Positions 1 through 64,000 of a DNA stretch of 64,000 bases are shown here, in pieces. The position numbers and the translations under genes are program-made. Within the stretch, counting starts at the first letter, position 1; every line of letters begins with the position of its first letter. The stretch spans positions 7,916 through 71,915 of the forward strand of contig CAVZGM010000003.1 in assembly GCA_963774925.1 (NCBI GenBank). Reading direction: 5' to 3'. The stretch is from an uncultured Chloroflexia bacterium. GTDB lineage: Bacteria; Chloroflexota; Anaerolineae; Anaerolineales; Anaerolineaceae. The notes under the pieces are model-generated. The model saw nothing but the letters and a program-made list of their open reading frames with translations, had not been told where the DNA came from and did not search any database.

Positions 1-2
1 GC

Positions 3-1498
3 GTTCTGGCGGGTGCGAATCCATCTCCTGCGGAAGAGAATGAAGAACCGTCGGCTATTGACCTTGCTCCCAATGCTACAATCGAAACTCCGTTAGTTTT
101 TCTTGCATTAGCTAAAGGCGGCGCCGACGATGTAGCGAATGAAGCATTCAGATACCTTAAACGATATGTCATGCCGGAACCCGTTCCCGGAGCGCCATAC
201 GCATCCTGTTGCGTCTGGCTTACAGTCCCCGATAGCGAGGAAATATTGCGCGAGGAATTGCAGCTTGCCAGACGCGTCGGCTTCGATGTTTTCTATCACG
301 ACGCAACATGGGTGGAGGGCAGCTCACTTGTGCCCGGAATGAACGACTGGGCTATGGGGCTTGGCACATTCAAGGAGAATGCCGATAAATTCCCTCACGG
401 CTTGAAGACCTTTCACGGAGAGTCCGCGACGCCGGTATGAAGTTCGGTCTATGGGTTGATCCCGGCAATGTTGACAGCAAGCGCGTTGCTTCCGGTGAGA
501 TTCCGCAGTCATGGCTTGCAAAGCGCAATGGAAAAACCTTGAACTCTGGCATCAATCCCTTTCCCCCATGACGCAACTGTGCCTTGGTAATCCTGATGTT
601 GTGGCATGGATTAAGAAGAATCTCGTTGATATTATCGAGAAGTATTCTGTCGAGTGGATGAAGTGGGATCCGTCGGGAACAGTTAGTCATGCCTGCGACC
701 GCGACCGACCATGGTCACGGCGCCCACGGCGGTGTTTGGTCAGCTTATGCGGGCAAGATGGAAATCTGGTCGCACCTGCTTAAAAAATTCCCTAATCTAT
801 CGGGTTTCGAGTGCGAGCCTTCTTTGCGATATTGCCGTACGAATCCCGGTCCGCGTACCCTCCTTCCCGGGGAGGATATATATGTGAATTTATGACTGGA
901 CCCATGATTAGCCCGTATGTATGGGGCTCACTCGCAACAGTTAAGACTACCGATTCATGTGAGATTAGAGAACTTACCGCCGGTTGGTGCAGTGCATCTG
1001 CTTTGGACTACAGTTTGCGTCAGCATTTCATACACGGCATCGCATTTGGGAACATCAATGGGATGTGGTCTCAGCTTCTATCGAAGGCGCCGATAGGATA
1101 CATCGAGGCATTCCGCAGAAATCTTCTTCACTTCAAAGCCTACCGCCACCTTCTTTTCTGCGACGTGTGGCATCCATCGCTATCCAATCCCGAGGGTGGA
1201 CGGCAATTGAATATACGAAAGATGACGCTTCCGAAGCGATTCTCTTTGTATTCCGGCACCGCGGAGGAGCACCGAAAAATGTAGTGAAACTCAAGGCACT
1301 CGACCCGACACGGACTTATGTTCTCACAAGCTTCAACGAAGACCGGGAAGGGAAAAGCGCATCACCGGCGCAAGCCTCATGAAAGACGGGATAACCTTCT
1401 CTCTACCGGATCTGTGGCTGGCAAAAGGCGATGGCTTCCCGAATTCGGAATACGACAGTCAACTCGAGTTCGGCTCTGACATAATAATTATTAGGTAA
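3..1498 (+). pseudogene. GH36/melibiase-like alpha-galactosidase, reading frame broken into at least four pieces
   Basis: Frame 3 is open from the window edge. Pieces 171-440, 437-~570, 511-783, 811-1284, 984-1382 and 1379-1498 continue one another across frame changes. Motifs KFPHGLK / MKFGLWVDP / SVEWMKWD fit the catalytic barrel of family 36/27 alpha-galactosidases. Confidence 0.5.
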
Positions 1499-1523
1499 TT
1501 GTTGGATAGGCTTTCTGTAAAAA

Positions 1524-1560
1524 GAAACTCTCTTACGCACATGTCATAAGAGAGTTTTCT
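1524..1560 (+). terminator. Hairpin downstream of the GH36-like gene
   Basis: aaactctctta / taagagagttt inverted repeat followed by T-rich tail. A second small hairpin ggcgctg/cagcgcc follows. Confidence 0.4.
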
Positions 1561-1645
1561 AAGGCGCTGTTTTATCAGCGCCGTTGCTTCGTTGCCGCGA
1601 GCAATTTTCTTTTCTAACTCATAGATGAGTGCTTCTCAGTTGCTG

Positions 1646-3469
1646 TCATGAGAAGCGACGTCCTCGTCGCTTCAGAAATGCGGCGAGACGCCGCATCCAC
1701 TGAGCGCAGTCGGAGTATCCGCATGCACGGCAAACAAAGCATCCGCCCTCATGTTCCACCACGCCGCCGCAGACAGGACACGCACCGCGAAGGAAGTTCG
1801 GTGTGTCAATTTCGTCCTTCTGCTCGGGGTCAAGGTACGTATGGATCGCCTTCGCAACCGCATCGGCACAGGAGGTAATCCGCGCTTTCCCCAGACCAGT
1901 GGGGTTTTGGCAACTGATGCCGATGAGTTGTTTTATAATCGAGTCTGTGGGTATGCCGCTTCTCCATGCGAGAGATACAAGCCGTCCGATCGCTTCATTC
2001 TGGCTCGCGGCGCATCCGCCAGCCTTGCCCATTGTGGTGAACAATTCGAAACAACCGTCTTTATCCCGGTTTATTGTCACATATAGGGAACCGCATCCGG
2101 TTTCCATATGAATAGTTTTCCCTTCGAGAACCTTCGGGCGTTTTTTGTGCGCAAGCGCCTTGGTTTTGCCTTCGGCAGATCCTCCCTCTTCCTTCGATTT
2201 TGCATCGCCTTTCGTCAGAACCTGCATGTCCCTGCATCCGTCGCGGTATATCGTTATGCCCTTGCAACCGAGTTTCCATGCAAGCATGAATACCTTTGCG
2301 ACATCATCCTTCGTCGCATTCGTCGGGAAATTCACCGTTTTGGATACCGCGTTATCTGTGAACTTCTGGAACGCCGCCTGCATACGCACATGCCACTCCG
2401 GCGTGATATCGTGCGCGGTGACAAATATTTGCCTTATGTCTTCCGGAACTTCGTCTATATGGGCGACGGTGCCTTCCGCGGCAATTTTTTCCATTAATTG
2501 TTGTGAATAAAAGCCTTCTTCTTTAGCTGTCTCTTCGAAGATGGGATTGGTCTCGAGAAGCCTTGTATTATCCATGACATTCCGCACAAAAGATATCGCA
2601 AACAACGGCTCTATTCCGCTCGAGCAATTGCTGATGATGCTGATTGTCCCCGTCGGCGCGATCGTCGTGACAGTCGCATTGCGCATCGGCGGTTCGCCTT
2701 CCTTGTCGTAAATACTTCCTTTAAAGTTGGGAAATGCACCTCGTTTTTCGGCGAGTTCCTGAGACATCTTGTGCGATTCCGTCTGAACGAAGCCCATCAC
2801 CTCTTCCGCTTTTTGGATTGCTTCCTCCGAGTTATATGGTATGCGCAGTTTTATGAGCATATCAGCCCAACCCATTATTCCAAGACCGATTTTACGGTTT
2901 GCTCTAACTGTTTGTTTAATCTTTTCAATCGGGAATTCGCTCATATCAACTACGTTATCGAGGAAATGCACCGCAGTTCTTACAACTTTGCGCAATCTGT
3001 CATAATCAACCTTACCGTCAACGGCAAATCGCGAAAGATTTATCGAACCGAGATTGCACGCCTCGTATGGCAGGAGAGGCTGTTCTCCGCAGGGATTTGT
3101 GCTTTCTATTTTGCCGATATGCGGTGTTGGATTGTCTGCGTTTATCTTATCCAGAAATACAATTCCCGGCTCACCGCTGTCCCAGGCGTTCTCGACTATT
3201 TTATTGAAAATTTCGCGTGCACGGAGTTTTTTGACCGGCGTATTTCCGTGCGGATTAATGGTGTGATACGTATCATCCTTATCAACTTTTTTCATGAACT
3301 CTTCACTGACACCGACTGATATATTGAAGTTTGTCAATTTTGTCCGGTCTTTTTTGCAGGAAATAAACTCCTCGATATCCGGATGGTCAACGTTCATTAT
3401 TCCCATATTTGCTCCGCGACGGAATCCGCCTTGATTTACCGCATGCGTAGCGGAATCAAATACCTGCAT
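1646..3469 (-). CDS. nrdJ: Adenosylcobalamin-dependent (class II) ribonucleotide reductase, C-terminal 607 aa piece
   Basis: Has TNPCGEQPL active-site loop and C-terminal CPVCGG...CRACGYS zinc ribbon. Continues ORF 3456-3881 after a frame break near 3470-3530. Confidence 0.9.
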   Translation of the reverse strand: MQVFDSATHAVNQGGFRRGANMGIMNVDHPDIEEFISCKKDRTKLTNFNISVGVSEEFMKKVDKDDTYHTINPHGNTPVKKLRAREIFNKIVENAWDSGEPGIVFLDKINADNPTPHIGKIESTNPCGEQPLLPYEACNLGSINLSRFAVDGKVDYDRLRKVVRTAVHFLDNVVDMSEFPIEKIKQTVRANRKIGLGIMGWADMLIKLRIPYNSEEAIQKAEEVMGFVQTESHKMSQELAEKRGAFPNFKGSIYDKEGEPPMRNATVTTIAPTGTISIISNCSSGIEPLFAISFVRNVMDNTRLLETNPIFEETAKEEGFYSQQLMEKIAAEGTVAHIDEVPEDIRQIFVTAHDITPEWHVRMQAAFQKFTDNAVSKTVNFPTNATKDDVAKVFMLAWKLGCKGITIYRDGCRDMQVLTKGDAKSKEEGGSAEGKTKALAHKKRPKVLEGKTIHMETGCGSLYVTINRDKDGCFELFTTMGKAGGCAASQNEAIGRLVSLAWRSGIPTDSIIKQLIGISCQNPTGLGKARITSCADAVAKAIHTYLDPEQKDEIDTPNFLRGACPVCGGVVEHEGGCFVCRACGYSDCAQWMRRLAAFLKRRGRRFS

Positions 3470-3881
3470 AAATGATATCGGCCCGCTCGACAGCCCGTAT
3501 GTCGTGCTTACGACATCGTCCTTTGGTCTTAGCCTGCGTGAATGAAAAGCCGGTGCCGCCGCCGCTTTTATGAATCATAGCCGTGTCTTTTATCGCCTGA
3601 AATATGCTTTCCATGTTGTCATCAACAGGAAGGACAAAGCATGCCGATAACTGCTGCAGGCGTCGCCCCGCATTCATCAGAGTCGGCGAATTCGGCATGA
3701 AATCGAGGCTGGTCATGAGTTCATAGAACTCACGTTCCACCTCTTTCAGGTCGGCGTTTTTGTCATATAATTCGTCCGCTTTGGCGATGTTCCCCGCTAT
3801 GCGGTGATACATCTGGTGTGGTTTCTCAACCGACTCGCCCTTTTCGTTCTTGATCAGGTAGCGTCGTTCAAGCACCTGCAC
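3456..3881 (-). CDS. nrdJ: Class II ribonucleotide reductase, N-terminal piece
   Basis: LERRYL...MPNSPTLMNAG...CFVLPV..D...GGGTGFSF motifs. A further N-terminal remnant (FDYVKRNRKVFIKIEDRKLEQRF) lies in another frame up to about 3990, so there is a second break near 3885-3900. Confidence 0.85.
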   Translation of the reverse strand: MQVLERRYLIKNEKGESVEKPHQMYHRIAGNIAKADELYDKNADLKEVEREFYELMTSLDFMPNSPTLMNAGRRLQQLSACFVLPVDDNMESIFQAIKDTAMIHKSGGGTGFSFTQAKTKGRCRKHDIRAVERADIIYAGI

Positions 3882-4082
3882 CGCATTATCCGACAGGTGT
3901 AACTGCCCGTTGTGTTGAATCTTTGCTCAAGTTTGCGATCTTCGATTTTGATGAAGACTTTCCGGTTGCGCTTAACATAGTCAAAGCACCCCCTCGTGCT
4001 TAATTAGAAAAAATTAGAATATTAAAAAGGACACTATTACTTTGATTTTCCCGCCTCATTTAGTAGGCGGGCATAAGCATAC

Positions 4083-4096
4083 CACAATATATAGTG
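4083..4096. promoter_or_regulatory. Candidate NrdR box upstream of nrdJ
   Basis: cacaatatatagtg is a near-palindrome resembling the acaCwAtATaTwgtgt NrdR consensus, about 100 bp upstream of the nrdJ 5' remnant. Only one box was found. Confidence 0.2.
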
Positions 4097-4277
4097 CTGT
4101 CAAGCATTTTTTTCAAAAAAAGTTACAGCAATCGTTTTTATTGACACAGAACGGCATTTATCAGAGAATCCCTTAAGTAATATAAACAATGTAAGGCGAA
4201 AGTCAAGCGAAAATTACTTTCTATTCTCTTTCTCGTATAATAAATAGATGTATTATAAAAGTTGAAAGGATTGCCGG

Positions 4278-6007
4278 ATGAACTCTCTGTTGATGGTTAT
4301 AATTTCCTTTGCAGCATTTGGTTTTGCCTATCGTTTTTATGGCGGTTTTCTGCAGCAAGAAGACTTTTTGGTATTGATCCCGGAAGAAAGACGCCGGCAC
4401 ATGAGCATGTCTGACGGCGTTGATTATGTGCCGACCCGCAAGTTCATTCTTTTTGGCCATCATTTTGTTTCAATTGCAGGTGTCACGCCGATGGTCGGCC
4501 CTGCGATTGCTGTGATCTGGGGTTGGCTTCCGGCATTGCTCTGGGTGGTTCTCGGCTCTATTTTCATCGGCGGCATCCACGATTTTGCGTCCCTGATTCA
4601 TTTCCATTCGCAGACAAGGACGTTCAATCGGCGATATTACCGGATCACTTATCTCGCCCGGGCACACGACTCGTCATGCTTCTTATCTTTTTCTTCCTCC
4701 TGCTCGTAGTTATTGCACTATTCGCCTTTATAATTGCAGACCTCTTTATTAAATATCCCGCGTCAGTCTTAACTATATGGTTTCAGATTCCGTTCGCCGT
4801 TCTTTTCGGCTGGATTATCTATGCAACAGAAAAGGCAATCTTGCCGTGTGGTCGTTAATTATTGTTGCGTGCTATGCTTCTTAGCCATTTGGGGAAGCAA
4901 TGCTATTGAGGAGAAAAACAGGGTTTATTGCAGGATCTTAATGAGAAGGCTGGGCTCGTATGCACTGGGTATGTGGATATTAATTCTTCTTATATATGTT
5001 TTTTTCGCTTCCACACTACCTGTTCATCAGGCCTCTTCAGCCGCGTGATTATATTAACAGTCATTTACTTTACCTGAGCATGGGCTGATTTTTCTTGGCG
5101 TGTTGTTTGCTCATCCGAATATCGTCGCACCGTCGCTGAGAGACAGACGTTCCGTACAGGAACGCCTCCACTTTGTGCCCTTGCTTTTTGTTACGATTGC
5201 ATGCGGCGCGGTATCCGGTTTTCATTCACTTGTTTCTTCAGGAACATCCTCCAAGCAGATAAATAGCGAGGCAGATGCACAGTTCGTCGGTTATGGCGCG
5301 ATGATTCTCGAAGCTGCCGTCGGCGTTCTTGCCATAGTCGCAGTTGCGGCAGGTCTAAGCGCGAGTGAATGGCGGACCATTTATGCTTCTTATGGCGGAC
5401 AGTCCGATGGGGACAAATGCGTTCATCAAAGGCGGAGGTTATCTGATAACTCAATTTACAGTTACGCATTGGTCTTGGGGGTGTCATCACAACTGCGAGT
5501 TGCGGCAGTGTTCGTTTCTGTTGTAATAATATGTTTCGCAGGTACAACGCTCGATACTGCTACACGAATACAACGATATGTAATAAGTGAAATAGCCGCA
5601 TCTCTTAATGTTAAAGCTCTGAATAACCGGTATGTTGCTACAACCATCGCAGTAGGAACGGCGGCATGGCTTGCTTTTTCACAAGGATGGCAAACTCAAA
5701 CGGCTAACTATCTCTGGCAGGTTTTCGGCACAATTAACCAACTCCTTGCGGCGATGGTGTTATTGATTATTACCGTTTATCTTCGTAAATCCGGCAAAAA
5801 TATTATTTATGCATTTGTCCCTATGCTCTTTCTTCTTGTTATAACGGCATGGGCAATGGTATGGAAAATAACGGTCTTTTTCGCTCTTTCAAGCCGGAGA
5901 ATGTCGCATTAATTATAATTGGTATGTCAGCCCTTATACTTGAAGCTTTTGTCGTTGTCTTCGGTTCAAAAGCTCTTCTTGGCAAACGCTCAGATTCTGC
6001 CAAATAA
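4278..6007 (+). pseudogene. cstA: Carbon starvation protein CstA-family transporter, at least four frame breaks
   Basis: FGHHFVSIAGVTPMVGP, IACGAVSGFHSLVSSGTSSKQ and TTLDTATRIQRY motifs are spread over ORFs 4278-4709, 4523-4858, 4821-5048 and 5100-5912, plus a tail in another frame. Confidence 0.8.
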
Positions 6008-6186
6008 AAAACCGGGTTTAACAAATAGTAAATCTTCCCTACTAATTCCGGGGGATATCTGTTATAAATAACATATTAAAGATTTCTGCTTCAGGCAACG
6101 CGACGTTTTGCGGGCTTGTAAAATGAGTTTTTAAATGGATTTTTAAACATCATTGGAAATTCCTAAGACGGGAGTATATTTGTATT

Positions 6187-6699
6187 ATGGATTCAAATGT
6201 TGCCTCAAGATTAATTGCCGCGCTTAAAGACAGCGACTCTGCCGTGCGGAAAAATGTGGCTTGGACGCTTGGCAATCACAAGGAAACTTCTGCGGTTGAA
6301 CCGCTTGCCGAACTCCTTCGCGATCCTGACATCTCGGTCTCAGCAACTGCCGCATGGGCATTGGGTAATATTGCAAAAACAGGCACTGCAAGCCACCGTG
6401 CCGGCGCCGGACTTGTCGCTCTCCTTAAAAGCAATGACGAAACAGCGCAGAGAAATGCCGCGCTGGCATTAGGCAATATGGCAAAAGCAGGCGTTATCGA
6501 GAGAAACGCAACAGAACCTCTGATTTCCCTGCTTGCAAGCGGTGACAATGTGGTTAAGAAAAACGCGGCATGGGCTCTCGGAACTATTAAAGAGCCAAAG
6601 GCTGTCGAGGCATTGAGTGCGCTTCTTGCCGACAAAGACCCCGATGTCAAGAAAAATGCCGCTTGGGCTTTGTCGTGGATTCCGCCTCAGGAGGATTAA
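6187..6699 (+). CDS. HEAT-repeat (PBS-lyase-like) protein
   Basis: Five repeats of the type D..VR.NAAWALGNI; intact 170-aa ORF. Confidence 0.8.
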   Translation: MDSNVASRLIAALKDSDSAVRKNVAWTLGNHKETSAVEPLAELLRDPDISVSATAAWALGNIAKTGTASHRAGAGLVALLKSNDETAQRNAALALGNMAKAGVIERNATEPLISLLASGDNVVKKNAAWALGTIKEPKAVEALSALLADKDPDVKKNAAWALSWIPPQED

Positions 6700-6795
6700 T
6701 TTACCTGACAGTTAGCGGATTGTCGCTTGCTTATAAAAATGTCCACGCTTGTTTTTCTGATGGGTTCTATCCCGCTTTTCTAAAGGCATAAAAAA

Positions 6796-6821
6796 CGGGA
6801 GGTTGAATTCTCAACCTCCCG
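6796..6821. terminator. Bidirectional hairpin between the convergent HEAT and porin genes
   Basis: Perfect palindrome cgggaggttgaattctcaacctcccg flanked by A-run and T-run. Confidence 0.6.
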
Positions 6822-6843
6822 GAATTTTTCTATAGCCGGAATT

Positions 6844-7975
6844 TTAGAAGATTAATTGAAGCATTCCAAGTATCTCGTTGTTATCAACTTCCGGTTCTTC
6901 ATCAATCATCCTGTAGTTTACTGCTATCCTTGCTTTTCTCTGTGCAAAGAATAGGTTCGCGCCGAGTGTTGCGATGTTGCTTTCATCATCATCAACATCA
7001 TCGTTCGCGTCTAACTGCTCGTATTTTGCCACAGGCTGAATAATTACTGCGCCTTCTTGAAGAGGAACATCATAGGTAGCTACAACATAGTAACCGTCTG
7101 ATGTAACATCCGTATCCTCAAGTTCCTGATACAGATATTCACCCTGTACCCTGAATGCCTGGAAATGCCCAACGCTGCTGTTCCTATCCAGCGGGTGCGG
7201 TTCTCATCACCAAGATCAACTTCTGTGATTGCGCCTGTAATAGGATCAACCACTTCGCCCATCATTGGCGTTTCGCCAAATTGGGTTGCACCGGCAACCA
7301 TTAATCCTGCAAGAGGACTTCCCTCACTGCCGAGGAATGGTTTTGCCCAGATGCGCGCAACGATATCTTTCTTGTCGTTGTCGTCGGTTGTGTTGATGCC
7401 TGCGCCGTTGATAACTGCAAGACCGTAACCGACTTTGTTCTCCATCATCGCACCATCTACCATTGCGCCGATATCGCGATGGGACGCAAGAGCATTGCTT
7501 GCGCGTGCCCGTAGAATCGTGTCAACTTGGGAGTTGAAGTTAATTGTTCCCACGAGTATGGAAGCAGGAATTGACCTGCGCTGATCTTTAGACATGGTGT
7601 ATATTCATAGGTCAGTTTGGCATCAATCAGCATGGGATCATGGACATACCAGGACAGGAATATGTACCAGTCCTTTGCTACATATCCTTTTACCCACATA
7701 TAGACACTGTTGATTGAGAAAGTGTCATCAAATTCCACTTCATCATCTTTCGATGTGTAAAGCCTGAACATACCCGCCAAGTCGTCAGGTCGCAACTTCC
7801 TGCTCTTCAGTGCTGTGCATTTTGCTTCCGCTTCTGTAGTTGCTAACGTCTTCTTCTGTGACTTAGCCCCTTCTTCACAAGGAAATCCGCTATCGGCTCT
7901 GCTGCAAAAACAAGGCTCTGCAAAGACTGCAAGCGTAGGCAAGCTGATTGCGAAGAAAAATAATGATTTCTTCAC
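6844..7975 (-). pseudogene. Outer-membrane beta-barrel porin (phosphate-selective porin O/P-like), fragmented
   Basis: Signal peptide MKKSLFFFAISLPTLAVFA at 7975 and C-terminal ...LQLIF ending in Phe at 6844. Pieces 7457-7975, 7080-7595 and 6844-7032 lie in different frames. Confidence 0.45.
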
Positions 7976-8300
7976 CGTCTCTCTCCTTTCATTTTCCTGT
8001 TATAACTTGGTTTGTTTTTTCTCTTTTATGCTATTTATAAACTTCGGAAAAAGTCGCCCTTGATCGCTTTTCCCGCTTTTCACATTCAGTCAGCACACAA
8101 ACCTGTTCATACATTTTGTGGCTATTAAGCCCCTGTATGTATACCGTGTCAACTATTTTTGTAAAATATTTGTAATTTTTTTTGAAAAACCTATTTGTGC
8201 ATATATACTATATAAAGTTATTATATTTAAATATTCCATTTACCCCGCTTTTTCTCTCACTTATCCTCTTCCGCGCTTTTTATGAATTTTAAACCATTTA

Positions 8301-9299
8301 TTATTTATCCCAAATCCCCGTAATTCTACGATTCACTCCTATATTATATGCGCATGTTTCCACGCACGTTTCACCATAACTTGACATTTCTCTGAACAGC
8401 TTTTCGCGCATATCTTCAATCACTGGTTTCATTTTGGCATCATACGCTATGTTATGAAGTTCTGAGGGATCTTCGTCGAGATTGTAGAGTTCATCTATAT
8501 CGGCGGGATTATAGCAATACTTAAAGCTTTTCGTTCTCAGCATCCTTTGCGTGTATAGCGTCGTCTCGTATCCGTGGAACTGCGCAAATGCGGCTTTGCG
8601 CCATTCTTTTATCGCTGCACCCTGAAGCAAAGGCATCAATGACCTCCCATGAGCAGGCTGGATTTCCTGAGCATCGGCATAATCAAGCAACGTCGGGCAT
8701 ATATCCACAAGCGAAATGAAATGTTCGTCAACCAATCCCTTAGCTCCGCCGGGCAATCTCACTGCGAACGGTATTCTTACTGTCTCATCATAAAAGTTAA
8801 AGCCTTTATTAAATAGCCCATGATCCCCCAGCAATCCGCCATGGTCTGCAGTAAATATAATTAATGTGTTATTGTATTCGCCTATTTCCCGGAGTCTCTG
8901 GACTATTCTGCCGATATGATAGTCAATAAATGTGCAGAAACCGTAGTATCGAGCAATTACCTTTTGCCACTTTTCCCATTTCATTATCTCTGCATTCCAG
9001 CGATAACGTTCTTTCTTCTGAATCTGCGGTTTGTTTCTCAAATCGTCATTCCAGTTTCCCGGCTTCTCAATAGACTCAGGATCATACATCGAAAAATACG
9101 GCTCAGGAATCGTAGTCGGAAAATGTGGTCCGTACCATGAGGCATAAATGCAAAACGGCTTTTTATCAGCCGACAGTTCATCTAATGCGCCTATTGTCTT
9201 ATCTGCGACCCACGCCGTCGGCGCAAGTTCTTCGGGTATAGGCAATTTCCCGAAGAAGGTCGCATCGGACCCGTCATGGTCTTCTTGTCTTCTTTCCAC
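8301..9299 (-). CDS. Sulfatase (formylglycine-dependent), C-terminal piece
   Basis: Continues 9191-9724 after a frame break near 9200-9290. Has sulfatase-family core (FTADHGG...). Confidence 0.85.
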   Translation of the reverse strand: MERRQEDHDGSDATFFGKLPIPEELAPTAWVADKTIGALDELSADKKPFCIYASWYGPHFPTTIPEPYFSMYDPESIEKPGNWNDDLRNKPQIQKKERYRWNAEIMKWEKWQKVIARYYGFCTFIDYHIGRIVQRLREIGEYNNTLIIFTADHGGLLGDHGLFNKGFNFYDETVRIPFAVRLPGGAKGLVDEHFISLVDICPTLLDYADAQEIQPAHGRSLMPLLQGAAIKEWRKAAFAQFHGYETTLYTQRMLRTKSFKYCYNPADIDELYNLDEDPSELHNIAYDAKMKPVIEDMREKLFREMSSYGETCVETCAYNIGVNRRITGIWDK

Positions 9300-9724
9300 A
9301 TGTCCCAGTCAATGCCACGCTCTTTCAGCATCTGGTAATACAATCCGAGGTGTTGCCATTTATCAACGCCATTTGGCTTTTCCTCATTTGGTCCCAAATG
9401 CCACTTTCCGATGTATGCCGTGTTGTAGCCTACCTCTTTTAGTCTCGATAGAAATGTCTCCCTTCCGCGATCAAGTTTTGGTGATATCCCATTGAAATCC
9501 TCGACATTTACTATCACTTTGTGCTCATGCGGATACTGACCGGTAAGAATTGATCCCCGCGCCGGCGAGCATAATGGATTGCAGGTATATGCATTGGTAA
9601 ATCGTACCCCTTCATTTGCTATGGCATCGAGATTTGGTGTCTTGACAAGTCCGGCATTCGCGCCGAATGAATCCCATCTGTGCTGGTCGGTCAGGAAGAT
9701 CAATAAATTTTTTCGTCTAACCAT
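9191..9724 (-). CDS. Sulfatase, N-terminal piece with C-x-P-x-R motif
   Basis: LLIFLTDQHR...TCNPLCSPARGSILTG formylglycine signature. Confidence 0.85.
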   Translation of the reverse strand: MVRRKNLLIFLTDQHRWDSFGANAGLVKTPNLDAIANEGVRFTNAYTCNPLCSPARGSILTGQYPHEHKVIVNVEDFNGISPKLDRGRETFLSRLKEVGYNTAYIGKWHLGPNEEKPNGVDKWQHLGLYYQMLKERGIDWDMWKEDKKTMTGPMRPSSGNCLYPKNLRRRRGSQIRQ

Positions 9725-9753
9725 GATGAAAACTCTCCTAACTGGAACAGATA

Positions 9754-10101
9754 TTACACAATAGGTGCAAATTTTCTAAGAATATCTTTATCTATTATCC
9801 TCCGGCTTAAAATTGCGAATGCAAAAACTTCCCGAATTTGACAACGATCAATTATACTTCTTTTTGTTAGCTCAGTCAGCGATATCCTATTCGAACTTCG
9901 AATCCTTGAAAGTCGGGGAGTTATATAAATTGGCATGCACAGTTTAATAGCATCATTGAACAAACACTGTGCACGAACTGATATCTTTACGAAAAAGTCA
10001 TTCCGGGATTTGATTCGTTTTTCTCTGTAAAAGATACATCCCATCAAGTTTCTGGCAACTCGCAAAGCAATGGCATAACTGTTGCTAAATGGGAAAAACA
10101 T
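9754..10101 (-). CDS. Hypothetical small basic protein upstream of the sulfatase; may be spurious
   Basis: Only an open frame of 115 aa. K/R/I-rich, no recognisable motif. Confidence 0.25.
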   Translation of the reverse strand: MFFPFSNSYAIALRVARNLMGCIFYREKRIKSRNDFFVKISVRAQCLFNDAIKLCMPIYITPRLSRIRSSNRISLTELTKRSIIDRCQIREVFAFAILSRRIIDKDILRKFAPIV

Positions 10102-10307
10102 GAATAAGCATATTTCGCAAACGGCTGATAGTCAGCGATTCAAAATGTTTATTTATCCAAGAATGTGCACCACAGACCGTTTGTATGTGGAAGATTATCG
10201 GATCACGAAGTCCATATCACTTCCATATGATTACGACCGTGGGTGCACAAGGTATCGAGCAGAACTATAAGGAACAAAACAGTAAACAACCGGGAAAGGA
10301 TGGATGA

Positions 10308-12470
10308 ATGATGAGAGTACTAAGTATGATATTGTTATGTTTTTGCCTTACAGCATGGTCTATTGCTTATGCACAGGAAGATTCTACTGATTCAACAATG
10401 GAATCTGAAAAAAAGGAGAATGTTGCTTCACTCGATAGCGAGAAAATTCCTGAAATAGTAATTAAAAAGAAAAGAATGGAGGACGTAAGTCGCAACGTGC
10501 CAAATACAAAGTCAGTCATATCCTCTCGACAGGCAGAAAACATCCAGACTTCTCGAACACTACCCGAAGCTTTGAAAGAAACAACATCAGTAATGATTCA
10601 GAAGACTTCTAATGGTCAGGGGTCACCGTACATACGGGGTTTTACCGGTTTTAGAACCTTGCTTCTTATAGATGGGATACGTCTCAATAATTCAGTCTTT
10701 CGCGAGGGTCCGAACCAGTACTGGAATACAGTTGATCTTTTTACTGCCGACCATATGGAGGTGTTTAAGGGTCCATGCTCGGTTCTCTATGGTTCTGACG
10801 CAATAGGGGGCACAGTAAACGTCTTCACAAAAGATTGGAATCCTTTTGCAGAAGAGAGTGCATGGGGAGGAAGATTCTATTTCAGAGGGGCAAGTGCAGA
10901 AGAATCGTTAATAGGAAGAAGTGAGTTTGGAGGTAACATAGATAAACTTGGGATTCTTGCCGGATTGACCTTCAAAGATTTTGGCGACATACAAGCTGGC
11001 GGCGACCTTGGCGAGTTGCCAAAAACAGGTTATGACGAAAGGGACGGCGACCTTAAGCTTTTTTATGCTTTATCACCGGACAGCGAATTGTTATTTGCTT
11101 ATCAGAATGTAGAAATTGACGATGCATGGCGTACCCATTCAACTATCTTCAGTAAAAGTTGGGAAGGCACATCTGTTGGAACTGATAAGGAGCGAATCCT
11201 CGACCAAGACAGAGAATTGACATATCTTCAATATCACTCGCGCAACATGGATAGCTTCATTGATTCAATGATTTTAAGCCTTTCATATCAGACTCAGGAG
11301 GAGACCCAGCATCGTGTGCGCAAGGATGACCGAAGTGACAACTCCGGTTTTGATGTGGGGACAACAGGTTTGTCGGCTCAATTTGATAGCTCAAGTCCCA
11401 TAGGGAAACTAACATACGGCACAGAATATTACCGTGATAATATAGACTCCTTTACTGACAATTTCAATCCGGATGGTTCTTTCAAAGGGAGCGAAATACA
11501 GGGTCCGGTCGCCGATGATTCAGAATACAGTATATTTGGAACTTATATTCAGGATCAGATAACCATCACCGACGATCTCGATATCTTCTTGGGATTGCGT
11601 TATACTTTTGCATCGGCAGATGCAGAAAAAATCAAAGATCCTATTACCGGAGATCAGTTTTCATTTGAAGATGATTGGGACAATTTCGTGGGCAGTGCAC
11701 GTTTCGTTCAAAAGCTTGATGATGGGGATCATTGGAGACTATTCGCCGGCATCTCTCAAGGTTTCAGAGCGCCAAACCTTTCCGATCTTACCAGACTTGA
11801 TACTGCCCGAACGAACGAGATTGAAACACCTTCGACTGATCTTGAGCCGGAGCAATTCGTTTCTTATGAGATTGGTCTAAATGCTATGCACCCAAAATGG
11901 TCAGGAGAGATGTCTTATTATTACACAGACATCAATGATATGATAAATCGAACTCCGACCGGTAGAATCATTGACGGTGATAATGAAGTGACTAAGGAGA
12001 ATACCGGTGATGGTTATATACATGGCATTGAAGTATCTGCCAACCGACAGATATATACCAAATTCTCCGTTTTCGGAAGTCTTGCATGGCAGGATGGCGA
12101 AGTTGAAGATTATCCGACTTCTGAACGCGTCCTTGTCGAAGAACCTATTAGCCGTCTTATGCCTCTCTCAGGTAACATAGGAGTCAGATGGAATGATTTC
12201 GAAAAGAATTACTGGATTGAAACTTTCTGCACTATAGCTGATGAACAGGATGACCTTTCGGCAGCCGATAAAGAAGATACAAGCAGAATTCCCCCGGGAG
12301 GAACACCAGGATATACCGTTGCCACAATCAGGGGTGGATGGGATATCCGGCGCAACTTGACCGTTTCCGCCGCGATAGAAAATATTACCGATGAAGCATA
12401 TCGCATACATGGCTCGGGTCAAAATGAGCCTGGAAGAAATTTCATTCTCTCTCTCGACTGGAGATTCTAA
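10308..12470 (+). CDS. TonB-dependent outer-membrane receptor
   Basis: Signal peptide, plug motifs (GSPYIRGF, DGIRLN, VLYGSDAIGGTVNV) and C-terminal ...LSLDWRF. Intact 720 aa. Confidence 0.9.
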   Translation: MMRVLSMILLCFCLTAWSIAYAQEDSTDSTMESEKKENVASLDSEKIPEIVIKKKRMEDVSRNVPNTKSVISSRQAENIQTSRTLPEALKETTSVMIQKTSNGQGSPYIRGFTGFRTLLLIDGIRLNNSVFREGPNQYWNTVDLFTADHMEVFKGPCSVLYGSDAIGGTVNVFTKDWNPFAEESAWGGRFYFRGASAEESLIGRSEFGGNIDKLGILAGLTFKDFGDIQAGGDLGELPKTGYDERDGDLKLFYALSPDSELLFAYQNVEIDDAWRTHSTIFSKSWEGTSVGTDKERILDQDRELTYLQYHSRNMDSFIDSMILSLSYQTQEETQHRVRKDDRSDNSGFDVGTTGLSAQFDSSSPIGKLTYGTEYYRDNIDSFTDNFNPDGSFKGSEIQGPVADDSEYSIFGTYIQDQITITDDLDIFLGLRYTFASADAEKIKDPITGDQFSFEDDWDNFVGSARFVQKLDDGDHWRLFAGISQGFRAPNLSDLTRLDTARTNEIETPSTDLEPEQFVSYEIGLNAMHPKWSGEMSYYYTDINDMINRTPTGRIIDGDNEVTKENTGDGYIHGIEVSANRQIYTKFSVFGSLAWQDGEVEDYPTSERVLVEEPISRLMPLSGNIGVRWNDFEKNYWIETFCTIADEQDDLSAADKEDTSRIPPGGTPGYTVATIRGGWDIRRNLTVSAAIENITDEAYRIHGSGQNEPGRNFILSLDWRF

Positions 12471-12492
12471 CAGGCAATCTGAAGCAGAAAAA

Positions 12493-12525
12493 AGCAACCT
12501 TTCGGCATCGAAAGGTTGCTTTTTC
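12493..12525. terminator. Rho-independent terminator between the receptor gene and the convergent gene remnant
   Basis: agcaacctttcg-gcat-cgaaaggttgct 12-bp stem with flanking A and T runs. Confidence 0.7.
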
Positions 12526-12535
12526 ATTTTGAGAT

Positions 12536-12795
12536 CTATTTATAATCCTCGTAACCCTGATTTAGCGCAAGGAGTGCATATGTGGTCACAAGTACTTTGT
12601 CCGTTTCAAACCAGCGGTCGGATTCATTAATCCAGTAACCCTCTTTGTTTTGGCATTCGAGAAGTGTCTGTGCGAGTTCCCTATACCAGTCGTGCTTGAC
12701 GCCCTTTTCATCTTTTAAAATTTTCTCGCCATAAGCCGCAAGCGCCTTTGCCATCGTCTGGTAACTATAAAAAAGTCCTTGCCGTTTCCGGTCAG
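12536..12795 (-). pseudogene. C-terminal remnant of a prenyltransferase/squalene-oxidase-repeat (terpene cyclase-like) protein, N-terminus missing
   Basis: ...GLFYSYQTMAKALAAYGE...QNKEGYWINESDRWFETDKVLVTTYALLALN resembles the last repeats of this family. It forms the tail of chimeric ORF 12536-13297. Confidence 0.5.
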
Positions 12796-13297
12796 GCATG
12801 ATGATCGCCTGGATCTTGGGCGCCATGGAGCCCTTGGCAAAGTGAATGCCTTCCGCCAGGTAGGCTTTGGCTTCGGAAAGGGTCATCTTATCGAGCCATT
12901 TCTGGTTCGGTTTGCCAAAATTGATGGCAATTTTTTCAACAGCGGTCGAAATGATGAACAGGTCCGCGTTGATCAACCTGGCCAGCAGGCTGGATGCGTA
13001 ATCCTTGTCAATCACAGCGGCAGTACCGATGCAGCCGCCTTTGCCGTCATCGATGACGGGGATGCCGCCGCCACCGACCGTGATCACAACCACGCCGGCT
13101 TCGATCAAAGCGTGAACGGATTCGATCTCAACGACTTCCATCGGGATGGGAGAAGCCGACCACACGGCGCCAGCCGCGGCCGGAATCCTCAACGATATTC
13201 CAGCCCATTTCCTTTTCACGCTTCTTGGCTTCCGCTTCATCCATGAACCCGCCGATGGGTTTGGTGGGGTTTTGGAATGCCTTGTCGTTTTTGTCAA
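12796..13297 (-). CDS. arcC: Carbamate kinase, central part, truncated at its C-terminus by the composition junction
   Basis: VVITVGGGGIPV...AVIDKDYASSLLA...FAKGSMAPKIQAI. The last ~30 aa expected for the family are absent and replaced by unrelated sequence. Confidence 0.8.
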
Positions 13298-13655
13298 CCT
13301 TTACCTGGGTAACAACCGTAGCAACGGATTTCTTGATCCCGCGGCGGACCAGTTCGTTTTGCAGGGTTTGCTGGATGGCGTACCCGATTGCGCCCTGGCT
13401 GTCCGCGCCGCAGACATCCAAGGGAACCTCATGCATGCCTTCGTACTTCGCTGCGATTTCCGACCGGCGCAGGATGAACCCGACCTGGGGGCCATTGCCA
13501 TGACCGACCGCCACATCCCAGCCCGCTTCGATCATGTCCGCGATATGCTTGGAGGTTTCTGCCGCGGCGATGTACTGATCCTCAACAGTGACCTTCTTGG
13601 GGTCCAGGATGAGGGAATTGCCGCCTATTGCCACTACTGCCAATTTCTTTGCCAT
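13128..13655 (-). CDS. arcC: Carbamate kinase, N-terminal piece
   Basis: AIGGNSL and GHGNGPQVG motifs. Frame break near 13150-13180 (GRGWRRVV...). Confidence 0.85.
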   Translation of the reverse strand: MAKKLAVVAIGGNSLILDPKKVTVEDQYIAAAETSKHIADMIEAGWDVAVGHGNGPQVGFILRRSEIAAKYEGMHEVPLDVCGADSQGAIGYAIQQTLQNELVRRGIKKSVATVVTQVKVDKNDKAFQNPTKPIGGFMDEAEAKKREKEMGWNIVEDSGRGWRRVVGFSHPDGSR

Positions 13656-13683
13656 ATTTCTATCCTTTACGTTTTTAATAGGT

Positions 13684-14664
13684 TTAGCTCATCGTCAAAG
13701 CCATGACCGCTTCCTGCACGTGCATGCGGTTTTCGGCTTCGTCGTATACCACTGATTGGGGACCATCCATCACACCATCGGTTACTTCGATATTGCGGTC
13801 TGCCGGCAGCGGATGCATGTAGATCGCGTCCGGTTTCGCCAGTTTCATGCGGCGTTCGTCGGTGATCCAGCTCTCGTATTTCTTGATGATCTTCGCGCCT
13901 TCCTCGGGATCCGGGGTATGCACCATCGCGCCCCAGGATTTGGCGTAGATAACGTCCGCGTCCTTGAAAGCCGCGTCCATGTCGTCCATCACCTCAAAGC
14001 CAACGCCGAACTTGCGCGCCTGTTCATGCGCCTGGTCCATGATCTCTGGCATGAGCTTAAACTCTGGCGGGTGCGCCAGCACCACGTCCATGCCGAAGCG
14101 CGGCATCTGCAGGATCAATGATTGCGGAACCGACATCGGCTTCTGATAGGAAGCCGCGTACGCCCAGGAGACCACCATCTTCTTGCGACGTAAGTCCCTG
14201 CCCTTCTTCTCGACAATGGTCATCAGGTCAGCCAGGCACTGGAATGGATGGTATACATCGCATTGCATATTGAGCACCGGTACGCGCGAAGCCTTGGCGA
14301 CTTCGTTGAGATACCCATTACCCACGCCCCAATCCACGTGACGGATGGAAATGCCGTCGAAATAACGCCCGAAGATCTCTCCAATCTCCTTTGGGGTATC
14401 CCCATGCGAGATTTGGGTGGTGCGCGATTCAATAAACGCCGCGTGCCCGCCCAGGTGTGCCATGCCAGCCTCAAAAGACCCGCGCGTGCGGGTACTGCTG
14501 AAGAAGAACAACATCGCCAGCACCTTGTCCCGCAAATATGGGGTCAGCTCATTCAAGGCACGCTTCCGTTTCAGGTCGAATGCCACGTCCAGGACGGTTT
14601 CGACCTCTTCCTTCGAGAAGTCAAGGTCTCCGATCAGGTCACGTCCATGTAAAAATGTTTGCAT
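13684..14664 (-). CDS. YgeW-like carbamoyltransferase (ATC/OTC superfamily)
   Basis: SSTRTR, LNMQCDVYHPFQCLADL, KKMVVSWAYAASYQKPMSVPQS...RFGMDVVLAHP and MHPLPADR. The middle segments match my recollection of E. coli YgeW nearly motif for motif. Confidence 0.85.
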   Translation of the reverse strand: MQTFLHGRDLIGDLDFSKEEVETVLDVAFDLKRKRALNELTPYLRDKVLAMLFFFSSTRTRGSFEAGMAHLGGHAAFIESRTTQISHGDTPKEIGEIFGRYFDGISIRHVDWGVGNGYLNEVAKASRVPVLNMQCDVYHPFQCLADLMTIVEKKGRDLRRKKMVVSWAYAASYQKPMSVPQSLILQMPRFGMDVVLAHPPEFKLMPEIMDQAHEQARKFGVGFEVMDDMDAAFKDADVIYAKSWGAMVHTPDPEEGAKIIKKYESWITDERRMKLAKPDAIYMHPLPADRNIEVTDGVMDGPQSVVYDEAENRMHVQEAVMALTMS

Positions 14665-14676
14665 ACTTCCTCCAAT

Positions 14677-15627
14677 TTATTCCATTTTTCCAAGCACAAG
14701 CGCGAGCAGAGCCATGCGCATGACAACACCGTTGAAAGCCTCCTGCCAGTAACGCGACCAGCGGGTGATGTCCACATCGGTCGGGATCTCATCCATTCGC
14801 GGCAGCGAGTGCAGCAGGATCGCATCTGATTTGGCTTTCGTGGAGAGCAGTTCCCGGGTGATCTTGTAATTGTCCGGGGTCATACCGTGGTCGCCAGCTT
14901 CCTGGCGGCTTTTCGTGTAATCCGGTTGAACCACAGGCTCCACCAGGATGACATCCGCCTTCGCGATGACCTGTTCCACATGTTCAGCCTCAGAGAAGTT
15001 CACATTATACCGCTTTAAGTCCTCCTTGAATTCGGGGGTCAGGGACATGTCCGGCGGCGCGACAAAAGTGATCGGGCAGTCGAATTGCGAAAGCGCGTAC
15101 CCCAGCGAGTGCATCGTGCGCATGCGCATGTCGCCCACCGCCAGCCAGGTGAGCCCATCGATCGTTCCCTTTTCGCTCAGCACGGTATACAGGTCGGTCA
15201 GGATCTGGGTCGGGTGCTCCCCCCAGCCGTCACCGCCGTTGATCACCGGGATCGAAGCCCATTTGGCGGCTTCGTGTGGCGCGCCCTGCTGGAAATGGCG
15301 CATGACAATCACATCGCCATAGTACTCCAGCATCTTCACGGTGTCCTTGATCGATTCCTGGTAGAAATCCCCCGCCCGAGTCATCTTGGCGTCCGCGAAA
15401 CCTGTCACGTGTCCGCCAAGGCGGTGCATGGCTGCCTCATGCGCCAGGCGCGTGCGGGTGCTGGGCTGGTAGAAAGCAGTCACCAGGGTTTTTTCTGCCA
15501 ACAGGTCTGTATTCCTGCGGCTCTTGGCGATCGGAGCCATTTCATCGCAGACCTCAAATACATGAAAGAACTCTTCGCGTTCAAAATCCTTTAGAGAAAG
15601 GATATCTTTTCCTGCAAAGCTGCGCAT
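14677..15627 (-). CDS. Aspartate-carbamoyltransferase-like protein with atypical second-substrate motifs
   Basis: STRTR, MRH, GEHPTQ and HSLPR motifs. ATG at 15627 is preceded by an aggagg RBS (the ORF track starts further upstream at 15669). Confidence 0.8.
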   Translation of the reverse strand: MRSFAGKDILSLKDFEREEFFHVFEVCDEMAPIAKSRRNTDLLAEKTLVTAFYQPSTRTRLAHEAAMHRLGGHVTGFADAKMTRAGDFYQESIKDTVKMLEYYGDVIVMRHFQQGAPHEAAKWASIPVINGGDGWGEHPTQILTDLYTVLSEKGTIDGLTWLAVGDMRMRTMHSLGYALSQFDCPITFVAPPDMSLTPEFKEDLKRYNVNFSEAEHVEQVIAKADVILVEPVVQPDYTKSRQEAGDHGMTPDNYKITRELLSTKAKSDAILLHSLPRMDEIPTDVDITRWSRYWQEAFNGVVMRMALLALVLGKME

Positions 15628-15706
15628 TTGATTCCTCCTATGATCTGAATGAAAAACTGCAGTGCCCAACCATTGATCCAGGAACCTCCTTCGGCTTGCC
15701 TAAGGC

Positions 15707-16462
15707 TTATCGATCACTTGCTGCCACCTTCCGGACCACATGAAAACGGAAATAGCCCGGAAGAAAATAACTCAATGAAAAATCAACGATCTTCCCCAGG
15801 TCGCTGTACAACCTGGCGGAAAACATCAGCAGAACGTCTCCTCGTTGGATCTCGAGCATCTTGGCGATATCCGCTGGCGCGGCAACCGCGTGAATATCGG
15901 TGAAGGATTTCAACAAGGTGGGAGTTCCCCTCTTCTGAATGAAGTCCAGCACAGACCCATTGAATCCGGCTTTCAGGTCATCCTGCGAAAGGGCATCCGG
16001 CGGGAGAATATCCACCAGGTAAGCCACCGGGCGCTTGTCCGCGTAGATTACTCTGGAGACCTTCACCAGCCTGGAATTCTCCTCGACCTGCAGCTTTTCA
16101 GACAACTCGGGGGTGGTGAGCATATCGGCGATTTCCAGCGCCCCCATCGAAACCCCCAGCCCGATGCGGTGCGCCAGCCGTTCAATGCTCTCCAGCACCT
16201 CCAGCCCGCTCTCGATCACCTTGGATTGCGGGAGCACGAAGGTGCCGATCCCCTGCCTTCTGCGGATGAGCCCCTGGGCTTCAAAGGTGCGCATGCCCTC
16301 GCGAAGGGTTGCGCGGGAGACCCCCAGCGTTTTTGCCAGAGCGGGTTCCGAGGGCAGTTTTTCCCCGGTCGGTGTGCTTGCGATAAGCTGCGCCAATTCA
16401 CCCTGCAGCCTCTGAAAGGGATGTTGCCCATTGGTCTTGATTAAACCTAAATCAGTACTCAT
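15707..16462 (-). CDS. GntR-family (HutC/UTRA-type) transcriptional regulator
   Basis: N-terminal w[44 protein letters not shown] plus an UTRA-like C-terminal half. Confidence 0.85.
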
Positions 16463-16471
16463 TGATAAACG

Positions 16472-17605
16472 TTAATCCTCGATCGTTTCTAATAATGGGA
16501 TGAAATCAAAGCGGTTCACATCCACCAGCCCCAGGTCGGAGATGCGCAATTCCGGGATCACCACCAGACCCATCAGGCTGACCTGCATGTTGGGGTTGTG
16601 GAGCTTGCAGCCGCATTTTTCGTATGCCTTCAGCAATTCGCGCGATAGTTCCGCCACCACCACCGCCGGTTCAGTGGACATGATCCCGCCAATCTGCAGG
16701 CGGACTTCCGCCAGTACCTTGCCTTGCGATACCACCACCTGACCCCCGCCGATGGCGGCCAGGTGGTTGGCTGCGAATGCCATATCCTCATCGTCCGTTC
16801 CAACCACCACCAGTTGGTGGCTGTCATGTGCCATCGTAGTGGCAACCGCGCAAGACACGTTGAACCCGAATCCCTGCACCAGCCCCATCTGGATCCTGCC
16901 GGTGCTTTGATGGCGTTCGACCAGTGCGATCTTTGCCAGGTCACGCGCCAGCTCCTGCCGAACCTGCCCGTCCTGCACCACGAGCTCGAGGACAAGATGC
17001 CGGGTTGGCGCCTGGTTTTCAATGACCCCGATCACGTGGGCGCGGACCTTCCTGGCAGTTCCAGCCGGAATCACCAAGTCAGCCGCGGTCAGCGTATGGC
17101 TGAGGTGAACAGAATCCAATGCCCACAACGGGTACTCGCGTTTGGGCAGGTCAACCAGCACCTCGCCCTTGCGCACCACTTCCTTGCCCTTTGCGATCAC
17201 CACCTCGGGTCGAAAATCATTCAGATCCTCGACGATCAGAATATCTCCGAAGCGCCCCGGGGCGATCAAGCCAATCTCCCTCGAGACACCAAAATGTTCG
17301 GCGGTGTTGATCGTCGACATCTGGATGGCGGTCATCGGGTCAAGCCCCAGCGAAATGGCGTGCCGCACCGCCCTGTCCATGTGCCCTTCATATACAAGCG
17401 TCTCCGCCTGCAGGTCATCGGTGCACAGCAGGAAGCTCCGCGGCGACAACCCCTGCTCCATCACCGCCTTCACCTGCTCTTCCACGTCCAGCCAGGCGGA
17501 CCCGTAGCGCATCATTACCTTCATCCCCTGCCGGGCGCGCATGACCGCGTCGCCGGTGGCGCGTGCCCTCGTGGTCATCCTGCGGACCGCCGACCACGTA
17601 TCCAT
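16472..17605 (-). CDS. ade: Adenine deaminase-like amidohydrolase, C-terminal piece
   Basis: Long C-terminal domain typical of adenine deaminases (...HDSHQLVVVGTDD..., ...GGGQVVV...). Frame break near 17560-17590. Confidence 0.85.
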   Translation of the reverse strand: MDTWSAVRRMTTRARATGDAVMRARQGMKVMMRYGSAWLDVEEQVKAVMEQGLSPRSFLLCTDDLQAETLVYEGHMDRAVRHAISLGLDPMTAIQMSTINTAEHFGVSREIGLIAPGRFGDILIVEDLNDFRPEVVIAKGKEVVRKGEVLVDLPKREYPLWALDSVHLSHTLTAADLVIPAGTARKVRAHVIGVIENQAPTRHLVLELVVQDGQVRQELARDLAKIALVERHQSTGRIQMGLVQGFGFNVSCAVATTMAHDSHQLVVVGTDDEDMAFAANHLAAIGGGQVVVSQGKVLAEVRLQIGGIMSTEPAVVVAELSRELLKAYEKCGCKLHNPNMQVSLMGLVVIPELRISDLGLVDVNRFDFIPLLETIED

Positions 17606-18062
17606 GGAATGGCAGTCCGAGGTCAGGCGAGGCGTAATGCCCGCCGATGACCTTGCCGGCGCGGCGCGTGGCGCTCATTTCGGCGTGCACCTTGTCATCC
17701 CCGCTGTACACGCCCGGGAAGTTCATCATCTCGCCCAGCCCGATGATGCCGGGCCAGGTCAGGGCTTCCGAAATTTCCGTGGGTCCCAGGATCGCGCCGG
17801 GAGTCTCCAGCCCGGGCGCGGAAGGGACGCAGGAAGGCACCTGCACGAACACATGGTTGGGTTGCAGCGCGGCGTCATCCACCATCAGCCGCACCCCGCG
17901 CAGCCCGAAGACGTTGGCGATCTCATGCGGGTCGATGAACATGGCGGTGGTGCCGTGCGGCAGCGCCGCGCGCACGAACTCGGTCACCGTCACCAGCCCG
18001 GATTCCACGTGCATGTGCCCGTCCAGCAGCCCGGGCACCAGGTAACTTGCCCTGCGCGTCAA
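17415..18062 (-). CDS. ade: Adenine deaminase-like amidohydrolase, middle piece
   Basis: YLVPGLLDGHMHVESG metal-binding HxH motif and FIDPHEIANV. Confidence 0.85.
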   Translation of the reverse strand: MTRRASYLVPGLLDGHMHVESGLVTVTEFVRAALPHGTTAMFIDPHEIANVFGLRGVRLMVDDAALQPNHVFVQVPSCVPSAPGLETPGAILGPTEISEALTWPGIIGLGEMMNFPGVYSGDDKVHAEMSATRRAGKVIGGHYASPDLGLPFHGYVVGGPQDDHEGTRHRRRGHARPAGDEGNDALRVRLAGRGRAGEGGDGAGVVAAELPAVHR

Positions 18063-18276
18063 TCACAATGGTCTTCTTGCCAATGGTATGGGAAGCGTCC
18101 GGTCCAACGTAGGCGATGCGCTTGGCGCGCATGGCGATATCAATATTCGGGATGATTTCCCCGGTCTGCACGCACACCCACTTGCCGTTGCGCACCACCA
18201 GGTGCGCCGGCAGCCTGCCCATGGCGCAATCCACCAGTTCCCGCGCGTTTTGGAGCCAGAAGGAGTCCATCCCCAT
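17923..18276 (-). CDS. ade: Adenine deaminase-like amidohydrolase, N-terminal piece
   Basis: N-terminal beta-sandwich part (...LVVRNGKWVCVQTGEIIPNIDIA...VIDAQGK). Frame break near 18040-18060. Confidence 0.7.
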   Translation of the reverse strand: MGMDSFWLQNARELVDCAMGRLPAHLVVRNGKWVCVQTGEIIPNIDIAMRAKRIAYVGPDASHTIGKKTIVIDAQGKLPGARAAGRAHARGIRAGDGDRVRARGAAARHHRHVHRPA

Positions 18277-18285
18277 GCTGTGTTC

Positions 18286-18657
18286 CTATCCCGCAGCCAG
18301 CCGCTGCGCAGCCTTGTTATGCAGTTCGATATGCCGCTTCAGGTCGATGCCCAGAAGCACCCCGTCGCGCACAACAGCTTTGCCGTGCACGTAATTGTTG
18401 TCCACCTTGGGGGGATTGCAGAAGACCAGCGCCGAGACCGGGTCGTGCAGCGCGCCCGCCAGGTCGAGCTGGTTCAGGTTGATGGTGATGAAATCGGCGC
18501 ATTTCCCGGGCTCGAGCGAACCGATGTCCGTCCTGCCCAGCACCGCCGCGCCGCCGCGGGTGGCGAGTTCCAGCGCCTGCCTGCCCGTCATAATTTCCCC
18601 GCCGGTCGAGGAAAGCGACGCGCCCTCCAGCCCGGCTTTCAGCCGCGCCAGCAGCAT
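18286..18657 (-). CDS. 8-oxoguanine-deaminase/SsnA-like amidohydrolase, C-terminal piece
   Basis: ...ELATRGGAAVLGR..IGSLEPGKCADFI... Continues 18639-19667 after a break near 18640-18660. Confidence 0.8.
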   Translation of the reverse strand: MLLARLKAGLEGASLSSTGGEIMTGRQALELATRGGAAVLGRTDIGSLEPGKCADFITINLNQLDLAGALHDPVSALVFCNPPKVDNNYVHGKAVVRDGVLLGIDLKRHIELHNKAAQRLAAG

Positions 18658-19667
18658 CGCCTGCCGGCTTCAGCCAGCAGGTGCGAGCCGTCGTTGCTCG
18701 CCGAGCCGTCCACCCCCAGCCCCACCTTGACGCCGTGCCGCAGGAAGGAGAGTATGGGCGCCGCGCCTGAAGCGAGCCGCATGTTCGACGAGGGGCAGTG
18801 CGCCACCCCGCAGCCTTCGCGGGCATACACCCCGATCTCCTCTTCGTTGACGTGCACCGAGTGGGCGAACCAGACGTCCTGCCCCACCCAGTCCAGCGAC
18901 TGCATGTAAGCCACCGGCGCGTGCCCGAACTTCTGGATGCAGAATTCCTCTTCATCCTGGGTCTCCGCCAGGTGCGTGTGCAAATGCACGCCGTACTTCC
19001 TGGCGAGCTTTGCGCTTTCCTTCATCAACTCCCCGGTGACGCTGAACGGCGAACAGGGCGCCAGGACGATCTGGACCATCGAGCCGGATTTTGGATCATG
19101 GTATTTCCGGATCAGCCGCTCGCTGTCCTTGAGGATGTCCTCCTCGCGGTCCACCACGCTGTCGGGCGGCAGTCCGCCCTGGCTCTCCCCCAGGCTCATC
19201 GACCCGCGCGATGCGTGCAGCCGCACGCCGATCGCCTTCGCGGCTTCGATCTCGTCATCCAGCAAGGAACCGTTCGGGAAGAGGTAAAGATGGTCTGAAG
19301 CAGTGGTGCAGCCGGAAAGCGCGAGCTCGCTCAGCGCGGTCTGCGTTGAAATGCGGATGTCCTCGGGGGTCATGCGCGCCCAGATGGGATAGAGCGTTTT
19401 CAGCCAGTTGAACAGGTTCGCGTTTTGCGCCGCCGGGATCACCCGCGTGAGCGTCTGGTAGAAATGGTGGTGCGTGTTCACTAGCCCGGGCAGGAGGATC
19501 TGCCCGCTCGCGTCCAGCACCTCGTCCGCCTCGGCGGGCAGCGCCGCGGTCGCCCCGACCTGCTCGATGAACCCGTCGCGAACAAAAAGACCCCCATCCG
19601 GGATCTCCCGGCGGGTGTCATCCATGGTGACCAGCAGTTGCGCGTGCTTGACAAGGAGTGTGCTCAT
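18639..19667 (-). CDS. 8-oxoguanine-deaminase/SsnA-like amidohydrolase, N-terminal piece
   Basis: LLPGLVNTHHHFYQTLTR, HLHTHLAET and VAHCPSSNMRLASG motifs of the guanine/8-oxoguanine/chlorohydrolase amidohydrolase branch. Confidence 0.85.
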   Translation of the reverse strand: MSTLLVKHAQLLVTMDDTRREIPDGGLFVRDGFIEQVGATAALPAEADEVLDASGQILLPGLVNTHHHFYQTLTRVIPAAQNANLFNWLKTLYPIWARMTPEDIRISTQTALSELALSGCTTASDHLYLFPNGSLLDDEIEAAKAIGVRLHASRGSMSLGESQGGLPPDSVVDREEDILKDSERLIRKYHDPKSGSMVQIVLAPCSPFSVTGELMKESAKLARKYGVHLHTHLAETQDEEEFCIQKFGHAPVAYMQSLDWVGQDVWFAHSVHVNEEEIGVYAREGCGVAHCPSSNMRLASGAAPILSFLRHGVKVGLGVDGSASNDGSHLLAEAGRRCCWRG

Positions 19668-19691
19668 AGAGAACCTCAGCAGATAGAGATG

Positions 19692-19708
19692 AACTTGTCT
19701 GACAACTT
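19692..19708. promoter_or_regulatory. 17-bp near-perfect palindrome, candidate operator for the adjacent GntR regulator
   Basis: aacttgtc-t-gacaactt (one mismatch between arms), 25-41 bp upstream of the first gene of the cluster. Confidence 0.3.
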
Positions 19709-19720
19709 ACAGATTTTAGT

Positions 19721-20014
19721 TTACCGGGATTTTCGGGAATTGTCAATTACAGGGCTGACGGTACTCCCCAAATGGTCTTTCAACAGCCAGATGATCGCCC
19801 CATTGATGCGGTAGGCAATCCTTGAGCTGCCCGCTGAGTAATACTTGGTTACAACTTCCTGTGAACCAGTAATCAGTAATTGGCAATTAGGATTCGGGTA
19901 GTAAGTATCAACAAGGTCAATAATGGACTTTACCATGTTTCCATCCCCATCGTAAACGTACACTTCATGTCCGTTCTGTGGTGTTAGGTGTGGGAATTGA
20001 GACCAACTCAGCAT
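19721..20014 (-). pseudogene. Orphan RHS/YD-repeat core fragment
   Basis: YVYDGDGNMV...YYSAGSSRIAYRINGAIIWLLKDHLGST is a typical YD-repeat/RHS shell segment. It has neither the N-terminal shell nor the C-terminal toxin. Confidence 0.6.
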
Positions 20015-20017
20015 TAT

Positions 20018-20668
20018 TCAATGCCCAACTACTATAGAATCCCAAGGAGCTGGTCCTACATACATATCTTTAAGTATTGGATGTCTTGTAAAATATTCAT
20101 CTCTTGTATTTGATGGATGAAAATAAACGATAGTTATCGGATCAGTGTTAGAATTAATCAACAAACCCTCAAAAATTACTTTCAACCCTAATTGCCAATA
20201 AAAGAAAATAATTTTTCCTTCTGTATTTTCGTCTCCTGGTTCTATTACAAAAATTTCATCAGGACAACCATATTTATCAACTAGATTTTGCAGATTAAGA
20301 AAATACTCATTATTATAGATATAAATCTCTTCGACGATATTATCAAAAATCAAAAACGAAAAAAAGTCCCAACTCCAATCTTGAAAAGCAAGTCCATATT
20401 CCTCATAACCATATCTAGAATTCGGTTTACCAACCAGATTAAAAACATCTTCTGCTTGCGTTAGCCCTGGTGTTACACCCATAAAACTTATTTGCCCAGT
20501 ATAAACCGCGTCGGTGACTTCTTTACAGGAATTCATGTATTGATCTGGAGATAAGGTGTTGGTTGGCTGGGGTTTTGATCCCATTTCTACACTAGCACAT
20601 GATGTCATGAGAAACATGATTAATAGAGTTAAAATCATTTTTTGCATTATTTTTTTCCCCATAACCAC
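20018..20668 (-). CDS. Hypothetical lipoprotein encoded on very AT-rich DNA
   Basis: Signal peptide plus lipobox (LLIMFLMTSC). No recognisable domain. Sits immediately upstream of the RHS fragment. Confidence 0.6.
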   Translation of the reverse strand: MVMGKKIMQKMILTLLIMFLMTSCASVEMGSKPQPTNTLSPDQYMNSCKEVTDAVYTGQISFMGVTPGLTQAEDVFNLVGKPNSRYGYEEYGLAFQDWSWDFFSFLIFDNIVEEIYIYNNEYFLNLQNLVDKYGCPDEIFVIEPGDENTEGKIIFFYWQLGLKVIFEGLLINSNTDPITIVYFHPSNTRDEYFTRHPILKDMYVGPAPWDSIVVGH

Positions 20669-20803
20669 AAGATATAATTTGCAGCAAGGGATTGATCTTC
20701 AAATCCAGGATATATCACTCCATTTGAGGATGTGAATATCGCTATTGCCGAAGACATACTTTCTTCAAGTGAATTACCGAACGCATTAGTATCATTCACA
20801 GTT

Positions 20804-21058
20804 TAGTAGGGTGTGTTGCCTGTGCCCTGGCGCGTCTTACCAGCCCTGGAACGATTTTTGTTCCATGGGTGCGCCACGGGAATACCCACCAAAACACTCG
20901 CTCCAAAGGTGACCACGGATGTGAAACATCCCTCCCTCGATAAAATACCTGCACTATTCAGGCATATGGAGATTGTATATCAAATTGGGATTGGTGGGTT
21001 GAAAACCAATTCAACAGCTGAATAAGCGACTCAAATATTCTTGTTTTCAACCTACCCT
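20804..21058 (+). repeat. 255-bp repeat, copy A (MITE-like, starts with a GTAGGGTG head)
   Basis: Aligns base by base with 22554-22810 at a 1750-bp offset with few mismatches. Contains internal hairpins (ggttgaaaac...gttttcaacc). Confidence 0.8.
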
Positions 21059-21070
21059 GCGCATCAGCGC

Positions 21071-21093
21071 GTAGGGTGCGTTACTAACGCACC
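21071..21093 (+). repeat. REP element (GTAG + hairpin)
   Basis: GTAG-ggtgcgtt-act-aacgcacc: perfect 8-bp stem directly after a GTAG tetranucleotide, 30 bp from the RAYT 3' end. Confidence 0.6.
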
Positions 21094-21124
21094 ACCCAAA
21101 CGCACCTCCCAACCCACCCCTTGC

Positions 21125-21650
21125 TCAATCCCACGCCAACCCCTGTAATCTCCCCTCGTTCCCACCAACCCAATCTGCATCATAGATCCCCTCCTTCACA
21201 TACCTTGAGAAACTCGAATACGGCCAATCGATGGCACGCTCGACCAATCCGTGCTTGATCGGATTGTAATAGATATAATCCAAATGGACCTCGAGATCTT
21301 CCTCATTCTCAATTGTGTGCTCCCAAAACCTGCGCTGCCAGATTGCGGCTTCTTTCCGTTTCTGCCGGGAAGCGTTGCGTTCTCCGCCCGGTCCAACCTC
21401 CACCAGGTATCTCCTGGTGAAGCGGGTCTTGATCTCCTTCCAACATGGCATAATTTGCATCCCCCTCAGGCAGCCGCCAGATGCAATGGAGATGGTCGGG
21501 TACCAGGCACACAGCGATGGTCTCGAAGGGGAACCGGTCGGTTACCTCCAACCAAGCCTGACGGAGAATTTTGCGGGATTGTTCGCTGATAAGGATGGGT
21601 TGCCTCTGGTAGGTGACCACGGTGAAAAAGTACGATTCCTCCCTCGACAA
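21125..21650 (-). mobile_element. REP-associated tyrosine transposase (RAYT, IS200-like Y1 HUH), one frame break
   Basis: HUH motif PDHLHCIW and Tyr motif DYIYYNPIKHGLV. Pieces 21309-21650 and 21125-21460 join at about 21440-21460 (GDANYAM/RWKEIKTRF). Confidence 0.8.
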
Positions 21651-21779
21651 GCGACCGGTGATAATTCGGCATATGCTGATTGTATAATAAATTATTCAAC
21701 GAGCACGAGTTTGAAAGTCGGAAATGGAGGAAAGGAAGGAAGGATGAGGACAGGTTTACGAGTGGGGTTGGGTTGAGTG

Positions 21780-21834
21780 GTGCGTTTTCCCATGGCGCAC
21801 AAAACGCGCCAGGGCTCAAGCAACGCACCCTACA
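21780..21834 (-). repeat. REP element, inverted relative to 21071-21093
   Basis: On the minus strand: GTAG-ggtgcgtt-(inner palindrome ccctggcgcg...gcgccatggg)-aacgcacc. Confidence 0.55.
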
Positions 21835-21898
21835 ACTGCCCGCACCCCCGTCAATCAATCCGTTCCATTTGTCTTCTTGCGAACCATCTTTTTCGGCG

Positions 21899-22399
21899 TT
21901 AGCGAAGAATACCAAAAACTTCGAGTAATGGATTAAATTTGGAATTGTCTCTTGTAAACTCTTCACAATAAAGAGTCTCGCGGAAGCAAATGAGTAGATT
22001 ATCACCCGAACGGGAAAGAGTCCATTCCCCACTTTTGAACCTTCGATTCTTCACTAGAATTAGATTTTCGTTTAGAAAAGTGTAATCAAAAAATGAACAA
22101 AACGATTCAATCGGTCTTTTTCGACAATATAAAAGTCGACCGTTTCTAGAGAATTTTACAAATATTTCCTCAAAGTAATTCCCATATATGTCATAGCCAA
22201 TTTGTGTTGCCTGCCATTTTCCAATCATAAACTCACTATGTTCATTTTGCATTAGCGATTCGGTGCAACCTCCACAGGTGAAGCAGAAAACGATAATGAT
22301 TAATAATTGAAGTGAAATTCGTAGTGTGTTAGACGTAGGCTGCGTTCGTTCGATGAACGCACCAACCTCATGTGAAAATCCTGCCCGCATCCCCGCCAA
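21899..22399 (-). CDS. Hypothetical lipoprotein on AT-rich DNA; true start probably internal
   Basis: Lipobox-like ...IIIVFCFTCGGC. No recognisable domain. Confidence 0.5.
   Translation of the reverse strand: MAGMRAGFSHEVGAFIERTQPTSNTLRISLQLLIIIVFCFTCGGCTESLMQNEHSEFMIGKWQATQIGYDIYGNYFEEIFVKFSRNGRLLYCRKRPIESFCSFFDYTFLNENLILVKNRRFKSGEWTLSRSGDNLLICFRETLYCEEFTRDNSKFNPLLEVFGILR
22335..22362 (+). repeat. REP-like element
   Basis: GTAG-gctgcgtt-cgttcgatg-aacgcacc. Confidence 0.45.
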
Positions 22400-22553
22400 T
22401 CAACCCCTCCTCTACCCCTGTTATTTCGACTTATTAAGGATTGTATATCAAATTGGTAATGGTTTTGACTTATTTCCCGCTTCCATCCTGCACCAGGCAT
22501 ATAAAGCATCATAAACCTGGAACTGATGGGAGAGGTTTTCAAGATCCTCAGTA

Positions 22554-22810
22554 TAGTAGGGTGGGGCGCTTGTGCCATGGCGCGTCTTACCAGCCCTGGA
22601 ACGATTTTTGTTCTATGGGTGCGCCACGGGAAAACCCACCAAAACACTCGCTCCAAAGGTGACCACGGATTTTAAACATCCCTCCCTCGATTTAATACCT
22701 GCAATTTTCAGGCATAGAGAGATTGTATATCAAATTGGGATTGGTGGGTTGTAAACCAATTCAACAGCTGAATAAACGACCAAAATATTCTTATTTTCAA
22801 CCCACCCTAC
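22554..22810 (+). repeat. 255-bp repeat, copy B
   Basis: Direct repeat of 20804-21058. Begins tagtagggtg and ends caccctac (inverted GTAGGGTG termini). Confidence 0.8.
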
Positions 22811-22873
22811 CGCTGAGGCTCACCGAGGCATTGTGATAAAATTACCACACCATTCTCAATACTGGAGGGTTAT

Positions 22874-24187
22874 GTGAGCAGGATTTGCGTGATTGGAACT
22901 GGCTACGTGGGACTCGTAACCGGTACTTGCTTTGCCGACCTGGGCAATGAAGTTGTCTGCCTGGATATTGACGAAGAACGGGTGAGAAGCCTGCGGGCTG
23001 GCATCATGCCCATCTATGAACCCGGGCTGGAGCAGCTCGTCAAGCAAAATGTATTAACCAAACGCCTGGTCTTTTCCGGCGATTACATGGAAGCCCTGAA
23101 CGGGGCTGAATACGCTTTCATCGCGGTCGGCACCCCGTCCGGCAACGATGGCGAGGCAGACCTGCGCTATGTGCGCTCCGCCGCTGAAGCAATCGCCGAC
23201 CATGTCACCGATTCCATTCTGGTCATTAACAAATCCACCGTACCGGTCGGCACCGGGGACTGGGTGGCGGACGTCATCAACCGCCGCCGCGGCGGGAACA
23301 AGCTGGCGTTCAGCGTGGTTTCCAACCCCGAGTTCCTGCGCGAAGGCTCGGCCATCAACGATTTCATGAACCCCGACCGGGTCGTGCTTGGCTCCGAAGA
23401 CCGTGAAGCCGCCAACCGCGTCGCCCAGCTCTACCAGCCCCTGCGCTGCACCATCATGGTCACCGACCTGCGCACCGCTGAGATGATCAAGTACGCCTCC
23501 AACGCCTTTCTCGCCACGCGCATCTCCTTCATTAACGAGATCGCCAACATCTGCGAGGAATTAGGCGCGGATGTGCGCGAGGTCGCCATGGGCATGGGTT
23601 ACGACAAGCGCATCGGGCGCGCCTTCCTGGACGCCGGTCTGGGCTGGGGCGGCTCCTGCTTCCCCAAGGATGTGAAAGCCCTGGAGCACATGGCTGTGCT
23701 GCACGGCACCCAGCCGCAGCTGCTGCAGGCGGTCATGGAGATCAACCGCAACCAGCGCCGCCGCGCGGTGATGAAACTGCGCAAAGCGCTCAAGAACCTG
23801 AACGAAAAGACCATCGGCATCCTGGGCATCTCCTTCAAACCGAACACCGATGACATCCGCGACGCGGCCGCCATCGAGATCATCCACCTGTTGCAGAACG
23901 AGGGCGCCCACATCCGCGCCTACGACCCCCAGGCGATGGAAAACGCCGGCAAGGTGCTGAAGAACGTGGAGCTGTGCGAGAACGCCTACCAGGTCGCCGA
24001 AAAAGCCGACGCGCTCATTCTGGCGACCGAGTGGAACGAATTCAAGCAGCTTGACCTCGCTAAAATCAAATCCCTGATGAACGGCGCTATCATCCTCGAC
24101 GGACGCAACCTGTGGGACCCCGAGAACCTGAAGCAGCTCGGCTTCACCTACATGGGCATCGGTCTGGGTCAACTGAACAAGAAATAA
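22874..24187 (+). CDS. ugd: UDP-glucose 6-dehydrogenase
   Basis: GTGYVGL Rossmann motif and catalytic [11 protein letters not shown] start after a ggaggg RBS. Confidence 0.9.
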
Positions 24188-24256
24188 GCCTTAAGCGCGA
24201 ATTATCGGACTCCGGTCGCTCCAATCCACGGATATTCTCACCATAACGGAGGGTAA

Positions 24257-25152
24257 ATGGACAAGACCGGAGTTCTTTTTATCAGCCTGGTGACCGACCC
24301 GGACGACCTGCGGGCGTTCCGCCTCTTGCTGCACAGTATCCGCTCCTTCGCTGGTGAGCTCTCCACCTCTCCGTTCCGCCTCTTTCACCCCGCGGACTTC
24401 CCCATCCCCGCTTCAGCTGAATTCGAGGAGAACGTTGAAATCCATGAATTGGAGGAAGCCGAGCTAAAAGTCGCTTTCCCGTTCTGGCGGAAGGTGCAGG
24501 CTTGCGCGCAGGCTGAAGCGCTCTGTGGCGGAGAGGTTGGCAGCCTGGTCTGGGTCGACCCAGCGTCGCTGGTGCTCAAGCCGCCTCTGGCGTATGTCCT
24601 GCGGGATAATGTTCACGCTACCTTCCGTCCCGTGCACATCCGCAACATCGGGCAGCTTTTCGGTCAGCCGCTGGACGGTTACTGGCAGTATCTATACGAA
24701 TCCCTCTCCTGCTCCCCCGCCCGCGTTCAGCGTGACCTCCTTCGTGGACGGGCAGGACTTATTCCCCTACTTCAACTCCCACAGCTTCAGTGTTGACCCC
24801 GCGCTCGGGTTGATGCAGCAATGGAAAGCCTCCTTCCTTGCCCTGATCAAGGATGAACACTATCAAACCCAATATTGCCAGGACGACCTGCACAGGCTCT
24901 TCCTCTTCCAGGCGGTGCTGTCCATCCTCGTGGACGAAGACCCTCGCCCCCTCCCAGCTCCGCATCCTGCCGGAAACTTACAATTACCCCTATCACCTGC
25001 AGCAGCAGATATCAGCAAGCAAACGCACCGAATTGCTAAACGACCTGGACGTGCTGGTGTATGAGGAACAGAGCATCCACCCCTCCCGGCTCGTCGGGAT
25101 GGATGTGCGCGAACCTTTACGGCAGTGGCTGATCGACAATCTCGAAAATTGA
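24257..25152 (+). CDS. Hypothetical protein, two frame breaks
   Basis: ORFs 24257-24796, 24525-25064 and 24853-25152 read on from one another. No recognisable motif. Confidence 0.5.
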
Positions 25153-25164
25153 CCCCATCGAGTC

Positions 25165-25195
25165 TTGACATTAACGTTACGTCATGGTTTATAGT
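25165..25195 (+). promoter_or_regulatory. MerR-type promoter with 19-bp spacer
   Basis: TTGACA (25165-25170), then a 19-nt spacer ttaacgttacgtcatggtt containing an ACGT-rich partial dyad, then TATAGT (25190-25195). Confidence 0.4.
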
Positions 25196-25975
25196 ATTGC
25201 CATGCACAGCCCTGACAGCTATTCCATTTCCGAACTGGCAGCCCTCGCTGGGGTCAGCCTGCGCACCCTGCGCTATTATGACCAGCTTGGGCTGCTCCGC
25301 CCTTCCTCAAGGCGGGACAATAACTACCGCCAGTATGCACACGCGGACCTGCTGCGCCTTCAGCAGATCCTGATCTACCGCGAGCTGGGCTTTCCGCTGG
25401 CGAAGATCAAAACCCTGCTCAGCGAACCGGGTTTCGACCTCCTGGCGGCGCTGGGGCAGCATCAAGCCCGCTTGCTGGTGGAACAGGAAAGGATCGCGCA
25501 CCTGCTGCAAACTGTGCAAAACACGATCGACCACTTGAAAGGAAACAAGGAAATGACAGACAGCGACCTCTTCACCGGTTTCAGCGAGGAAAAACAGGCG
25601 GAATACGAAAAATATGCCGCGGAACATTGGGATCCGAAACTGGTACGCCAGTCCTCCGCGCGTTGGAAGGCATTATCCAAAGAGGGCAAACAAGCCTTGA
25701 TGGAGGACGGCAAACGCATCACCCTCGCCATCGCCAGGACCATCCCGCTCGGACCCGGTAGTCCGCAAACCCAGGTGCTCATCGCTGAATGGCACGCCTA
25801 CATCAACCGCTTCTACGACTGCAGCCTGGAGATAATGCTTGGTCTGGGCAACACCTACTCAGACCATCCTGAATTCAGGGCGGTCTACGAGAAGATAGAC
25901 CCTGCCATGCCCGCATTCTTCAGCGAGGCGATCCGCATCCACTGCAAGGAGCGCGGGGTGGAAAACCACAGTTAA
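25184..25975 (+). CDS. MerR-family regulator with TipAS-like C-terminal domain; likely real start ATG 25202
   Basis: YSISELAALAGVSLRTLRYYDQLGLLRP HTH and a C-terminal antibiotic-recognition-type domain. Confidence 0.85.
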   Translation: MVYSIAMHSPDSYSISELAALAGVSLRTLRYYDQLGLLRPSSRRDNNYRQYAHADLLRLQQILIYRELGFPLAKIKTLLSEPGFDLLAALGQHQARLLVEQERIAHLLQTVQNTIDHLKGNKEMTDSDLFTGFSEEKQAEYEKYAAEHWDPKLVRQSSARWKALSKEGKQALMEDGKRITLAIARTIPLGPGSPQTQVLIAEWHAYINRFYDCSLEIMLGLGNTYSDHPEFRAVYEKIDPAMPAFFSEAIRIHCKERGVENHS

Positions 25976-25977
25976 GA

Positions 25978-26004
25978 ACAGGGCTGCTTCAGAAGCAGCC
26001 CTGT
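25978..26004. terminator. Bidirectional hairpin between the convergent merR-like gene and uvrA
   Basis: acagggctgc-ttcagaa-gcagccctgt. Confidence 0.6.
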
Positions 26005-26010
26005 AATCTG

Positions 26011-27972
26011 TTATTGACAAGTTTGTTTGTGCAGTGCCAGGTAATCTTTGAGGAATTGCCCGGTGAAGGACCTGGGATTCTCACAGATCTCCCGCGGGGT
26101 CCCGCAGCCGATCAGTTCTCCGCCCATGTCCCCGCCTTCCGGTCCCAGGTCGATGATGTAATCCGCGACCTTGATGATGTCCAGGTTGTGCTCGATGATC
26201 AGCACCGAATTGCCGGCCTCCACCAGGTTCTGCAGCACCTCGATCAGCATGTGCACATCGGCAGCGTGCAGACCCACCGATGGCTCGTCCAGCACGTACA
26301 GCGTCCGCCCGGTCGCCCGGCGGGAGAGCTCCTTGGAGAGCTTCACGCGCTGCGCCTCACCGCCGGAAAGCGTGGTGCCGGGCTGCCCGATGCGGATGTA
26401 GCCGAGCCCGACTTTCTCAAGCGTCTTGAGCTTGTTGGCGATGGACGGGAAGTTTGCGAAAAGCTCCAGCCCTTCCTCGACGGTGAGATCCAGCACATCC
26501 GCGATGGACTTGCCCTTGAACTTGACCTGCAGCGTTTCGCGGTTGAAACGCGTGCCGTGGCAGACGTCGCAGGGCACGTAGATATCCGGCAGGAACTGCA
26601 TCTCGATGCGTAGCTGCCCCTGTCCCTGGCAGGCTTCGCAGCGCCCGCCATGCACGTTGAACGAGAAGCGCCCGGCTTTGTAGCCGCGCATCTTGCTTTC
26701 CGGCATCGTCGCGAATAGGGTGCGGATCTCGTCGAACATGCCCGTATACGTTCCCGGGTTCGAGCGCGGTGTGCGACCGATCGGCGATTGGTCGATGTTG
26801 ATGACCTTGTCCAGGTATTGGAGCCCTTCGACCTTCTCCATCTCGCCGGGATAGGTGTGCGCGCGGTTGAGTTCCCGCGCCAGGTGATTGTAGAGCAGGT
26901 CGATCATCAGGGTGGATTTTCCCGAACCGGACACCCCGGTGATGCACACGAACTGACCCAGCGGGATCTCCACGTCCAGGTTCTTCAGGTTGTTTGCCTT
27001 CGCACCAATGATCTTTAAAGCTTTGCCATTCCGCGGGTGCAGCTTTTTCGGCACAGGCACCATCTTCTTGCCCGAGAGATACGCGCCGGTCAGGCTTTCC
27101 GCGTGATTAAGGATGTCCTCGACGGTTCCTTCCGCCACCACCCTGCCGCCATGCTCCCCTGCACCCGGTCCGAGGTCCAGGATCCAATCCGCGGTGCGGA
27201 TGGTTTCTTCATCGTGTTCCACCACCAGGACCGTGTTGCCCAGGTCGCGCAGTTGTTTCAAGGTTTCCAGCAGTTTCTCGTTGTCACGCGCGTGCAAGCC
27301 GATGGACGGCTCATCCAGCACGTACAACACGCCCATCAAGCCGGAGCCGATCTGGGTCGCCAGGCGGATACGCTGCGCTTCTCCGCCGGAGAGGGAGCCA
27401 GCGGGACGATTCAGGGTCAGGTAATTCAGCCCCACGTTGACCAGGAACCCCAGCCGTGCGTTGATCTCCTTCAGGATCCGTTCCGCGACGGTGCTGTCCC
27501 GCTTGTTTAGCGACCCGGTGCTCATCAGTCGGCGGATGAAATCGAGCGTTTTGTTGATCGGCCAGCGGGTGACCTCGACAATGTTCGCATCCAGCACGGT
27601 CACAGCCAGTGCTTCCGGACGCAGTCGTTCGCCCTTGCAGGTTGGGCAAGGACGGTCAGTCATGAACTCGCTGATCTTGTTGCGGATGTACTCCGATTGG
27701 GTTTCCCGGAAGCGCCGTTCCAGGTTGGGAATTACGCCCTCGAAACTCGCCTGGAAGGTGGTCTTGCGCTCATTGCGCCCTTCCACGGTCATGTTGAATT
27801 GCTGGCTGCCGGTTCCGTAGAGGATCAGGTTGACCGCTTCTTTTGACAGGGTGTTCACCGGCGCGTTGAGGTCGATGTGATACTGCTTTCGCCACCGCCT
27901 CGACCATCTGCCAGTAGTAACCGCCCTGTTCCCGCGGTCCGTTCCATTCCAGCGCGATGATCGCGCCTTCAT
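26011..27972 (-). CDS. uvrA: Excinuclease ABC subunit A, C-terminal piece
   Basis: Second ABC module, zinc-finger CxxC motifs and LSGGEAQR signature. Confidence 0.95.
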
Positions 27973-28909
27973 TGAGCGGTCGTTCAGGGTCAGGGATCAA
28001 CAGATCCGGGTCAATCTCCAGCCGGCTGCCGAGCCCCTGGCAATCCGGGCAGGCGCCGTGCGGCGTATTGAACGAGAAGGTGCGCGGTTCGATCTCCGGC
28101 AGGCTGATGCCGTGTTCCGGGCAGGCGAGGTGCTCAGAGTAATGCAAGTCAACTGCAGGTTCCATGGAAAGGTTCTGAATGGTCAGGTAACCCTCACCAA
28201 CCTTGAGCCCGGTTTCAACCGAATCCGTTAACCTGGAAAGGAAGGTCCTCGCCTCGTCGGTATCCGCGGAGTGATTGATCACCAGCCTATCAACGACTGC
28301 TTCGATCGTGTGGACCTTGTAGCGATCCAGACTGACCTCTTCTTCCAGGTTGTACACCTGCCCGTCCACCCGCGCCCGGATGAACCCGGCTTTGCGGATC
28401 TCCTCGAAAACTGCCTGGTAGGTTCCCTTGCGCGCCCGCACCACCGGTGCCAGGACGAGAATTTTAGTGCCTTCCGGCAGGCTGGCGACCTTGTCCACGA
28501 TCTCCTGGGCGGACTGTTTCACCACCACCTTGCCGCACACCGGGCAGTGCGGAATGCCGATGCGCGCGAACAGCAGGCGCAGGTAATCATAGATCTCGGT
28601 TACCGTGCCCACGGTGGAACGTGGGTTGTGGGAGGTTGCCTTCTGGTCGATCGAAACCGCGGGGGAAAGCCCGTCAATGTAATCCACGTCAGGCTTTTCC
28701 ATCTGCCCGAGGAACTGGCGGGCGTACGCAGAAAGGGATTCCACGTAGCGCCGCTGCCCTTCCGCGAAGATGGTGTCGAAAGCCAGTGAGCTCTTTCCCG
28801 AACCGGAGAGTCCGGTGATGACCACCAGTTTGTCCCGCGGGATTTCGACGGTGATGTTCTTCAGATTATGTGCCCGGGCACCTACTACCCGGATGATATC
28901 TTGTGTCAT
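27770..28909 (-). CDS. uvrA: Excinuclease ABC subunit A, N-terminal piece
   Basis: [18 protein letters not shown]...[14 protein letters not shown]. The frame break is at about 27886 (EAVAK / QYHIDL). Confidence 0.95.
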
Positions 28910-28921
28910 ACGCACCCTTTT

Positions 28922-28935
28922 CGAACATTTATTCT
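28922..28935. promoter_or_regulatory. Candidate LexA (Cheo-type) box at uvrA
   Basis: cGAACatttATTCt = GAAC-N4-GTTC with one arm mismatch, 13-26 nt upstream of the uvrA ATG and downstream of TATAAT/TACAAT-like hexamers on the minus strand. Confidence 0.3.
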
Positions 28936-29027
28936 AAAAGCTATTGTATCACAATGCAACCTGAAATTATACCCCCAGATAAAAAAAGCACCTTTTCCTT
29001 GTATACTTCAAACAGGAAGGAGTTCCC

Positions 29028-29988
29028 ATGACCAGAGAATCCCATAAACCCATCCGTATCGCGGTAGTGGGCACCGGCAACGTCGGTGCGACCTACGCTT
29101 ACGCTTTATTACAATCCGGTCTGGCAGGCGAGATCGTCCTCATCGACCGGAATCATACCAAGGCTGAGGGGGAAGCCATGGACCTGACCCACGCGGTTCC
29201 CCTCACCCATCCAACCAGGATCTGGGCAGGCGGCTACGAGGACTGCCGCGATGCAGCCGTTACCGTGATCACCGCGGGGACGAGCCAGAAACCCGGTGAA
29301 ACTCGCCTGGACCTGGTGCACCGCAACCTCGACATCATCAAGGGCATCGTCCCGGAAGTGGTCCGGCACAACCCCAACGGTATCCTGCTGATTGCCTCCA
29401 ACCCGGTGGATATCCTCTCTTACGCCAGCTGGAAGACCTCCGGGCTGCCAGCCGCGCGGGTGATCGGCTCCGGCACCATCCTCGACACTGCCCGCTTCCG
29501 CTCCATGATCAGCCAGCATGTCGGCGTTGAATCCCGCAGCGTGCACGCCTACATCATCGGGGAACATGGCGACAGCGAGGTGCCGGTCTGGTCGCTGGCG
29601 CATATCGCCGGCATGAACTTGCAGGAATATTGCCGCATGAACTGCCAGGATTATGAGCCCGGGGTTTTCGACAGGATCTTCCAAAACACCCGCGATGCTG
29701 CGTATCAGATCATCGAACGAAAAGGCGCGACCTATTACGCCATCGGGAGTGGATTGGTGCGCATCACGGAAGCCATCCTGCGCGGTCAGGATACGGTTCT
29801 CTCAGTATCAACACTCATCGAGGACTATTACGGCATCAATGATGTTTACCTCAGCCTTCCGTGCGTCATCGGGCACGAGGGCATCCAGCGCATCATGCGC
29901 CTGCAACTGAACGAGGAAGAACAAGCAGGGAATCCGCAAGTCCGCCAGGGTGTTAAAAGATACGTTGAGCGAACTCGCTCTCCCGTAA
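29028..29988 (+). CDS. ldh: L-lactate dehydrogenase
   Basis: GTGNVG and IGEHGDS motifs. A one-base frame break near 29930 hides the real C-terminus (GIRKSARVLKDTLSELALP-stop at 29986-29988) and creates the artificial 793-aa ORF. Confidence 0.9.
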
Positions 29989-30047
29989 CCTTGGCTTTTT
30001 TATCCTCTTGTATAATGAAGGAACGATCTCACCTGGAAGGGAAAAAC

Positions 30048-31386
30048 ATGGAAAAATCCTTAGTTCAACCAGAAACCTCTGAAAAGGATCACAAGATCCA
30101 GATCCGCGCCTGGACGATGTACGACTGGGCAAATTCCGCCTTTGTCACGACCATCATGGCAGCAGTCTATCCCATTTTCTATGCCAGCCTGGGCAACCCG
30201 GCAGATTCCGGCGCGATGATGACCTCGCGTTGGGGGTTCACCACCGCCATCGCGGCGTTGATCGCCGCTGTCATCAGTCCTGTCCTGGGGGCAGTGGCGG
30301 ATTACAGAGGCTCCAAGAAAAAGTTCCTCACCATTTTCATGATCCTCGGCGTGGTCGCCACCGCGCTGCTCTTCTTCCCCAACCAATCAGGGTCATGGTT
30401 GATCGCGTCCTTCATTTTCATCATCGCCAATATCGGTTTTGCCGGCAGTCTGGTGTACTACGATGCCCTGCTCCCGCATGTCGCCCGCGCGGATGAGATC
30501 GACCAGGTTTCCTCACGCGGCTACATGATGGGCTACATCGGCGGCGGCATCCTGCTGGCGGTCAACCTGGTGATGATCATGGTCCTGCCGAGCATCTTCC
30601 CCTCTCTCGGCGTCGGCTTGATGACCCGCCTGAGCTTCCTGACCGTCGCAGTGTGGTGGTTCGTCTTCACCCTCCCGCTCCTGCTTAAGGTCAAAGAACC
30701 TGTCCGCCGGATCGAACCGGGCGAAGAGGGAATGAGTCCGATCCAGGCGAGCTTTTCTCGTCTCGCGAAAACCTTCAAGGAATTGAAGAAGTACCGCGAT
30801 CTTTCTCTTGGGCTGCTTGCCTTCTGGGTGTACGCGAACGGTATCGGCACCATCATCACCATGGCAACCATATACGGCAAGGAATTGAAGTTCAGCGACA
30901 CGACCCTGATCGGCACGCTGCTGATGGTGCAATTCCTGGCTGCACCTTTCGCTTATCTGTTTGGCTGGTTATCCAAGAAACTGGGCATCAAGAAATCGCT
31001 TTACCTCTCTCTGGGTGTTTATTCCGTGATCGCCATCGCCGGGTATTTCCTGTACCAGGAATGGCAGTTCTGGGCGCTGGGAGCAGCGGTCGCCACCGTA
31101 CAGGGCGGCAGCCAGGCGCTTTGCCGCTCCATGATCGGGCACATGATGCCCAAGAGCAAATCAGCCGAATTCTACGGATTCTTCAGCGTGTTTGAGAAAT
31201 TCGCCTCCATCCTCGGACCGTTGATCTTTGGAGTGATCTCCAGCATCATGCACGAATCCAGGCTGAGCATCGCTGCGCTTGATCGTTTTCTTCGTGGTCG
31301 GTATCATCATCCTACGCAGCGTGAACATCCAGAGGGGTACGCAGGTCGCTCTGGAAGAAGAAGCTTTAATGGTCACCGCAGATTAA
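30048..31386 (+). CDS. MFS transporter, UMF1/Atg22-like family
   Basis: WTMYDWANSAF motif and about 12 TM segments. A frame break near 31280 hides the real tail (IVFFVVGIIILRSVNIQRG...TAD-stop at 31384-31386). Confidence 0.8.
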
Positions 31387-31568
31387 CTATCCGCGAATAC
31401 TTGGCATGAAAACAATGCCAGTACTTGTTTCACAAATTACACGAATTGATAAAAATCTCCCGAAGTTAACTTCTCCGGAGATTTGTCGCATAAGTTCAAA
31501 TCAAGTCTGGAACGAACGTTTCGATTCACGAATCACGGTTCTCAGTTTTCGATTCTCGATTTTCTGTC

Positions 31569-31974
31569 TTACCCAATCACTTCGTACAATTCGACCAGAA
31601 CGCCGCCGGTGCTCTTGGGATGGATGAAAGCCATCTTCCTGCCGGGCAGTTCCCTGGCGGTCTCATCGATCAGTCGAACACCCTTTTCCTTAACTCCGCG
31701 AGTTTCGCGGCGATATCGTCCACCTCGAAGCAGAGGTGATGCATCCCACCGCCCTTTTCCGCGAGGAATTTCGCCACGCCGGAATCATCAGTGGTGGGTT
31801 GACCAGCTCCACCTCGCTGTCGCCCAGCGGCAGGAACGCCACCATGGCTTTCTGGCTGGGGACGTCCTCCACGTGATGCAGGTCGATGCCCATCGCATCG
31901 CGCCAGAATTTCAGGGATTCTTCAATATCGCTGACAACAATTGCCACATGGTTGATCTTGGTTAGTTTCGCCAT
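31569..31974 (-). CDS. mce: Methylmalonyl-CoA epimerase (VOC/glyoxalase fold)
   Basis: KINHVAIVVSDIEESLKFW...GGGMHHLCFEVDDI...VLVELYEVIG. One-base break in a GGG run at 31796-31798. Confidence 0.8.
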
Positions 31975-31998
31975 CTTGATTCTCCTGTGAGTTTTGGT

Positions 31999-33234
31999 CT
32001 ATCCCCAAACGGGCGGCTGGTATTCGCCCCAGACTTTCCGGAGCAGTCCGCAGATCTCTCCGAGCGTGAGGTCATTCTCCACGCATTCCACCAGCACCGG
32101 CATCAGGTTCTCCCTGCTCCGTGCAGTCTTTTCCAGCACAACCAACATCTCTCCGACCTTCTGGTTGTCCCTGACCTTGCGCAGTTCCGCCAGCCTTGCC
32201 TTTTGATTCATTTCGATCGAGGGATCGACCTTCAACCGTTCCAGGTCAATGGGATCGTCTGCCAGGAAGGCGTTGACACCCACCACGATCTGTTCCTTGG
32301 ATTCAATGGCTTTTTGATAACGATAAGCAGAATCCTGGATCTCGTTCTGCATGTACCCTTTTTCGATGGCAGAAAGCGCGCCGCCCATGTCGTCGATCTT
32401 GCGGATGTAAGCCATCGCCCGATCGCAGATCTCATCGGTCAACTGCTCAATCAAATATGACCCACCCATCGGGTCGATCGTATCCGCCACTCCAGATTCA
32501 TAGCCAATGATCTGTTGGGTGCGCAGTGCGGTGCGCACCGATTTCTCGGTCGGCAGCCACAGGGCTTCGTCCTTCGAATTGGTGTGCAGGGACTGCGTCC
32601 CGCCCAGGACTGCTGCCAGCGCCTGCAATGTGACGCGCACGATGTTGTTCTCTGGCTGCTGCGCGGTCAGGGTGGACCCGCCGGTCTGGGTGTGGAAGCG
32701 CAGCATCCAGGATTTTGGATCCTTCGCGCCAAAGCGTTCGCGCATGATCTGCGCCCAAAGCCTGCGCGCGGCGCGGAACTTGGCAATCTCTTCGAGGAAA
32801 TCGTTGTGCGCCGCGAAGAAGAAGGAAAGCTGTGAGGCAAAATGGTCAACTTCAAGCCCCGCGTCGATAGCTGCCTGTGTGTATGCGATGCCGTCCGCCA
32901 GAGTGAACGCCACTTCCTGCACCGCCGTAGAACCGGCTTCGCGGATGTGATAACCGGAGATGCTGATGGTGTTCCAGTTGGGCACTTCCTTCTCGCAATA
33001 CTGGAAGATGTCCGTGATCAGGCGCAGCGAAGGCGTCGGCGGGAAGATATAAGTTCCCCGCGCGACATATTCCTTGAGAACGTCATTCTGGATGGTCCCG
33101 CGCAGCTCCCTGGAGGACACACCGTTCTTTTTTCCCACCGCGATGTACATCGCCAGCAGCACTGCCGCCGGGGCGTTGATGGTCATGCTGGTAGAAACTT
33201 TATCGAGCGGGATCTGGTCGAATAACCGCTCCAT
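31999..33234 (-). CDS. Methylmalonyl-CoA mutase catalytic (large) subunit, C-terminal piece; no B12-binding domain
   Basis: Substrate-barrel motifs ([36 protein letters not shown]). Ends after the barrel and linker. Confidence 0.9.
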
Positions 33235-33647
33235 ATCGCCAGCGAGGAGATGGACACCCCCACCTTGCCAACCTCGCCGGTGGACATGCTGTCATCGGCG
33301 TCGTAGCCGATCTGGGTGGGCAGGTCGAACGCCACCGACAGACCGGTCTGTCCCTGTTCCAGCAGGAAGCGGTAGCGCTTGTTGGATTCTTCCGCCGAGG
33401 CAAACCCGGCGTACTGGCGCATTGTCCACAACCGGCTACGGTACATGGTCGATTGCACTCCCCGGGTGTACGGGTATTCCCCGGGAAACCCGAGTTTTTC
33501 CATGTAGTCGCCGTCGCCAGGCGTGGCGACTCTGGGAATCGGGATACCCGACTGGGTGGCAAACTCGGCTTTTCTTTCCTTAAATTTCGTCAGGACTGGA
33601 TTTACGGCACGTTCTTCCCACTGTTTCTTTTCATCTTCAAGGCTCAT
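33183..33647 (-). CDS. Methylmalonyl-CoA mutase catalytic subunit, N-terminal piece
   Basis: GEYPYTRG and [10 protein letters not shown] motifs. ATG at 33647. Break near 33190-33230. Confidence 0.9.
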
Positions 33648-33747
33648 ATTTTCCCTCGCAGAGTGAGATCTTTTGAGATTAGTATACACGGATTTAAGAT
33701 TTCGGAGATTCTGTAAATGGTAAAATACTCTTACCAAGGGAGAACGC

Positions 33748-34968
33748 ATGTCAGATTATTTACAACTGGTCCTGGAGATTACCATCATCCTGGTTGCCGC
33801 CAAGGCAGCCGGATACCTGAGCACCCGCTTCGGGCAGCCATCCGTATTGGGTGAACTTCTGGTCGGCGTCCTCCTGGGACCTTCCCTAATTGACATCACC
33901 CACCTCAAATTCGTGACCGATACCCACCTGGAGGTGGTGATCCATGAACTGGGGGAGATGGGCGTTCTCCTGCTCATGTTCCTCGCGGGTCTCGAATTAC
34001 ACCTCAGCGACATGCGCAAGAACACCCGCGTTGCCCTGCTGGCTGGTGTGCTGGGGGTTATCTTCCCGGTGGGGCTCGGCGTCCTGGTCGGGGAATTGTA
34101 CGGCATGGAATTCTCCCAATCCCTCTTCCTGGGGTTGACCTTGGGCGCGACCTCGGTCTCCATCTCGGCGCAGGTGCTCATGGAACTCAAAGTATTGCGC
34201 AGCAAGGTCGGGATGGGCTTGCTAGGCGCTGCCATCTTTGATGACGTCCTGGTCATCCTGCTGCTCTCCATCGCGGTGGCGTTTCTGTCAGGCGGCGGCA
34301 GCGTCCTGCAGATCCTGCTGGTTTTTGGGAAAATGCTCCTCTTCCTGGTCATCGCGGCTGCCTTTGGTCTTTACGCCCTACCCTGGCTCGTGCGGCACAC
34401 TGCCCGCCTGCAGGTAAGCCAGGGACTGACAACATTGGGGATCGTCGTGCTTTTCAGTTACGGGCTCGCCGCCGAACTGGTTGGCGGAATGGCAGCCATC
34501 ACCGGCACCTTTGTCGCCGGGTTGATGTTTGCCAGAATGCCGGAAAAATCGGCGCTGGAATCCAGCCTGCATTCCCTTGCCTACGCCTTTTTCATCCCCA
34601 TCTTCTTCGTCAGCATCGGGTTGAACGTGGACCTCAGGCTTATCACGGTGGACGTCTTCTGGATCCTCCTGGTGGTCTCCATCCTGGCGATCCTTGGAAA
34701 GGTACTCGGCGCAGGGGGTGGTGCGCTGCTGGCAAAGTTCAACCCGCGCGAATCCCTGCAGCTCGGCATAGGCATGGTCTCCCGCGGCGAGGTAGGGCTG
34801 ATCATCGCCCGCATCGGTCTGGGCTCCGGTTTTCTGGACAATAAAACCCTGACCATCATCGTGGGCATGATCCTGGTGACCACCCTGGTCACACCGCCCC
34901 TGCTGCGGGCGTCTTTCAAAGAGCCAAAACCGAAAAAACCCGCGCCACAGACCGACCCGGAACCTTAA
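33748..34968 (+). CDS. Cation:proton antiporter (CPA2/Kef-NapA type) without RCK/KTN domain
   Basis: Twelve to thirteen hydrophobic segments and Na_H_exchanger-type motifs. Ends in a short Lys/Pro tail. Confidence 0.85.
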
Positions 34969-34986
34969 GCGAATTAACCAAGGAGA

Positions 34987-35364
34987 ATGCTCATGTACAT
35001 GATCCTGTTTGTCCTTCACGATGTGGAAAAGCTGCCCGACATTCTTGAAAGTTGGAATCAAGTTGGTGTCAGCGGCATCACCATCTTCCCCAGCACCGGT
35101 CTGGCAAGACTGAAAAACGGGGACTTGCTGCGCGATGACCTGCCCCTCATCCCCAGCTTGGAAGATTTGCTGCACACCAGCGAGATCTCCAACCGCACGC
35201 TGATGACCCTGGTCAAAGGCGAAGCCATGGTCGAGAAGGTGGTGGCAGCCACCGAAGCGGTCATCGGAGACCTGGACGAACCCAACACCGGCATCCTCAC
35301 CGTCATTCCCGTGGCAAAGGTATACGGGCTGAACCGGAAAAAACTTGAAGAGCCCGGCGGGTAA
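34987..35364 (+). CDS. PII-like (ferredoxin-fold, T-loop-type) small protein
   Basis: beta-alpha-beta pattern MILFVLHD-EKLPDILESW-GITIFPSTG, a long loop, then TLMTLVKGEAMVEKVV...GILTVIPV. Lies 18 bp after the antiporter. Confidence 0.5.
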   Translation: MLMYMILFVLHDVEKLPDILESWNQVGVSGITIFPSTGLARLKNGDLLRDDLPLIPSLEDLLHTSEISNRTLMTLVKGEAMVEKVVAATEAVIGDLDEPNTGILTVIPVAKVYGLNRKKLEEPGG

Positions 35365-35415
35365 TGGGGGGGACCTGAGAATTGAGCTTTGAGGAAAATT
35401 GACCGCGGAAATTTC

Positions 35416-35444
35416 TTGACCGTTTGCGGGGGGTCTGGTAAAAT
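35416..35444 (+). promoter_or_regulatory. Sigma-70-type promoter of tRNA-Glu
   Basis: TTGACC, 17 nt, TAAAAT, ending 12 nt before the tRNA 5' end. Confidence 0.45.
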
Positions 35445-35456
35445 CTGTCCGTTAAT

Positions 35457-35529
35457 GCCTCCATCGTCTAGGGGACCAGGACGCAGCCCTTTCAAGGCTA
35501 AAACCGGAGTTCGAATCTCCGTGGAGGCA
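35457..35529 (+). tRNA. tRNA-Glu (anticodon UUC)
   Basis: Hand-folded cloverleaf: acceptor gcctcca/tggaggc, T-arm cggag-ttcgaat-ctccg, anticodon loop cTTTCaa. D-arm tcgtctagggg.ccaggac is typical of bacterial tRNA-Glu. No encoded CCA. Confidence 0.9.
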
Positions 35530-35740
35530 CAAAGACCGCCGCAAGGCGGTTTTCTTGTTAAAACCTGGATCTCGCTCTGCTCGAGAATCTCCGTGGAGGC
35601 ACAAAGACCGCCGCAAGGCGGTTTTCTTGTTAAACCTGGATCTCGCTCTGCTCGAGAATCTCCGTGGAGGCACAAAGACCGCCGCAAGGCGGTTTTCTTG
35701 TTAAAACCTGGATCTCGCTCTGCTCGAGAATCTCCGTGGA
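35530..35740 (+). repeat. Three tandem 71-72 bp units: terminator hairpin plus a copy of the tRNA 3' end
   Basis: Units 35530-35601, 35602-35672 and 35673-35740 (the last is truncated). Each is caaagaccgccgcaaggcggttttcttgttaaa(a)cctggatctcgctctgctcga + gaatctccgtggaggca, and the final 17 nt equal the tRNA 3' end. Confidence 0.9.
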
Positions 35741-35823
35741 TTAAAACTTTCAAGAGGTTGTTCCTAGGTTTTCAAATCTCGATTTTCGTTTCTCGGTTGT
35801 TTTCACCATGCTATAATCAAATC

Positions 35824-36057
35824 ATGAAATTAAAGGAAGAAATGAAGTCTTACAAGACTCGCTGGGCTGATGTTGACGCTGTGATCACTAAACAACGCCA
35901 GACTGCTTCCTTGGAATTACGCTGGCAGCAATTGAACTCGATTTACGCAATGGCAATCAGGTTAGGTCTGATTGTTAAGAATGACCTCGAAACAGAAGAA
36001 ACTCACACATGGGCAAAACTCAAAGAAAAATACCAAAATCAGTCGCTTCAGAAATAA
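35824..36057 (+). CDS. Hypothetical 77-aa helical protein
   Basis: ATG lies 6 nt after a TGcTATAAT extended -10 (35812-35817), so the mRNA is possibly leaderless. No motif recognised. Confidence 0.4.
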   Translation: MKLKEEMKSYKTRWADVDAVITKQRQTASLELRWQQLNSIYAMAIRLGLIVKNDLETEETHTWAKLKEKYQNQSLQK

Positions 36058-36605
36058 ACCCTCTCGTGTCTCCTATTCAGGCACTTCAAAGCCTGATCGA
36101 GAAATTTGAGGGACGCGGCGTCATTATTGGCGCTGTGGCAGCTAGCCTGCTAGGCACACCCCGTTTTACAAGCGATCTCGATGCTACCATACTCATTGGT
36201 TTGGATGACCTCCCGACATTACTCGTTGAAGCCTCAAAATTTGGAATTGAACCCAGGATTGAAGATGCAGTTGCCTTTGCGCGAAGGAGCCGGGTGCTTT
36301 TGTTACGCCATTCCGCGAGCAAAATCGACATTGACCTTTCTTTGGGGATCCTTCCTTTCGAAGTCGAAATGATCGAAAGAAGCCAATTGCTGGGAATTGG
36401 AGGAATGAAGATCCGTCTTCCAACCCCTGAGGATTTGATCATCATGAAGGCGGTCGCCAGCAGACCAAAAGACCTGGAGGATATCCGGGCTATCGCGGCA
36501 ACTCATCCGAACCTCGACCACGAACGGATTCACTTCTGGCTGGATCAATTTGCAGAAGCATTGGAAAAACCGGCACTGTGGCAGGAAATTGAAAAATTGT
36601 TGTAG
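36009..36605 (+). CDS. Putative nucleotidyltransferase (minimal NTase fold)
   Basis: GAVAASLLGTPRFTSDLDATI (G-x-PR-x-T-x-D-L-D) and a later PEDLIIMKAVASRPKDLEDI helix typical of DUF6036/MNT-like NTases. Start uncertain (GTG 36066 possible). Confidence 0.55.
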   Translation: MGKTQRKIPKSVASEINPLVSPIQALQSLIEKFEGRGVIIGAVAASLLGTPRFTSDLDATILIGLDDLPTLLVEASKFGIEPRIEDAVAFARRSRVLLLRHSASKIDIDLSLGILPFEVEMIERSQLLGIGGMKIRLPTPEDLIIMKAVASRPKDLEDIRAIAATHPNLDHERIHFWLDQFAEALEKPALWQEIEKLL

Positions 36606-36611
36606 AGATTG

Positions 36612-36746
36612 ACATCCGACACCAGAACGCAACCCTTTCAAGGCTAAACCTGGATCTCGCTAGGCTCGAGAATCTCCGTGGAGGCACTAAGACCGCTGCA
36701 AGACGGTTTTCATGTCAAAACCCGGACCTTGTTACACTCGAGATAC
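36612..36746 (+). repeat. Diverged pseudo-tRNA-Glu fragment plus one diverged copy of the 71-bp unit
   Basis: accagaacgcaaccctttcaaggctaaa matches the D/anticodon arm. It is followed by cctggatctcgctaggctcgagaatctccgtggaggca and ctaagaccgctgcaagacggttttcatg... Confidence 0.7.
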
Positions 36747-36852
36747 TATCAATAATTGTGTTCATTATCTAATTTATGGTGGTTCAATAGGGGCATAAAA
36801 TATTGTGTCCCAACATAATTTATAGGATTAATTTATCTTCTGAGATAATACT

Positions 36853-37532
36853 TCACCCATGCACCACCAGCACGAACTCGCCCTTGCGCCCGGCGGTCTG
36901 GCGCAGCACGCTCTCGACCTCTCCCCTGAACACGGTCTCGGTCGGCAGGGTCAGGTTATACGCCACGGTGACCCACTGCTTCTTGCCGAAGGTCTTTCCC
37001 ACGTCCTCCAGCAGCGCGCTCAGGCGGTAAGGCGTTTCCATCACCACCAGCGGCAGCCGTCAATCCTTTGTAACGCAGCAGCTCCGCGCGACGTTTCTCC
37101 GGCTCGCGCGGCAGGAAGCCGGTGAACACAAACCGTTTCAAGTTTCATATCCAGCACCGACAGCGCTGCCATCAGCGAGGACGCGCCTGGGACGGGCGTA
37201 ACCTTTACCCCCGAGCCCGCCGCCAGCTGGATCAGGTACGCGCCGGGGTCGGCGAACACCGGAGTGCCGCAATCCGAGAACAACGCCAGCGTCTCCCCGT
37301 TCAGCAGCCTTACTAATAGATCAGCCGCCTGTACTTCCTCGTTATGCTCGTTGAGCAGCAACAGCTCCTTGCCCGCGATGCCCAGCCGTTTGAGCAGCGT
37401 GCTGCCAGGCTTGTACTCCTCGCACACCACCGCGTCCGCGCTCTTGAGCACCTCAATGGCGCGCAGGGTGATGTCGTCGGGATTGCCGATGGGGGTGGAG
37501 ACGATGTACAGGGTACCGGGTTTTTTGGTCAT
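36853..37532 (-). CDS. rsmI: 16S rRNA (cytidine1402-2'-O)-methyltransferase, two frame breaks
   Basis: LYIVSTPIGNPDDITLRA...FSDCGTP...PGASS motifs. Pieces 37041-37532, 36956-37141 and 36853-37047. Confidence 0.85.
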
Positions 37533-37604
37533 TGCGCTTGCTCCTCCCAGTCATTTTAACTGCTTTTCCTTTTCCATCCAGAGCAATGTGATAGACTTGC
37601 ACTC

Positions 37605-39143
37605 ATGAAGCTCAGTCGTCTCACCCGCATATCCATTCTGCTGGCTGCTTTCTTCTTCCTCGATAAAGTTCTGGCTTTCCTGCGCCAGGTGCTCATCGCC
37701 CGCCAGTTCGGGCTTTCGGCTGAGCTGGACGCCTTCAACGTGGCGAACAACGTGCCCGACCTGCTCTTCGCGCTCATCTCCGGCGGCGCACTGGCGATCG
37801 CCTTCATCCCCGTGCTTTCCGAAGTGCTCAGCAAATCCGGGCAAAAGACCGCCTGGGAGCTTTTCAGCCGCATTGCCAACCTCGCCATCCTGGTCACGGT
37901 CGCCCTGGCAATTCTCGTGGCGGTTTTCGCCACCCCGCTGGTGCGCGCCGAGTTCGGCATCGCCCCCGGTTTCACCGGGACCCAGCAGGACCTGGTCATC
38001 CGCCTGATGCGCATGAACCTGGTCGCCACGCTCATTTTCTCGTTCAGCGGTCTGGTCATGGCAGGGCTGCAAGCCAACCAGCACTTCCTGCTGCCCGCCA
38101 TGGCACCGCTCTTCTACAACGTGGGGCAGATCATTGGCGTCACCATCCTCTCTCCGGAAAAGGGGTATGTCATCGCCGGTGTTCAACTACCCGCGCTTGG
38201 GCTGGGGGTCAGCGGGCTGGTCTACGGCGTGATCATCGGCGCGGCGCTGCACCTGGCGATCCAAATCCCGGGGCTGGTCAAGTACCGCTTCAAGTGGATC
38301 CCGCGCATTGACCTCAACCACCCGGACGTACGCAAGGTGCTGCGCCTGATGGGTCCTCGCTTGGTGACCATGCTGTGCATTCAACTCATCTTCCTCATCC
38401 GCGACAACCTGGCTTCGCGCCTGGCAGAAGGCGCGGTCACCTCGCTGACCTACGGCTGGATGATCCAGCAGGTGCCCGAAACGCTGATCGGGACGGCGAT
38501 CGGCACCGCCCTGCTGCCGACGCTCTCCGAATTCTTCTCCAAGGAGGATCGACAAGCCTTCAGTCAAACCATCAGCAAAGCGGTGCGGGTCATCATGGCG
38601 CTCACCCTGCCCATGGCTGCCGTGCTCGCCCTGGGGCTGAAACCCCTGCTGGGCTTGGCATTCGATTTCGGCGAGCAGGGTACCAGCCTGCTGACCTGGG
38701 TCACCGCCGCCTTCCTGGCCGGGCTGTTCGGCCATTCGCTGAAGGAAGTGAGCGCCCGTTCATTCTACGCCAGGCAGAACGCCCTCATCCCGCTGCTCAC
38801 CGCGGCAGGGAACGCCCTCCTCTATGCCCTGCTGGGCAGCCTGCTTTTCCGCCCGCTTGGCGCGCCTGGCATTGCGCTCACCGATTCCGTAATCTTTACC
38901 TTGGAAGCCTTGGTGCTATTGTTCCTCCTGAGCAGGCGGAGCAGCCTCAAGTTTGACCTCTCCTCCACCTGGCTGCGCGCGCTGTTGGCTGCCCTCCTGG
39001 CTGGCGGGGTCACCTGGGGACTCTCCGCTTTATTGCAGGACCGGGTTCCGCTGCTCGTGCTGGGCACGCTGCCGATGGTCGTTGGTTTCCTGGTCAGCCT
39101 GCCGCTTGTCTGGAAGGAAATGAAACTCCTGCTCCGGTTATAG
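37605..39143 (+). CDS. murJ: Lipid II flippase MurJ
   Basis: N-terminal ...LDKVLAFLRQVLIARQFG..ELDAFNVANNVPDLLF, 14 TM segments, 512 aa. Confidence 0.9.
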   Translation: MKLSRLTRISILLAAFFFLDKVLAFLRQVLIARQFGLSAELDAFNVANNVPDLLFALISGGALAIAFIPVLSEVLSKSGQKTAWELFSRIANLAILVTVALAILVAVFATPLVRAEFGIAPGFTGTQQDLVIRLMRMNLVATLIFSFSGLVMAGLQANQHFLLPAMAPLFYNVGQIIGVTILSPEKGYVIAGVQLPALGLGVSGLVYGVIIGAALHLAIQIPGLVKYRFKWIPRIDLNHPDVRKVLRLMGPRLVTMLCIQLIFLIRDNLASRLAEGAVTSLTYGWMIQQVPETLIGTAIGTALLPTLSEFFSKEDRQAFSQTISKAVRVIMALTLPMAAVLALGLKPLLGLAFDFGEQGTSLLTWVTAAFLAGLFGHSLKEVSARSFYARQNALIPLLTAAGNALLYALLGSLLFRPLGAPGIALTDSVIFTLEALVLLFLLSRRSSLKFDLSSTWLRALLAALLAGGVTWGLSALLQDRVPLLVLGTLPMVVGFLVSLPLVWKEMKLLLRL

Positions 39144-39170
39144 TGTCTTTGTATCGGTTATAATTGCGCC

Positions 39171-40358
39171 ATGTCGAAAAAAGTTCTGGAAGATACCACC
39201 CCCACCCAACCCTCCCAGGGGAATGGTGAAGCAACCATCCCTGTGAAACGCAAGAAGACTGATAAACCGAAGGCTGCGCCTGCGGTTGAAAATAACGCTT
39301 CAGCGCTCCATGAACCAATTGAAGTCCAAACTGATACCGCGGGTGAGGAAACGCCTGGGTCTGACCTGGTCGCATCCAAACCAAAACGCGGCAAGTGGAT
39401 TTGGCTTGGCATACTGATCATCCTCGTCATTGTCGCCATCGGCTCGGGCATCGGCTATGGCTCGGCGATGAAACAACGCAAGCTCGCGGACATCGAAAGA
39501 CGCCAGGTTGCCGCTGCCACCCAGTACGAGTTGGGTCTGAATGACTTGGCAAGCAATAATCTCGATTCAGCCCGGCGCAGGTTTGAATATGTGATCGGCT
39601 TGTATCCAGAGTATCCCGGTGTGGATGAGCAATACGCGAAAGTGCTGATCGCCATCGCCCAGAACCAGGGCGGCAGTATGGCTGCCACACCCCAACCAGG
39701 TACCACCGCGGTTGCCCCCGTCCCGACCAAGGACACCCGCTCGGCAAAGTTGCTGCTCGAACAAGCACAAACCCAGCTCGCCGCGCAGGACTGGCCGGGG
39801 TTGTACGATACGGTATACCGCCTGCGGGATATTGACCCCACCTACGAATCCATGCTGGTAGATGGTCTTTATTACCTGGCATTGCGCAACAAGGGCATCA
39901 CCCAGATCCAGGCGGGCAGCCTGGAAAATGGTATCTACAATTTTGCCCTGGCAGAGGAACTTGCTCCCATCGATTATGACGCCCAATCCTATCGCACCTG
40001 GGCGCAATTTTACATCCAGGCGGGGTCCTACTGGGGCATCAACTGGCCCCAGGCGGTTGAGGAGTTCAAACAGCTGTTCGGCATGGTGCCGAACCTGCGG
40101 GATGCCACCGGCATCACCGTCACCCAACGTTACGCCGGCGCGCTAAAAGGCTATGGCGATTTCCTGCAACAGACCTATGATTGGTGCGGCGCTGTCGCCC
40201 AATACGAGCAATCGCTTTCCATCTACGCTGACCCGCAACTTGCTGTCAACCTGCCGCAAGCGCAGGCATATTGCGCCAATCCGCCCGCCACACCGACGCC
40301 CACCATAGACCCCTTCGCGCCGACGCCCACCCCCACCAAGAAACCTAAGAAAAACTAA
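39171..40358 (+). CDS. Membrane-anchored TPR-like protein with Pro/Thr-rich tail
   Basis: Charged N-terminus, one TM (WIWLGILIILVIVAIGSGIGYG), helical repeat region and PPATPTPTIDPFAPTPTPT tail. Confidence 0.6.
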   Translation: MSKKVLEDTTPTQPSQGNGEATIPVKRKKTDKPKAAPAVENNASALHEPIEVQTDTAGEETPGSDLVASKPKRGKWIWLGILIILVIVAIGSGIGYGSAMKQRKLADIERRQVAAATQYELGLNDLASNNLDSARRRFEYVIGLYPEYPGVDEQYAKVLIAIAQNQGGSMAATPQPGTTAVAPVPTKDTRSAKLLLEQAQTQLAAQDWPGLYDTVYRLRDIDPTYESMLVDGLYYLALRNKGITQIQAGSLENGIYNFALAEELAPIDYDAQSYRTWAQFYIQAGSYWGINWPQAVEEFKQLFGMVPNLRDATGITVTQRYAGALKGYGDFLQQTYDWCGAVAQYEQSLSIYADPQLAVNLPQAQAYCANPPATPTPTIDPFAPTPTPTKKPKKN

Positions 40359-40372
40359 ACCTGAGATCTCTC

Positions 40373-41707
40373 TCAGGTTTTTTTCTCCAAAAATCCGGCC
40401 AGGTCGTGCGTCATCGCGCCTGTGATGCGGACTTTAACGATCTCGCCCACGTTGGCTGGCTCCTCGATGAGCACCAGCCCGTCGATTTCCGGCGCGTCCC
40501 GGTAAGACCTGCCAACCGAAATTCCGTCCCCCTCGCCTTCGATTAACACGTCCAGAACCTGCCCGATCATCTTCTGGTTCCTGCGCAGGGAGATTCCCTC
40601 CTGCAGCAGCATGAGCTCCTTGACCCGCTCTGCTTTCACCGCTTCCGGCACCGGATCGCCCAGGGGTTCCGCCCTTGTGCCCAGCTCGAAGGAATAGGGG
40701 AAGACCCCCACGTGGTCAAACTCGATTTCGCGTATGAAGTCCAGCAGTTGTTGGAATTCTTCCTCAGTCTCGCCCGGAAAACCGGCGATAAAGGTCGTCC
40801 GCAGTGCCAGCCCGGGTAGCAACCCGCGCAACCTGGCAATCGTGGACCGCACCCAGTCCATGTTGGCGGGTCGGTTCATGCGCAGTAGCATTTCTGGCGC
40901 GGCATGTTGCAGGGGCATATCCAGGTAGGGTAGGATCTGCGGTGAAGACGCCATCACCTCGATCAACCGCTCAGTGACGAAGCCGGGATAGGCGTACAAC
41001 ACCCTCACCCAGGGAATTTCAGGAATACGAGGCAGCAGGGCTTCCAGCAGCACCGCCAGCCCGTCCTTGAGCCCCAGGTCTGACCCGTAATCGGTGGTGT
41101 CCTGGGAGATGAGGATCAATTCCTTAATGCCCTGTTCCTGTAACGCCATTGCATCGTCCAGCACTGCCTGCAGCGGACGGCTCACCTGCGTTCCCTTGAT
41201 CAATGGGATTGAGCAAAACGCACAGGGTCTTCGGCAGCCATCCGCGATCTTCAGGTACGCACTCGCCCCCTGGATGGACGCCCGCACCAGCCCTTTTTCG
41301 TCCTCTCCGATTGTTGTGCTTTCCGGTATGTGGTATCGTGGCTGCCGCGGTTTTTCACGCATGTCGGTCAGTAGTTCGAGGATATCCATCCAGCGCCGGG
41401 TACCGATGATGCCGTCGATACCAGGCACCAGTTCGAGCATTTTCTCGCGATAACGTTCGGTCATGCAGCCCGCGGCAATGAGCATTTGGTTTGGTTTTTT
41501 CGATTCGGCAAGGTCGCGCAGCACCTCGATCGATTCATCCCGCGCCTGTTGGATGAAGCCGCAGGTATTGACAATGAGCACATCCGCCTTGCCTGGCTGC
41601 ACCACTGCACGGTACCCATCGCGCTGAAGCAATGCAGCAATCGAATCAGAGTCCACAGTATTTTTTGCACATCCCAGGGATGCGAGGAAAAAAGTTGGCT
41701 TTTTCAT
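40373..41707 (-). CDS. rimO: Ribosomal protein S12 methylthiotransferase
   Basis: SLGCAKNTVDSD N-terminal domain, radical-SAM CRRPCAFC and a C-terminal TRAM. Confidence 0.85.
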   Translation of the reverse strand: MKKPTFFLASLGCAKNTVDSDSIAALLQRDGYRAVVQPGKADVLIVNTCGFIQQARDESIEVLRDLAESKKPNQMLIAAGCMTERYREKMLELVPGIDGIIGTRRWMDILELLTDMREKPRQPRYHIPESTTIGEDEKGLVRASIQGASAYLKIADGCRRPCAFCSIPLIKGTQVSRPLQAVLDDAMALQEQGIKELILISQDTTDYGSDLGLKDGLAVLLEALLPRIPEIPWVRVLYAYPGFVTERLIEVMASSPQILPYLDMPLQHAAPEMLLRMNRPANMDWVRSTIARLRGLLPGLALRTTFIAGFPGETEEEFQQLLDFIREIEFDHVGVFPYSFELGTRAEPLGDPVPEAVKAERVKELMLLQEGISLRRNQKMIGQVLDVLIEGEGDGISVGRSYRDAPEIDGLVLIEEPANVGEIVKVRITGAMTHDLAGFLEKKT

Positions 41708-41720
41708 GATCAGAAAAACC

Positions 41721-43049
41721 TTAAGGGATCAAGGGGGTAATGGTCGGCGTGGGGACTGCAATCGTTGGTTCCGGTGTCCTGGTTGGCAGTGGCGTCAGTG
41801 TCGGCGCAGAGGTTCGGGTGGTGGTCGGGGTGAAACGCGGCGTGGCAGTTACCATCTCCTCGATGGTGAACACCAAGTTCTCCACCTGTCCCACTTGCCC
41901 CACGATGCCAAGATCAACCTGGTTGTAGAAAAGTTGTATACCGCCAGCGTTGCCGGTCAATACCGTGATCACCTGGGAACCGGTATAGGGGTAAGCATTC
42001 CCCGGTACCACCCTGCCGTTAAACATCTCTCTGCCGTCAACCGTGACGCGGACGTAAGCGCGCTGATGGGCATAGATGACCAATTGGATCGGACCCTGCT
42101 GCATGGCTGCCAGTGTCGCTTGCAGGTCCACCAGGGGTGTTGTCAACACTTCCGGTGTGCCGGTGAGAATGGAAAATTCATCTTGAGAGGGATTCACGAC
42201 CAGTGTCTCAGCCCCTGGCGTACCAATCAGCACTTCCGATATGGATTCGATCGTTGGCATGTTCTGCGGCGTGCTGCTGCGGATAACCTGGTAAGCTCCC
42301 CAGATTACCAACAGAAAGAGGCTAAGGAACAACCCTCCACCAACCACCAGGTCTGGGGTCAGCAGCCTCCGCCATCCGGTGAGGGGTTCCTTGCCGACCA
42401 CGCTCTTACCGGTCTTTTTCAAGCGCTCGTCAATCTGCATCTTTTCAATGCGCTGCTGCTGCAGACCTTCGGCAAATCGCAATTGGAAGGAGTCGCTGTC
42501 CAGGTTGAGGAAGGAAGCGTAGTTGATCAACATTCCCCGTCCTTGAACTGTGGACGGCAACGAGCTGATATCACCCTGCTCAATCGCGAAAAGGTAGAAT
42601 TCCCTGATCTTTGTCTGCCGTTCCACGTCTTCACGGGATAATCCCAATTTTTCTCTTTGCCGGCTGAGCTGCACGCCAATATCCTGGAATATTTCTGCGG
42701 ATAGGGTCGCAGCTTTTTTAACCGGAACTTGCCTGGGTGAACTCAGGGACGTCTCTTCGCCTTGCAGAGCAGGCCCGGGCTCGCTTTCCGTGTGTAGCGG
42801 TTCCATAAGATCCATTGCAGGATCCTTCGAGCCTTCAGCTTGTTCAAATACGCCCAATGGGTTCAGACCAAGGGAAGAGGCGTATAATCGGGTGAAACCG
42901 CGGGCTTGCGACAAAGAGGGCACGATGCTCAAATCCCCTGATTCTATTGCCTCCAGGTACTTAACGCGGATATTGGTTTTTTCGGAAACCTCTTCGAGCG
43001 TCAGCTTTTGGGCTTCGCGAGTTTTTCGTAGGAATTCACCGACTGACAT
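41721..43049 (-). CDS. RodZ-like membrane protein with two HTH segments and a DUF4115-like C-domain
   Basis: Two XRE/HTH_25-like segments (aa 1-65 and about 115-180), one TM, then ...YVRVTVDGREMFNGRVVPG...GGIQLFYNQVDLG. Confidence 0.7.
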   Translation of the reverse strand: MSVGEFLRKTREAQKLTLEEVSEKTNIRVKYLEAIESGDLSIVPSLSQARGFTRLYASSLGLNPLGVFEQAEGSKDPAMDLMEPLHTESEPGPALQGEETSLSSPRQVPVKKAATLSAEIFQDIGVQLSRQREKLGLSREDVERQTKIREFYLFAIEQGDISSLPSTVQGRGMLINYASFLNLDSDSFQLRFAEGLQQQRIEKMQIDERLKKTGKSVVGKEPLTGWRRLLTPDLVVGGGLFLSLFLLVIWGAYQVIRSSTPQNMPTIESISEVLIGTPGAETLVVNPSQDEFSILTGTPEVLTTPLVDLQATLAAMQQGPIQLVIYAHQRAYVRVTVDGREMFNGRVVPGNAYPYTGSQVITVLTGNAGGIQLFYNQVDLGIVGQVGQVENLVFTIEEMVTATPRFTPTTTRTSAPTLTPLPTRTPEPTIAVPTPTITPLIP

Positions 43050-43075
43050 AGGCTAATCTTAATCGATTTTTATTA

Positions 43076-43115
43076 AAAACCGGTCACTCAGCCCCTGGCT
43101 GAATTGACCGGTTTT
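43076..43115 (-). terminator. Terminator downstream of rplI
   Basis: aaaaccggtca...tgaccggtttt 11-bp stem, followed by a T-run on the minus strand. Confidence 0.6.
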
Positions 43116-43134
43116 GCTCGCTAATACAGAAAGG

Positions 43135-43788
43135 TTATTCAGCTTCAGTTGCAGCAGGAGTACTTTCTTCTGCCACAACGGGTTCGGAGGATTCTGTCAC
43201 GTCTGGAAGTTCAACTTTCCCTTCAGGAAGTTCTACCTTCTCCTCTGAAAGCTCAACCATTTCTTCAGGAAGTTCCACCTTCTCCTCGGGAAGCTCTACT
43301 TTCTCTTCCTTCTTGGCAGGCTTTTCAACGGGTTTGACCACTTCGCCTTCGCGTCTGACCAGAACCTTCACTTTGGGGTTCAAGTCAACCGTCAGGTGGA
43401 AAATCGCCTGGTGTTCGCCAAGGGTGCGGATTGGTTCAGCTTCCAACTGGTGACGATCGAGGGTGGTGCCAAGTTTCTTGTTGATCTCATCGACAATCAT
43501 CTGGGTCGTGATCGAACCGTAGAGCTTGCCGGTCTCGCCCGCTTTGCTGAAGAATTCAAGCTCAACCCCGTTCAACATGTCTGCCAGACCGCCCATCTCC
43601 TGGTTCAGTTTGGCTCGTTCGACCGCTGCCTTCTCACGGATCTTGGTCACTGTGGTCAACGCACCCGGGGTAGCCAGCACGGCAAGTCCCTGGGGAAGCA
43701 GGAAGTTGCGTCCAAATCCGTCAGCAACCTTTTTGACATCACCAGCGTGACCAAGTTTGTACACGTCTTTCAAAAGTAATACTTTCAT
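43135..43788 (-). CDS. rplI: Ribosomal protein L9 with repetitive acidic C-terminal extension
   Basis: MKVLLLKDV..LG..G....V..G..RNFL.P.G.A N-domain. Tail contains EKVELPE-type heptads. Confidence 0.9.
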   Translation of the reverse strand: MKVLLLKDVYKLGHAGDVKKVADGFGRNFLLPQGLAVLATPGALTTVTKIREKAAVERAKLNQEMGGLADMLNGVELEFFSKAGETGKLYGSITTQMIVDEINKKLGTTLDRHQLEAEPIRTLGEHQAIFHLTVDLNPKVKVLVRREGEVVKPVEKPAKKEEKVELPEEKVELPEEMVELSEEKVELPEGKVELPDVTESSEPVVAEESTPAATEAE

Positions 43789-43887
43789 TTCTCAAGCCCT
43801 TTCAAAAAGAATTCATGCGAAGGGTACAACGCATGTGAAATTGGATTTTACCCCATTCGACCCGGCAGGTCAATCTATCAAAAATAC

Positions 43888-44421
43888 TTACTGTCCAATT
43901 TTCCAATTCCGGATGAAATCCGCCTGGTCGCCAGTCTCCGGGCTTTGCCGCCAGAAATTGCCGGTCTCACCTCTCAGGCTTCTGATCTGTTCAAGTGCTG
44001 CATCTCCCGTCATCCCGTGCCGTACCAGGTAGCAGCCCACCGTGGTCCCCGTCCTGCCTATCCCGGCGAGGCAATGCAGGTAAACCGGACGGTTGTTTTT
44101 AATCTCGCTATCGATATGATCCAGGATCTGAAGCATTGCTTTCTTATTTGGCGTTGAAAAATCCAGGATTGGATAATTGATCCGACTGACCGTTACCCCC
44201 AAATCTCCTGCCTCAGAGGTTAAACACTCCTGGTATGGGTTGTCCGAATCACCCTCCCTGGTCAGGTCGATAAAGGTTCGGATGCCTATGCGCATCAGGC
44301 TCCGCAATCTTGCCCGGGTAACTTCCGGATCGTTATGGCCGGGATATTCCCCTGCCATCAGTTTTCCTTCCACGACCCAATAGGCATTGCTGATCGGTAG
44401 ATCAAGTGTTTTCCCCATCAT
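43888..44421 (-). CDS. Dual-specificity/tyrosine protein phosphatase (CX5R)
   Basis: VYLHCLAGIGRTGT P-loop. Confidence 0.8.
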   Translation of the reverse strand: MMGKTLDLPISNAYWVVEGKLMAGEYPGHNDPEVTRARLRSLMRIGIRTFIDLTREGDSDNPYQECLTSEAGDLGVTVSRINYPILDFSTPNKKAMLQILDHIDSEIKNNRPVYLHCLAGIGRTGTTVGCYLVRHGMTGDAALEQIRSLRGETGNFWRQSPETGDQADFIRNWKIGQ

Positions 44422-44437
44422 CCCTCCAACTTAAGTT

Positions 44438-45565
44438 TTATGTACTTCTCAAATCCTCTTGTGGCTCCTTGATAAACCGCCGCTGATAGCGCAATAAAAG
44501 TATCATGAGTATAAATTGGTAAGCCGCCAGCGCAATCGTTGAGAATTGATCAAAGTAGAAGACAAGCAGGTTTACAACGGTCATCGTAGTCAACAACGCT
44601 GCGATTCCCAACCAGACCCCCACCCGCTCGGATCTCACCGCCAGGAAGAATGCCGCGACCAGGGACAGGACTCCCATGCTGCCCTCAAGTAGCACGCGGG
44701 CTTCAAACCAGTTCAAGCCGCTGGCGTTGCGTACCAGCCTGTTCGTGATCAACTGATCAAGGAACACCTGCAGCTGCGCCGCATCCCGGAAGATCAATAG
44801 ATAGCCGATGGGAGAAACCAAAGCCCAACCCGCCCAGATGAGCAAACCAACGATGAGCACCTTTTTAAGGCGTTTCCGATCCAGCCATTTCTTTTCATGG
44901 GTAAATATCCAGGTTCGCAAGCGCGAAAAGAGATTTGTTTGCTCAGGATGGATGCGTACCCGGTTGGTTTCAAGGTAACACTTGAGGCTTTCCGCCATCT
45001 CTACCAACTCAATAGGTTTCTGGTGATCGATTACCTGGTTGAGGCTGCTCATCAACTCGTCAAATTCGTCCCTCGAAAGATCCTGGTCCAGCACTTCTGT
45101 AAACCTCTCCAGGATCGCGTACATCTCCTCACGGCTCGTGTGCGCCTTCCGCTGGTGGATGATCGCGAACACCAGCACGGTCAGCAGAAAGAAAACGTAA
45201 ACGATCGGGGCAGCGGATGGATAGAAGTAATCGTTGGTTTGGGTGATGAATTTTCCGACTTCGTCAATGAACAACCCCATGCCAATCCCTGCCAGTACCG
45301 AACTCAACAACAATATCCATTCATTGATAAAGATCAAGGAAAACAAAGCCGCGACAAACAGGATCAGCCCTCCCCAGAGTACATGCGCGATGTGCAGCTC
45401 TCCGCTGCCAAGTTGCGGGTACCCGGTCAATTCCAGGAACAGGCGTGTGCCGCTGACCGAAGCAGCGAAGCTGATCAGGGTCACCAGCAGGTAATCTCGC
45501 GCATGGCGCCGCTGAACCAGGCTGCGGTCCTTAAACGGATTCAATTGACGCAGGGTTTTTTTCAT
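44438..45565 (-). CDS. Hypothetical polytopic membrane protein
   Basis: Two clusters of TM helices separated by a charged helical linker. No recognised motif. Confidence 0.6.
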   Translation of the reverse strand: MKKTLRQLNPFKDRSLVQRRHARDYLLVTLISFAASVSGTRLFLELTGYPQLGSGELHIAHVLWGGLILFVAALFSLIFINEWILLLSSVLAGIGMGLFIDEVGKFITQTNDYFYPSAAPIVYVFFLLTVLVFAIIHQRKAHTSREEMYAILERFTEVLDQDLSRDEFDELMSSLNQVIDHQKPIELVEMAESLKCYLETNRVRIHPEQTNLFSRLRTWIFTHEKKWLDRKRLKKVLIVGLLIWAGWALVSPIGYLLIFRDAAQLQVFLDQLITNRLVRNASGLNWFEARVLLEGSMGVLSLVAAFFLAVRSERVGVWLGIAALLTTMTVVNLLVFYFDQFSTIALAAYQFILMILLLRYQRRFIKEPQEDLRST

Positions 45566-45572
45566 TTATCCA

Positions 45573-46913
45573 TCAATACTTCAGACTTGATCCGCCGATG
45601 AATTCCCGGATCACGGAGTCCGTGGGGATCATCGCTTCCTCTGTCACGGGGAAGACACTTTCGAGCAAGGCTGCCACCCGCCTGGCCCGGTTGAACGCAT
45701 CCTCTTTTAATATATCCTCTTCGTACTTTTGTGACCATTGACGGAAATCCGCGAGCATCCTGGCGGCATAGATGGATAACTCATAGGGCATGGCGGAATT
45801 GATAATTGCATCTGCGTGGTTGATCTGGGGAATGATATTGCGCAGTTCGCTGCTGCGCACATAATGCCAATGCTCTAGTGTTTGCCTCGGGTCGTATGCC
45901 CGGTGGGTGGCGTCGCGCAGCATGCGCCTGATCAGACGAATATCCGTCCAATGCACATATTCACCCGCATCATCCTTTATCTGCATCAATGGTTCCAGGA
46001 AAATCCTGAATTTACGACCTTCTTCGATTCCTTCCGTCATGGGGGGATACAACCCATGCAAAGAATCGATGAGCAGGATCTCATCTTTCTCCAGTTTGAA
46101 TCGCGTTTTATCCGCAGTCCTGCGCCCGGTCTTGAAATCATAGAAGGGGATATAAACTTCCTCTCCGTTCATCATCTTGTGCAGGTGCTCATTGATCAAA
46201 TCCAAATCCAGCGCTTGCGGCGTTTCAAAGTCAAAGTCTCCAAACTCATCCTTCGGATGAAGGTCGAGATCGAAAAAGTAATTATCCACGTTCAACGCAA
46301 CCAGTTTCAATCCGGCTCTCGTCAACCGATCTGCCAGCTTGATCGTGGTGGTGGTTTTTCCCGAGGAGGATGGTCCGGAAATGATCACTACGCGGATATC
46401 CTGCTGGCGGGTCAGCACGCTATCTGTTGCGTTTTCAATGTCCATGCGGTATGCCGCTTCGGATTCAGTCACCAGTTGAGAAAATTCACCCGCCTGGATG
46501 CGTTGATTGAGCCCGTGAACCGTGTTGACGCCATGGTCGACCGCCCAATCCAGTACATGCCAGAGCTTCGCCCAGGGTATATTCTCTGATGGGCGTGAGG
46601 ATTGCATTTTCTCCGCCTGGCGGTGGTTGGCGCGTTCGTTTCGGTAGAGAATATAGGCTTTGGCAACTTTGGCGTGCCCATTCTCGATCAATACCTTTTC
46701 CACCAGATCCTGGATTTCCTCGATATGCGGTACATGTCCGGGTACGGCATTCTCTTCCAACAATTGCACCACCTGGTCGGCGAGTTTATCCGCCGTTGCT
46801 TTATTCCTCCCCCCAACCTCGACAGCAGCCCGATAAATGGCGTTGCTGATCCTGTCCTTGTTGAACGGAACGAGAGCCCCATTCCTTTTCATCACACTTG
46901 TAATCTTTCCCAT
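45573..46913 (-). CDS. ATP-cone domain fused to a uridine-kinase/PRK-family P-loop kinase
   Basis: N-terminal V.KRNG..VPF...I..AI ATP-cone, Walker A ISGPSSSGKTTTT, and YIPFYDFKTGRR as in Udk-like kinases. Confidence 0.75.
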   Translation of the reverse strand: MGKITSVMKRNGALVPFNKDRISNAIYRAAVEVGGRNKATADKLADQVVQLLEENAVPGHVPHIEEIQDLVEKVLIENGHAKVAKAYILYRNERANHRQAEKMQSSRPSENIPWAKLWHVLDWAVDHGVNTVHGLNQRIQAGEFSQLVTESEAAYRMDIENATDSVLTRQQDIRVVIISGPSSSGKTTTTIKLADRLTRAGLKLVALNVDNYFFDLDLHPKDEFGDFDFETPQALDLDLINEHLHKMMNGEEVYIPFYDFKTGRRTADKTRFKLEKDEILLIDSLHGLYPPMTEGIEEGRKFRIFLEPLMQIKDDAGEYVHWTDIRLIRRMLRDATHRAYDPRQTLEHWHYVRSSELRNIIPQINHADAIINSAMPYELSIYAARMLADFRQWSQKYEEDILKEDAFNRARRVAALLESVFPVTEEAMIPTDSVIREFIGGSSLKY

Positions 46914-46947
46914 CCCATTATCCTTTCCCGAGCAACAGGATAATTAT

Positions 46948-46976
46948 ACAAAAAAGAGTGACCGAATTGGTCACTC
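46948..46976 (-). terminator. Terminator after the 46997-48259 gene
   Basis: agagtgacc-gaatt-ggtcactct, followed by a T-run on the minus strand. Confidence 0.6.
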
Positions 46977-46996
46977 TGATTGCTGGCTCGTTTTTC

Positions 46997-48259
46997 TCAA
47001 TTACCTTCAGGTGTCGAGTGAATGGTCACCAAACCGTCACGGATCAGAAAGATAAATCCGTTGACATGGTAGACTCCCTCTCTGCAAGCCCCTGAACGAA
47101 TCGCGTTCAAGATCAGATTGCTTAAAACATCTGGGTTTTCCTGCTCTCCCTCCCGCATGGGACCCAGTTGGCAGGTTCGGGCGGTAGGTACGAGCTCCTT
47201 ATTTTCCACGATAAAATCGATCATCATGGCTGAGGCTGTGATTCGCGGAATCGCATAAGGGTTGAAATTTTCAGAGAAGTATGAAGGGGTGAATTGCTTC
47301 GCATCCAAGTTGTAGGCTTCCATCACCGCCTTGACAGGTTTACCTTCCGGGTTCTTATAACTGAGGATTATCTCCTTACCCGATTCAGTAGCCGGCCATC
47401 TGCCTTCAGGCAAAGCAATGATATTATCCAAAGAAGGTATTAAATCCTCCCGCCCAACTTCAGACAATCTCTCTCTTAATACTCGATCGTTTCCCCACAA
47501 TTGAGGATTGATGATTGAATCGGGATGAACAGAGAGGTCCGGATGAAGAAGTGTATGGTTATATACCTCCACACCATTCTCCAATGCCCAAACAATCGTA
47601 TTCCCCAATGTCTGCCGCCATAACTTCGAATTCCAGTCCTGGCCATCCGAAATCAAGAACCGATCTCCAACTTGTTTGTCTGGGAAAAATTTATCCCCCA
47701 TAACCGAGAAAACCGCAACATGAAAACCAAAATCAGGATGAGCGTTGGAAAACTCCCAAAGTAATCCAATTCCAGATAAAGGTGAAGGGTTACCATCTGG
47801 TTGAATGAATAGGGTATCCCCTTGCCAAACGTCATCGATTGTCAGGATTAGAGGCTTTCTGCCTGGAGGAACAATAAATGATCCATCGATCCAGCTTTTC
47901 AAGCTTATTAGGCTAAATCCGCTATCATAAAAGGCTTGGAGTTCTCTTGAAAATTCACTTAATTGCATCTTGACGGCTGTGTTAGGACCAAAATGGTCTG
48001 GAAAGAACCGGTGATAGATCAGGATCGGTACCTGCAGGTCACCGGCAAAGTACATTGCCTCCGCGTATACTGGCACTTCGGTTGGCGTAGGTGTTGGTGG
48101 CACCGGCGTAGAGGTTGGCTCAGGCGTCGCCGTGCTGGTCGCGGTAGGTGTAGGGCGGAAACCGTTCACAATGCTGCAGCCTGTAGAATTCACAACGATA
48201 AATGCGATTGCCAGAAATAAAATATAAATCTTGGTGTATTTATCCATACCAGTAAACAC
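46997..48259 (-). CDS. Secreted lipoprotein, possibly NodB-like polysaccharide deacetylase fold
   Basis: Lipobox VNSTGC, Pro/Thr linker, and LILTIDDVW resembling the TFDD motif. Assignment is weak. Confidence 0.4.
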   Translation of the reverse strand: MFTGMDKYTKIYILFLAIAFIVVNSTGCSIVNGFRPTPTATSTATPEPTSTPVPPTPTPTEVPVYAEAMYFAGDLQVPILIYHRFFPDHFGPNTAVKMQLSEFSRELQAFYDSGFSLISLKSWIDGSFIVPPGRKPLILTIDDVWQGDTLFIQPDGNPSPLSGIGLLWEFSNAHPDFGFHVAVFSVMGDKFFPDKQVGDRFLISDGQDWNSKLWRQTLGNTIVWALENGVEVYNHTLLHPDLSVHPDSIINPQLWGNDRVLRERLSEVGREDLIPSLDNIIALPEGRWPATESGKEIILSYKNPEGKPVKAVMEAYNLDAKQFTPSYFSENFNPYAIPRITASAMMIDFIVENKELVPTARTCQLGPMREGEQENPDVLSNLILNAIRSGACREGVYHVNGFIFLIRDGLVTIHSTPEGN

Positions 48260-48287
48260 TCTCGTTTTCAGGGTTCAGAAACCCGGA

Positions 48288-49829
48288 TTATAAACCTGCC
48301 CGTTCCATCAGAATTTTTTTCAACGCGGTTTCCTTCGGAGTGATCTTCTCCATGAGCCGCATGGTCTCAACAGCAAGGTCACCCGCCCGAACAGGATGCT
48401 CGAGTGATTTGAGGTTGATGTTTACGTTCAATGCTGCACTTTTCATCGCCGCGACCGCAAGATTTGCTGCCGATGCTGCGTCCGATATGGCATTCACGTT
48501 CCCTTTTTCCGCCGCGACCAGGGCAAGGTCCAGGACCTGTTTGCTCAACACGGCTGCTTTCAGTGGAACATTCGCAGCATGAATGGTGGCATTTTCCATT
48601 GCTGCTGCACGAACTGCCTTTTGATCATCGGTATCCTTTGGAAGTCTCATGGCATCCAGAAAGCCATTGAATGCATCAGCATCTTCCTTCACGCAAGCGG
48701 TCAATTCTGCCCGCAACCGTTCGGCATCCAGAACCAGCTCTTTCATTGTTGCTTCAACTTCAATATACTTCTTCTTGCCAATGGTGACACGCCCGACCAT
48801 CGCGACCAACGCGGCTGCCTCAGCCGCCGTGAACGCCGCCGCGGAACCTCCTCCCGGGGTGGGCTGCTCGCTCGCCAGCTCATCCAGGAAAGCGGCACCC
48901 GCGATTCCCGAGCTTTCTTCGCCTGTTTGATTTGCATAGAGGCGGGTTTCCAGGATCTGTTGTGACTCGAATTGATCAAGCTGGGTATACCACACGGCGG
49001 TGTCCACCAGTGCAGCCTGCGGGATCAACCCCACCAGCTCGCTGTGGTGAATCCCGACTCCATACCGTTCCGCTTCCCGCCTGACCATTTCGACGACGCG
49101 GGGAATGGGTGTCTGGCGAAAGTTGGTCAGGTTCATCGAGACCTGCGCCAAGCCATCCACGATCACCCCCATCGCTTTAACAAAGCGTAGACCTCCAGAG
49201 GAATGCCTGACTGCTTTTGCCACCTTCTGTGCGACCGCCAGGTCAGCCGTCGCCAGGTAAATGTTGAATGCGATCAGGGGAGCTCGCGCACCGATGACAG
49301 TTGCCCCGGCACTTCCCAGTGCAGAAGGACCAAAATCCGGTTTACGGTCAGAATTTGTAAGGATTTCCGATTTTAGACCCTCATACTGCCCTTTGCGAAT
49401 ATTTTCAAGGTTCTGCCTTTCCGGTCTTGTTGCGGCTTCTTCATATAAATACACAGGAATTAATAGCTTTTCTCCGACCCTTTTTCCCAAATCGCGTGCC
49501 AATTCCACACACTCATTCATCGTGATGTCCGCAATCGGTACAAAAGGCACTACATCGGTCGCACCGATTCGAGGATGAGCACCATTGTGCTCATTCAGAT
49601 CGATCAGTTCCTGGGCTTTCTGAATGGATCGGTAAGCGGCTTCACTCACCGCATCTGGCGCTCCAACCATGGTGATCACAGTGCGGTTGTGGTCCATATC
49701 CGAATGGCGGTCAAGCAGATTGACGCCGGGAACAGACAGGATCGTCTGGATGATCGCGTCAACGACCTCTCCTCTGCGGGCTTCAGAATAATTCGGAATG
49801 CATTCAACCAGGGGTTGCGCCATAATCAC
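48288..49829 (-). CDS. ftcD: Bifunctional glutamate formimidoyltransferase / formimidoyl-THF cyclodeaminase
   Basis: LVECIPNYSEAR N-domain and FLDELAS..PTPGGGSAAAF...MVGRVTIGKKKY cyclodeaminase domain in one 513-aa ORF. Confidence 0.85.
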   Translation of the reverse strand: MIMAQPLVECIPNYSEARRGEVVDAIIQTILSVPGVNLLDRHSDMDHNRTVITMVGAPDAVSEAAYRSIQKAQELIDLNEHNGAHPRIGATDVVPFVPIADITMNECVELARDLGKRVGEKLLIPVYLYEEAATRPERQNLENIRKGQYEGLKSEILTNSDRKPDFGPSALGSAGATVIGARAPLIAFNIYLATADLAVAQKVAKAVRHSSGGLRFVKAMGVIVDGLAQVSMNLTNFRQTPIPRVVEMVRREAERYGVGIHHSELVGLIPQAALVDTAVWYTQLDQFESQQILETRLYANQTGEESSGIAGAAFLDELASEQPTPGGGSAAAFTAAEAAALVAMVGRVTIGKKKYIEVEATMKELVLDAERLRAELTACVKEDADAFNGFLDAMRLPKDTDDQKAVRAAAMENATIHAANVPLKAAVLSKQVLDLALVAAEKGNVNAISDAASAANLAVAAMKSAALNVNINLKSLEHPVRAGDLAVETMRLMEKITPKETALKKILMERAGL

Positions 49830-49858
49830 CTCATGGACAAAATTTTAAGAATTATAAC

Positions 49859-51004
49859 CTAACTGCTTTTAGTCTCCTGACCTTTGGCTTCTTCCCAAAG
49901 CCGATCCATTTCCTCCAGGGTCATGCTGGTCATCTCCCTGTCCATTTCCCTGGCGCGTCGTTCGATAAAAGCAAACCGCTTCCGAAACTTTTGGTTCGCC
50001 TGGCGCAGTGCCGACTCAGCATCAACTTCGTACCACCTTACCAGGTTCACCATGGCAAAGAGCAAGTCCCCCAGCTCTTCCGCTTCCTGCGGTTTACCCA
50101 GGGCGGTTTTCAACTCCTCGAGTTCCTCGAAAACCTTGGCGAGCACCGGCTTAATCTCAGGCCAGTCGAACCCCACCCTCGCTGCCCGCTGCTGCAAAGC
50201 CTGCGCCTGGGAAAGTGCTGGCAGGATGGATGGGATCCCCTCGAGCATACCGCTTGATTCTCCTTTGCCGTTCTCTTCCTTTTCTTCGCGCTTCAACTTA
50301 TCCCAGTTGACCAGTACATCCTTTTCTCCCGTGACGACCACATCATCAAACACATGTGGATGCCTCGAGATGATCTTGCGGTCGATCCCGGAAATGACAT
50401 CGGAAATCTTAAACTCACCATTCTCATTGCCAATCACAGAATGCAAAGCAATTTGCAGCAGAATATCCCCCAGTTCTTCACGAACCGCGGGTATATCCTC
50501 CCGATCCATCGCTTCCAAAGCCTCAAAGGTCTCCTCCATGAGGTAAGTCCGTAAACTGGCATGGGTCTGCTTGCGGTCCCAGGGGCACCCTTCTGGTGAC
50601 CTTAAATGCGTCACGGTGTTCATAAAATGCTCCAGAACAGAAAATCCTTCCAGTGGGGAAATCACGAGAGTAGTAGCTTTGAATTCTGAGTCCCTCAATT
50701 CTCCAAGCGTCAACTCAACATGATCAAGTTCGTTTCCACTACCAAAAGTGGTCAATAATAGAGGCGTGCTTTCAGGGTACGCCCGGGTTAAGAGCAGTTG
50801 CAGACTGCCATAATCCGGTTCACTCTCCGCAAAGTCAAGCATGGTCGCAATCCCGGTATTGAACAGCGGGTAATACGCATTCCAGGTTATGGACGATGGA
50901 ATGATCTGGATGCCATGCTCCAGCCATTCCGGATGCCTGTCCCGGATAAGTGTATACGGTTCGGGTAAATCTCGGATGAATCCGTTTTCCAGGCTATGAG
51001 TCAT
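49859..51004 (-). CDS. mazG: MazG nucleoside triphosphate pyrophosphohydrolase with YabN-like N-terminal domain
   Basis: EETFEALEAM...EELGDILLQIALH and a second MazG repeat EELGDLLFAMVNL. The N-terminal ~130 aa resemble a tetrapyrrole-methylase-like domain. Confidence 0.85.
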   Translation of the reverse strand: MTHSLENGFIRDLPEPYTLIRDRHPEWLEHGIQIIPSSITWNAYYPLFNTGIATMLDFAESEPDYGSLQLLLTRAYPESTPLLLTTFGSGNELDHVELTLGELRDSEFKATTLVISPLEGFSVLEHFMNTVTHLRSPEGCPWDRKQTHASLRTYLMEETFEALEAMDREDIPAVREELGDILLQIALHSVIGNENGEFKISDVISGIDRKIISRHPHVFDDVVVTGEKDVLVNWDKLKREEKEENGKGESSGMLEGIPSILPALSQAQALQQRAARVGFDWPEIKPVLAKVFEELEELKTALGKPQEAEELGDLLFAMVNLVRWYEVDAESALRQANQKFRKRFAFIERRAREMDREMTSMTLEEMDRLWEEAKGQETKSS

Positions 51005-51026
51005 GTCTACCTCGTAAGAAATAAAT

Positions 51027-51102
51027 AATGCAGTCTGTCTTCCGGCTGACCTGATTGGTAAGGAAATTCCTTTCGACCAGGTCAGCCCTCAACGACTGCA
51101 TT
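51027..51102 (-). terminator. Long compound hairpin after rpsI
   Basis: Outer stem aatgcagtc/gactgcatt encloses inner stem ggctgacctg/caggtcagcc. T-rich tract follows on the minus strand. Confidence 0.5.
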
Positions 51103-51125
51103 CTTCTGTTGGGATAAAACCGATT

Positions 51126-51521
51126 CTAACGTTTCGTGTAGGTCGGTGCCTTGCGAGCTCTCTTAAGACCAGGTTTCTTGCGTTCCTTCACGCGTGGATC
51201 GCGGGTAAGGAAGCCGCCTTTACGCAGCAATGAGGTGTTCTCAGCATTGAGCTTCACCAGTGCCCGCGCAAGACCAAGCTGGATGGAATCCGTCTGACCG
51301 GTCACACCGCCGCCATGGACTGTGGCGGTAATATCGAATGTTGCCCGATCCTGCAAAGTAGCACCCAGGGGTCCAAGGATTGCTTCCATGTCACCAGTGC
51401 GTCCAAAGAATTCTTCCACGGGTCTGTCGTTGACTGTAAATTTTCCTGTTCCGGTCATGAGACGGACACGGGCGGTGCTTTCTTTGCGGCGACCGATACC
51501 TTCGTAGTATTGATTCGTCAT
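51126..51521 (-). CDS. rpsI: Ribosomal protein S9
   Basis: YYEGIGRRKES...GGG..GQ...I..G.ARAL, C-terminal ...APTYTKR. Confidence 0.95.
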   Translation of the reverse strand: MTNQYYEGIGRRKESTARVRLMTGTGKFTVNDRPVEEFFGRTGDMEAILGPLGATLQDRATFDITATVHGGGVTGQTDSIQLGLARALVKLNAENTSLLRKGGFLTRDPRVKERKKPGLKRARKAPTYTKR

Positions 51522-51536
51522 ATTTCACTAACTCCT

Positions 51537-51965
51537 TTAAGCAACCAGTTTCGGGTTCTGAGCGGTGTGCGGATGTTCACTTCCGCCGTACACTTTCAGC
51601 CGCTTCAATAAGGCACGACCCATGCGGTTGTGGGGGAGCATCCCCCAAACCGCGGAAGTGATCACACGATCAGGATGCACCTTCATTTGATCGCGCATCA
51701 CAACGGTCTTGAGACCACCCGGGTAATTGGAGTGCTTGTAGTATTTTTTCTCATCCAGGCGTTTCTGGGTGATATCCAGTTTCGAAACATTGATCACCAC
51801 AACAACATCGCCCATATCAACACCAGGGGTGAAGGTCGGCTTGTGTTTTCCGAGCAGGTATGCAGCGATCTGGGTCGCGAGACGACCAAGACTCTGATCT
51901 GTCGCATCCACGAGCAGCCATTCAGGTTCTTGCTTTCCTTTTAGGACGTAAGTCTTGTCCACCAT
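51537..51965 (-). CDS. rplM: Ribosomal protein L13
   Basis: WLLVDATDQSLGRLATQIA. ATG 51965 follows a ggaga RBS (the ORF track extends to 51998). Confidence 0.95.
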   Translation of the reverse strand: MVDKTYVLKGKQEPEWLLVDATDQSLGRLATQIAAYLLGKHKPTFTPGVDMGDVVVVINVSKLDITQKRLDEKKYYKHSNYPGGLKTVVMRDQMKVHPDRVITSAVWGMLPHNRMGRALLKRLKVYGGSEHPHTAQNPKLVA

Positions 51966-51998
51966 ATCTTCTCCATCGAGCTGGGGATTCCAGCCCAT

Positions 51999-52772
51999 TT
52001 ATTCCAAATTATCTTCGACAACATTTCCTCGTTTACCACCAGTGTATTCCACACTGCTCAACACTAATCCATGCGCAGGAGCGAGTCCGGGTTTGATAAG
52101 CACCTGGGAGTCTCTTGCACCGCGGATTTCCTCAAGGGAGAGCAACCCTTTCGCGTAACTCACCTGGACATTCACCAACCGGCGCACCATGTGATACAAG
52201 AAAGCATTTGCTCTAACCTCGTACCTGCAGCCTGTTTCATGTGCCTCCCACTTACTGGAAAACACTTCTCTCACCGTGCTGCTGCCTGGTTTCATCGCTC
52301 TGCCAAAAGCGCTGAAATCATGCCTGCCGATGAACTCTTTTGCTGCATCGTTGAGCTTTTCAAGGTCCAGAGTCGGCCAAACTCGCCAGGCAAATCGCTC
52401 GAGTAACGGCTGCATGAAAGGCTGATGATAGATCGTGTATCGGTAGGAGCGGCTGGAAGCATCATAACGGGGATGGAATTCCGCTTCTGCCCTACCCCCC
52501 TTGACCACCGAGATATCACCTGGAAGCCTTGCATTCAACGCATTACATAAAGCTGCCGGTGAGTGTTTCCATTCCAGTGAAAAGGCGACAACCTGCCCTG
52601 AGGCATGCACTCCGGAATCCGTTCGACCAGCAAAAAGGATGCTCTCCTCCTGCCAGCCTAGTTCCTGCAGCACACCCTCAAATTCAGATTGAACAGTCCT
52701 TGTTTTTCCCTGGCGTTGAAAACCGGAAAACTCAGTACCGTCGTAAGCGAGGATCAGTTGGTAAAGTGCCAT
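51999..52772 (-). CDS. truA: tRNA pseudouridine(38-40) synthase
   Basis: YDGTEFSGFQRQ and GRTDSGVHA catalytic Asp motif. Confidence 0.9.
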   Translation of the reverse strand: MALYQLILAYDGTEFSGFQRQGKTRTVQSEFEGVLQELGWQEESILFAGRTDSGVHASGQVVAFSLEWKHSPAALCNALNARLPGDISVVKGGRAEAEFHPRYDASSRSYRYTIYHQPFMQPLLERFAWRVWPTLDLEKLNDAAKEFIGRHDFSAFGRAMKPGSSTVREVFSSKWEAHETGCRYEVRANAFLYHMVRRLVNVQVSYAKGLLSLEEIRGARDSQVLIKPGLAPAHGLVLSSVEYTGGKRGNVVEDNLE

Positions 52773-52800
52773 TACGATCCACCCAATCGAATTGGATGGA

Positions 52801-53179
52801 TTATTCTTCTACAAGTTCGATCAGAACCATATCGGATGAATCACCCAGACGAGGTCCCAATTTATAGATCCGAGTATAACCACCATTGCGCTCCTCGAAA
52901 CGGGGAGCAATTTCGTCGAACAGCTTCTTGACCAGGGCGTTATCGCCCATTCGCGCAGCTGCCAGTCGGCGGGCGTGCACTTTTTGATCGTCAGTTCCCT
53001 TGCTGCTGCGGCGGGCAAGAGTGATCAACTTTTCAGCTTCACCACGGATGAACAGTGCTTTGGCACGGGTCGTCGTGATTCGCTCATGTTCAAATAATTG
53101 CTTGACCATGGTTCGGCGTAAGCCAGTTCTCTGGTCTTTGGTTCTTCCTAAGTTTAAACCCAGCTACTTGATGTCGCAT
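52801..53179 (-). CDS. rplQ: Ribosomal protein L17, one frame break near 53140
   Basis: MRHQVAGFKL (ATG 53179) lies in one frame, and GRTKDQRTGLRRTMVKQLFEHERITTT... in the ORF 52801-53109 frame. Confidence 0.9.
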
Positions 53180-53185
53180 ATCTGC

Positions 53186-54151
53186 TTACTCCACATCTTT
53201 TTCTTCGAGCAGGAAACCTTTTTCCCGCATCTTGTCGCGCAATTCATCCAGGCTCTTCTCGCCAAAATTGCGGATCGACATCACCGCTTCTTCACCCTTA
53301 TCGAGCAGCTCAAGTACATCGCCCACCGTGGTGATGCCTGTGCGTTTCAATGAGTTGAAAACGCGGACAGACAGATCGAGATTTTCGATCGGCGTTTCAG
53401 CGGCTTCGCTGGTCAGGTGACTGCTGGCGGACTCTCTCTCGATCGCAACCGGGAAGATCTCATCCGTGATCCCTGAGATTAATCTCAAGTGGTCAATGAT
53501 GACCTTGGAGGAATTGCCAAGGGCTTTTTCCGGGGAGATGGTCCCATCGGTCCAGATCTCCAATGTCAACTTATCAAAATTGGTGCTATGTCCCACGCGA
53601 GCGGAACTGACATCAAAGTTGACACGTTTGATTGGGCTGTAGATCGCATCCACAGGTAATTCACCGATTGGAAGCTTACCGCTTCGGTCAGTGGAGGGGG
53701 AATAGCCTCTGCCACGTTCAACGGTGAAATCGATATCCAAACGGGTCTTGGGATCATCAACTGTGAACAGGTATAAGTCGGGGTTGATGATTTCAACCTC
53801 GGCTGGTGCCTGAAGGTCAGCGGCGGTTACAATACCCTCTCCACGCACATCAAGATGCAAGTGCGCGACATCGCCTTCGTGCAGGATCATGCGGACTTGC
53901 TTGACCTGTAAAGTGACCTGGATAACATCCTCACGGACACCAGGCATATCAGCGAATTCATGCATTACATCCGAGATGCGCATGGATGAGATTGCAGCAC
54001 CGTCGAGCGAAGAGAGCAAGGCACGCCGCAGGGCATTTCCCAGGGTGTCGCCGAATCCTCTTTCCAACGGGCTGATCTGAAACCTTCCGTAATTGCGGGC
54101 TTCTGCATCCCGCTCAACTTTCGGTGTGACCATGTTAGTTAGAGCGCACAC
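53186..54151 (-). CDS. rpoA: DNA-directed RNA polymerase alpha subunit; probable start 54133
   Basis: PLERGFGDTLGNALRRALLSS and the C-terminal domain ...VRVFNSLKRTGITTVGDL. Confidence 0.95.
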   Translation of the reverse strand: MCALTNMVTPKVERDAEARNYGRFQISPLERGFGDTLGNALRRALLSSLDGAAISSMRISDVMHEFADMPGVREDVIQVTLQVKQVRMILHEGDVAHLHLDVRGEGIVTAADLQAPAEVEIINPDLYLFTVDDPKTRLDIDFTVERGRGYSPSTDRSGKLPIGELPVDAIYSPIKRVNFDVSSARVGHSTNFDKLTLEIWTDGTISPEKALGNSSKVIIDHLRLISGITDEIFPVAIERESASSHLTSEAAETPIENLDLSVRVFNSLKRTGITTVGDVLELLDKGEEAVMSIRNFGEKSLDELRDKMREKGFLLEEKDVE

Positions 54152-54203
54152 AATTGACCCCTTTCCGAGACAAAATCATGACTTCTCATCGGGTTATCAC
54201 ACA

Positions 54204-54842
54204 TTAGCGTGAGTAGTACTCAACGATCAATTGTTCATTCAAGCTGCCTTCGATCTCAGAGCGTTCAGGAAGCCGGATGACACGACCGGAAAGTTGCTTA
54301 AGGTCACGATCCATCCAAACCGCGCACAAGCGCTTTTCAGCGAGATCTGGTAATTCCTTGAAGAAGGTCAATTTCTTGGCGCCTTCCTCAACAGAAACCG
54401 TATCGCCGGGTTTAATGAGCATGGATGGGATATCAGCACGGCGGCCATTTACAATAAAATGACCATGATTGACAAGCTGGCGTGCCTGGGGTCGGTTTTC
54501 TGCCAGACCCAGTCGGTACACCACGTTATCAAGGCGCATTTCCAGTGTTTGAAGCAGGTTCAAACCGGTCATGCCCCGTGCGCGCAGCGCGATGCTGAAA
54601 GTTCGTCTGAACTGGCGTTCCAACACGCCATAAACCCGGCGGGCGCGTTGTTTCGCGCGCAGCTGACGGGCATAGTCAGACTCACGTTCAGATCGACCCT
54701 GCTTGGATTTCCCGTGCTGTCCGGGAGCAAATCCACGCTTCTCAAAGGAGCACTTTGCAGTGAAGCAACGGCTGCCCTTCAGAAATAATTTTTCACCTTC
54801 ACGCCGGCAAAGTTTGCATGCCGGACCAGTATATTTTGCCAT
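54204..54842 (-). CDS. rpsD: Ribosomal protein S4
   Basis: MAKYTGPACKLCRREG... and an S4 RNA-binding domain. Confidence 0.95.
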   Translation of the reverse strand: MAKYTGPACKLCRREGEKLFLKGSRCFTAKCSFEKRGFAPGQHGKSKQGRSERESDYARQLRAKQRARRVYGVLERQFRRTFSIALRARGMTGLNLLQTLEMRLDNVVYRLGLAENRPQARQLVNHGHFIVNGRRADIPSMLIKPGDTVSVEEGAKKLTFFKELPDLAEKRLCAVWMDRDLKQLSGRVIRLPERSEIEGSLNEQLIVEYYSR

Positions 54843-54860
54843 ATTCTTCCTTCTCCTGTA

Positions 54861-55265
54861 TTACACGCGGCGTTTCTTCGGTGGCCGGCAACCGTTATGT
54901 GGAACAGGGGTGATATCAGCAATCGAACGGACTTTCAATCCCAGGGACTGAACTGCGCGAATAGCTGACTCGCGTCCAGGACCAGGTCCTTTGATGATCA
55001 TGTCCACTTCCTGGACACCCATGTTTTGCGCAGCCTTGATTGCCTGTTCAGCAGCAAGTCGGGCAGCAAACGGCGTGCTCTTGCGAGAGCCTTTGAATCC
55101 CGCCGATCCGGCACTTCCCCAGCAAAGCGCGTTACCCTGCTGATCTGTCACAGTCACGATCGTGTTGTTGAACGACGCGAAAATGTGCACCTGTGCAGAG
55201 GATAGTGTTCGCTTTACCTTTTTGGTCGTACTGGTTCGACGCGTTGAGCGTACATTCTGAGCCAT
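54861..55265 (-). CDS. rpsK: Ribosomal protein S11
   Basis: [18 protein letters not shown]...[16 protein letters not shown]. Confidence 0.95.
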
Positions 55266-55378
55266 AATTCCTCGTTATACCTCTTGAATCAGATTCTGTT
55301 TCATACCTTTTCCATAGCCTGGCAAGGCTGCCGCGGGGGAGAGAAGGGACCCCACCCCACCAGGGTATCGGTCAAGGA

Positions 55379-55768
55379 TTACTTCTTGGCGGCTCCACGG
55401 CGTCGTCCGCGACCGGCCACGGTCTTCTTGGGACCCTTGGCAGTACGGGCGTTCGTCCGGGTGCGCTGCCCATGCGCGGGCAAATTACGGCGATGCCGCA
55501 GTCCGCGATAGCAACCGATCTCAATAAGGCGTTTGATGTTCATCTGAACCTCACGGCGCAGATCACCTTCCACCTTAAAGTTCTTGGTAATATACTCTCG
55601 CAAAGCGCCAACTTCCGCTTCGGTCAAGTCCTTGACCCTGATATCCGCGCTAACCTTGGTGGATTTCAGGATCTGGTTTGCACGTGTGGGTCCGATCCCA
55701 AAAATATAGGTCAGACCAACTTCGATCCGCTTATTACGCGGAAGATCAACACCTTCAATTCTCGCCAT
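55379..55768 (-). CDS. rpsM: Ribosomal protein S13
   Basis: [14 protein letters not shown] start at 55768 (the ORF track extends upstream). Confidence 0.95.
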
Positions 55769-55775
55769 ATGTCCT

Positions 55776-55889
55776 TTACCCCTGTCGCTGTTTATGCTTT
55801 GGGTTTTCGCAGATGATATACAAGGTACCACTGCGTTTTACAATTTTGCACTTCGCACATCTCTTGCGAATGGATGTTGAAACTTTCAT
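55776..55889 (-). CDS. rpmJ: Ribosomal protein L36
   Basis: Hand translation gives [37 protein letters not shown]. It is below the ORF-track length cutoff. Confidence 0.9.
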
Positions 55890-55937
55890 CTTACGAGCTC
55901 CTTAATACTCCATTAATCCGAAATTCGAATTTTACCA

Positions 55938-56741
55938 CTACTTCCACTTCCCGTCCAGAACCGTCCCGTCTCCCTGCGTAGTAAGGATCATTGGACCATT
56001 CTCTGTGACCGCGATTGTATGCTCAAAATGAGCGGTCAGGGTTCCGTCTGCTGAAGACACTGTCCACTGGTCAGGCAACACCCTTGTGTAAGGGGTGCCG
56101 ACCAACAACATTGGCTCCAGCGCGATGGTCATACCTGCCCTGAGCAGGAACCCGCGGCCTGGCGTGCCGTAATTCGGGGCTTGCGGTCCCTCGTGCATTG
56201 CCCGCCCAACCCCATGTCCGGTGTATTCCCGGGTCACGTGAAAACCACGACTTTCGGCGTAGTTCTGGATGGCGTACGATACGTCACCCAGGTGACCTCC
56301 GGCAACCATCTTTTCGATACCGGCGAACAAAGCCCCTTCTGTGGTCTCCACCAGCTTCCTGGCTTCAGGACTCACCTCACCCACGCAAGCGGTGAAGGCT
56401 GCGTCACCGACATACCCTTCATAAACCGTCCCGCAATCCACCGATACGATGTCCCCTTCCTTGAGCTTGCGCTTTCCGGGGATGCCATGCACCAGCTCGT
56501 GGTTCACGCTGACGTTCGTGCTGGCAGGATAGGGATACGGACCTGGATACCCTTTGAATGGGCTGTAGCAGCCATGCTTTTTCAGCACTTCTTCTGCAGC
56601 CGCATCAAGGTCAGCGGTCGTGACCCCTGGGCGGATGACCGCGCGAGCAGCGGCCAATGCCTCAGCATTGATTCTTCCCGCTCCCCGCATGATCTCCAGT
56701 TCCCTTGCGGTCTTGATGGTGACCTGTCGTTCCCAGGACAT
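55938..56741 (-). CDS. map: Methionine aminopeptidase type I
   Basis: Metal ligands in ...VSVDCG..YEGY.GD.., HGVG and ..LEP.. motifs. Confidence 0.95.
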   Translation of the reverse strand: MSWERQVTIKTARELEIMRGAGRINAEALAAARAVIRPGVTTADLDAAAEEVLKKHGCYSPFKGYPGPYPYPASTNVSVNHELVHGIPGKRKLKEGDIVSVDCGTVYEGYVGDAAFTACVGEVSPEARKLVETTEGALFAGIEKMVAGGHLGDVSYAIQNYAESRGFHVTREYTGHGVGRAMHEGPQAPNYGTPGRGFLLRAGMTIALEPMLLVGTPYTRVLPDQWTVSSADGTLTAHFEHTIAVTENGPMILTTQGDGTVLDGKWK

Positions 56742-56742
56742 G

Positions 56743-57399
56743 CTATTTTGCGCTTTCGATCGCAGTCAGCAAAGCCAGGGTCACATCCTCGATGATTTGG
56801 GCACCATCGATCTCGGTCAACAATCCGGCATTACGATAATAAGTTATTAAAGGTTCTGTCTGTTCCTGGTAAACCTTGATCCGATTCACCACGGTTTCAG
56901 ATTTGTCGTCATCACGTTGATAAAGTTCCGAACCATCCTCATCACAGACACCCAGGCTCTGTGGCGGGTGGAATTTCTCGTGGTACACATGCCCATTCTT
57001 CTTGCAGGTCCATCGTCCGCTTAACCGTTCGATCAGTATGCCTGCAGAAACCTGGATGGTCGGGGCGAGTGTTACCTTGCCGCTGATTTCGTTGAGCATC
57101 TTATCCAAAGCAATTGCCTGCGCCGGTGTCCGAGGAAAACCATCCAGGAGCGCGCCTTTTTGGCAATCCGGGCGGGTCAACCGTTCCCGTACCATCGCGA
57201 TGGTCACGTCATCCGGGACAAGTTCGCCTTTGGTCATGTAGGTTTGCGCCAGCTTTCCAAGATCGGTCTGACGCTTCAGATTATCCCGAAAAAGTTCACC
57301 GGAAGAGACATGCACAAGTCCAAATTGTTCTGCAATGATCTTGGCTTGTGTTCCCTTGCCTGCTCCCGGAGGACCTAAAAGGACAATGTACTTCGCCAT
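56743..57399 (-). CDS. adk: Adenylate kinase
   Basis: GPPGAGKGTQ P-loop and a lid with Cys/His/Asp ligands. Confidence 0.95.
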   Translation of the reverse strand: MAKYIVLLGPPGAGKGTQAKIIAEQFGLVHVSSGELFRDNLKRQTDLGKLAQTYMTKGELVPDDVTIAMVRERLTRPDCQKGALLDGFPRTPAQAIALDKMLNEISGKVTLAPTIQVSAGILIERLSGRWTCKKNGHVYHEKFHPPQSLGVCDEDGSELYQRDDDKSETVVNRIKVYQEQTEPLITYYRNAGLLTEIDGAQIIEDVTLALLTAIESAK

Positions 57400-57400
57400 C

Positions 57401-58732
57401 TTATCCCTTGATGATGCTCTCGTCGTAACCGTGAACTTTCAACTCGGTCTCGATGATGGTGAAGGTATCGCGGACCACGCCGACTACGATCAGCAAACCA
57501 GCAGCAGAAATGACAAACGCCACATTCTTAGCAACCGGCAGCACAGCTGCGATGAGATAAGGCAGCACCGCGACAAACCCGAGGAAGAAAGCACCAGGGA
57601 AAGTGATCCTGCGCTGCACCTTGGTCAGGTATTTCTGTGTGGGACCGCCGCGGACAACTCCCGGGATCTGGGCTCCCTGTTTCTTCAAGGTTTCACCGTA
57701 ATTCTGCTGAGTAAATAGTACGTCAGTATAGAAGAAGGTGAACGCCACAACCAGGACAAAGAACAGCACCGGGTATACCCAGCCGTCTCCGCTGAAGGTA
57801 TTGTAAAGCCAGTAGAAAAATCCGGATGTCTTCCCTCTGATGAAGTAGGAAGCAATCAAAGCAGGGAACGAGAGGAACGTTTGGGCAAAGATCAACGGGA
57901 TCATGCCTGCCATGTTCACCATCAAAGGCAGGTTGCTCCTGACCGGCATGGACATTCTATTGCCGATCCGGCGACCAGGGAATAACACTGGCACATTTCT
58001 GCGTCCTTGCTGCACATAAACAATCGCGAAAATGGTCAGCGCCAGCAATCCCACGATGATGATCAGCATCCACCAGCCATTCTCTTTATCCGCGAGGATG
58101 CCGAGCAGGTTTGTAGGCATTCTTGAGATGATACCCGCAAAGATGATCAACGAGAGACCCTGGTTGGGGATACCAAATTCTGAGATCAACTGACCCAGCC
58201 AGATGCCGAACATTGTTCCAGCGACCATGCTGGTAAGAAGGGTCACAGTGGGGAGAAAACTCTCGCCCGTGAACCCAAAGGGTACCTTAAGCACGGTTCC
58301 TGATTGCACCAGCGAATCGAAGATATTCACCTGACCGATAGCGGAAAGAAAAGCCATCGGGATGGTCAGCAGAGTCGTCCACTTCTCCATCAAGCTGCGC
58401 CCTTCGCGCGGGTTATCCTTGATGCGCCGATCCAGAGCGGGGATAATGGGTACCAACAATTGCAGGATGATTTGCGCGGTGATGTACGGGTAAACACCCA
58501 TCGCCAGGATGGAAAAGTTCGAGATGGTTCCGCCCGAGAGCAGATCCAACAGGCTGAAAAGGGACGCGCCTGCCCCACCCATTTCGGCGATCGACTTGAT
58601 CACCTCACGATTGATCCCGGGCACAGGTATATTTGCTGCCAGGCGATAAAGAATGAGCAAGATAATGGTGATCACCAGTTTCTTGCGGATGTCTTCTGAC
58701 TTCCATAGGTAGCGCCAGGCTGAACGCTTCAT
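57401..58732 (-). CDS. secY: Preprotein translocase SecY
   Basis: Ten TM segments and conserved LGI.PYITA.II.QLL. Confidence 0.95.
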   Translation of the reverse strand: MKRSAWRYLWKSEDIRKKLVITIILLILYRLAANIPVPGINREVIKSIAEMGGAGASLFSLLDLLSGGTISNFSILAMGVYPYITAQIILQLLVPIIPALDRRIKDNPREGRSLMEKWTTLLTIPMAFLSAIGQVNIFDSLVQSGTVLKVPFGFTGESFLPTVTLLTSMVAGTMFGIWLGQLISEFGIPNQGLSLIIFAGIISRMPTNLLGILADKENGWWMLIIIVGLLALTIFAIVYVQQGRRNVPVLFPGRRIGNRMSMPVRSNLPLMVNMAGMIPLIFAQTFLSFPALIASYFIRGKTSGFFYWLYNTFSGDGWVYPVLFFVLVVAFTFFYTDVLFTQQNYGETLKKQGAQIPGVVRGGPTQKYLTKVQRRITFPGAFFLGFVAVLPYLIAAVLPVAKNVAFVISAAGLLIVVGVVRDTFTIIETELKVHGYDESIIKG

Positions 58733-58754
58733 GAATTTCTCCTTGGTGTGAGCT

Positions 58755-59207
58755 CTAGGCGACGATTTCTACCTTGCCGCCAGCTGCTTCGATTTTCTCG
58801 CGGGCGGATTTTGACACCCGGTGGACCTGAACAGTCAGGGCAACTTTTAGCTCTCCCCGTCCAAGGATGGCGACAGGGTTGGCATTCTTGTGAAGCAGGT
58901 TGGCTTCAGCAAGGGTTACCTGTGAGATCACGCTGCCAGCCTGGAAGCGTTCCAATTGGTCAAGGTTGATCTCGTTATATTCCACCTGGGCGGGAGGAGT
59001 GAATCCCTCACCACGAATGAACGGCAAACGGCGGTAGAAAGGCAGGTTACCGCCCTGGCGGTAGAGATTACCACCGCTGCCAGCACGGGAACCCTGTCCC
59101 TTGGTACCACGACCAGCGGTTTTTCCCTGTCCCGCGGAAATACCATGACCCTTGCGTTTGGGTGCTTTCTTTTTGCCAATATTGGGCATGAGATCATGTA
59201 GTTTCAT
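58755..59207 (-). CDS. rplO: Ribosomal protein L15
   Basis: GRG...G.G.T.GRG.KGQ motif. Confidence 0.95.
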
Positions 59208-59413
59208 TGGACTTCTATCTCTTCCACTTTCACAAGATGATTAACTTTCATCAACATTCCGCGAACAACCGGAGAATCCACTTGCTCAACGCTCTGGTTG
59301 ATGCGGTGCAAGCCAAGCGCCCGGATGGTGGCTTTATGGCGCTCGGTATTCCCGATGACGCTTCTCACCAGAGTAATGCGCAATTTCTTGACTGACTCTT
59401 TTTTCTTAGCCAT
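59204..59413 (-). CDS. rpmD: Ribosomal protein L30
   Basis: [10 protein letters not shown]....H.ATIRALGL. Confidence 0.9.
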
Positions 59414-59936
59414 TCTTCCTCCGTTCCCAGTAAGGGATCAGATCCTTTACCGGTTTACCGCGCCGGGCTGCTTCAGTTTCCGGAGATTTCAGCTGCTCAA
59501 GCGCATTGAAAGTGGCTTTGACCACATTCAGAACGTTGGCACTGCCCAGCGACTTGGTGAGAATGTCATGGACACCAGCGGCCTCAAGCACGGCGCGGAC
59601 GCCGCCTGCAGCGATAACGCCGGTACCTGCAGAAGCAGGTTTGAGCAGGACGACCGCGCCAGCAGTTCGACCGGTCACTTCGTGCGGAATGGTAGTGTTA
59701 GCCAGGACAACCTTCCTGACATTCTTCTGCGCGCGCTCTGTCGCTTTGCGCATGGCGTCCGGCACAGCGTTTGCCTTGCCAATTCCGATGCCAATCTTGC
59801 CGTGGTTGTCACCAACAACAACAGTCACACGGAACTGGAAGCGGCGTCCGCCTTTAACTACTTTGGCAACACGGGCGATTTCAATGACGCGCTCGTCGTA
59901 TTGCTGTTCCAAAGGTTGATAATCCATCATAGTCAT
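59406..59936 (-). CDS. rpsE: Ribosomal protein S5
   Basis: [29 protein letters not shown]. Confidence 0.95.
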
Positions 59937-59964
59937 ATAGTAGGCCCTCTATCTCTCGTTTTGC

Positions 59965-60330
59965 CTAGAATTCGAGTCCAGCTTCGCGCGCTGCGTCAGC
60001 AAGGGTCTTCACCCTGCCAGCGTAACGGAATCCGCCGCGGTCAAAAACGACCGCCTTGATCCCTTTTTCCTTGGCGCGGTTGGCAACAGCCTCTCCAACC
60101 AGGCGGGCTTGTTCGCTCTTCTTCTTGCCCCCGAGCTTTTCACGCAGCTCTTGGTCAATACTGGAAGCGGATGCCAGGGTGATCCCGGCTTCGTCATCAA
60201 TGACCTGTGCGTAGATCTCAGCCAGACTGCGGAAAACGCTCAGGCGGGGTCGCAAAGCATTCCCGCGAACGTGCTTGCGAACGCGGTTATGCCGGTGTTG
60301 TCGAGCTTCAGTACGATTTTTCTTAGCCAT
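59965..60330 (-). CDS. rplR: Ribosomal protein L18
   Basis: RPRLSVFRS...IYAQVIDD...FDRGG..Y.GRV.ALA.AARE.GL.F. Confidence 0.95.
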
Positions 60331-60345
60331 ATTCTTTTACCTGCC

Positions 60346-60894
60346 TTAGCCTTTCGCCTTGCCAGCTTTACCAGCTTTGCGGCGAATCTTTTGGCCTTTG
60401 TATCGAATGCCCTTGCCAAGATATGGTTCAGGCGGGCGGATCTTGATGATATCTGATGCGAGCTGACCAACAACCTCTTTGTCAGCACCCAGGATCTTCA
60501 CCAGGCGGGTCTTGCTTTCGATCTCAAATGAGATCCCCGCCGGGGGGTCTATGACAAACGGGTGAGAGTAACCCACATATAAGACAAGTTTGTTGCCATC
60601 CATTTCCACGCGATACCCAACACCTTCGACTTCCAGTTCCTGGGTAAAACCGGTGGAAACACCGGTAATCATATTCGCCAGGACTGCCCGGGTGGTACCG
60701 TGCAATGCGCGGATGGGTGCAAGGTCAGAATTTCGGGTAACCAAGACCCTACCCTCTTCCTTGGTGATGGTGATATCACGAGAAAACTCGCGCTTCATCT
60801 CACCTTTCGGACCTTTAACAGTGACAACTGACCCCGCGATTTCAACCTGCACGGATGCGGGAATTTCGATCGGTAATTTGCCTATTCGAGACAC
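60346..60894 (-). CDS. rplF: Ribosomal protein L6 (GTG start at 60894)
   Basis: VSRIGKLPIEIP...VTVKGPKG. The ORF track extends further upstream. Confidence 0.95.
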   Translation of the reverse strand: MSRIGKLPIEIPASVQVEIAGSVVTVKGPKGEMKREFSRDITITKEEGRVLVTRNSDLAPIRALHGTTRAVLANMITGVSTGFTQELEVEGVGYRVEMDGNKLVLYVGYSHPFVIDPPAGISFEIESKTRLVKILGADKEVVGQLASDIIKIRPPEPYLGKGIRYKGQKIRRKAGKAGKAKG

Positions 60895-60920
60895 TTTGTC
60901 AATCCTCCTTTCCCACTGGG

Positions 60921-61334
60921 TTACCAGACCTTGCAGAGGAGTTCGCCGCCAACACCAAGCTGGCGGGCGCGCTGCCCGGTCATAACGCCCTTGGGAGTGG
61001 AAAGGATCGCAATTCCCATTCCTGCCAGAACCCACGGGATATCCTGTTTCTGTGAATAAACGCGGCGTCCAGGCCGGCTAATTCTTTCCATACCAGTGAT
61101 CACTGGAGTCCGTTCCCGACGCTCACCAACATACTTGATCTTGATGCGCAGGACCTTCATGCCAGGTTTTTCACCCTCAATAACCTCGTATCCCTCGATA
61201 AAACCTTCTTCTTTCAAGATCCTCGCGATTTCGCTCTTGATCTTGGAAGTCGGCATGGCAACCACGGCTTGACTAGCCATAACGCCATTCCGGATACGGG
61301 TCAACATATCAGCAATTGGATCATTAACACTCAT
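60921..61334 (-). CDS. rpsH: Ribosomal protein S8
   Basis: [13 protein letters not shown]. Confidence 0.95.
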
Positions 61335-61356
61335 GTTTCTTCCTCCGAACTGGCAT

Positions 61357-61539
61357 TTACCAGGATGATTTCGTCACGCCAGGGATTTCGCCCTCAAGAG
61401 CAAGTTCCCGGAAACAAATGCGGCATAAACCGAACCGGCGCATGTAACCACGCGGGCGTCCGCATTTCTTGCAGCGATTCCGCACCTGGATGGGGTATTT
61501 TCGCCTTAATTCACGATATTCCATGCATTTTTTTGCCAT
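61357..61539 (-). CDS. rpsN: Ribosomal protein S14, zinc-binding type Z
   Basis: 61 aa with CKKCGRPRG...CRICFRE. Confidence 0.9.
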
Positions 61540-61540
61540 A

Positions 61541-62086
61541 CTAATCCTTCCTGAAAGGCATGCCAAGTAACTGAAGCAAGGCTCTCGCCTGTTCATCAGA
61601 TGGTGCCGAGGTCACGATTGTGATCTCCATGCCGCGGACTTTATCGACTTTGTCATATTCAATTTCCGGAAAGATGATCTGTTCGCGCAACCCAAGTGTG
61701 TAATTGCCGCGTCCATCAAAAGACTCGGCGGAAACTCCGCGGAAATCGCGGACACGGGGGAGCACAATATTCATCAACCGGTCAAGGAAAGCCCACATCT
61801 TTTCGCCGCGCAGGGTAACCGCAGTGCCGATTGCTCTTCCTTCACGAAGCTTGAAGTTCGCAATGCTCTTGCGTGCCTTCGTGATCACCGGTTTTTGACC
61901 AGTGATCGCGGATAGGTCTGCAACCGCCGCGTCCAGCGCTTTGGGGTTGTCCATAGCCTCACCCATGCCGATGTTGATGACAACCTTCTTGATCCTGGGA
62001 ATCTGCATGACGTTCTTCAGATCAAGCGCCTTCATCAACGCCGGTGAGATCTCATTTTGATAACGTTCTTTCATTACATTCATCAA
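61541..62086 (-). CDS. rplE: Ribosomal protein L5
   Basis: [20 protein letters not shown].... Confidence 0.95.
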
Positions 62087-62104
62087 GACACTCTCCCAAT
62101 CGGC

Positions 62105-62437
62105 TTATTCGTCGATCATTGCGTCGCATTCTTTGCAAACGCGTTTGGACTTGCCATCTTCACGCACCACTTTGACGCGTGTAGGTTTATTGCACTTCTT
62201 GCACACCAGCATGACGTTCGAGATGCTGACAGGCGCCTCAAACTTCACAATTCCTGGATTCACGGACCGTCCCTGGGATTGAACCTGGCGCTGATGCTTG
62301 GTGCGCATGTTCACGCCCTGAACAACCACACGGGCTTCATCAGGCACAACTTTGATCACATCGCCGCGCTTGCCTTTATCGTCCAGCGCGCCGCTGATGA
62401 TTTCAACCTGGTCACCTTTACGAATTTTTGCTTTCAT
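62105..62437 (-). CDS. rplX: Ribosomal protein L24 with C-terminal CxxC...CxxC
   Basis: KIRKGDQVEIISG KOW motif and CKKC...CKEC as in Thermus-type L24. Confidence 0.95.
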   Translation of the reverse strand: MKAKIRKGDQVEIISGALDDKGKRGDVIKVVPDEARVVVQGVNMRTKHQRQVQSQGRSVNPGIVKFEAPVSISNVMLVCKKCNKPTRVKVVREDGKSKRVCKECDAMIDE

Positions 62438-62458
62438 TCGATCGCTCCTTCTCTCCGG

Positions 62459-62830
62459 CTAGATCACTTCAGGGGCTAGAGAAACGATCTTCATGAACCC
62501 TTTTTCACGCAGTTCGCGTGCAACCGGTCCAAAAATACGCGTCCCTTTCGGGTTCTGGCCATCAGCATCCAAAATCACTGCCGCATTATCATCAAAACGA
62601 ATCGTGGAGCCATCCTCGCGGCGCCATGCCTGGGCAGTGCGAACGATGACCGCTTTGACGATATCGCTTTTCTTTACAGAACCTTGCGGAGCGGCTGACT
62701 TGACTGTGGCAACCACAATATCGCCTACCCCGCCATACTTTCGGGTGGAACCACCAGTGACATGAATCACAAGCAATTCACGAGCGCCAGTATTGTCCGC
62801 AACCTTAATCCGAGACTCATGTTGGATCAT
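62459..62830 (-). CDS. rplN: Ribosomal protein L14
   Basis: [16 protein letters not shown]. Confidence 0.95.
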
Positions 62831-63105
62831 TCCGCTGCCTCCTCAGCCACTTCCAGAGATTTGCCATCCTTACGGACGATCGACTGGACCATCCAGGCTT
62901 TTTCCTTGGAAATGGGGGCGCATTCAACGACCACAACAACATCGCCAATATTGCAGCCTAAATCATCATGCGCTTTGACTCTGTGAGTGGCGTGCACAAC
63001 CTTCCGGTACAGGGGGTGGCGATAGCTGCGCGCAACCTGGACCACGACTGTTTTCATCATTTTGTTACTGGTCACAACACCAGTCATGCGGCGACGTTCA
63101 TTCAT
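62827..63105 (-). CDS. rpsQ: Ribosomal protein S17
   Basis: [15 protein letters not shown]...HPLY.K. Confidence 0.95.
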
Positions 63106-63314
63106 TTGGCACCTTCCACTTTCTGTCCGGACTCCCGCTCCTGCAGGATGGTCTCCAACCGCGCGATCTCGCGACGGGTGGCTTTTAGCCTGCTGGTGTC
63201 AGTCAATTGACCGGTCACCACTTGAAAGCGGAAGTTCATCAGCTCATTGCGCACATCGGAGAGTTTATTCTTGATCTCCTGGGTGGACAATAAACGAATT
63301 TCAGCTGTTTTCAT
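63102..63314 (-). CDS. rpmC: Ribosomal protein L29
   Basis: EIR.LS..E......R.ELMNFRFQ. Confidence 0.9.
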
Positions 63315-63739
63315 ACACTCTCTCCTGCAGCCGCGCTGCGGGCCAGTACTTTGGTCTTGATGGAGAACTTGTAAGCAGCCTGGTTCAATGCTTTTACCGC
63401 CTCTTCAGGACCTAATCCGCTGACCTCAAACATAATTCTGCCCGGCTTGACCACTGCCACGTAATACTCCACATTTCCTTTTCCTTTACCCATTCGGGTT
63501 TCGGGAGGACGGTGAGTATACGGTTTGTCAGGGAAGATCCGGATCCACACTTTTCCATGGCGTTTCATCGCGTGGACGATCGCACGGCGAGCGGCCTCAA
63601 TCTGGCGGGCAGTCACCCAACCCGGCTCTACAGCCTGGAGAGCGAACTCGCCGGAAATGATCTCGGCACCGCGAAGTGCCTTACCTCTCATACGTCCGCG
63701 CATCGTTTTGCGCCATTTAACACGTTTTGGCATCAACAT
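63311..63739 (-). CDS. rplP: Ribosomal protein L16
   Basis: [16 protein letters not shown]. Confidence 0.95.
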
Positions 63740-63786
63740 AGCTGCTACCTCTTTCGAATTACCCGGAATATCGTCCGGTGTAGAGT

Positions 63787-64000
63787 CTATTCACTAACGT
63801 ACACACCCTCGGTGGCTTCAACTTTCTCTTCAACCCCGGTGATGACTTCACCTTTATAAATCCAAACCTTCACGCCGATACGGCCGTAGGTTGTCAGCGC
63901 TTCGAAACGGGCAAAATCAATGTTCGCGCGCAGGGTCTGCAGGGGAACACGACCATCACGCATCCAGACGATCCTGGCCATTTCAGCCCCACTCAAGCGG
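63787..64000 (-). CDS. rpsC: Ribosomal protein S3, C-terminal part (runs off the window)
   Basis: LSGAEMAR...[17 protein letters not shown]...[16 protein letters not shown]. Confidence 0.9.

Follow-up and report, generated by a model that had tools for sequence, protein, structure and literature searches.

The locus described here appears to be the 5' portion of an operon for purine catabolism under repressor control, one that is widely conserved in Anaerolineae and that probably yields ATP from the two ureido groups of anaerobic purine breakdown by means of two carbamoyltransferases and a carbamate kinase. Such a module had been proposed in the initial annotation, and is supported by synteny, active-site residues and the gene context in relatives. 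It is most likely a variant on a known pathway, in which two carbamoyltransferases take the place of the one carbamoyltransferase plus hydrolase of the E. coli cluster. The window, the whole stretch of DNA analysed, is 64,000 nucleotides long. It was compared with 84 related Anaerolineae loci, and synteny fractions refer to those loci with enough sequence.

Organization of the locus

Six genes run in one direction on the minus strand, in the order AH, ADE, GntR regulator, ctA, ctB and CK, where the initial annotation had placed them and with the spacing it gave. Computed from the coordinates, the intergenic gaps in that order are 9, 9, 79, 12 and 28 bp. The features, by position in the window, are:

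12798..12799, no strand assigned: chimeric join, Anaerolineae DNA to the right, diderm-type low-GC DNA to the left
12799..13655, minus strand: CK, carbamate kinase; 1-nt insertion near 13158; cut by the junction about 33 codons before the stop
13684..14664, minus strand: ctB, a 326-aa carbamoyltransferase of the knotted type, YgeW-like but short, by sequence comparison
14677..15627, minus strand: ctA, 316 aa, a "pseudo-ATCase" that resembles ATCase and shares 37% identity with E. coli PyrB
15707..16462, minus strand: GntR regulator, HutC subfamily, 251 aa; PF00392 and PF07702 (winged helix and UTRA effector domain)
16472..18276, minus strand: ADE, adenine deaminase; the reading frame (about 598 aa) is broken by two 1-nt insertions, one near 18047 and one near 17552
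18286..19667, minus strand: AH, 8-oxoguanine-deaminase family; the reading frame (about 460 aa) is broken by a 1-nt deletion near 18666
19695..19705, no strand assigned: palindromic operator O2, TTGTCAGACAA, which matches the motif exactly and lies 27 bp upstream of the AH start codon
19718..19723, minus strand: -10 hexamer TAAACT, separated from the -35 hexamer by 17 nt, read from the sequence
19741..19746, minus strand: operon promoter, -35 hexamer TTGACA, read from the sequence

A junction had been suspected at about 12,800, and DNA homology to two relatives (L001 and L003) ends exactly at 12799, within CK. To the left of the join the GC content is 0.39-0.47 and a TonB-dependent receptor and a sulfatase are encoded. 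Relatives continue at this position into a Bmp-family ABC transporter. The cluster is incomplete in the window, as had been claimed. The two CK frames match model positions 2-170 and 166-283 of 316. The single-base frameshifts, identified against intact L001 orthologues (one in AH, two in ADE, one in CK), are assembly errors and not decay, since unrelated genes across the window carry frameshifts too.

AH had been called 8-oxoguanine-deaminase/SsnA-like, and only the first half of that call stands: the N-terminal part alone scores 548 bits against NF006055 (cutoff 532), but AH reaches just 134 bits against the SsnA model (cutoff 444). Its identity to the L001 orthologue is 83% in one frame and 74% in the other; that orthologue in turn shares 31% identity with E. 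coli GuaD and 26% with SsnA. The L003 orthologue scores 680 bits. The ADE frames were placed by three-frame tblastn alignment. The split protein has matches to TIGR01178 (271 and 156 bits for the fragments) and to Adenine_deam_C, and the intact L001 orthologue scores 505 bits (cutoff 472.5). Judged by these family scores, AH (8-oxoguanine/guanine type) and ADE would be aminopurine deaminases that supply oxopurines to the pathway.

Promoter, operator and regulator

The combination of TTGACA, a 17-nt spacer and TAAACT or TACACT recurs upstream of AH in most of the approximately 55 related loci listed. Related loci totalling 1.5 Mb contain 70 copies of the operator motif TTGTCWGACAA, where about 1.4 are expected, and 65 of the 70 lie upstream of AH. 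A second copy abutting the -35 hexamer is usual in relatives and absent from the window. The HutC-type GntR encoded in the operon, an identical copy of which is recorded in other samples, presumably binds O2. In this model, a sigma-70-type promoter would drive the operon under control of that repressor.

The two carbamoyltransferases

ctB is 34% identical to E. coli YgeW (192 bits), compared with 28% (129 bits) to ArgI. It carries the YgeW-specific motifs QCDxxHPxQ, SWAYxxSYxKPxSVPQ and YxKSW, and keeps eight of the nine second-substrate residues proposed for E. coli YgeW (PMC4581275), namely Q98, Q160, S200, K203, K270, L331, D334 and E344, all invariant in 59 of 59 ctB members. DxxxSMG, HCLP and the AOTC 80s-loop insertion are missing. 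These features and the better score bear out the description of ctB as YgeW-like and not an OTCase, but the label does not extend to the curated families, since ctB falls below the cutoffs for OTC (258 vs 306), AOTC (248 vs 288) and YgeW itself (197 vs 453). It lacks the terminal helices and 240s-loop insertion of E. coli YgeW and is 70 residues shorter. It is proposed as a candidate 2,3-diureidopropionate carbamoyltransferase.

In ctA the carbamoyl-phosphate site and R167 are kept, with STRTR, R105 and HPTQ all retained, LVEPVVQPDY replaces TRVQKER, and HSLPR replaces HPLPR, with at least 95% conservation in 60 family members. The initial annotation had allowed that this ATCase-like protein might be an ordinary PyrB; the loss of HPLP and of the aspartate-binding RxQ motif (R229/Q231), together with clustering outside the true ATCases, points away from that. 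The Anaerolineae family forms a tight clade of its own whose nearest 50%-identity representatives are 42-51% identical, and at least 582 species genomes contain a ctA relative. The proposed reaction of ctA is the phosphorolysis of a single ureido group in a ureido-diaminopropionate.

Gene context in related loci

The gene arrangement far exceeds chance. ctB follows ctA in 67 of 73 loci and CK is next in 63 of 72; upstream of ctA, the GntR gene is found in 68/77, ADE in 53/70 and AH in 51/62. The gene order on which the initial annotation had made its reading depend is thus conserved.

That annotation had also remarked that ring-opening enzymes were out of view. SsnA, hydantoinase, XDH, F420 reductase and YgeY are indeed all absent from the 64,000-nt window, and all occur beside the ctA-ctB-CK trio in one relative, L059, which encodes in one string an F420 LLM oxidoreductase, a YgeY-family M20 protein (450 bits, cutoff 321), ctA, ctB, CK, SsnA (523, cutoff 444), an XdhB/C fusion, the XDH Mo subunit and a D-hydantoinase (487, cutoff 393). 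The relatives' SsnA, YgeY and HyuA are 36-40% identical to their E. coli counterparts. SsnA adjoins the trio only in L056 and L059 among the 84 loci, and none of the retrieved SsnA homologues is on the same contig as a window-type locus. XDH genes come after the transporter in 11 loci. Diaminopropionate ammonia-lyase had been listed among the missing parts as well; YgeX proper was not found even in relatives. Homologues of two PLP enzymes, one ThrC-like and one of 488 aa, accompany SsnA, XDH and the F420 LLM enzyme in a distant genome (47% and 44% identity), although the ThrC-like protein may be merely ThrC, as it passes a threonine-synthase cutoff.

Proposed pathway

The reductive urate pathway was solved in 2025: YgeW phosphorolyses 2,3-diureidopropionate and, with YqeA, gives a mono-ureido product and ATP (PMC12507026; bioRxiv 10.1101/2025.04.24.650524). 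The initial annotation, which had called the YgeW substrate unclear, is superseded on this point. We infer that ctB, ctA and CK form the energy-conserving end of this (2,8-dioxopurine) pathway. As a trimmed YgeW, ctB would convert 2,3-diureidopropionate by phosphorolysis to mono-ureido-diaminopropionate and carbamoyl phosphate. ctA would then phosphorolyse the remaining ureido group, probably the 2-ureido (alpha-N) group, because the alpha-carboxylate binder R167 is kept and the beta-carboxylate binders are lost; it would replace or supplement the YgeY hydrolase. CK would convert each carbamoyl phosphate to ATP, NH3 and CO2, and this lower branch may in sum harvest both ureido groups as carbamoyl phosphate.

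The upper pathway (XDH, an F420-dependent reductase, SsnA and hydantoinase) would be encoded elsewhere in this genome type; SsnA clusters of Chloroflexota use an F420 luciferase-type reductase (PMC12507026). Past the join, the true continuation would be the Bmp-type ABC transporter and then the two PLP enzymes, which probably dispose of diaminopropionate.

Comparison with known systems

The closest parallel is the E. coli ygeW-ygeX-ygeY-hyuA-yqeA / ygfK-ssnA-ygfM-xdhD cluster. In both systems a carbamoyltransferase lies beside a carbamate kinase (the L001 CK orthologue is 53% identical to YqeA), and a purine deaminase and purine transporters are co-clustered (E. coli guaD, xanQ, ghxQ, uacT). 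The proposed YgeW substrate residues persist in ctB, and the SsnA/HyuA/YgeY/XDH homologues of relatives fall at the same 36-40% identity. Unlike in E. coli, YgeY is optional, two other PLP enzymes stand in for YgeX and an F420-type reductase for YgfK, regulation is by a HutC-type repressor and not the sigma-54 activator YgeV, a Bmp-type ABC importer serves for uptake, and the ring-opening genes of this genome type lie outside the operon.

ctA resembles the pseudo-ATCases of Barba et al. 2013, of which a group 2 member from Nocardioides sp. JS614 adjoins a ygeW homologue, xdhABC and hyuA, and group 3 members carry the HSLP motif (PMC4016543). Shared traits are intact STRT and HPTQ, an altered HxLP (HSLP), loss of RxQ, a non-pyrimidine context and a YgeW-type partner in a purine cluster. 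Depending on the alignment, ctA has PVV or VQP at the RxQ position, as against GX[SC] in group 2 and VXP in group 3. The Rubrobacter ureidoglycine carbamoyltransferase Rxyl_2847, found with a carbamate kinase, acts on allantoate (PMC4016543). It is likewise ATCase-like, with proposed phosphorolysis of one ureido group of a purine-derived di-ureide coupled to carbamate kinase, but it has an HPLA + AIA signature and belongs to an aerobic route via uricase and allantoinase. In the arginine and agmatine deiminase routes, where a catabolic OTCase or PTCase works with carbamate kinase, ureido phosphorolysis likewise leads to substrate-level ATP; they differ in that ctB lacks OTC/PTC substrate motifs, no such deiminase is present here, and the context is one of purine catabolism.

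Alternative readings

It is possible, though unlikely, that only ctB and CK serve the urate pathway, with YgeY (here or elsewhere) hydrolysing the second ureido group and ctA acting on another ureido compound, e.g. a di-ureide resembling allantoate or some other N-carbamoyl amino acid, so that the operon would be a two-substrate ATP-yielding module. YgeY precedes ctA in 24 loci, giving three enzymes for two ureido groups, and ctA could therefore have another substrate; pseudo-ATCases are moreover a diverse radiation with varied pocket motifs, one of them being the allantoate-using enzyme above (PMC4016543). However, ctA and ctB are adjacent in 67 of 73 loci, YgeY is absent within 10 kb at most loci, no allantoinase or uricase context was found at the loci, and the HSLP and missing RxQ of ctA do not match the HPLA + AIA signature. 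Exactly two decarbamoylating enzymes also occur in three of the other cluster types examined: YgeW and YgeY in E. coli, UacY and YgeY in C. difficile (PMC12507026), and a CN_hydrolase and an Amidohydro_3 protein in the L089 cluster. In the window-type operon, ctA and ctB would be this pair.

There is only a slight chance that two unrelated units adjoin, a purine salvage/deamination pair plus regulator, and an ATP-yielding pair of the citrulline or agmatine type, with no common pathway. The 79-bp GntR-ctA gap and the loci lacking ADE or AH (L003, L059) fit such a division, but all genes are co-directional with other gaps of 9-28 bp, the operator is nearly confined to the AH promoter, the ctB pocket is YgeW-like and not OTC/PTC, and in relatives the trio has XDH, SsnA and HyuA as neighbours.

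Least probable is an anabolic carbamoyl-phosphate node in which CK supplies ctA as PyrB and ctB as ornithine/acetylornithine carbamoyltransferase: ctA does clear the NCBIfam ATCase equivalog cutoff (252 vs 237), ctB comes near the OTC and AOTC cutoffs, both are unusually conserved in a housekeeping-like way (84-96% identity across genera) and public annotations read ATCase and OTCase, but the substrate motifs of these enzymes are lost, pyrI, pyrC and arg genes are not found near the locus, and the deaminases, catabolic-type repressor, purine-type transporter and the XDH, SsnA, HyuA and YgeY of relatives all speak against it.

The initial annotation had passed over the frameshifts, the promoter and operator, with which the transcription unit reaches about 19746, and the nature of the right flank. 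The latter is not a junction, as UDP-glucose dehydrogenase (22874-24184) and uvrA (28909-26017) are syntenic as in relatives.

A putative lower branch of reductive urate catabolism

The ATCase-like carbamoyltransferase (ctA), the short YgeW-like carbamoyltransferase (ctB) and the carbamate kinase (CK) encoded in the block probably form the end of the reductive urate pathway in Anaerolineae, at which decarbamoylation yields ATP. This anaerobic route was worked out in 2025, so far in gut bacteria alone, and two studies assign it to the ygeW-ssnA region of Escherichia coli (PMC12507026; bioRxiv 10.1101/2025.04.24.650524). A xanthine dehydrogenase (XDH) homologue converts urate to 2,8-dioxopurine, YgfK dearomatises the ring, SsnA opens it, and HyuA opens the hydantoin to give 2,3-diureidopropionate. 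One ureido group of this compound is phosphorolysed by YgeW, with ATP formed via YqeA; the other is hydrolysed by YgeY, and diaminopropionate is converted to pyruvate by YgeX (PMC12507026; bioRxiv 10.1101/2025.04.24.650524). The substrate of YgeW, which the initial annotation described as long unclear, is thus now known. The two studies are at odds over the ureido group on which YgeW acts, a point that a commentary counts among the open questions (PMC12990295). In the SsnA clusters of Chloroflexota, an F420 luciferase-type reductase stands in place of YgfK (Li et al., PMC12507026). The Anaerolineae system is a new form of the pathway described in 2025, and the proposed second, ATCase-like carbamoyltransferase is its most interesting feature.

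Organization and sequence state of the block

The block spans 12,799 to ~19,746 on the minus strand and comprises six genes:

19667-18286, minus strand: amidohydrolase (AH)
18276-16472, minus strand: adenine deaminase (ADE)
16462-15707, minus strand: GntR/UTRA regulator (GntR)
15627-14677, minus strand: ATCase-like carbamoyltransferase (ctA); a TTG upstream at 15669 is not the start used in relatives
14664-13684, minus strand: OTC/YgeW-like carbamoyltransferase (ctB)
13655 to 12799, minus strand: carbamate kinase (CK), cut by the join

Both the six-gene cluster and the gap sizes reported initially are confirmed, the intergenic distances from AH to CK being 9, 9, 79, 12 and 28 bp. Three of the six genes occupy more than one frame, and alignment to L001, an intact related locus used as reference, places four single-base indels:

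near 18666: 1-nt deletion in AH
near 18047 and near 17552: 1-nt insertions in ADE
near 13158: 1-nt insertion in CK

Elsewhere in the window, uvrA (28915-26011), the gene for methylmalonyl-CoA mutase (33749-31999) and that for a sulfatase (9724-8301) likewise each fall into two overlapping frames. Because these unrelated genes are affected in the same way, the indels in the cluster are read as the product of error-prone assembly, and pseudogene decay of the cluster was rejected. Single-base indel errors appear to be spread across the entire window.

DNA homology to two relatives stops exactly at 12799, about 33 codons short of the CK stop. The DNA to the left, with a GC content of 0.39-0.47 as against 0.55-0.69 in the block and 0.28-0.37 in one stretch on the block's right side, encodes a TonB-dependent receptor (10308-12470), the split sulfatase and an unrelated ORF that is truncated. 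Since the DNA left of 12799 is of diderm type, the junction at 12798/12799 is most likely a chimeric join, a mid-gene fusion to an Anaerolineae CK. The left fifth of the window (1-12798) is thus diderm-type, lower-GC DNA, which makes a chimeric contig probable. Another such junction, near 19,700, was also considered and was rejected, as UDP-glucose dehydrogenase (22874-24184) and uvrA beyond that point keep the synteny of the relatives. A 3.2-kb insert of low GC content (0.28-0.5) is present at 19708-22870, in place of the relatives' folD, and contains a fragment of RHS/YD type (19721-20014) together with an ORF of 216 aa that lacks a family match. The stop codon of this insert falls within the -10 box of the operon.

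Conservation and gene order in relatives

Anaerolineae metagenome bins contain hundreds of almost identical relatives of both carbamoyltransferases, at 88-96% identity for ctB and 91-100% for ctA, and identical copies of ctA and GntR occur on a 221,312-bp NCBI/ENA contig. A scan of one genome per species detected a ctA relative in at least 582 genomes. Identity is 84-93% in the best 80 of these, which with few exceptions carry the label Anaerolineae, Anaerolineales or Chloroflexota. The environmental Anaerolineae species that carry the operon number in the hundreds; these bacteria are major fermenters in digester, sediment and peat habitats. In the public records of hundreds of Anaerolineae genomes, ctA is labelled aspartate carbamoyltransferase, and ctB is labelled ornithine or N-acetylornithine carbamoyltransferase.

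Gene order is conserved as well. Among 84 fetched Anaerolineae loci, with fractions computed only on those with enough sequence, ctB follows ctA in 67 of 73 and CK comes next in 63 of 72, while upstream of ctA are found GntR (68/77), ADE (53/70) and AH (51/62). The usual order is AH, ADE, GntR, ctA, ctB and CK, preceded in some loci by folD; in 24 of the 84 loci, a YgeY-type M20 hydrolase gene lies between GntR and ctA. After CK come a 677-aa protein (13 loci) and then a Bmp-family binding protein, an ABC ATPase and two permeases. Beyond the transporter, one variant continues with a ThrC-like pyridoxal phosphate (PLP) enzyme, a GT2 protein and a 488-aa PLP enzyme, and another with an FAD subunit and an XDH-like Mo/Fe-S protein; XDH genes are present downstream of the transporter in 11 loci.

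The conserved 677-aa protein (L071:15604-17637 and 12 other loci, for example L022, L031 and L065) has no Pfam or NCBIfam match; its gene separates either CK from the Bmp transporter or ctA from ctB. The FemAB-like, methyltransferase and LPG-synthase genes of some variant loci are envelope genes and were not counted in the module.

A probable trimmed YgeW

The ctB protein is closer to E. coli YgeW (34% identity, 192 bits) than to ArgI (28%, 129 bits), and it shares YgeW-specific motifs. Eight of the nine proposed second-substrate residues of YgeW, taken from PMC4581275, are identical in ctB and invariant in 59 of 59 family members: Q98*, Q160, S200, K203, K270, L331, D334 and E344 are kept, and D124 aligns with a histidine. 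At 326 aa against the 396 aa of YgeW, ctB lacks in the alignment the extra N- and C-terminal helices and the two-helix insertion in the 240s loop, and it does not reach the scores of the curated YgeW families (197 vs 453 for NF005538; 188 vs 500 for TIGR03316).

Assignment to the ornithine carbamoyltransferases (OTCs) fares no better. Curated cutoffs are missed (258 vs 306 and 249 vs 281), and the signature motifs DxxxSMG and HCLP are absent from ctB, which reads YAKSWGAM and HPLP. The extended 80s loop of N-acetylornithine carbamoyltransferase (W77, E92) is likewise lacking, with a score of 248 vs 288, so that ctB falls below the cutoff in every curated family tested (OTC, AOTC and YgeW). No arg genes were found near ctB in the fetched loci. 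All carbamoyltransferases share one fold, and the fold does not discriminate between substrates. Since eight of the nine pocket residues are kept, ctB is read from its sequence as a YgeW trimmed of its terminal helices and 240s-loop insertion. With these residues conserved, it would be expected to act like YgeW and to catalyse the same reaction, the phosphorolysis of one ureido group of 2,3-diureidopropionate.

A pseudo-ATCase

The presence of an ATCase-like protein in the cluster, as initially described, stands, but its class requires correction. The ctA protein is 37% identical to E. coli PyrB, keeps the carbamoyl-phosphate site (STRTR, MRH with R105, and HPTQ), and passes the NCBIfam ATCase equivalog TIGR00670 (252 bits vs a cutoff of 237). 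The aspartate side-chain binders R229 and Q231 (RxQxER) are missing, with LVEPVVQPDY in place of TRVQKER, as is the HP[LG]P motif, with HSLPR in place of HPLPR. There is a one-residue deletion ahead of R167, which is itself kept, and the 80s loop is TRAGDFYQE, compared with KKGE in ATCases. These deviant features are at least 95% conserved among 60 family members.

In an exhaustive homologue search over 1.84 billion representatives, ctA falls in a diverse radiation of proteins with a common xRAGD 80s loop, no RxQxER and varied HxLP motifs, and a neighbor-joining tree places this radiation apart from the true ATCases. "Pseudo-ATCases" were defined by Barba et al. in 2013 (PMC4016543). The features of ctA are those of that class: STRT and HPTQ are intact, the H265-P268 and R230-Q232 motifs are altered, the protein lies outside the true ATCases, and its context is not that of pyr genes, none of which occur within 10 kb of ctA in the 84 loci. 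By these sequence features the ctA radiation matches the pseudo-ATCases of Barba et al. (PMC4016543), with groups 2 and 3 as the candidate subgroups for ctA, and the TIGR00670 model fails to tell pseudo-ATCases from ATCases. An anabolic reading, in which the two carbamoyltransferases and the kinase would serve biosynthesis, agrees with the TIGR00670 score of ctA; it is considered unlikely, and neither pyr nor arg genes accompany the transferases in the fetched loci. One pseudo-ATCase, coupled to a carbamate kinase, acts as a ureidoglycine carbamoyltransferase, and another, in Nocardioides, adjoins a ygeW homologue, xdhABC and hyuA (PMC4016543).

Pathway genes in related loci

Within the window there is no XDH-type dehydroxylase, dearomatising reductase, SsnA or HyuA gene, and a comparison of homologue lists gave no match that would place SsnA and a window-type locus on one contig. 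The related locus L059 encodes on one strand an F420 LLM oxidoreductase, a YgeY-family hydrolase, ctA, ctB, CK, SsnA, an XdhB/C fusion, an XDH Mo subunit and a D-hydantoinase, with a second XDH and a ThrC-like PLP enzyme upstream. L056 resembles it, with the pathway set partly present. The initial annotation had proposed an ATP-yielding purine-degradation module; this is supported in essentials by the conserved synteny and by the SsnA, HyuA, YgeY and XDH genes beside ctA, ctB and CK in L059. An allantoate or oxalurate route is considered improbable.

In two other Chloroflexota-type contigs (L087:12583-16859 and L088:11538-15909), SsnA and a fused XDH are followed by F420 biosynthesis genes (F420_oxidored, F420_ligase, CofD and CofC) and then by a luciferase-like reductase. 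This gene run fits an F420-dependent dearomatisation step.

YgeX is absent. In many loci, a ThrC-like enzyme (~420 aa) and a CysK-like enzyme (488 aa), both PLP proteins, are encoded downstream of the module:

L001:17086-18354: ThrC-like PLP enzyme; homologue at L089:7967-9190
L001:19300-20766: CysK-like 488-aa PLP enzyme; homologue at L089:4885-6264

Their resemblance to YgeX is weak (29% over 127 aa). L089 is a distant genome (9.5 Mb) with a CN-hydrolase and an Amidohydro_3 enzyme instead of carbamoyltransferases, and in it the homologues of the two PLP enzymes (47% and 44% identical) adjoin XDH, SsnA and an F420 reductase in another order. The view that these genes are unrelated neighbors was dropped, given that both adjoin SsnA, XDH and the F420 LLM enzyme in L089. 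It may be that the two enzymes substitute for diaminopropionate ammonia-lyase. The ThrC-like protein passes the threonine-synthase cutoff and resembles solved threonine synthases, and because it passes that cutoff its role is kept at the level of a candidate.

The second ureido group

Exactly two decarbamoylating enzymes are present in each of three cluster types examined: YgeW and YgeY in E. coli, UacY and YgeY in Clostridioides difficile (PMC12507026), and the CN-hydrolase and Amidohydro_3 enzyme in L089. The window-type Anaerolineae operon has ctA and ctB and no hydrolase. Given two decarbamoylases per cluster elsewhere and no hydrolase here, the simplest reading is that ctA would phosphorolyse the second ureido group, so that each purine would yield two carbamoyl phosphates and two ATP. 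The operon would then amount to a natural experiment, with a second carbamoyltransferase, of ATCase-like type, apparently taking over from the hydrolase step. As ctA keeps the carbamoyl-phosphate site and the alpha-carboxylate binder R167 and has lost the beta-carboxylate binders, its expected substrate is an alpha-N-carbamoyl amino acid whose side chain is not acidic, which could be 2-ureido-3-aminopropionate or the 2-ureido group of the di-ureide. The main weakness of this assignment is that 24 loci hold YgeY besides both transferases. A fully phosphorolytic lower branch in Anaerolineae, with ctB and ctA each releasing one ureido group as carbamoyl phosphate and two ATP formed per purine ring rather than one, is put forward as a tentative proposal that leans slightly to the doubtful side.

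If correct, the proposal would provide the first physiological function for the ATCase-like pseudo-ATCase radiation. Action of ctA on the 2-ureido group would favor cleavage of the 3-ureido group by YgeW-type enzymes, and would thereby settle the dispute over the order of ureido cleavage. Confirmation would also double the ATP yield from carbamoyl phosphate in purine fermentation and correct the widespread misannotation as "aspartate carbamoyltransferase" and "ornithine carbamoyltransferase". The operon is also a source of compact, strongly conserved enzymes that might serve in probiotics engineered to degrade urate.

Accessory genes and operon control

AH and ADE would be the aminopurine entry points of the pathway, and the Bmp-type ABC system its importer; the E. 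coli cluster likewise holds a guanine deaminase and purine transporters. The initial description of AH as SsnA-like is not borne out. AH scores 134-139 bits against the curated SsnA model NF005540 (cutoff 444), and its N-terminal part alone passes the 8-oxoguanine deaminase family NF006055 (548 bits vs 532), as does the L003 orthologue (680 bits); in L059, a true SsnA is encoded by a gene of its own. AH is thus placed in the 8-oxoguanine deaminase family, and the putative substrate follows from the family score. The window copy of ADE is in three frames; its intact L001 orthologue scores 505 vs the TIGR01178 cutoff of 472.5, and the Adenine_deam_C domain is present. CK matches its model in two frames (214 and 142 bits) from position 2 to position 283 out of 316, and the join removes the C-terminus; the L001 orthologue is 53% identical to YqeA. 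The regulator has an N-terminal winged helix (PF00392) and a C-terminal UTRA domain (PF07702) and belongs to the HutC subfamily.

In almost every relative, AH is preceded by a promoter with TTGACA, a 17-nt spacer and TAAACT or TACACT. The perfect palindrome TTGTCWGACAA accompanies this promoter in one or two copies, at positions adjoining the -35 box and just past the -10 box. The 1.5 Mb of loci contain 70 copies of the palindrome, where ~1.4 are expected, and 65 of the copies are at the AH promoter. The upstream copy, abutting the -35 box, is missing from the window, in which the following elements are present:

19746-19741, minus strand: -35 box
19723-19718, minus strand: -10 box
19705-19695: downstream palindrome TTGTCWGACAA

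The natural reading is that the palindrome is a repressor site, putatively bound by the operon's own HutC-type GntR. Rfam detected no riboswitch in the window or in any of four loci, and its sole hit within the window is a tRNA gene at 35457-35529. In a few relatives (L003:9944, L004:4204, L070:9937 and L071:17720), the operon contains a further copy of TTGTCWGACAA, ahead of ctB, ctA or the Bmp gene, which suggests internal regulated promoters in some lineages.
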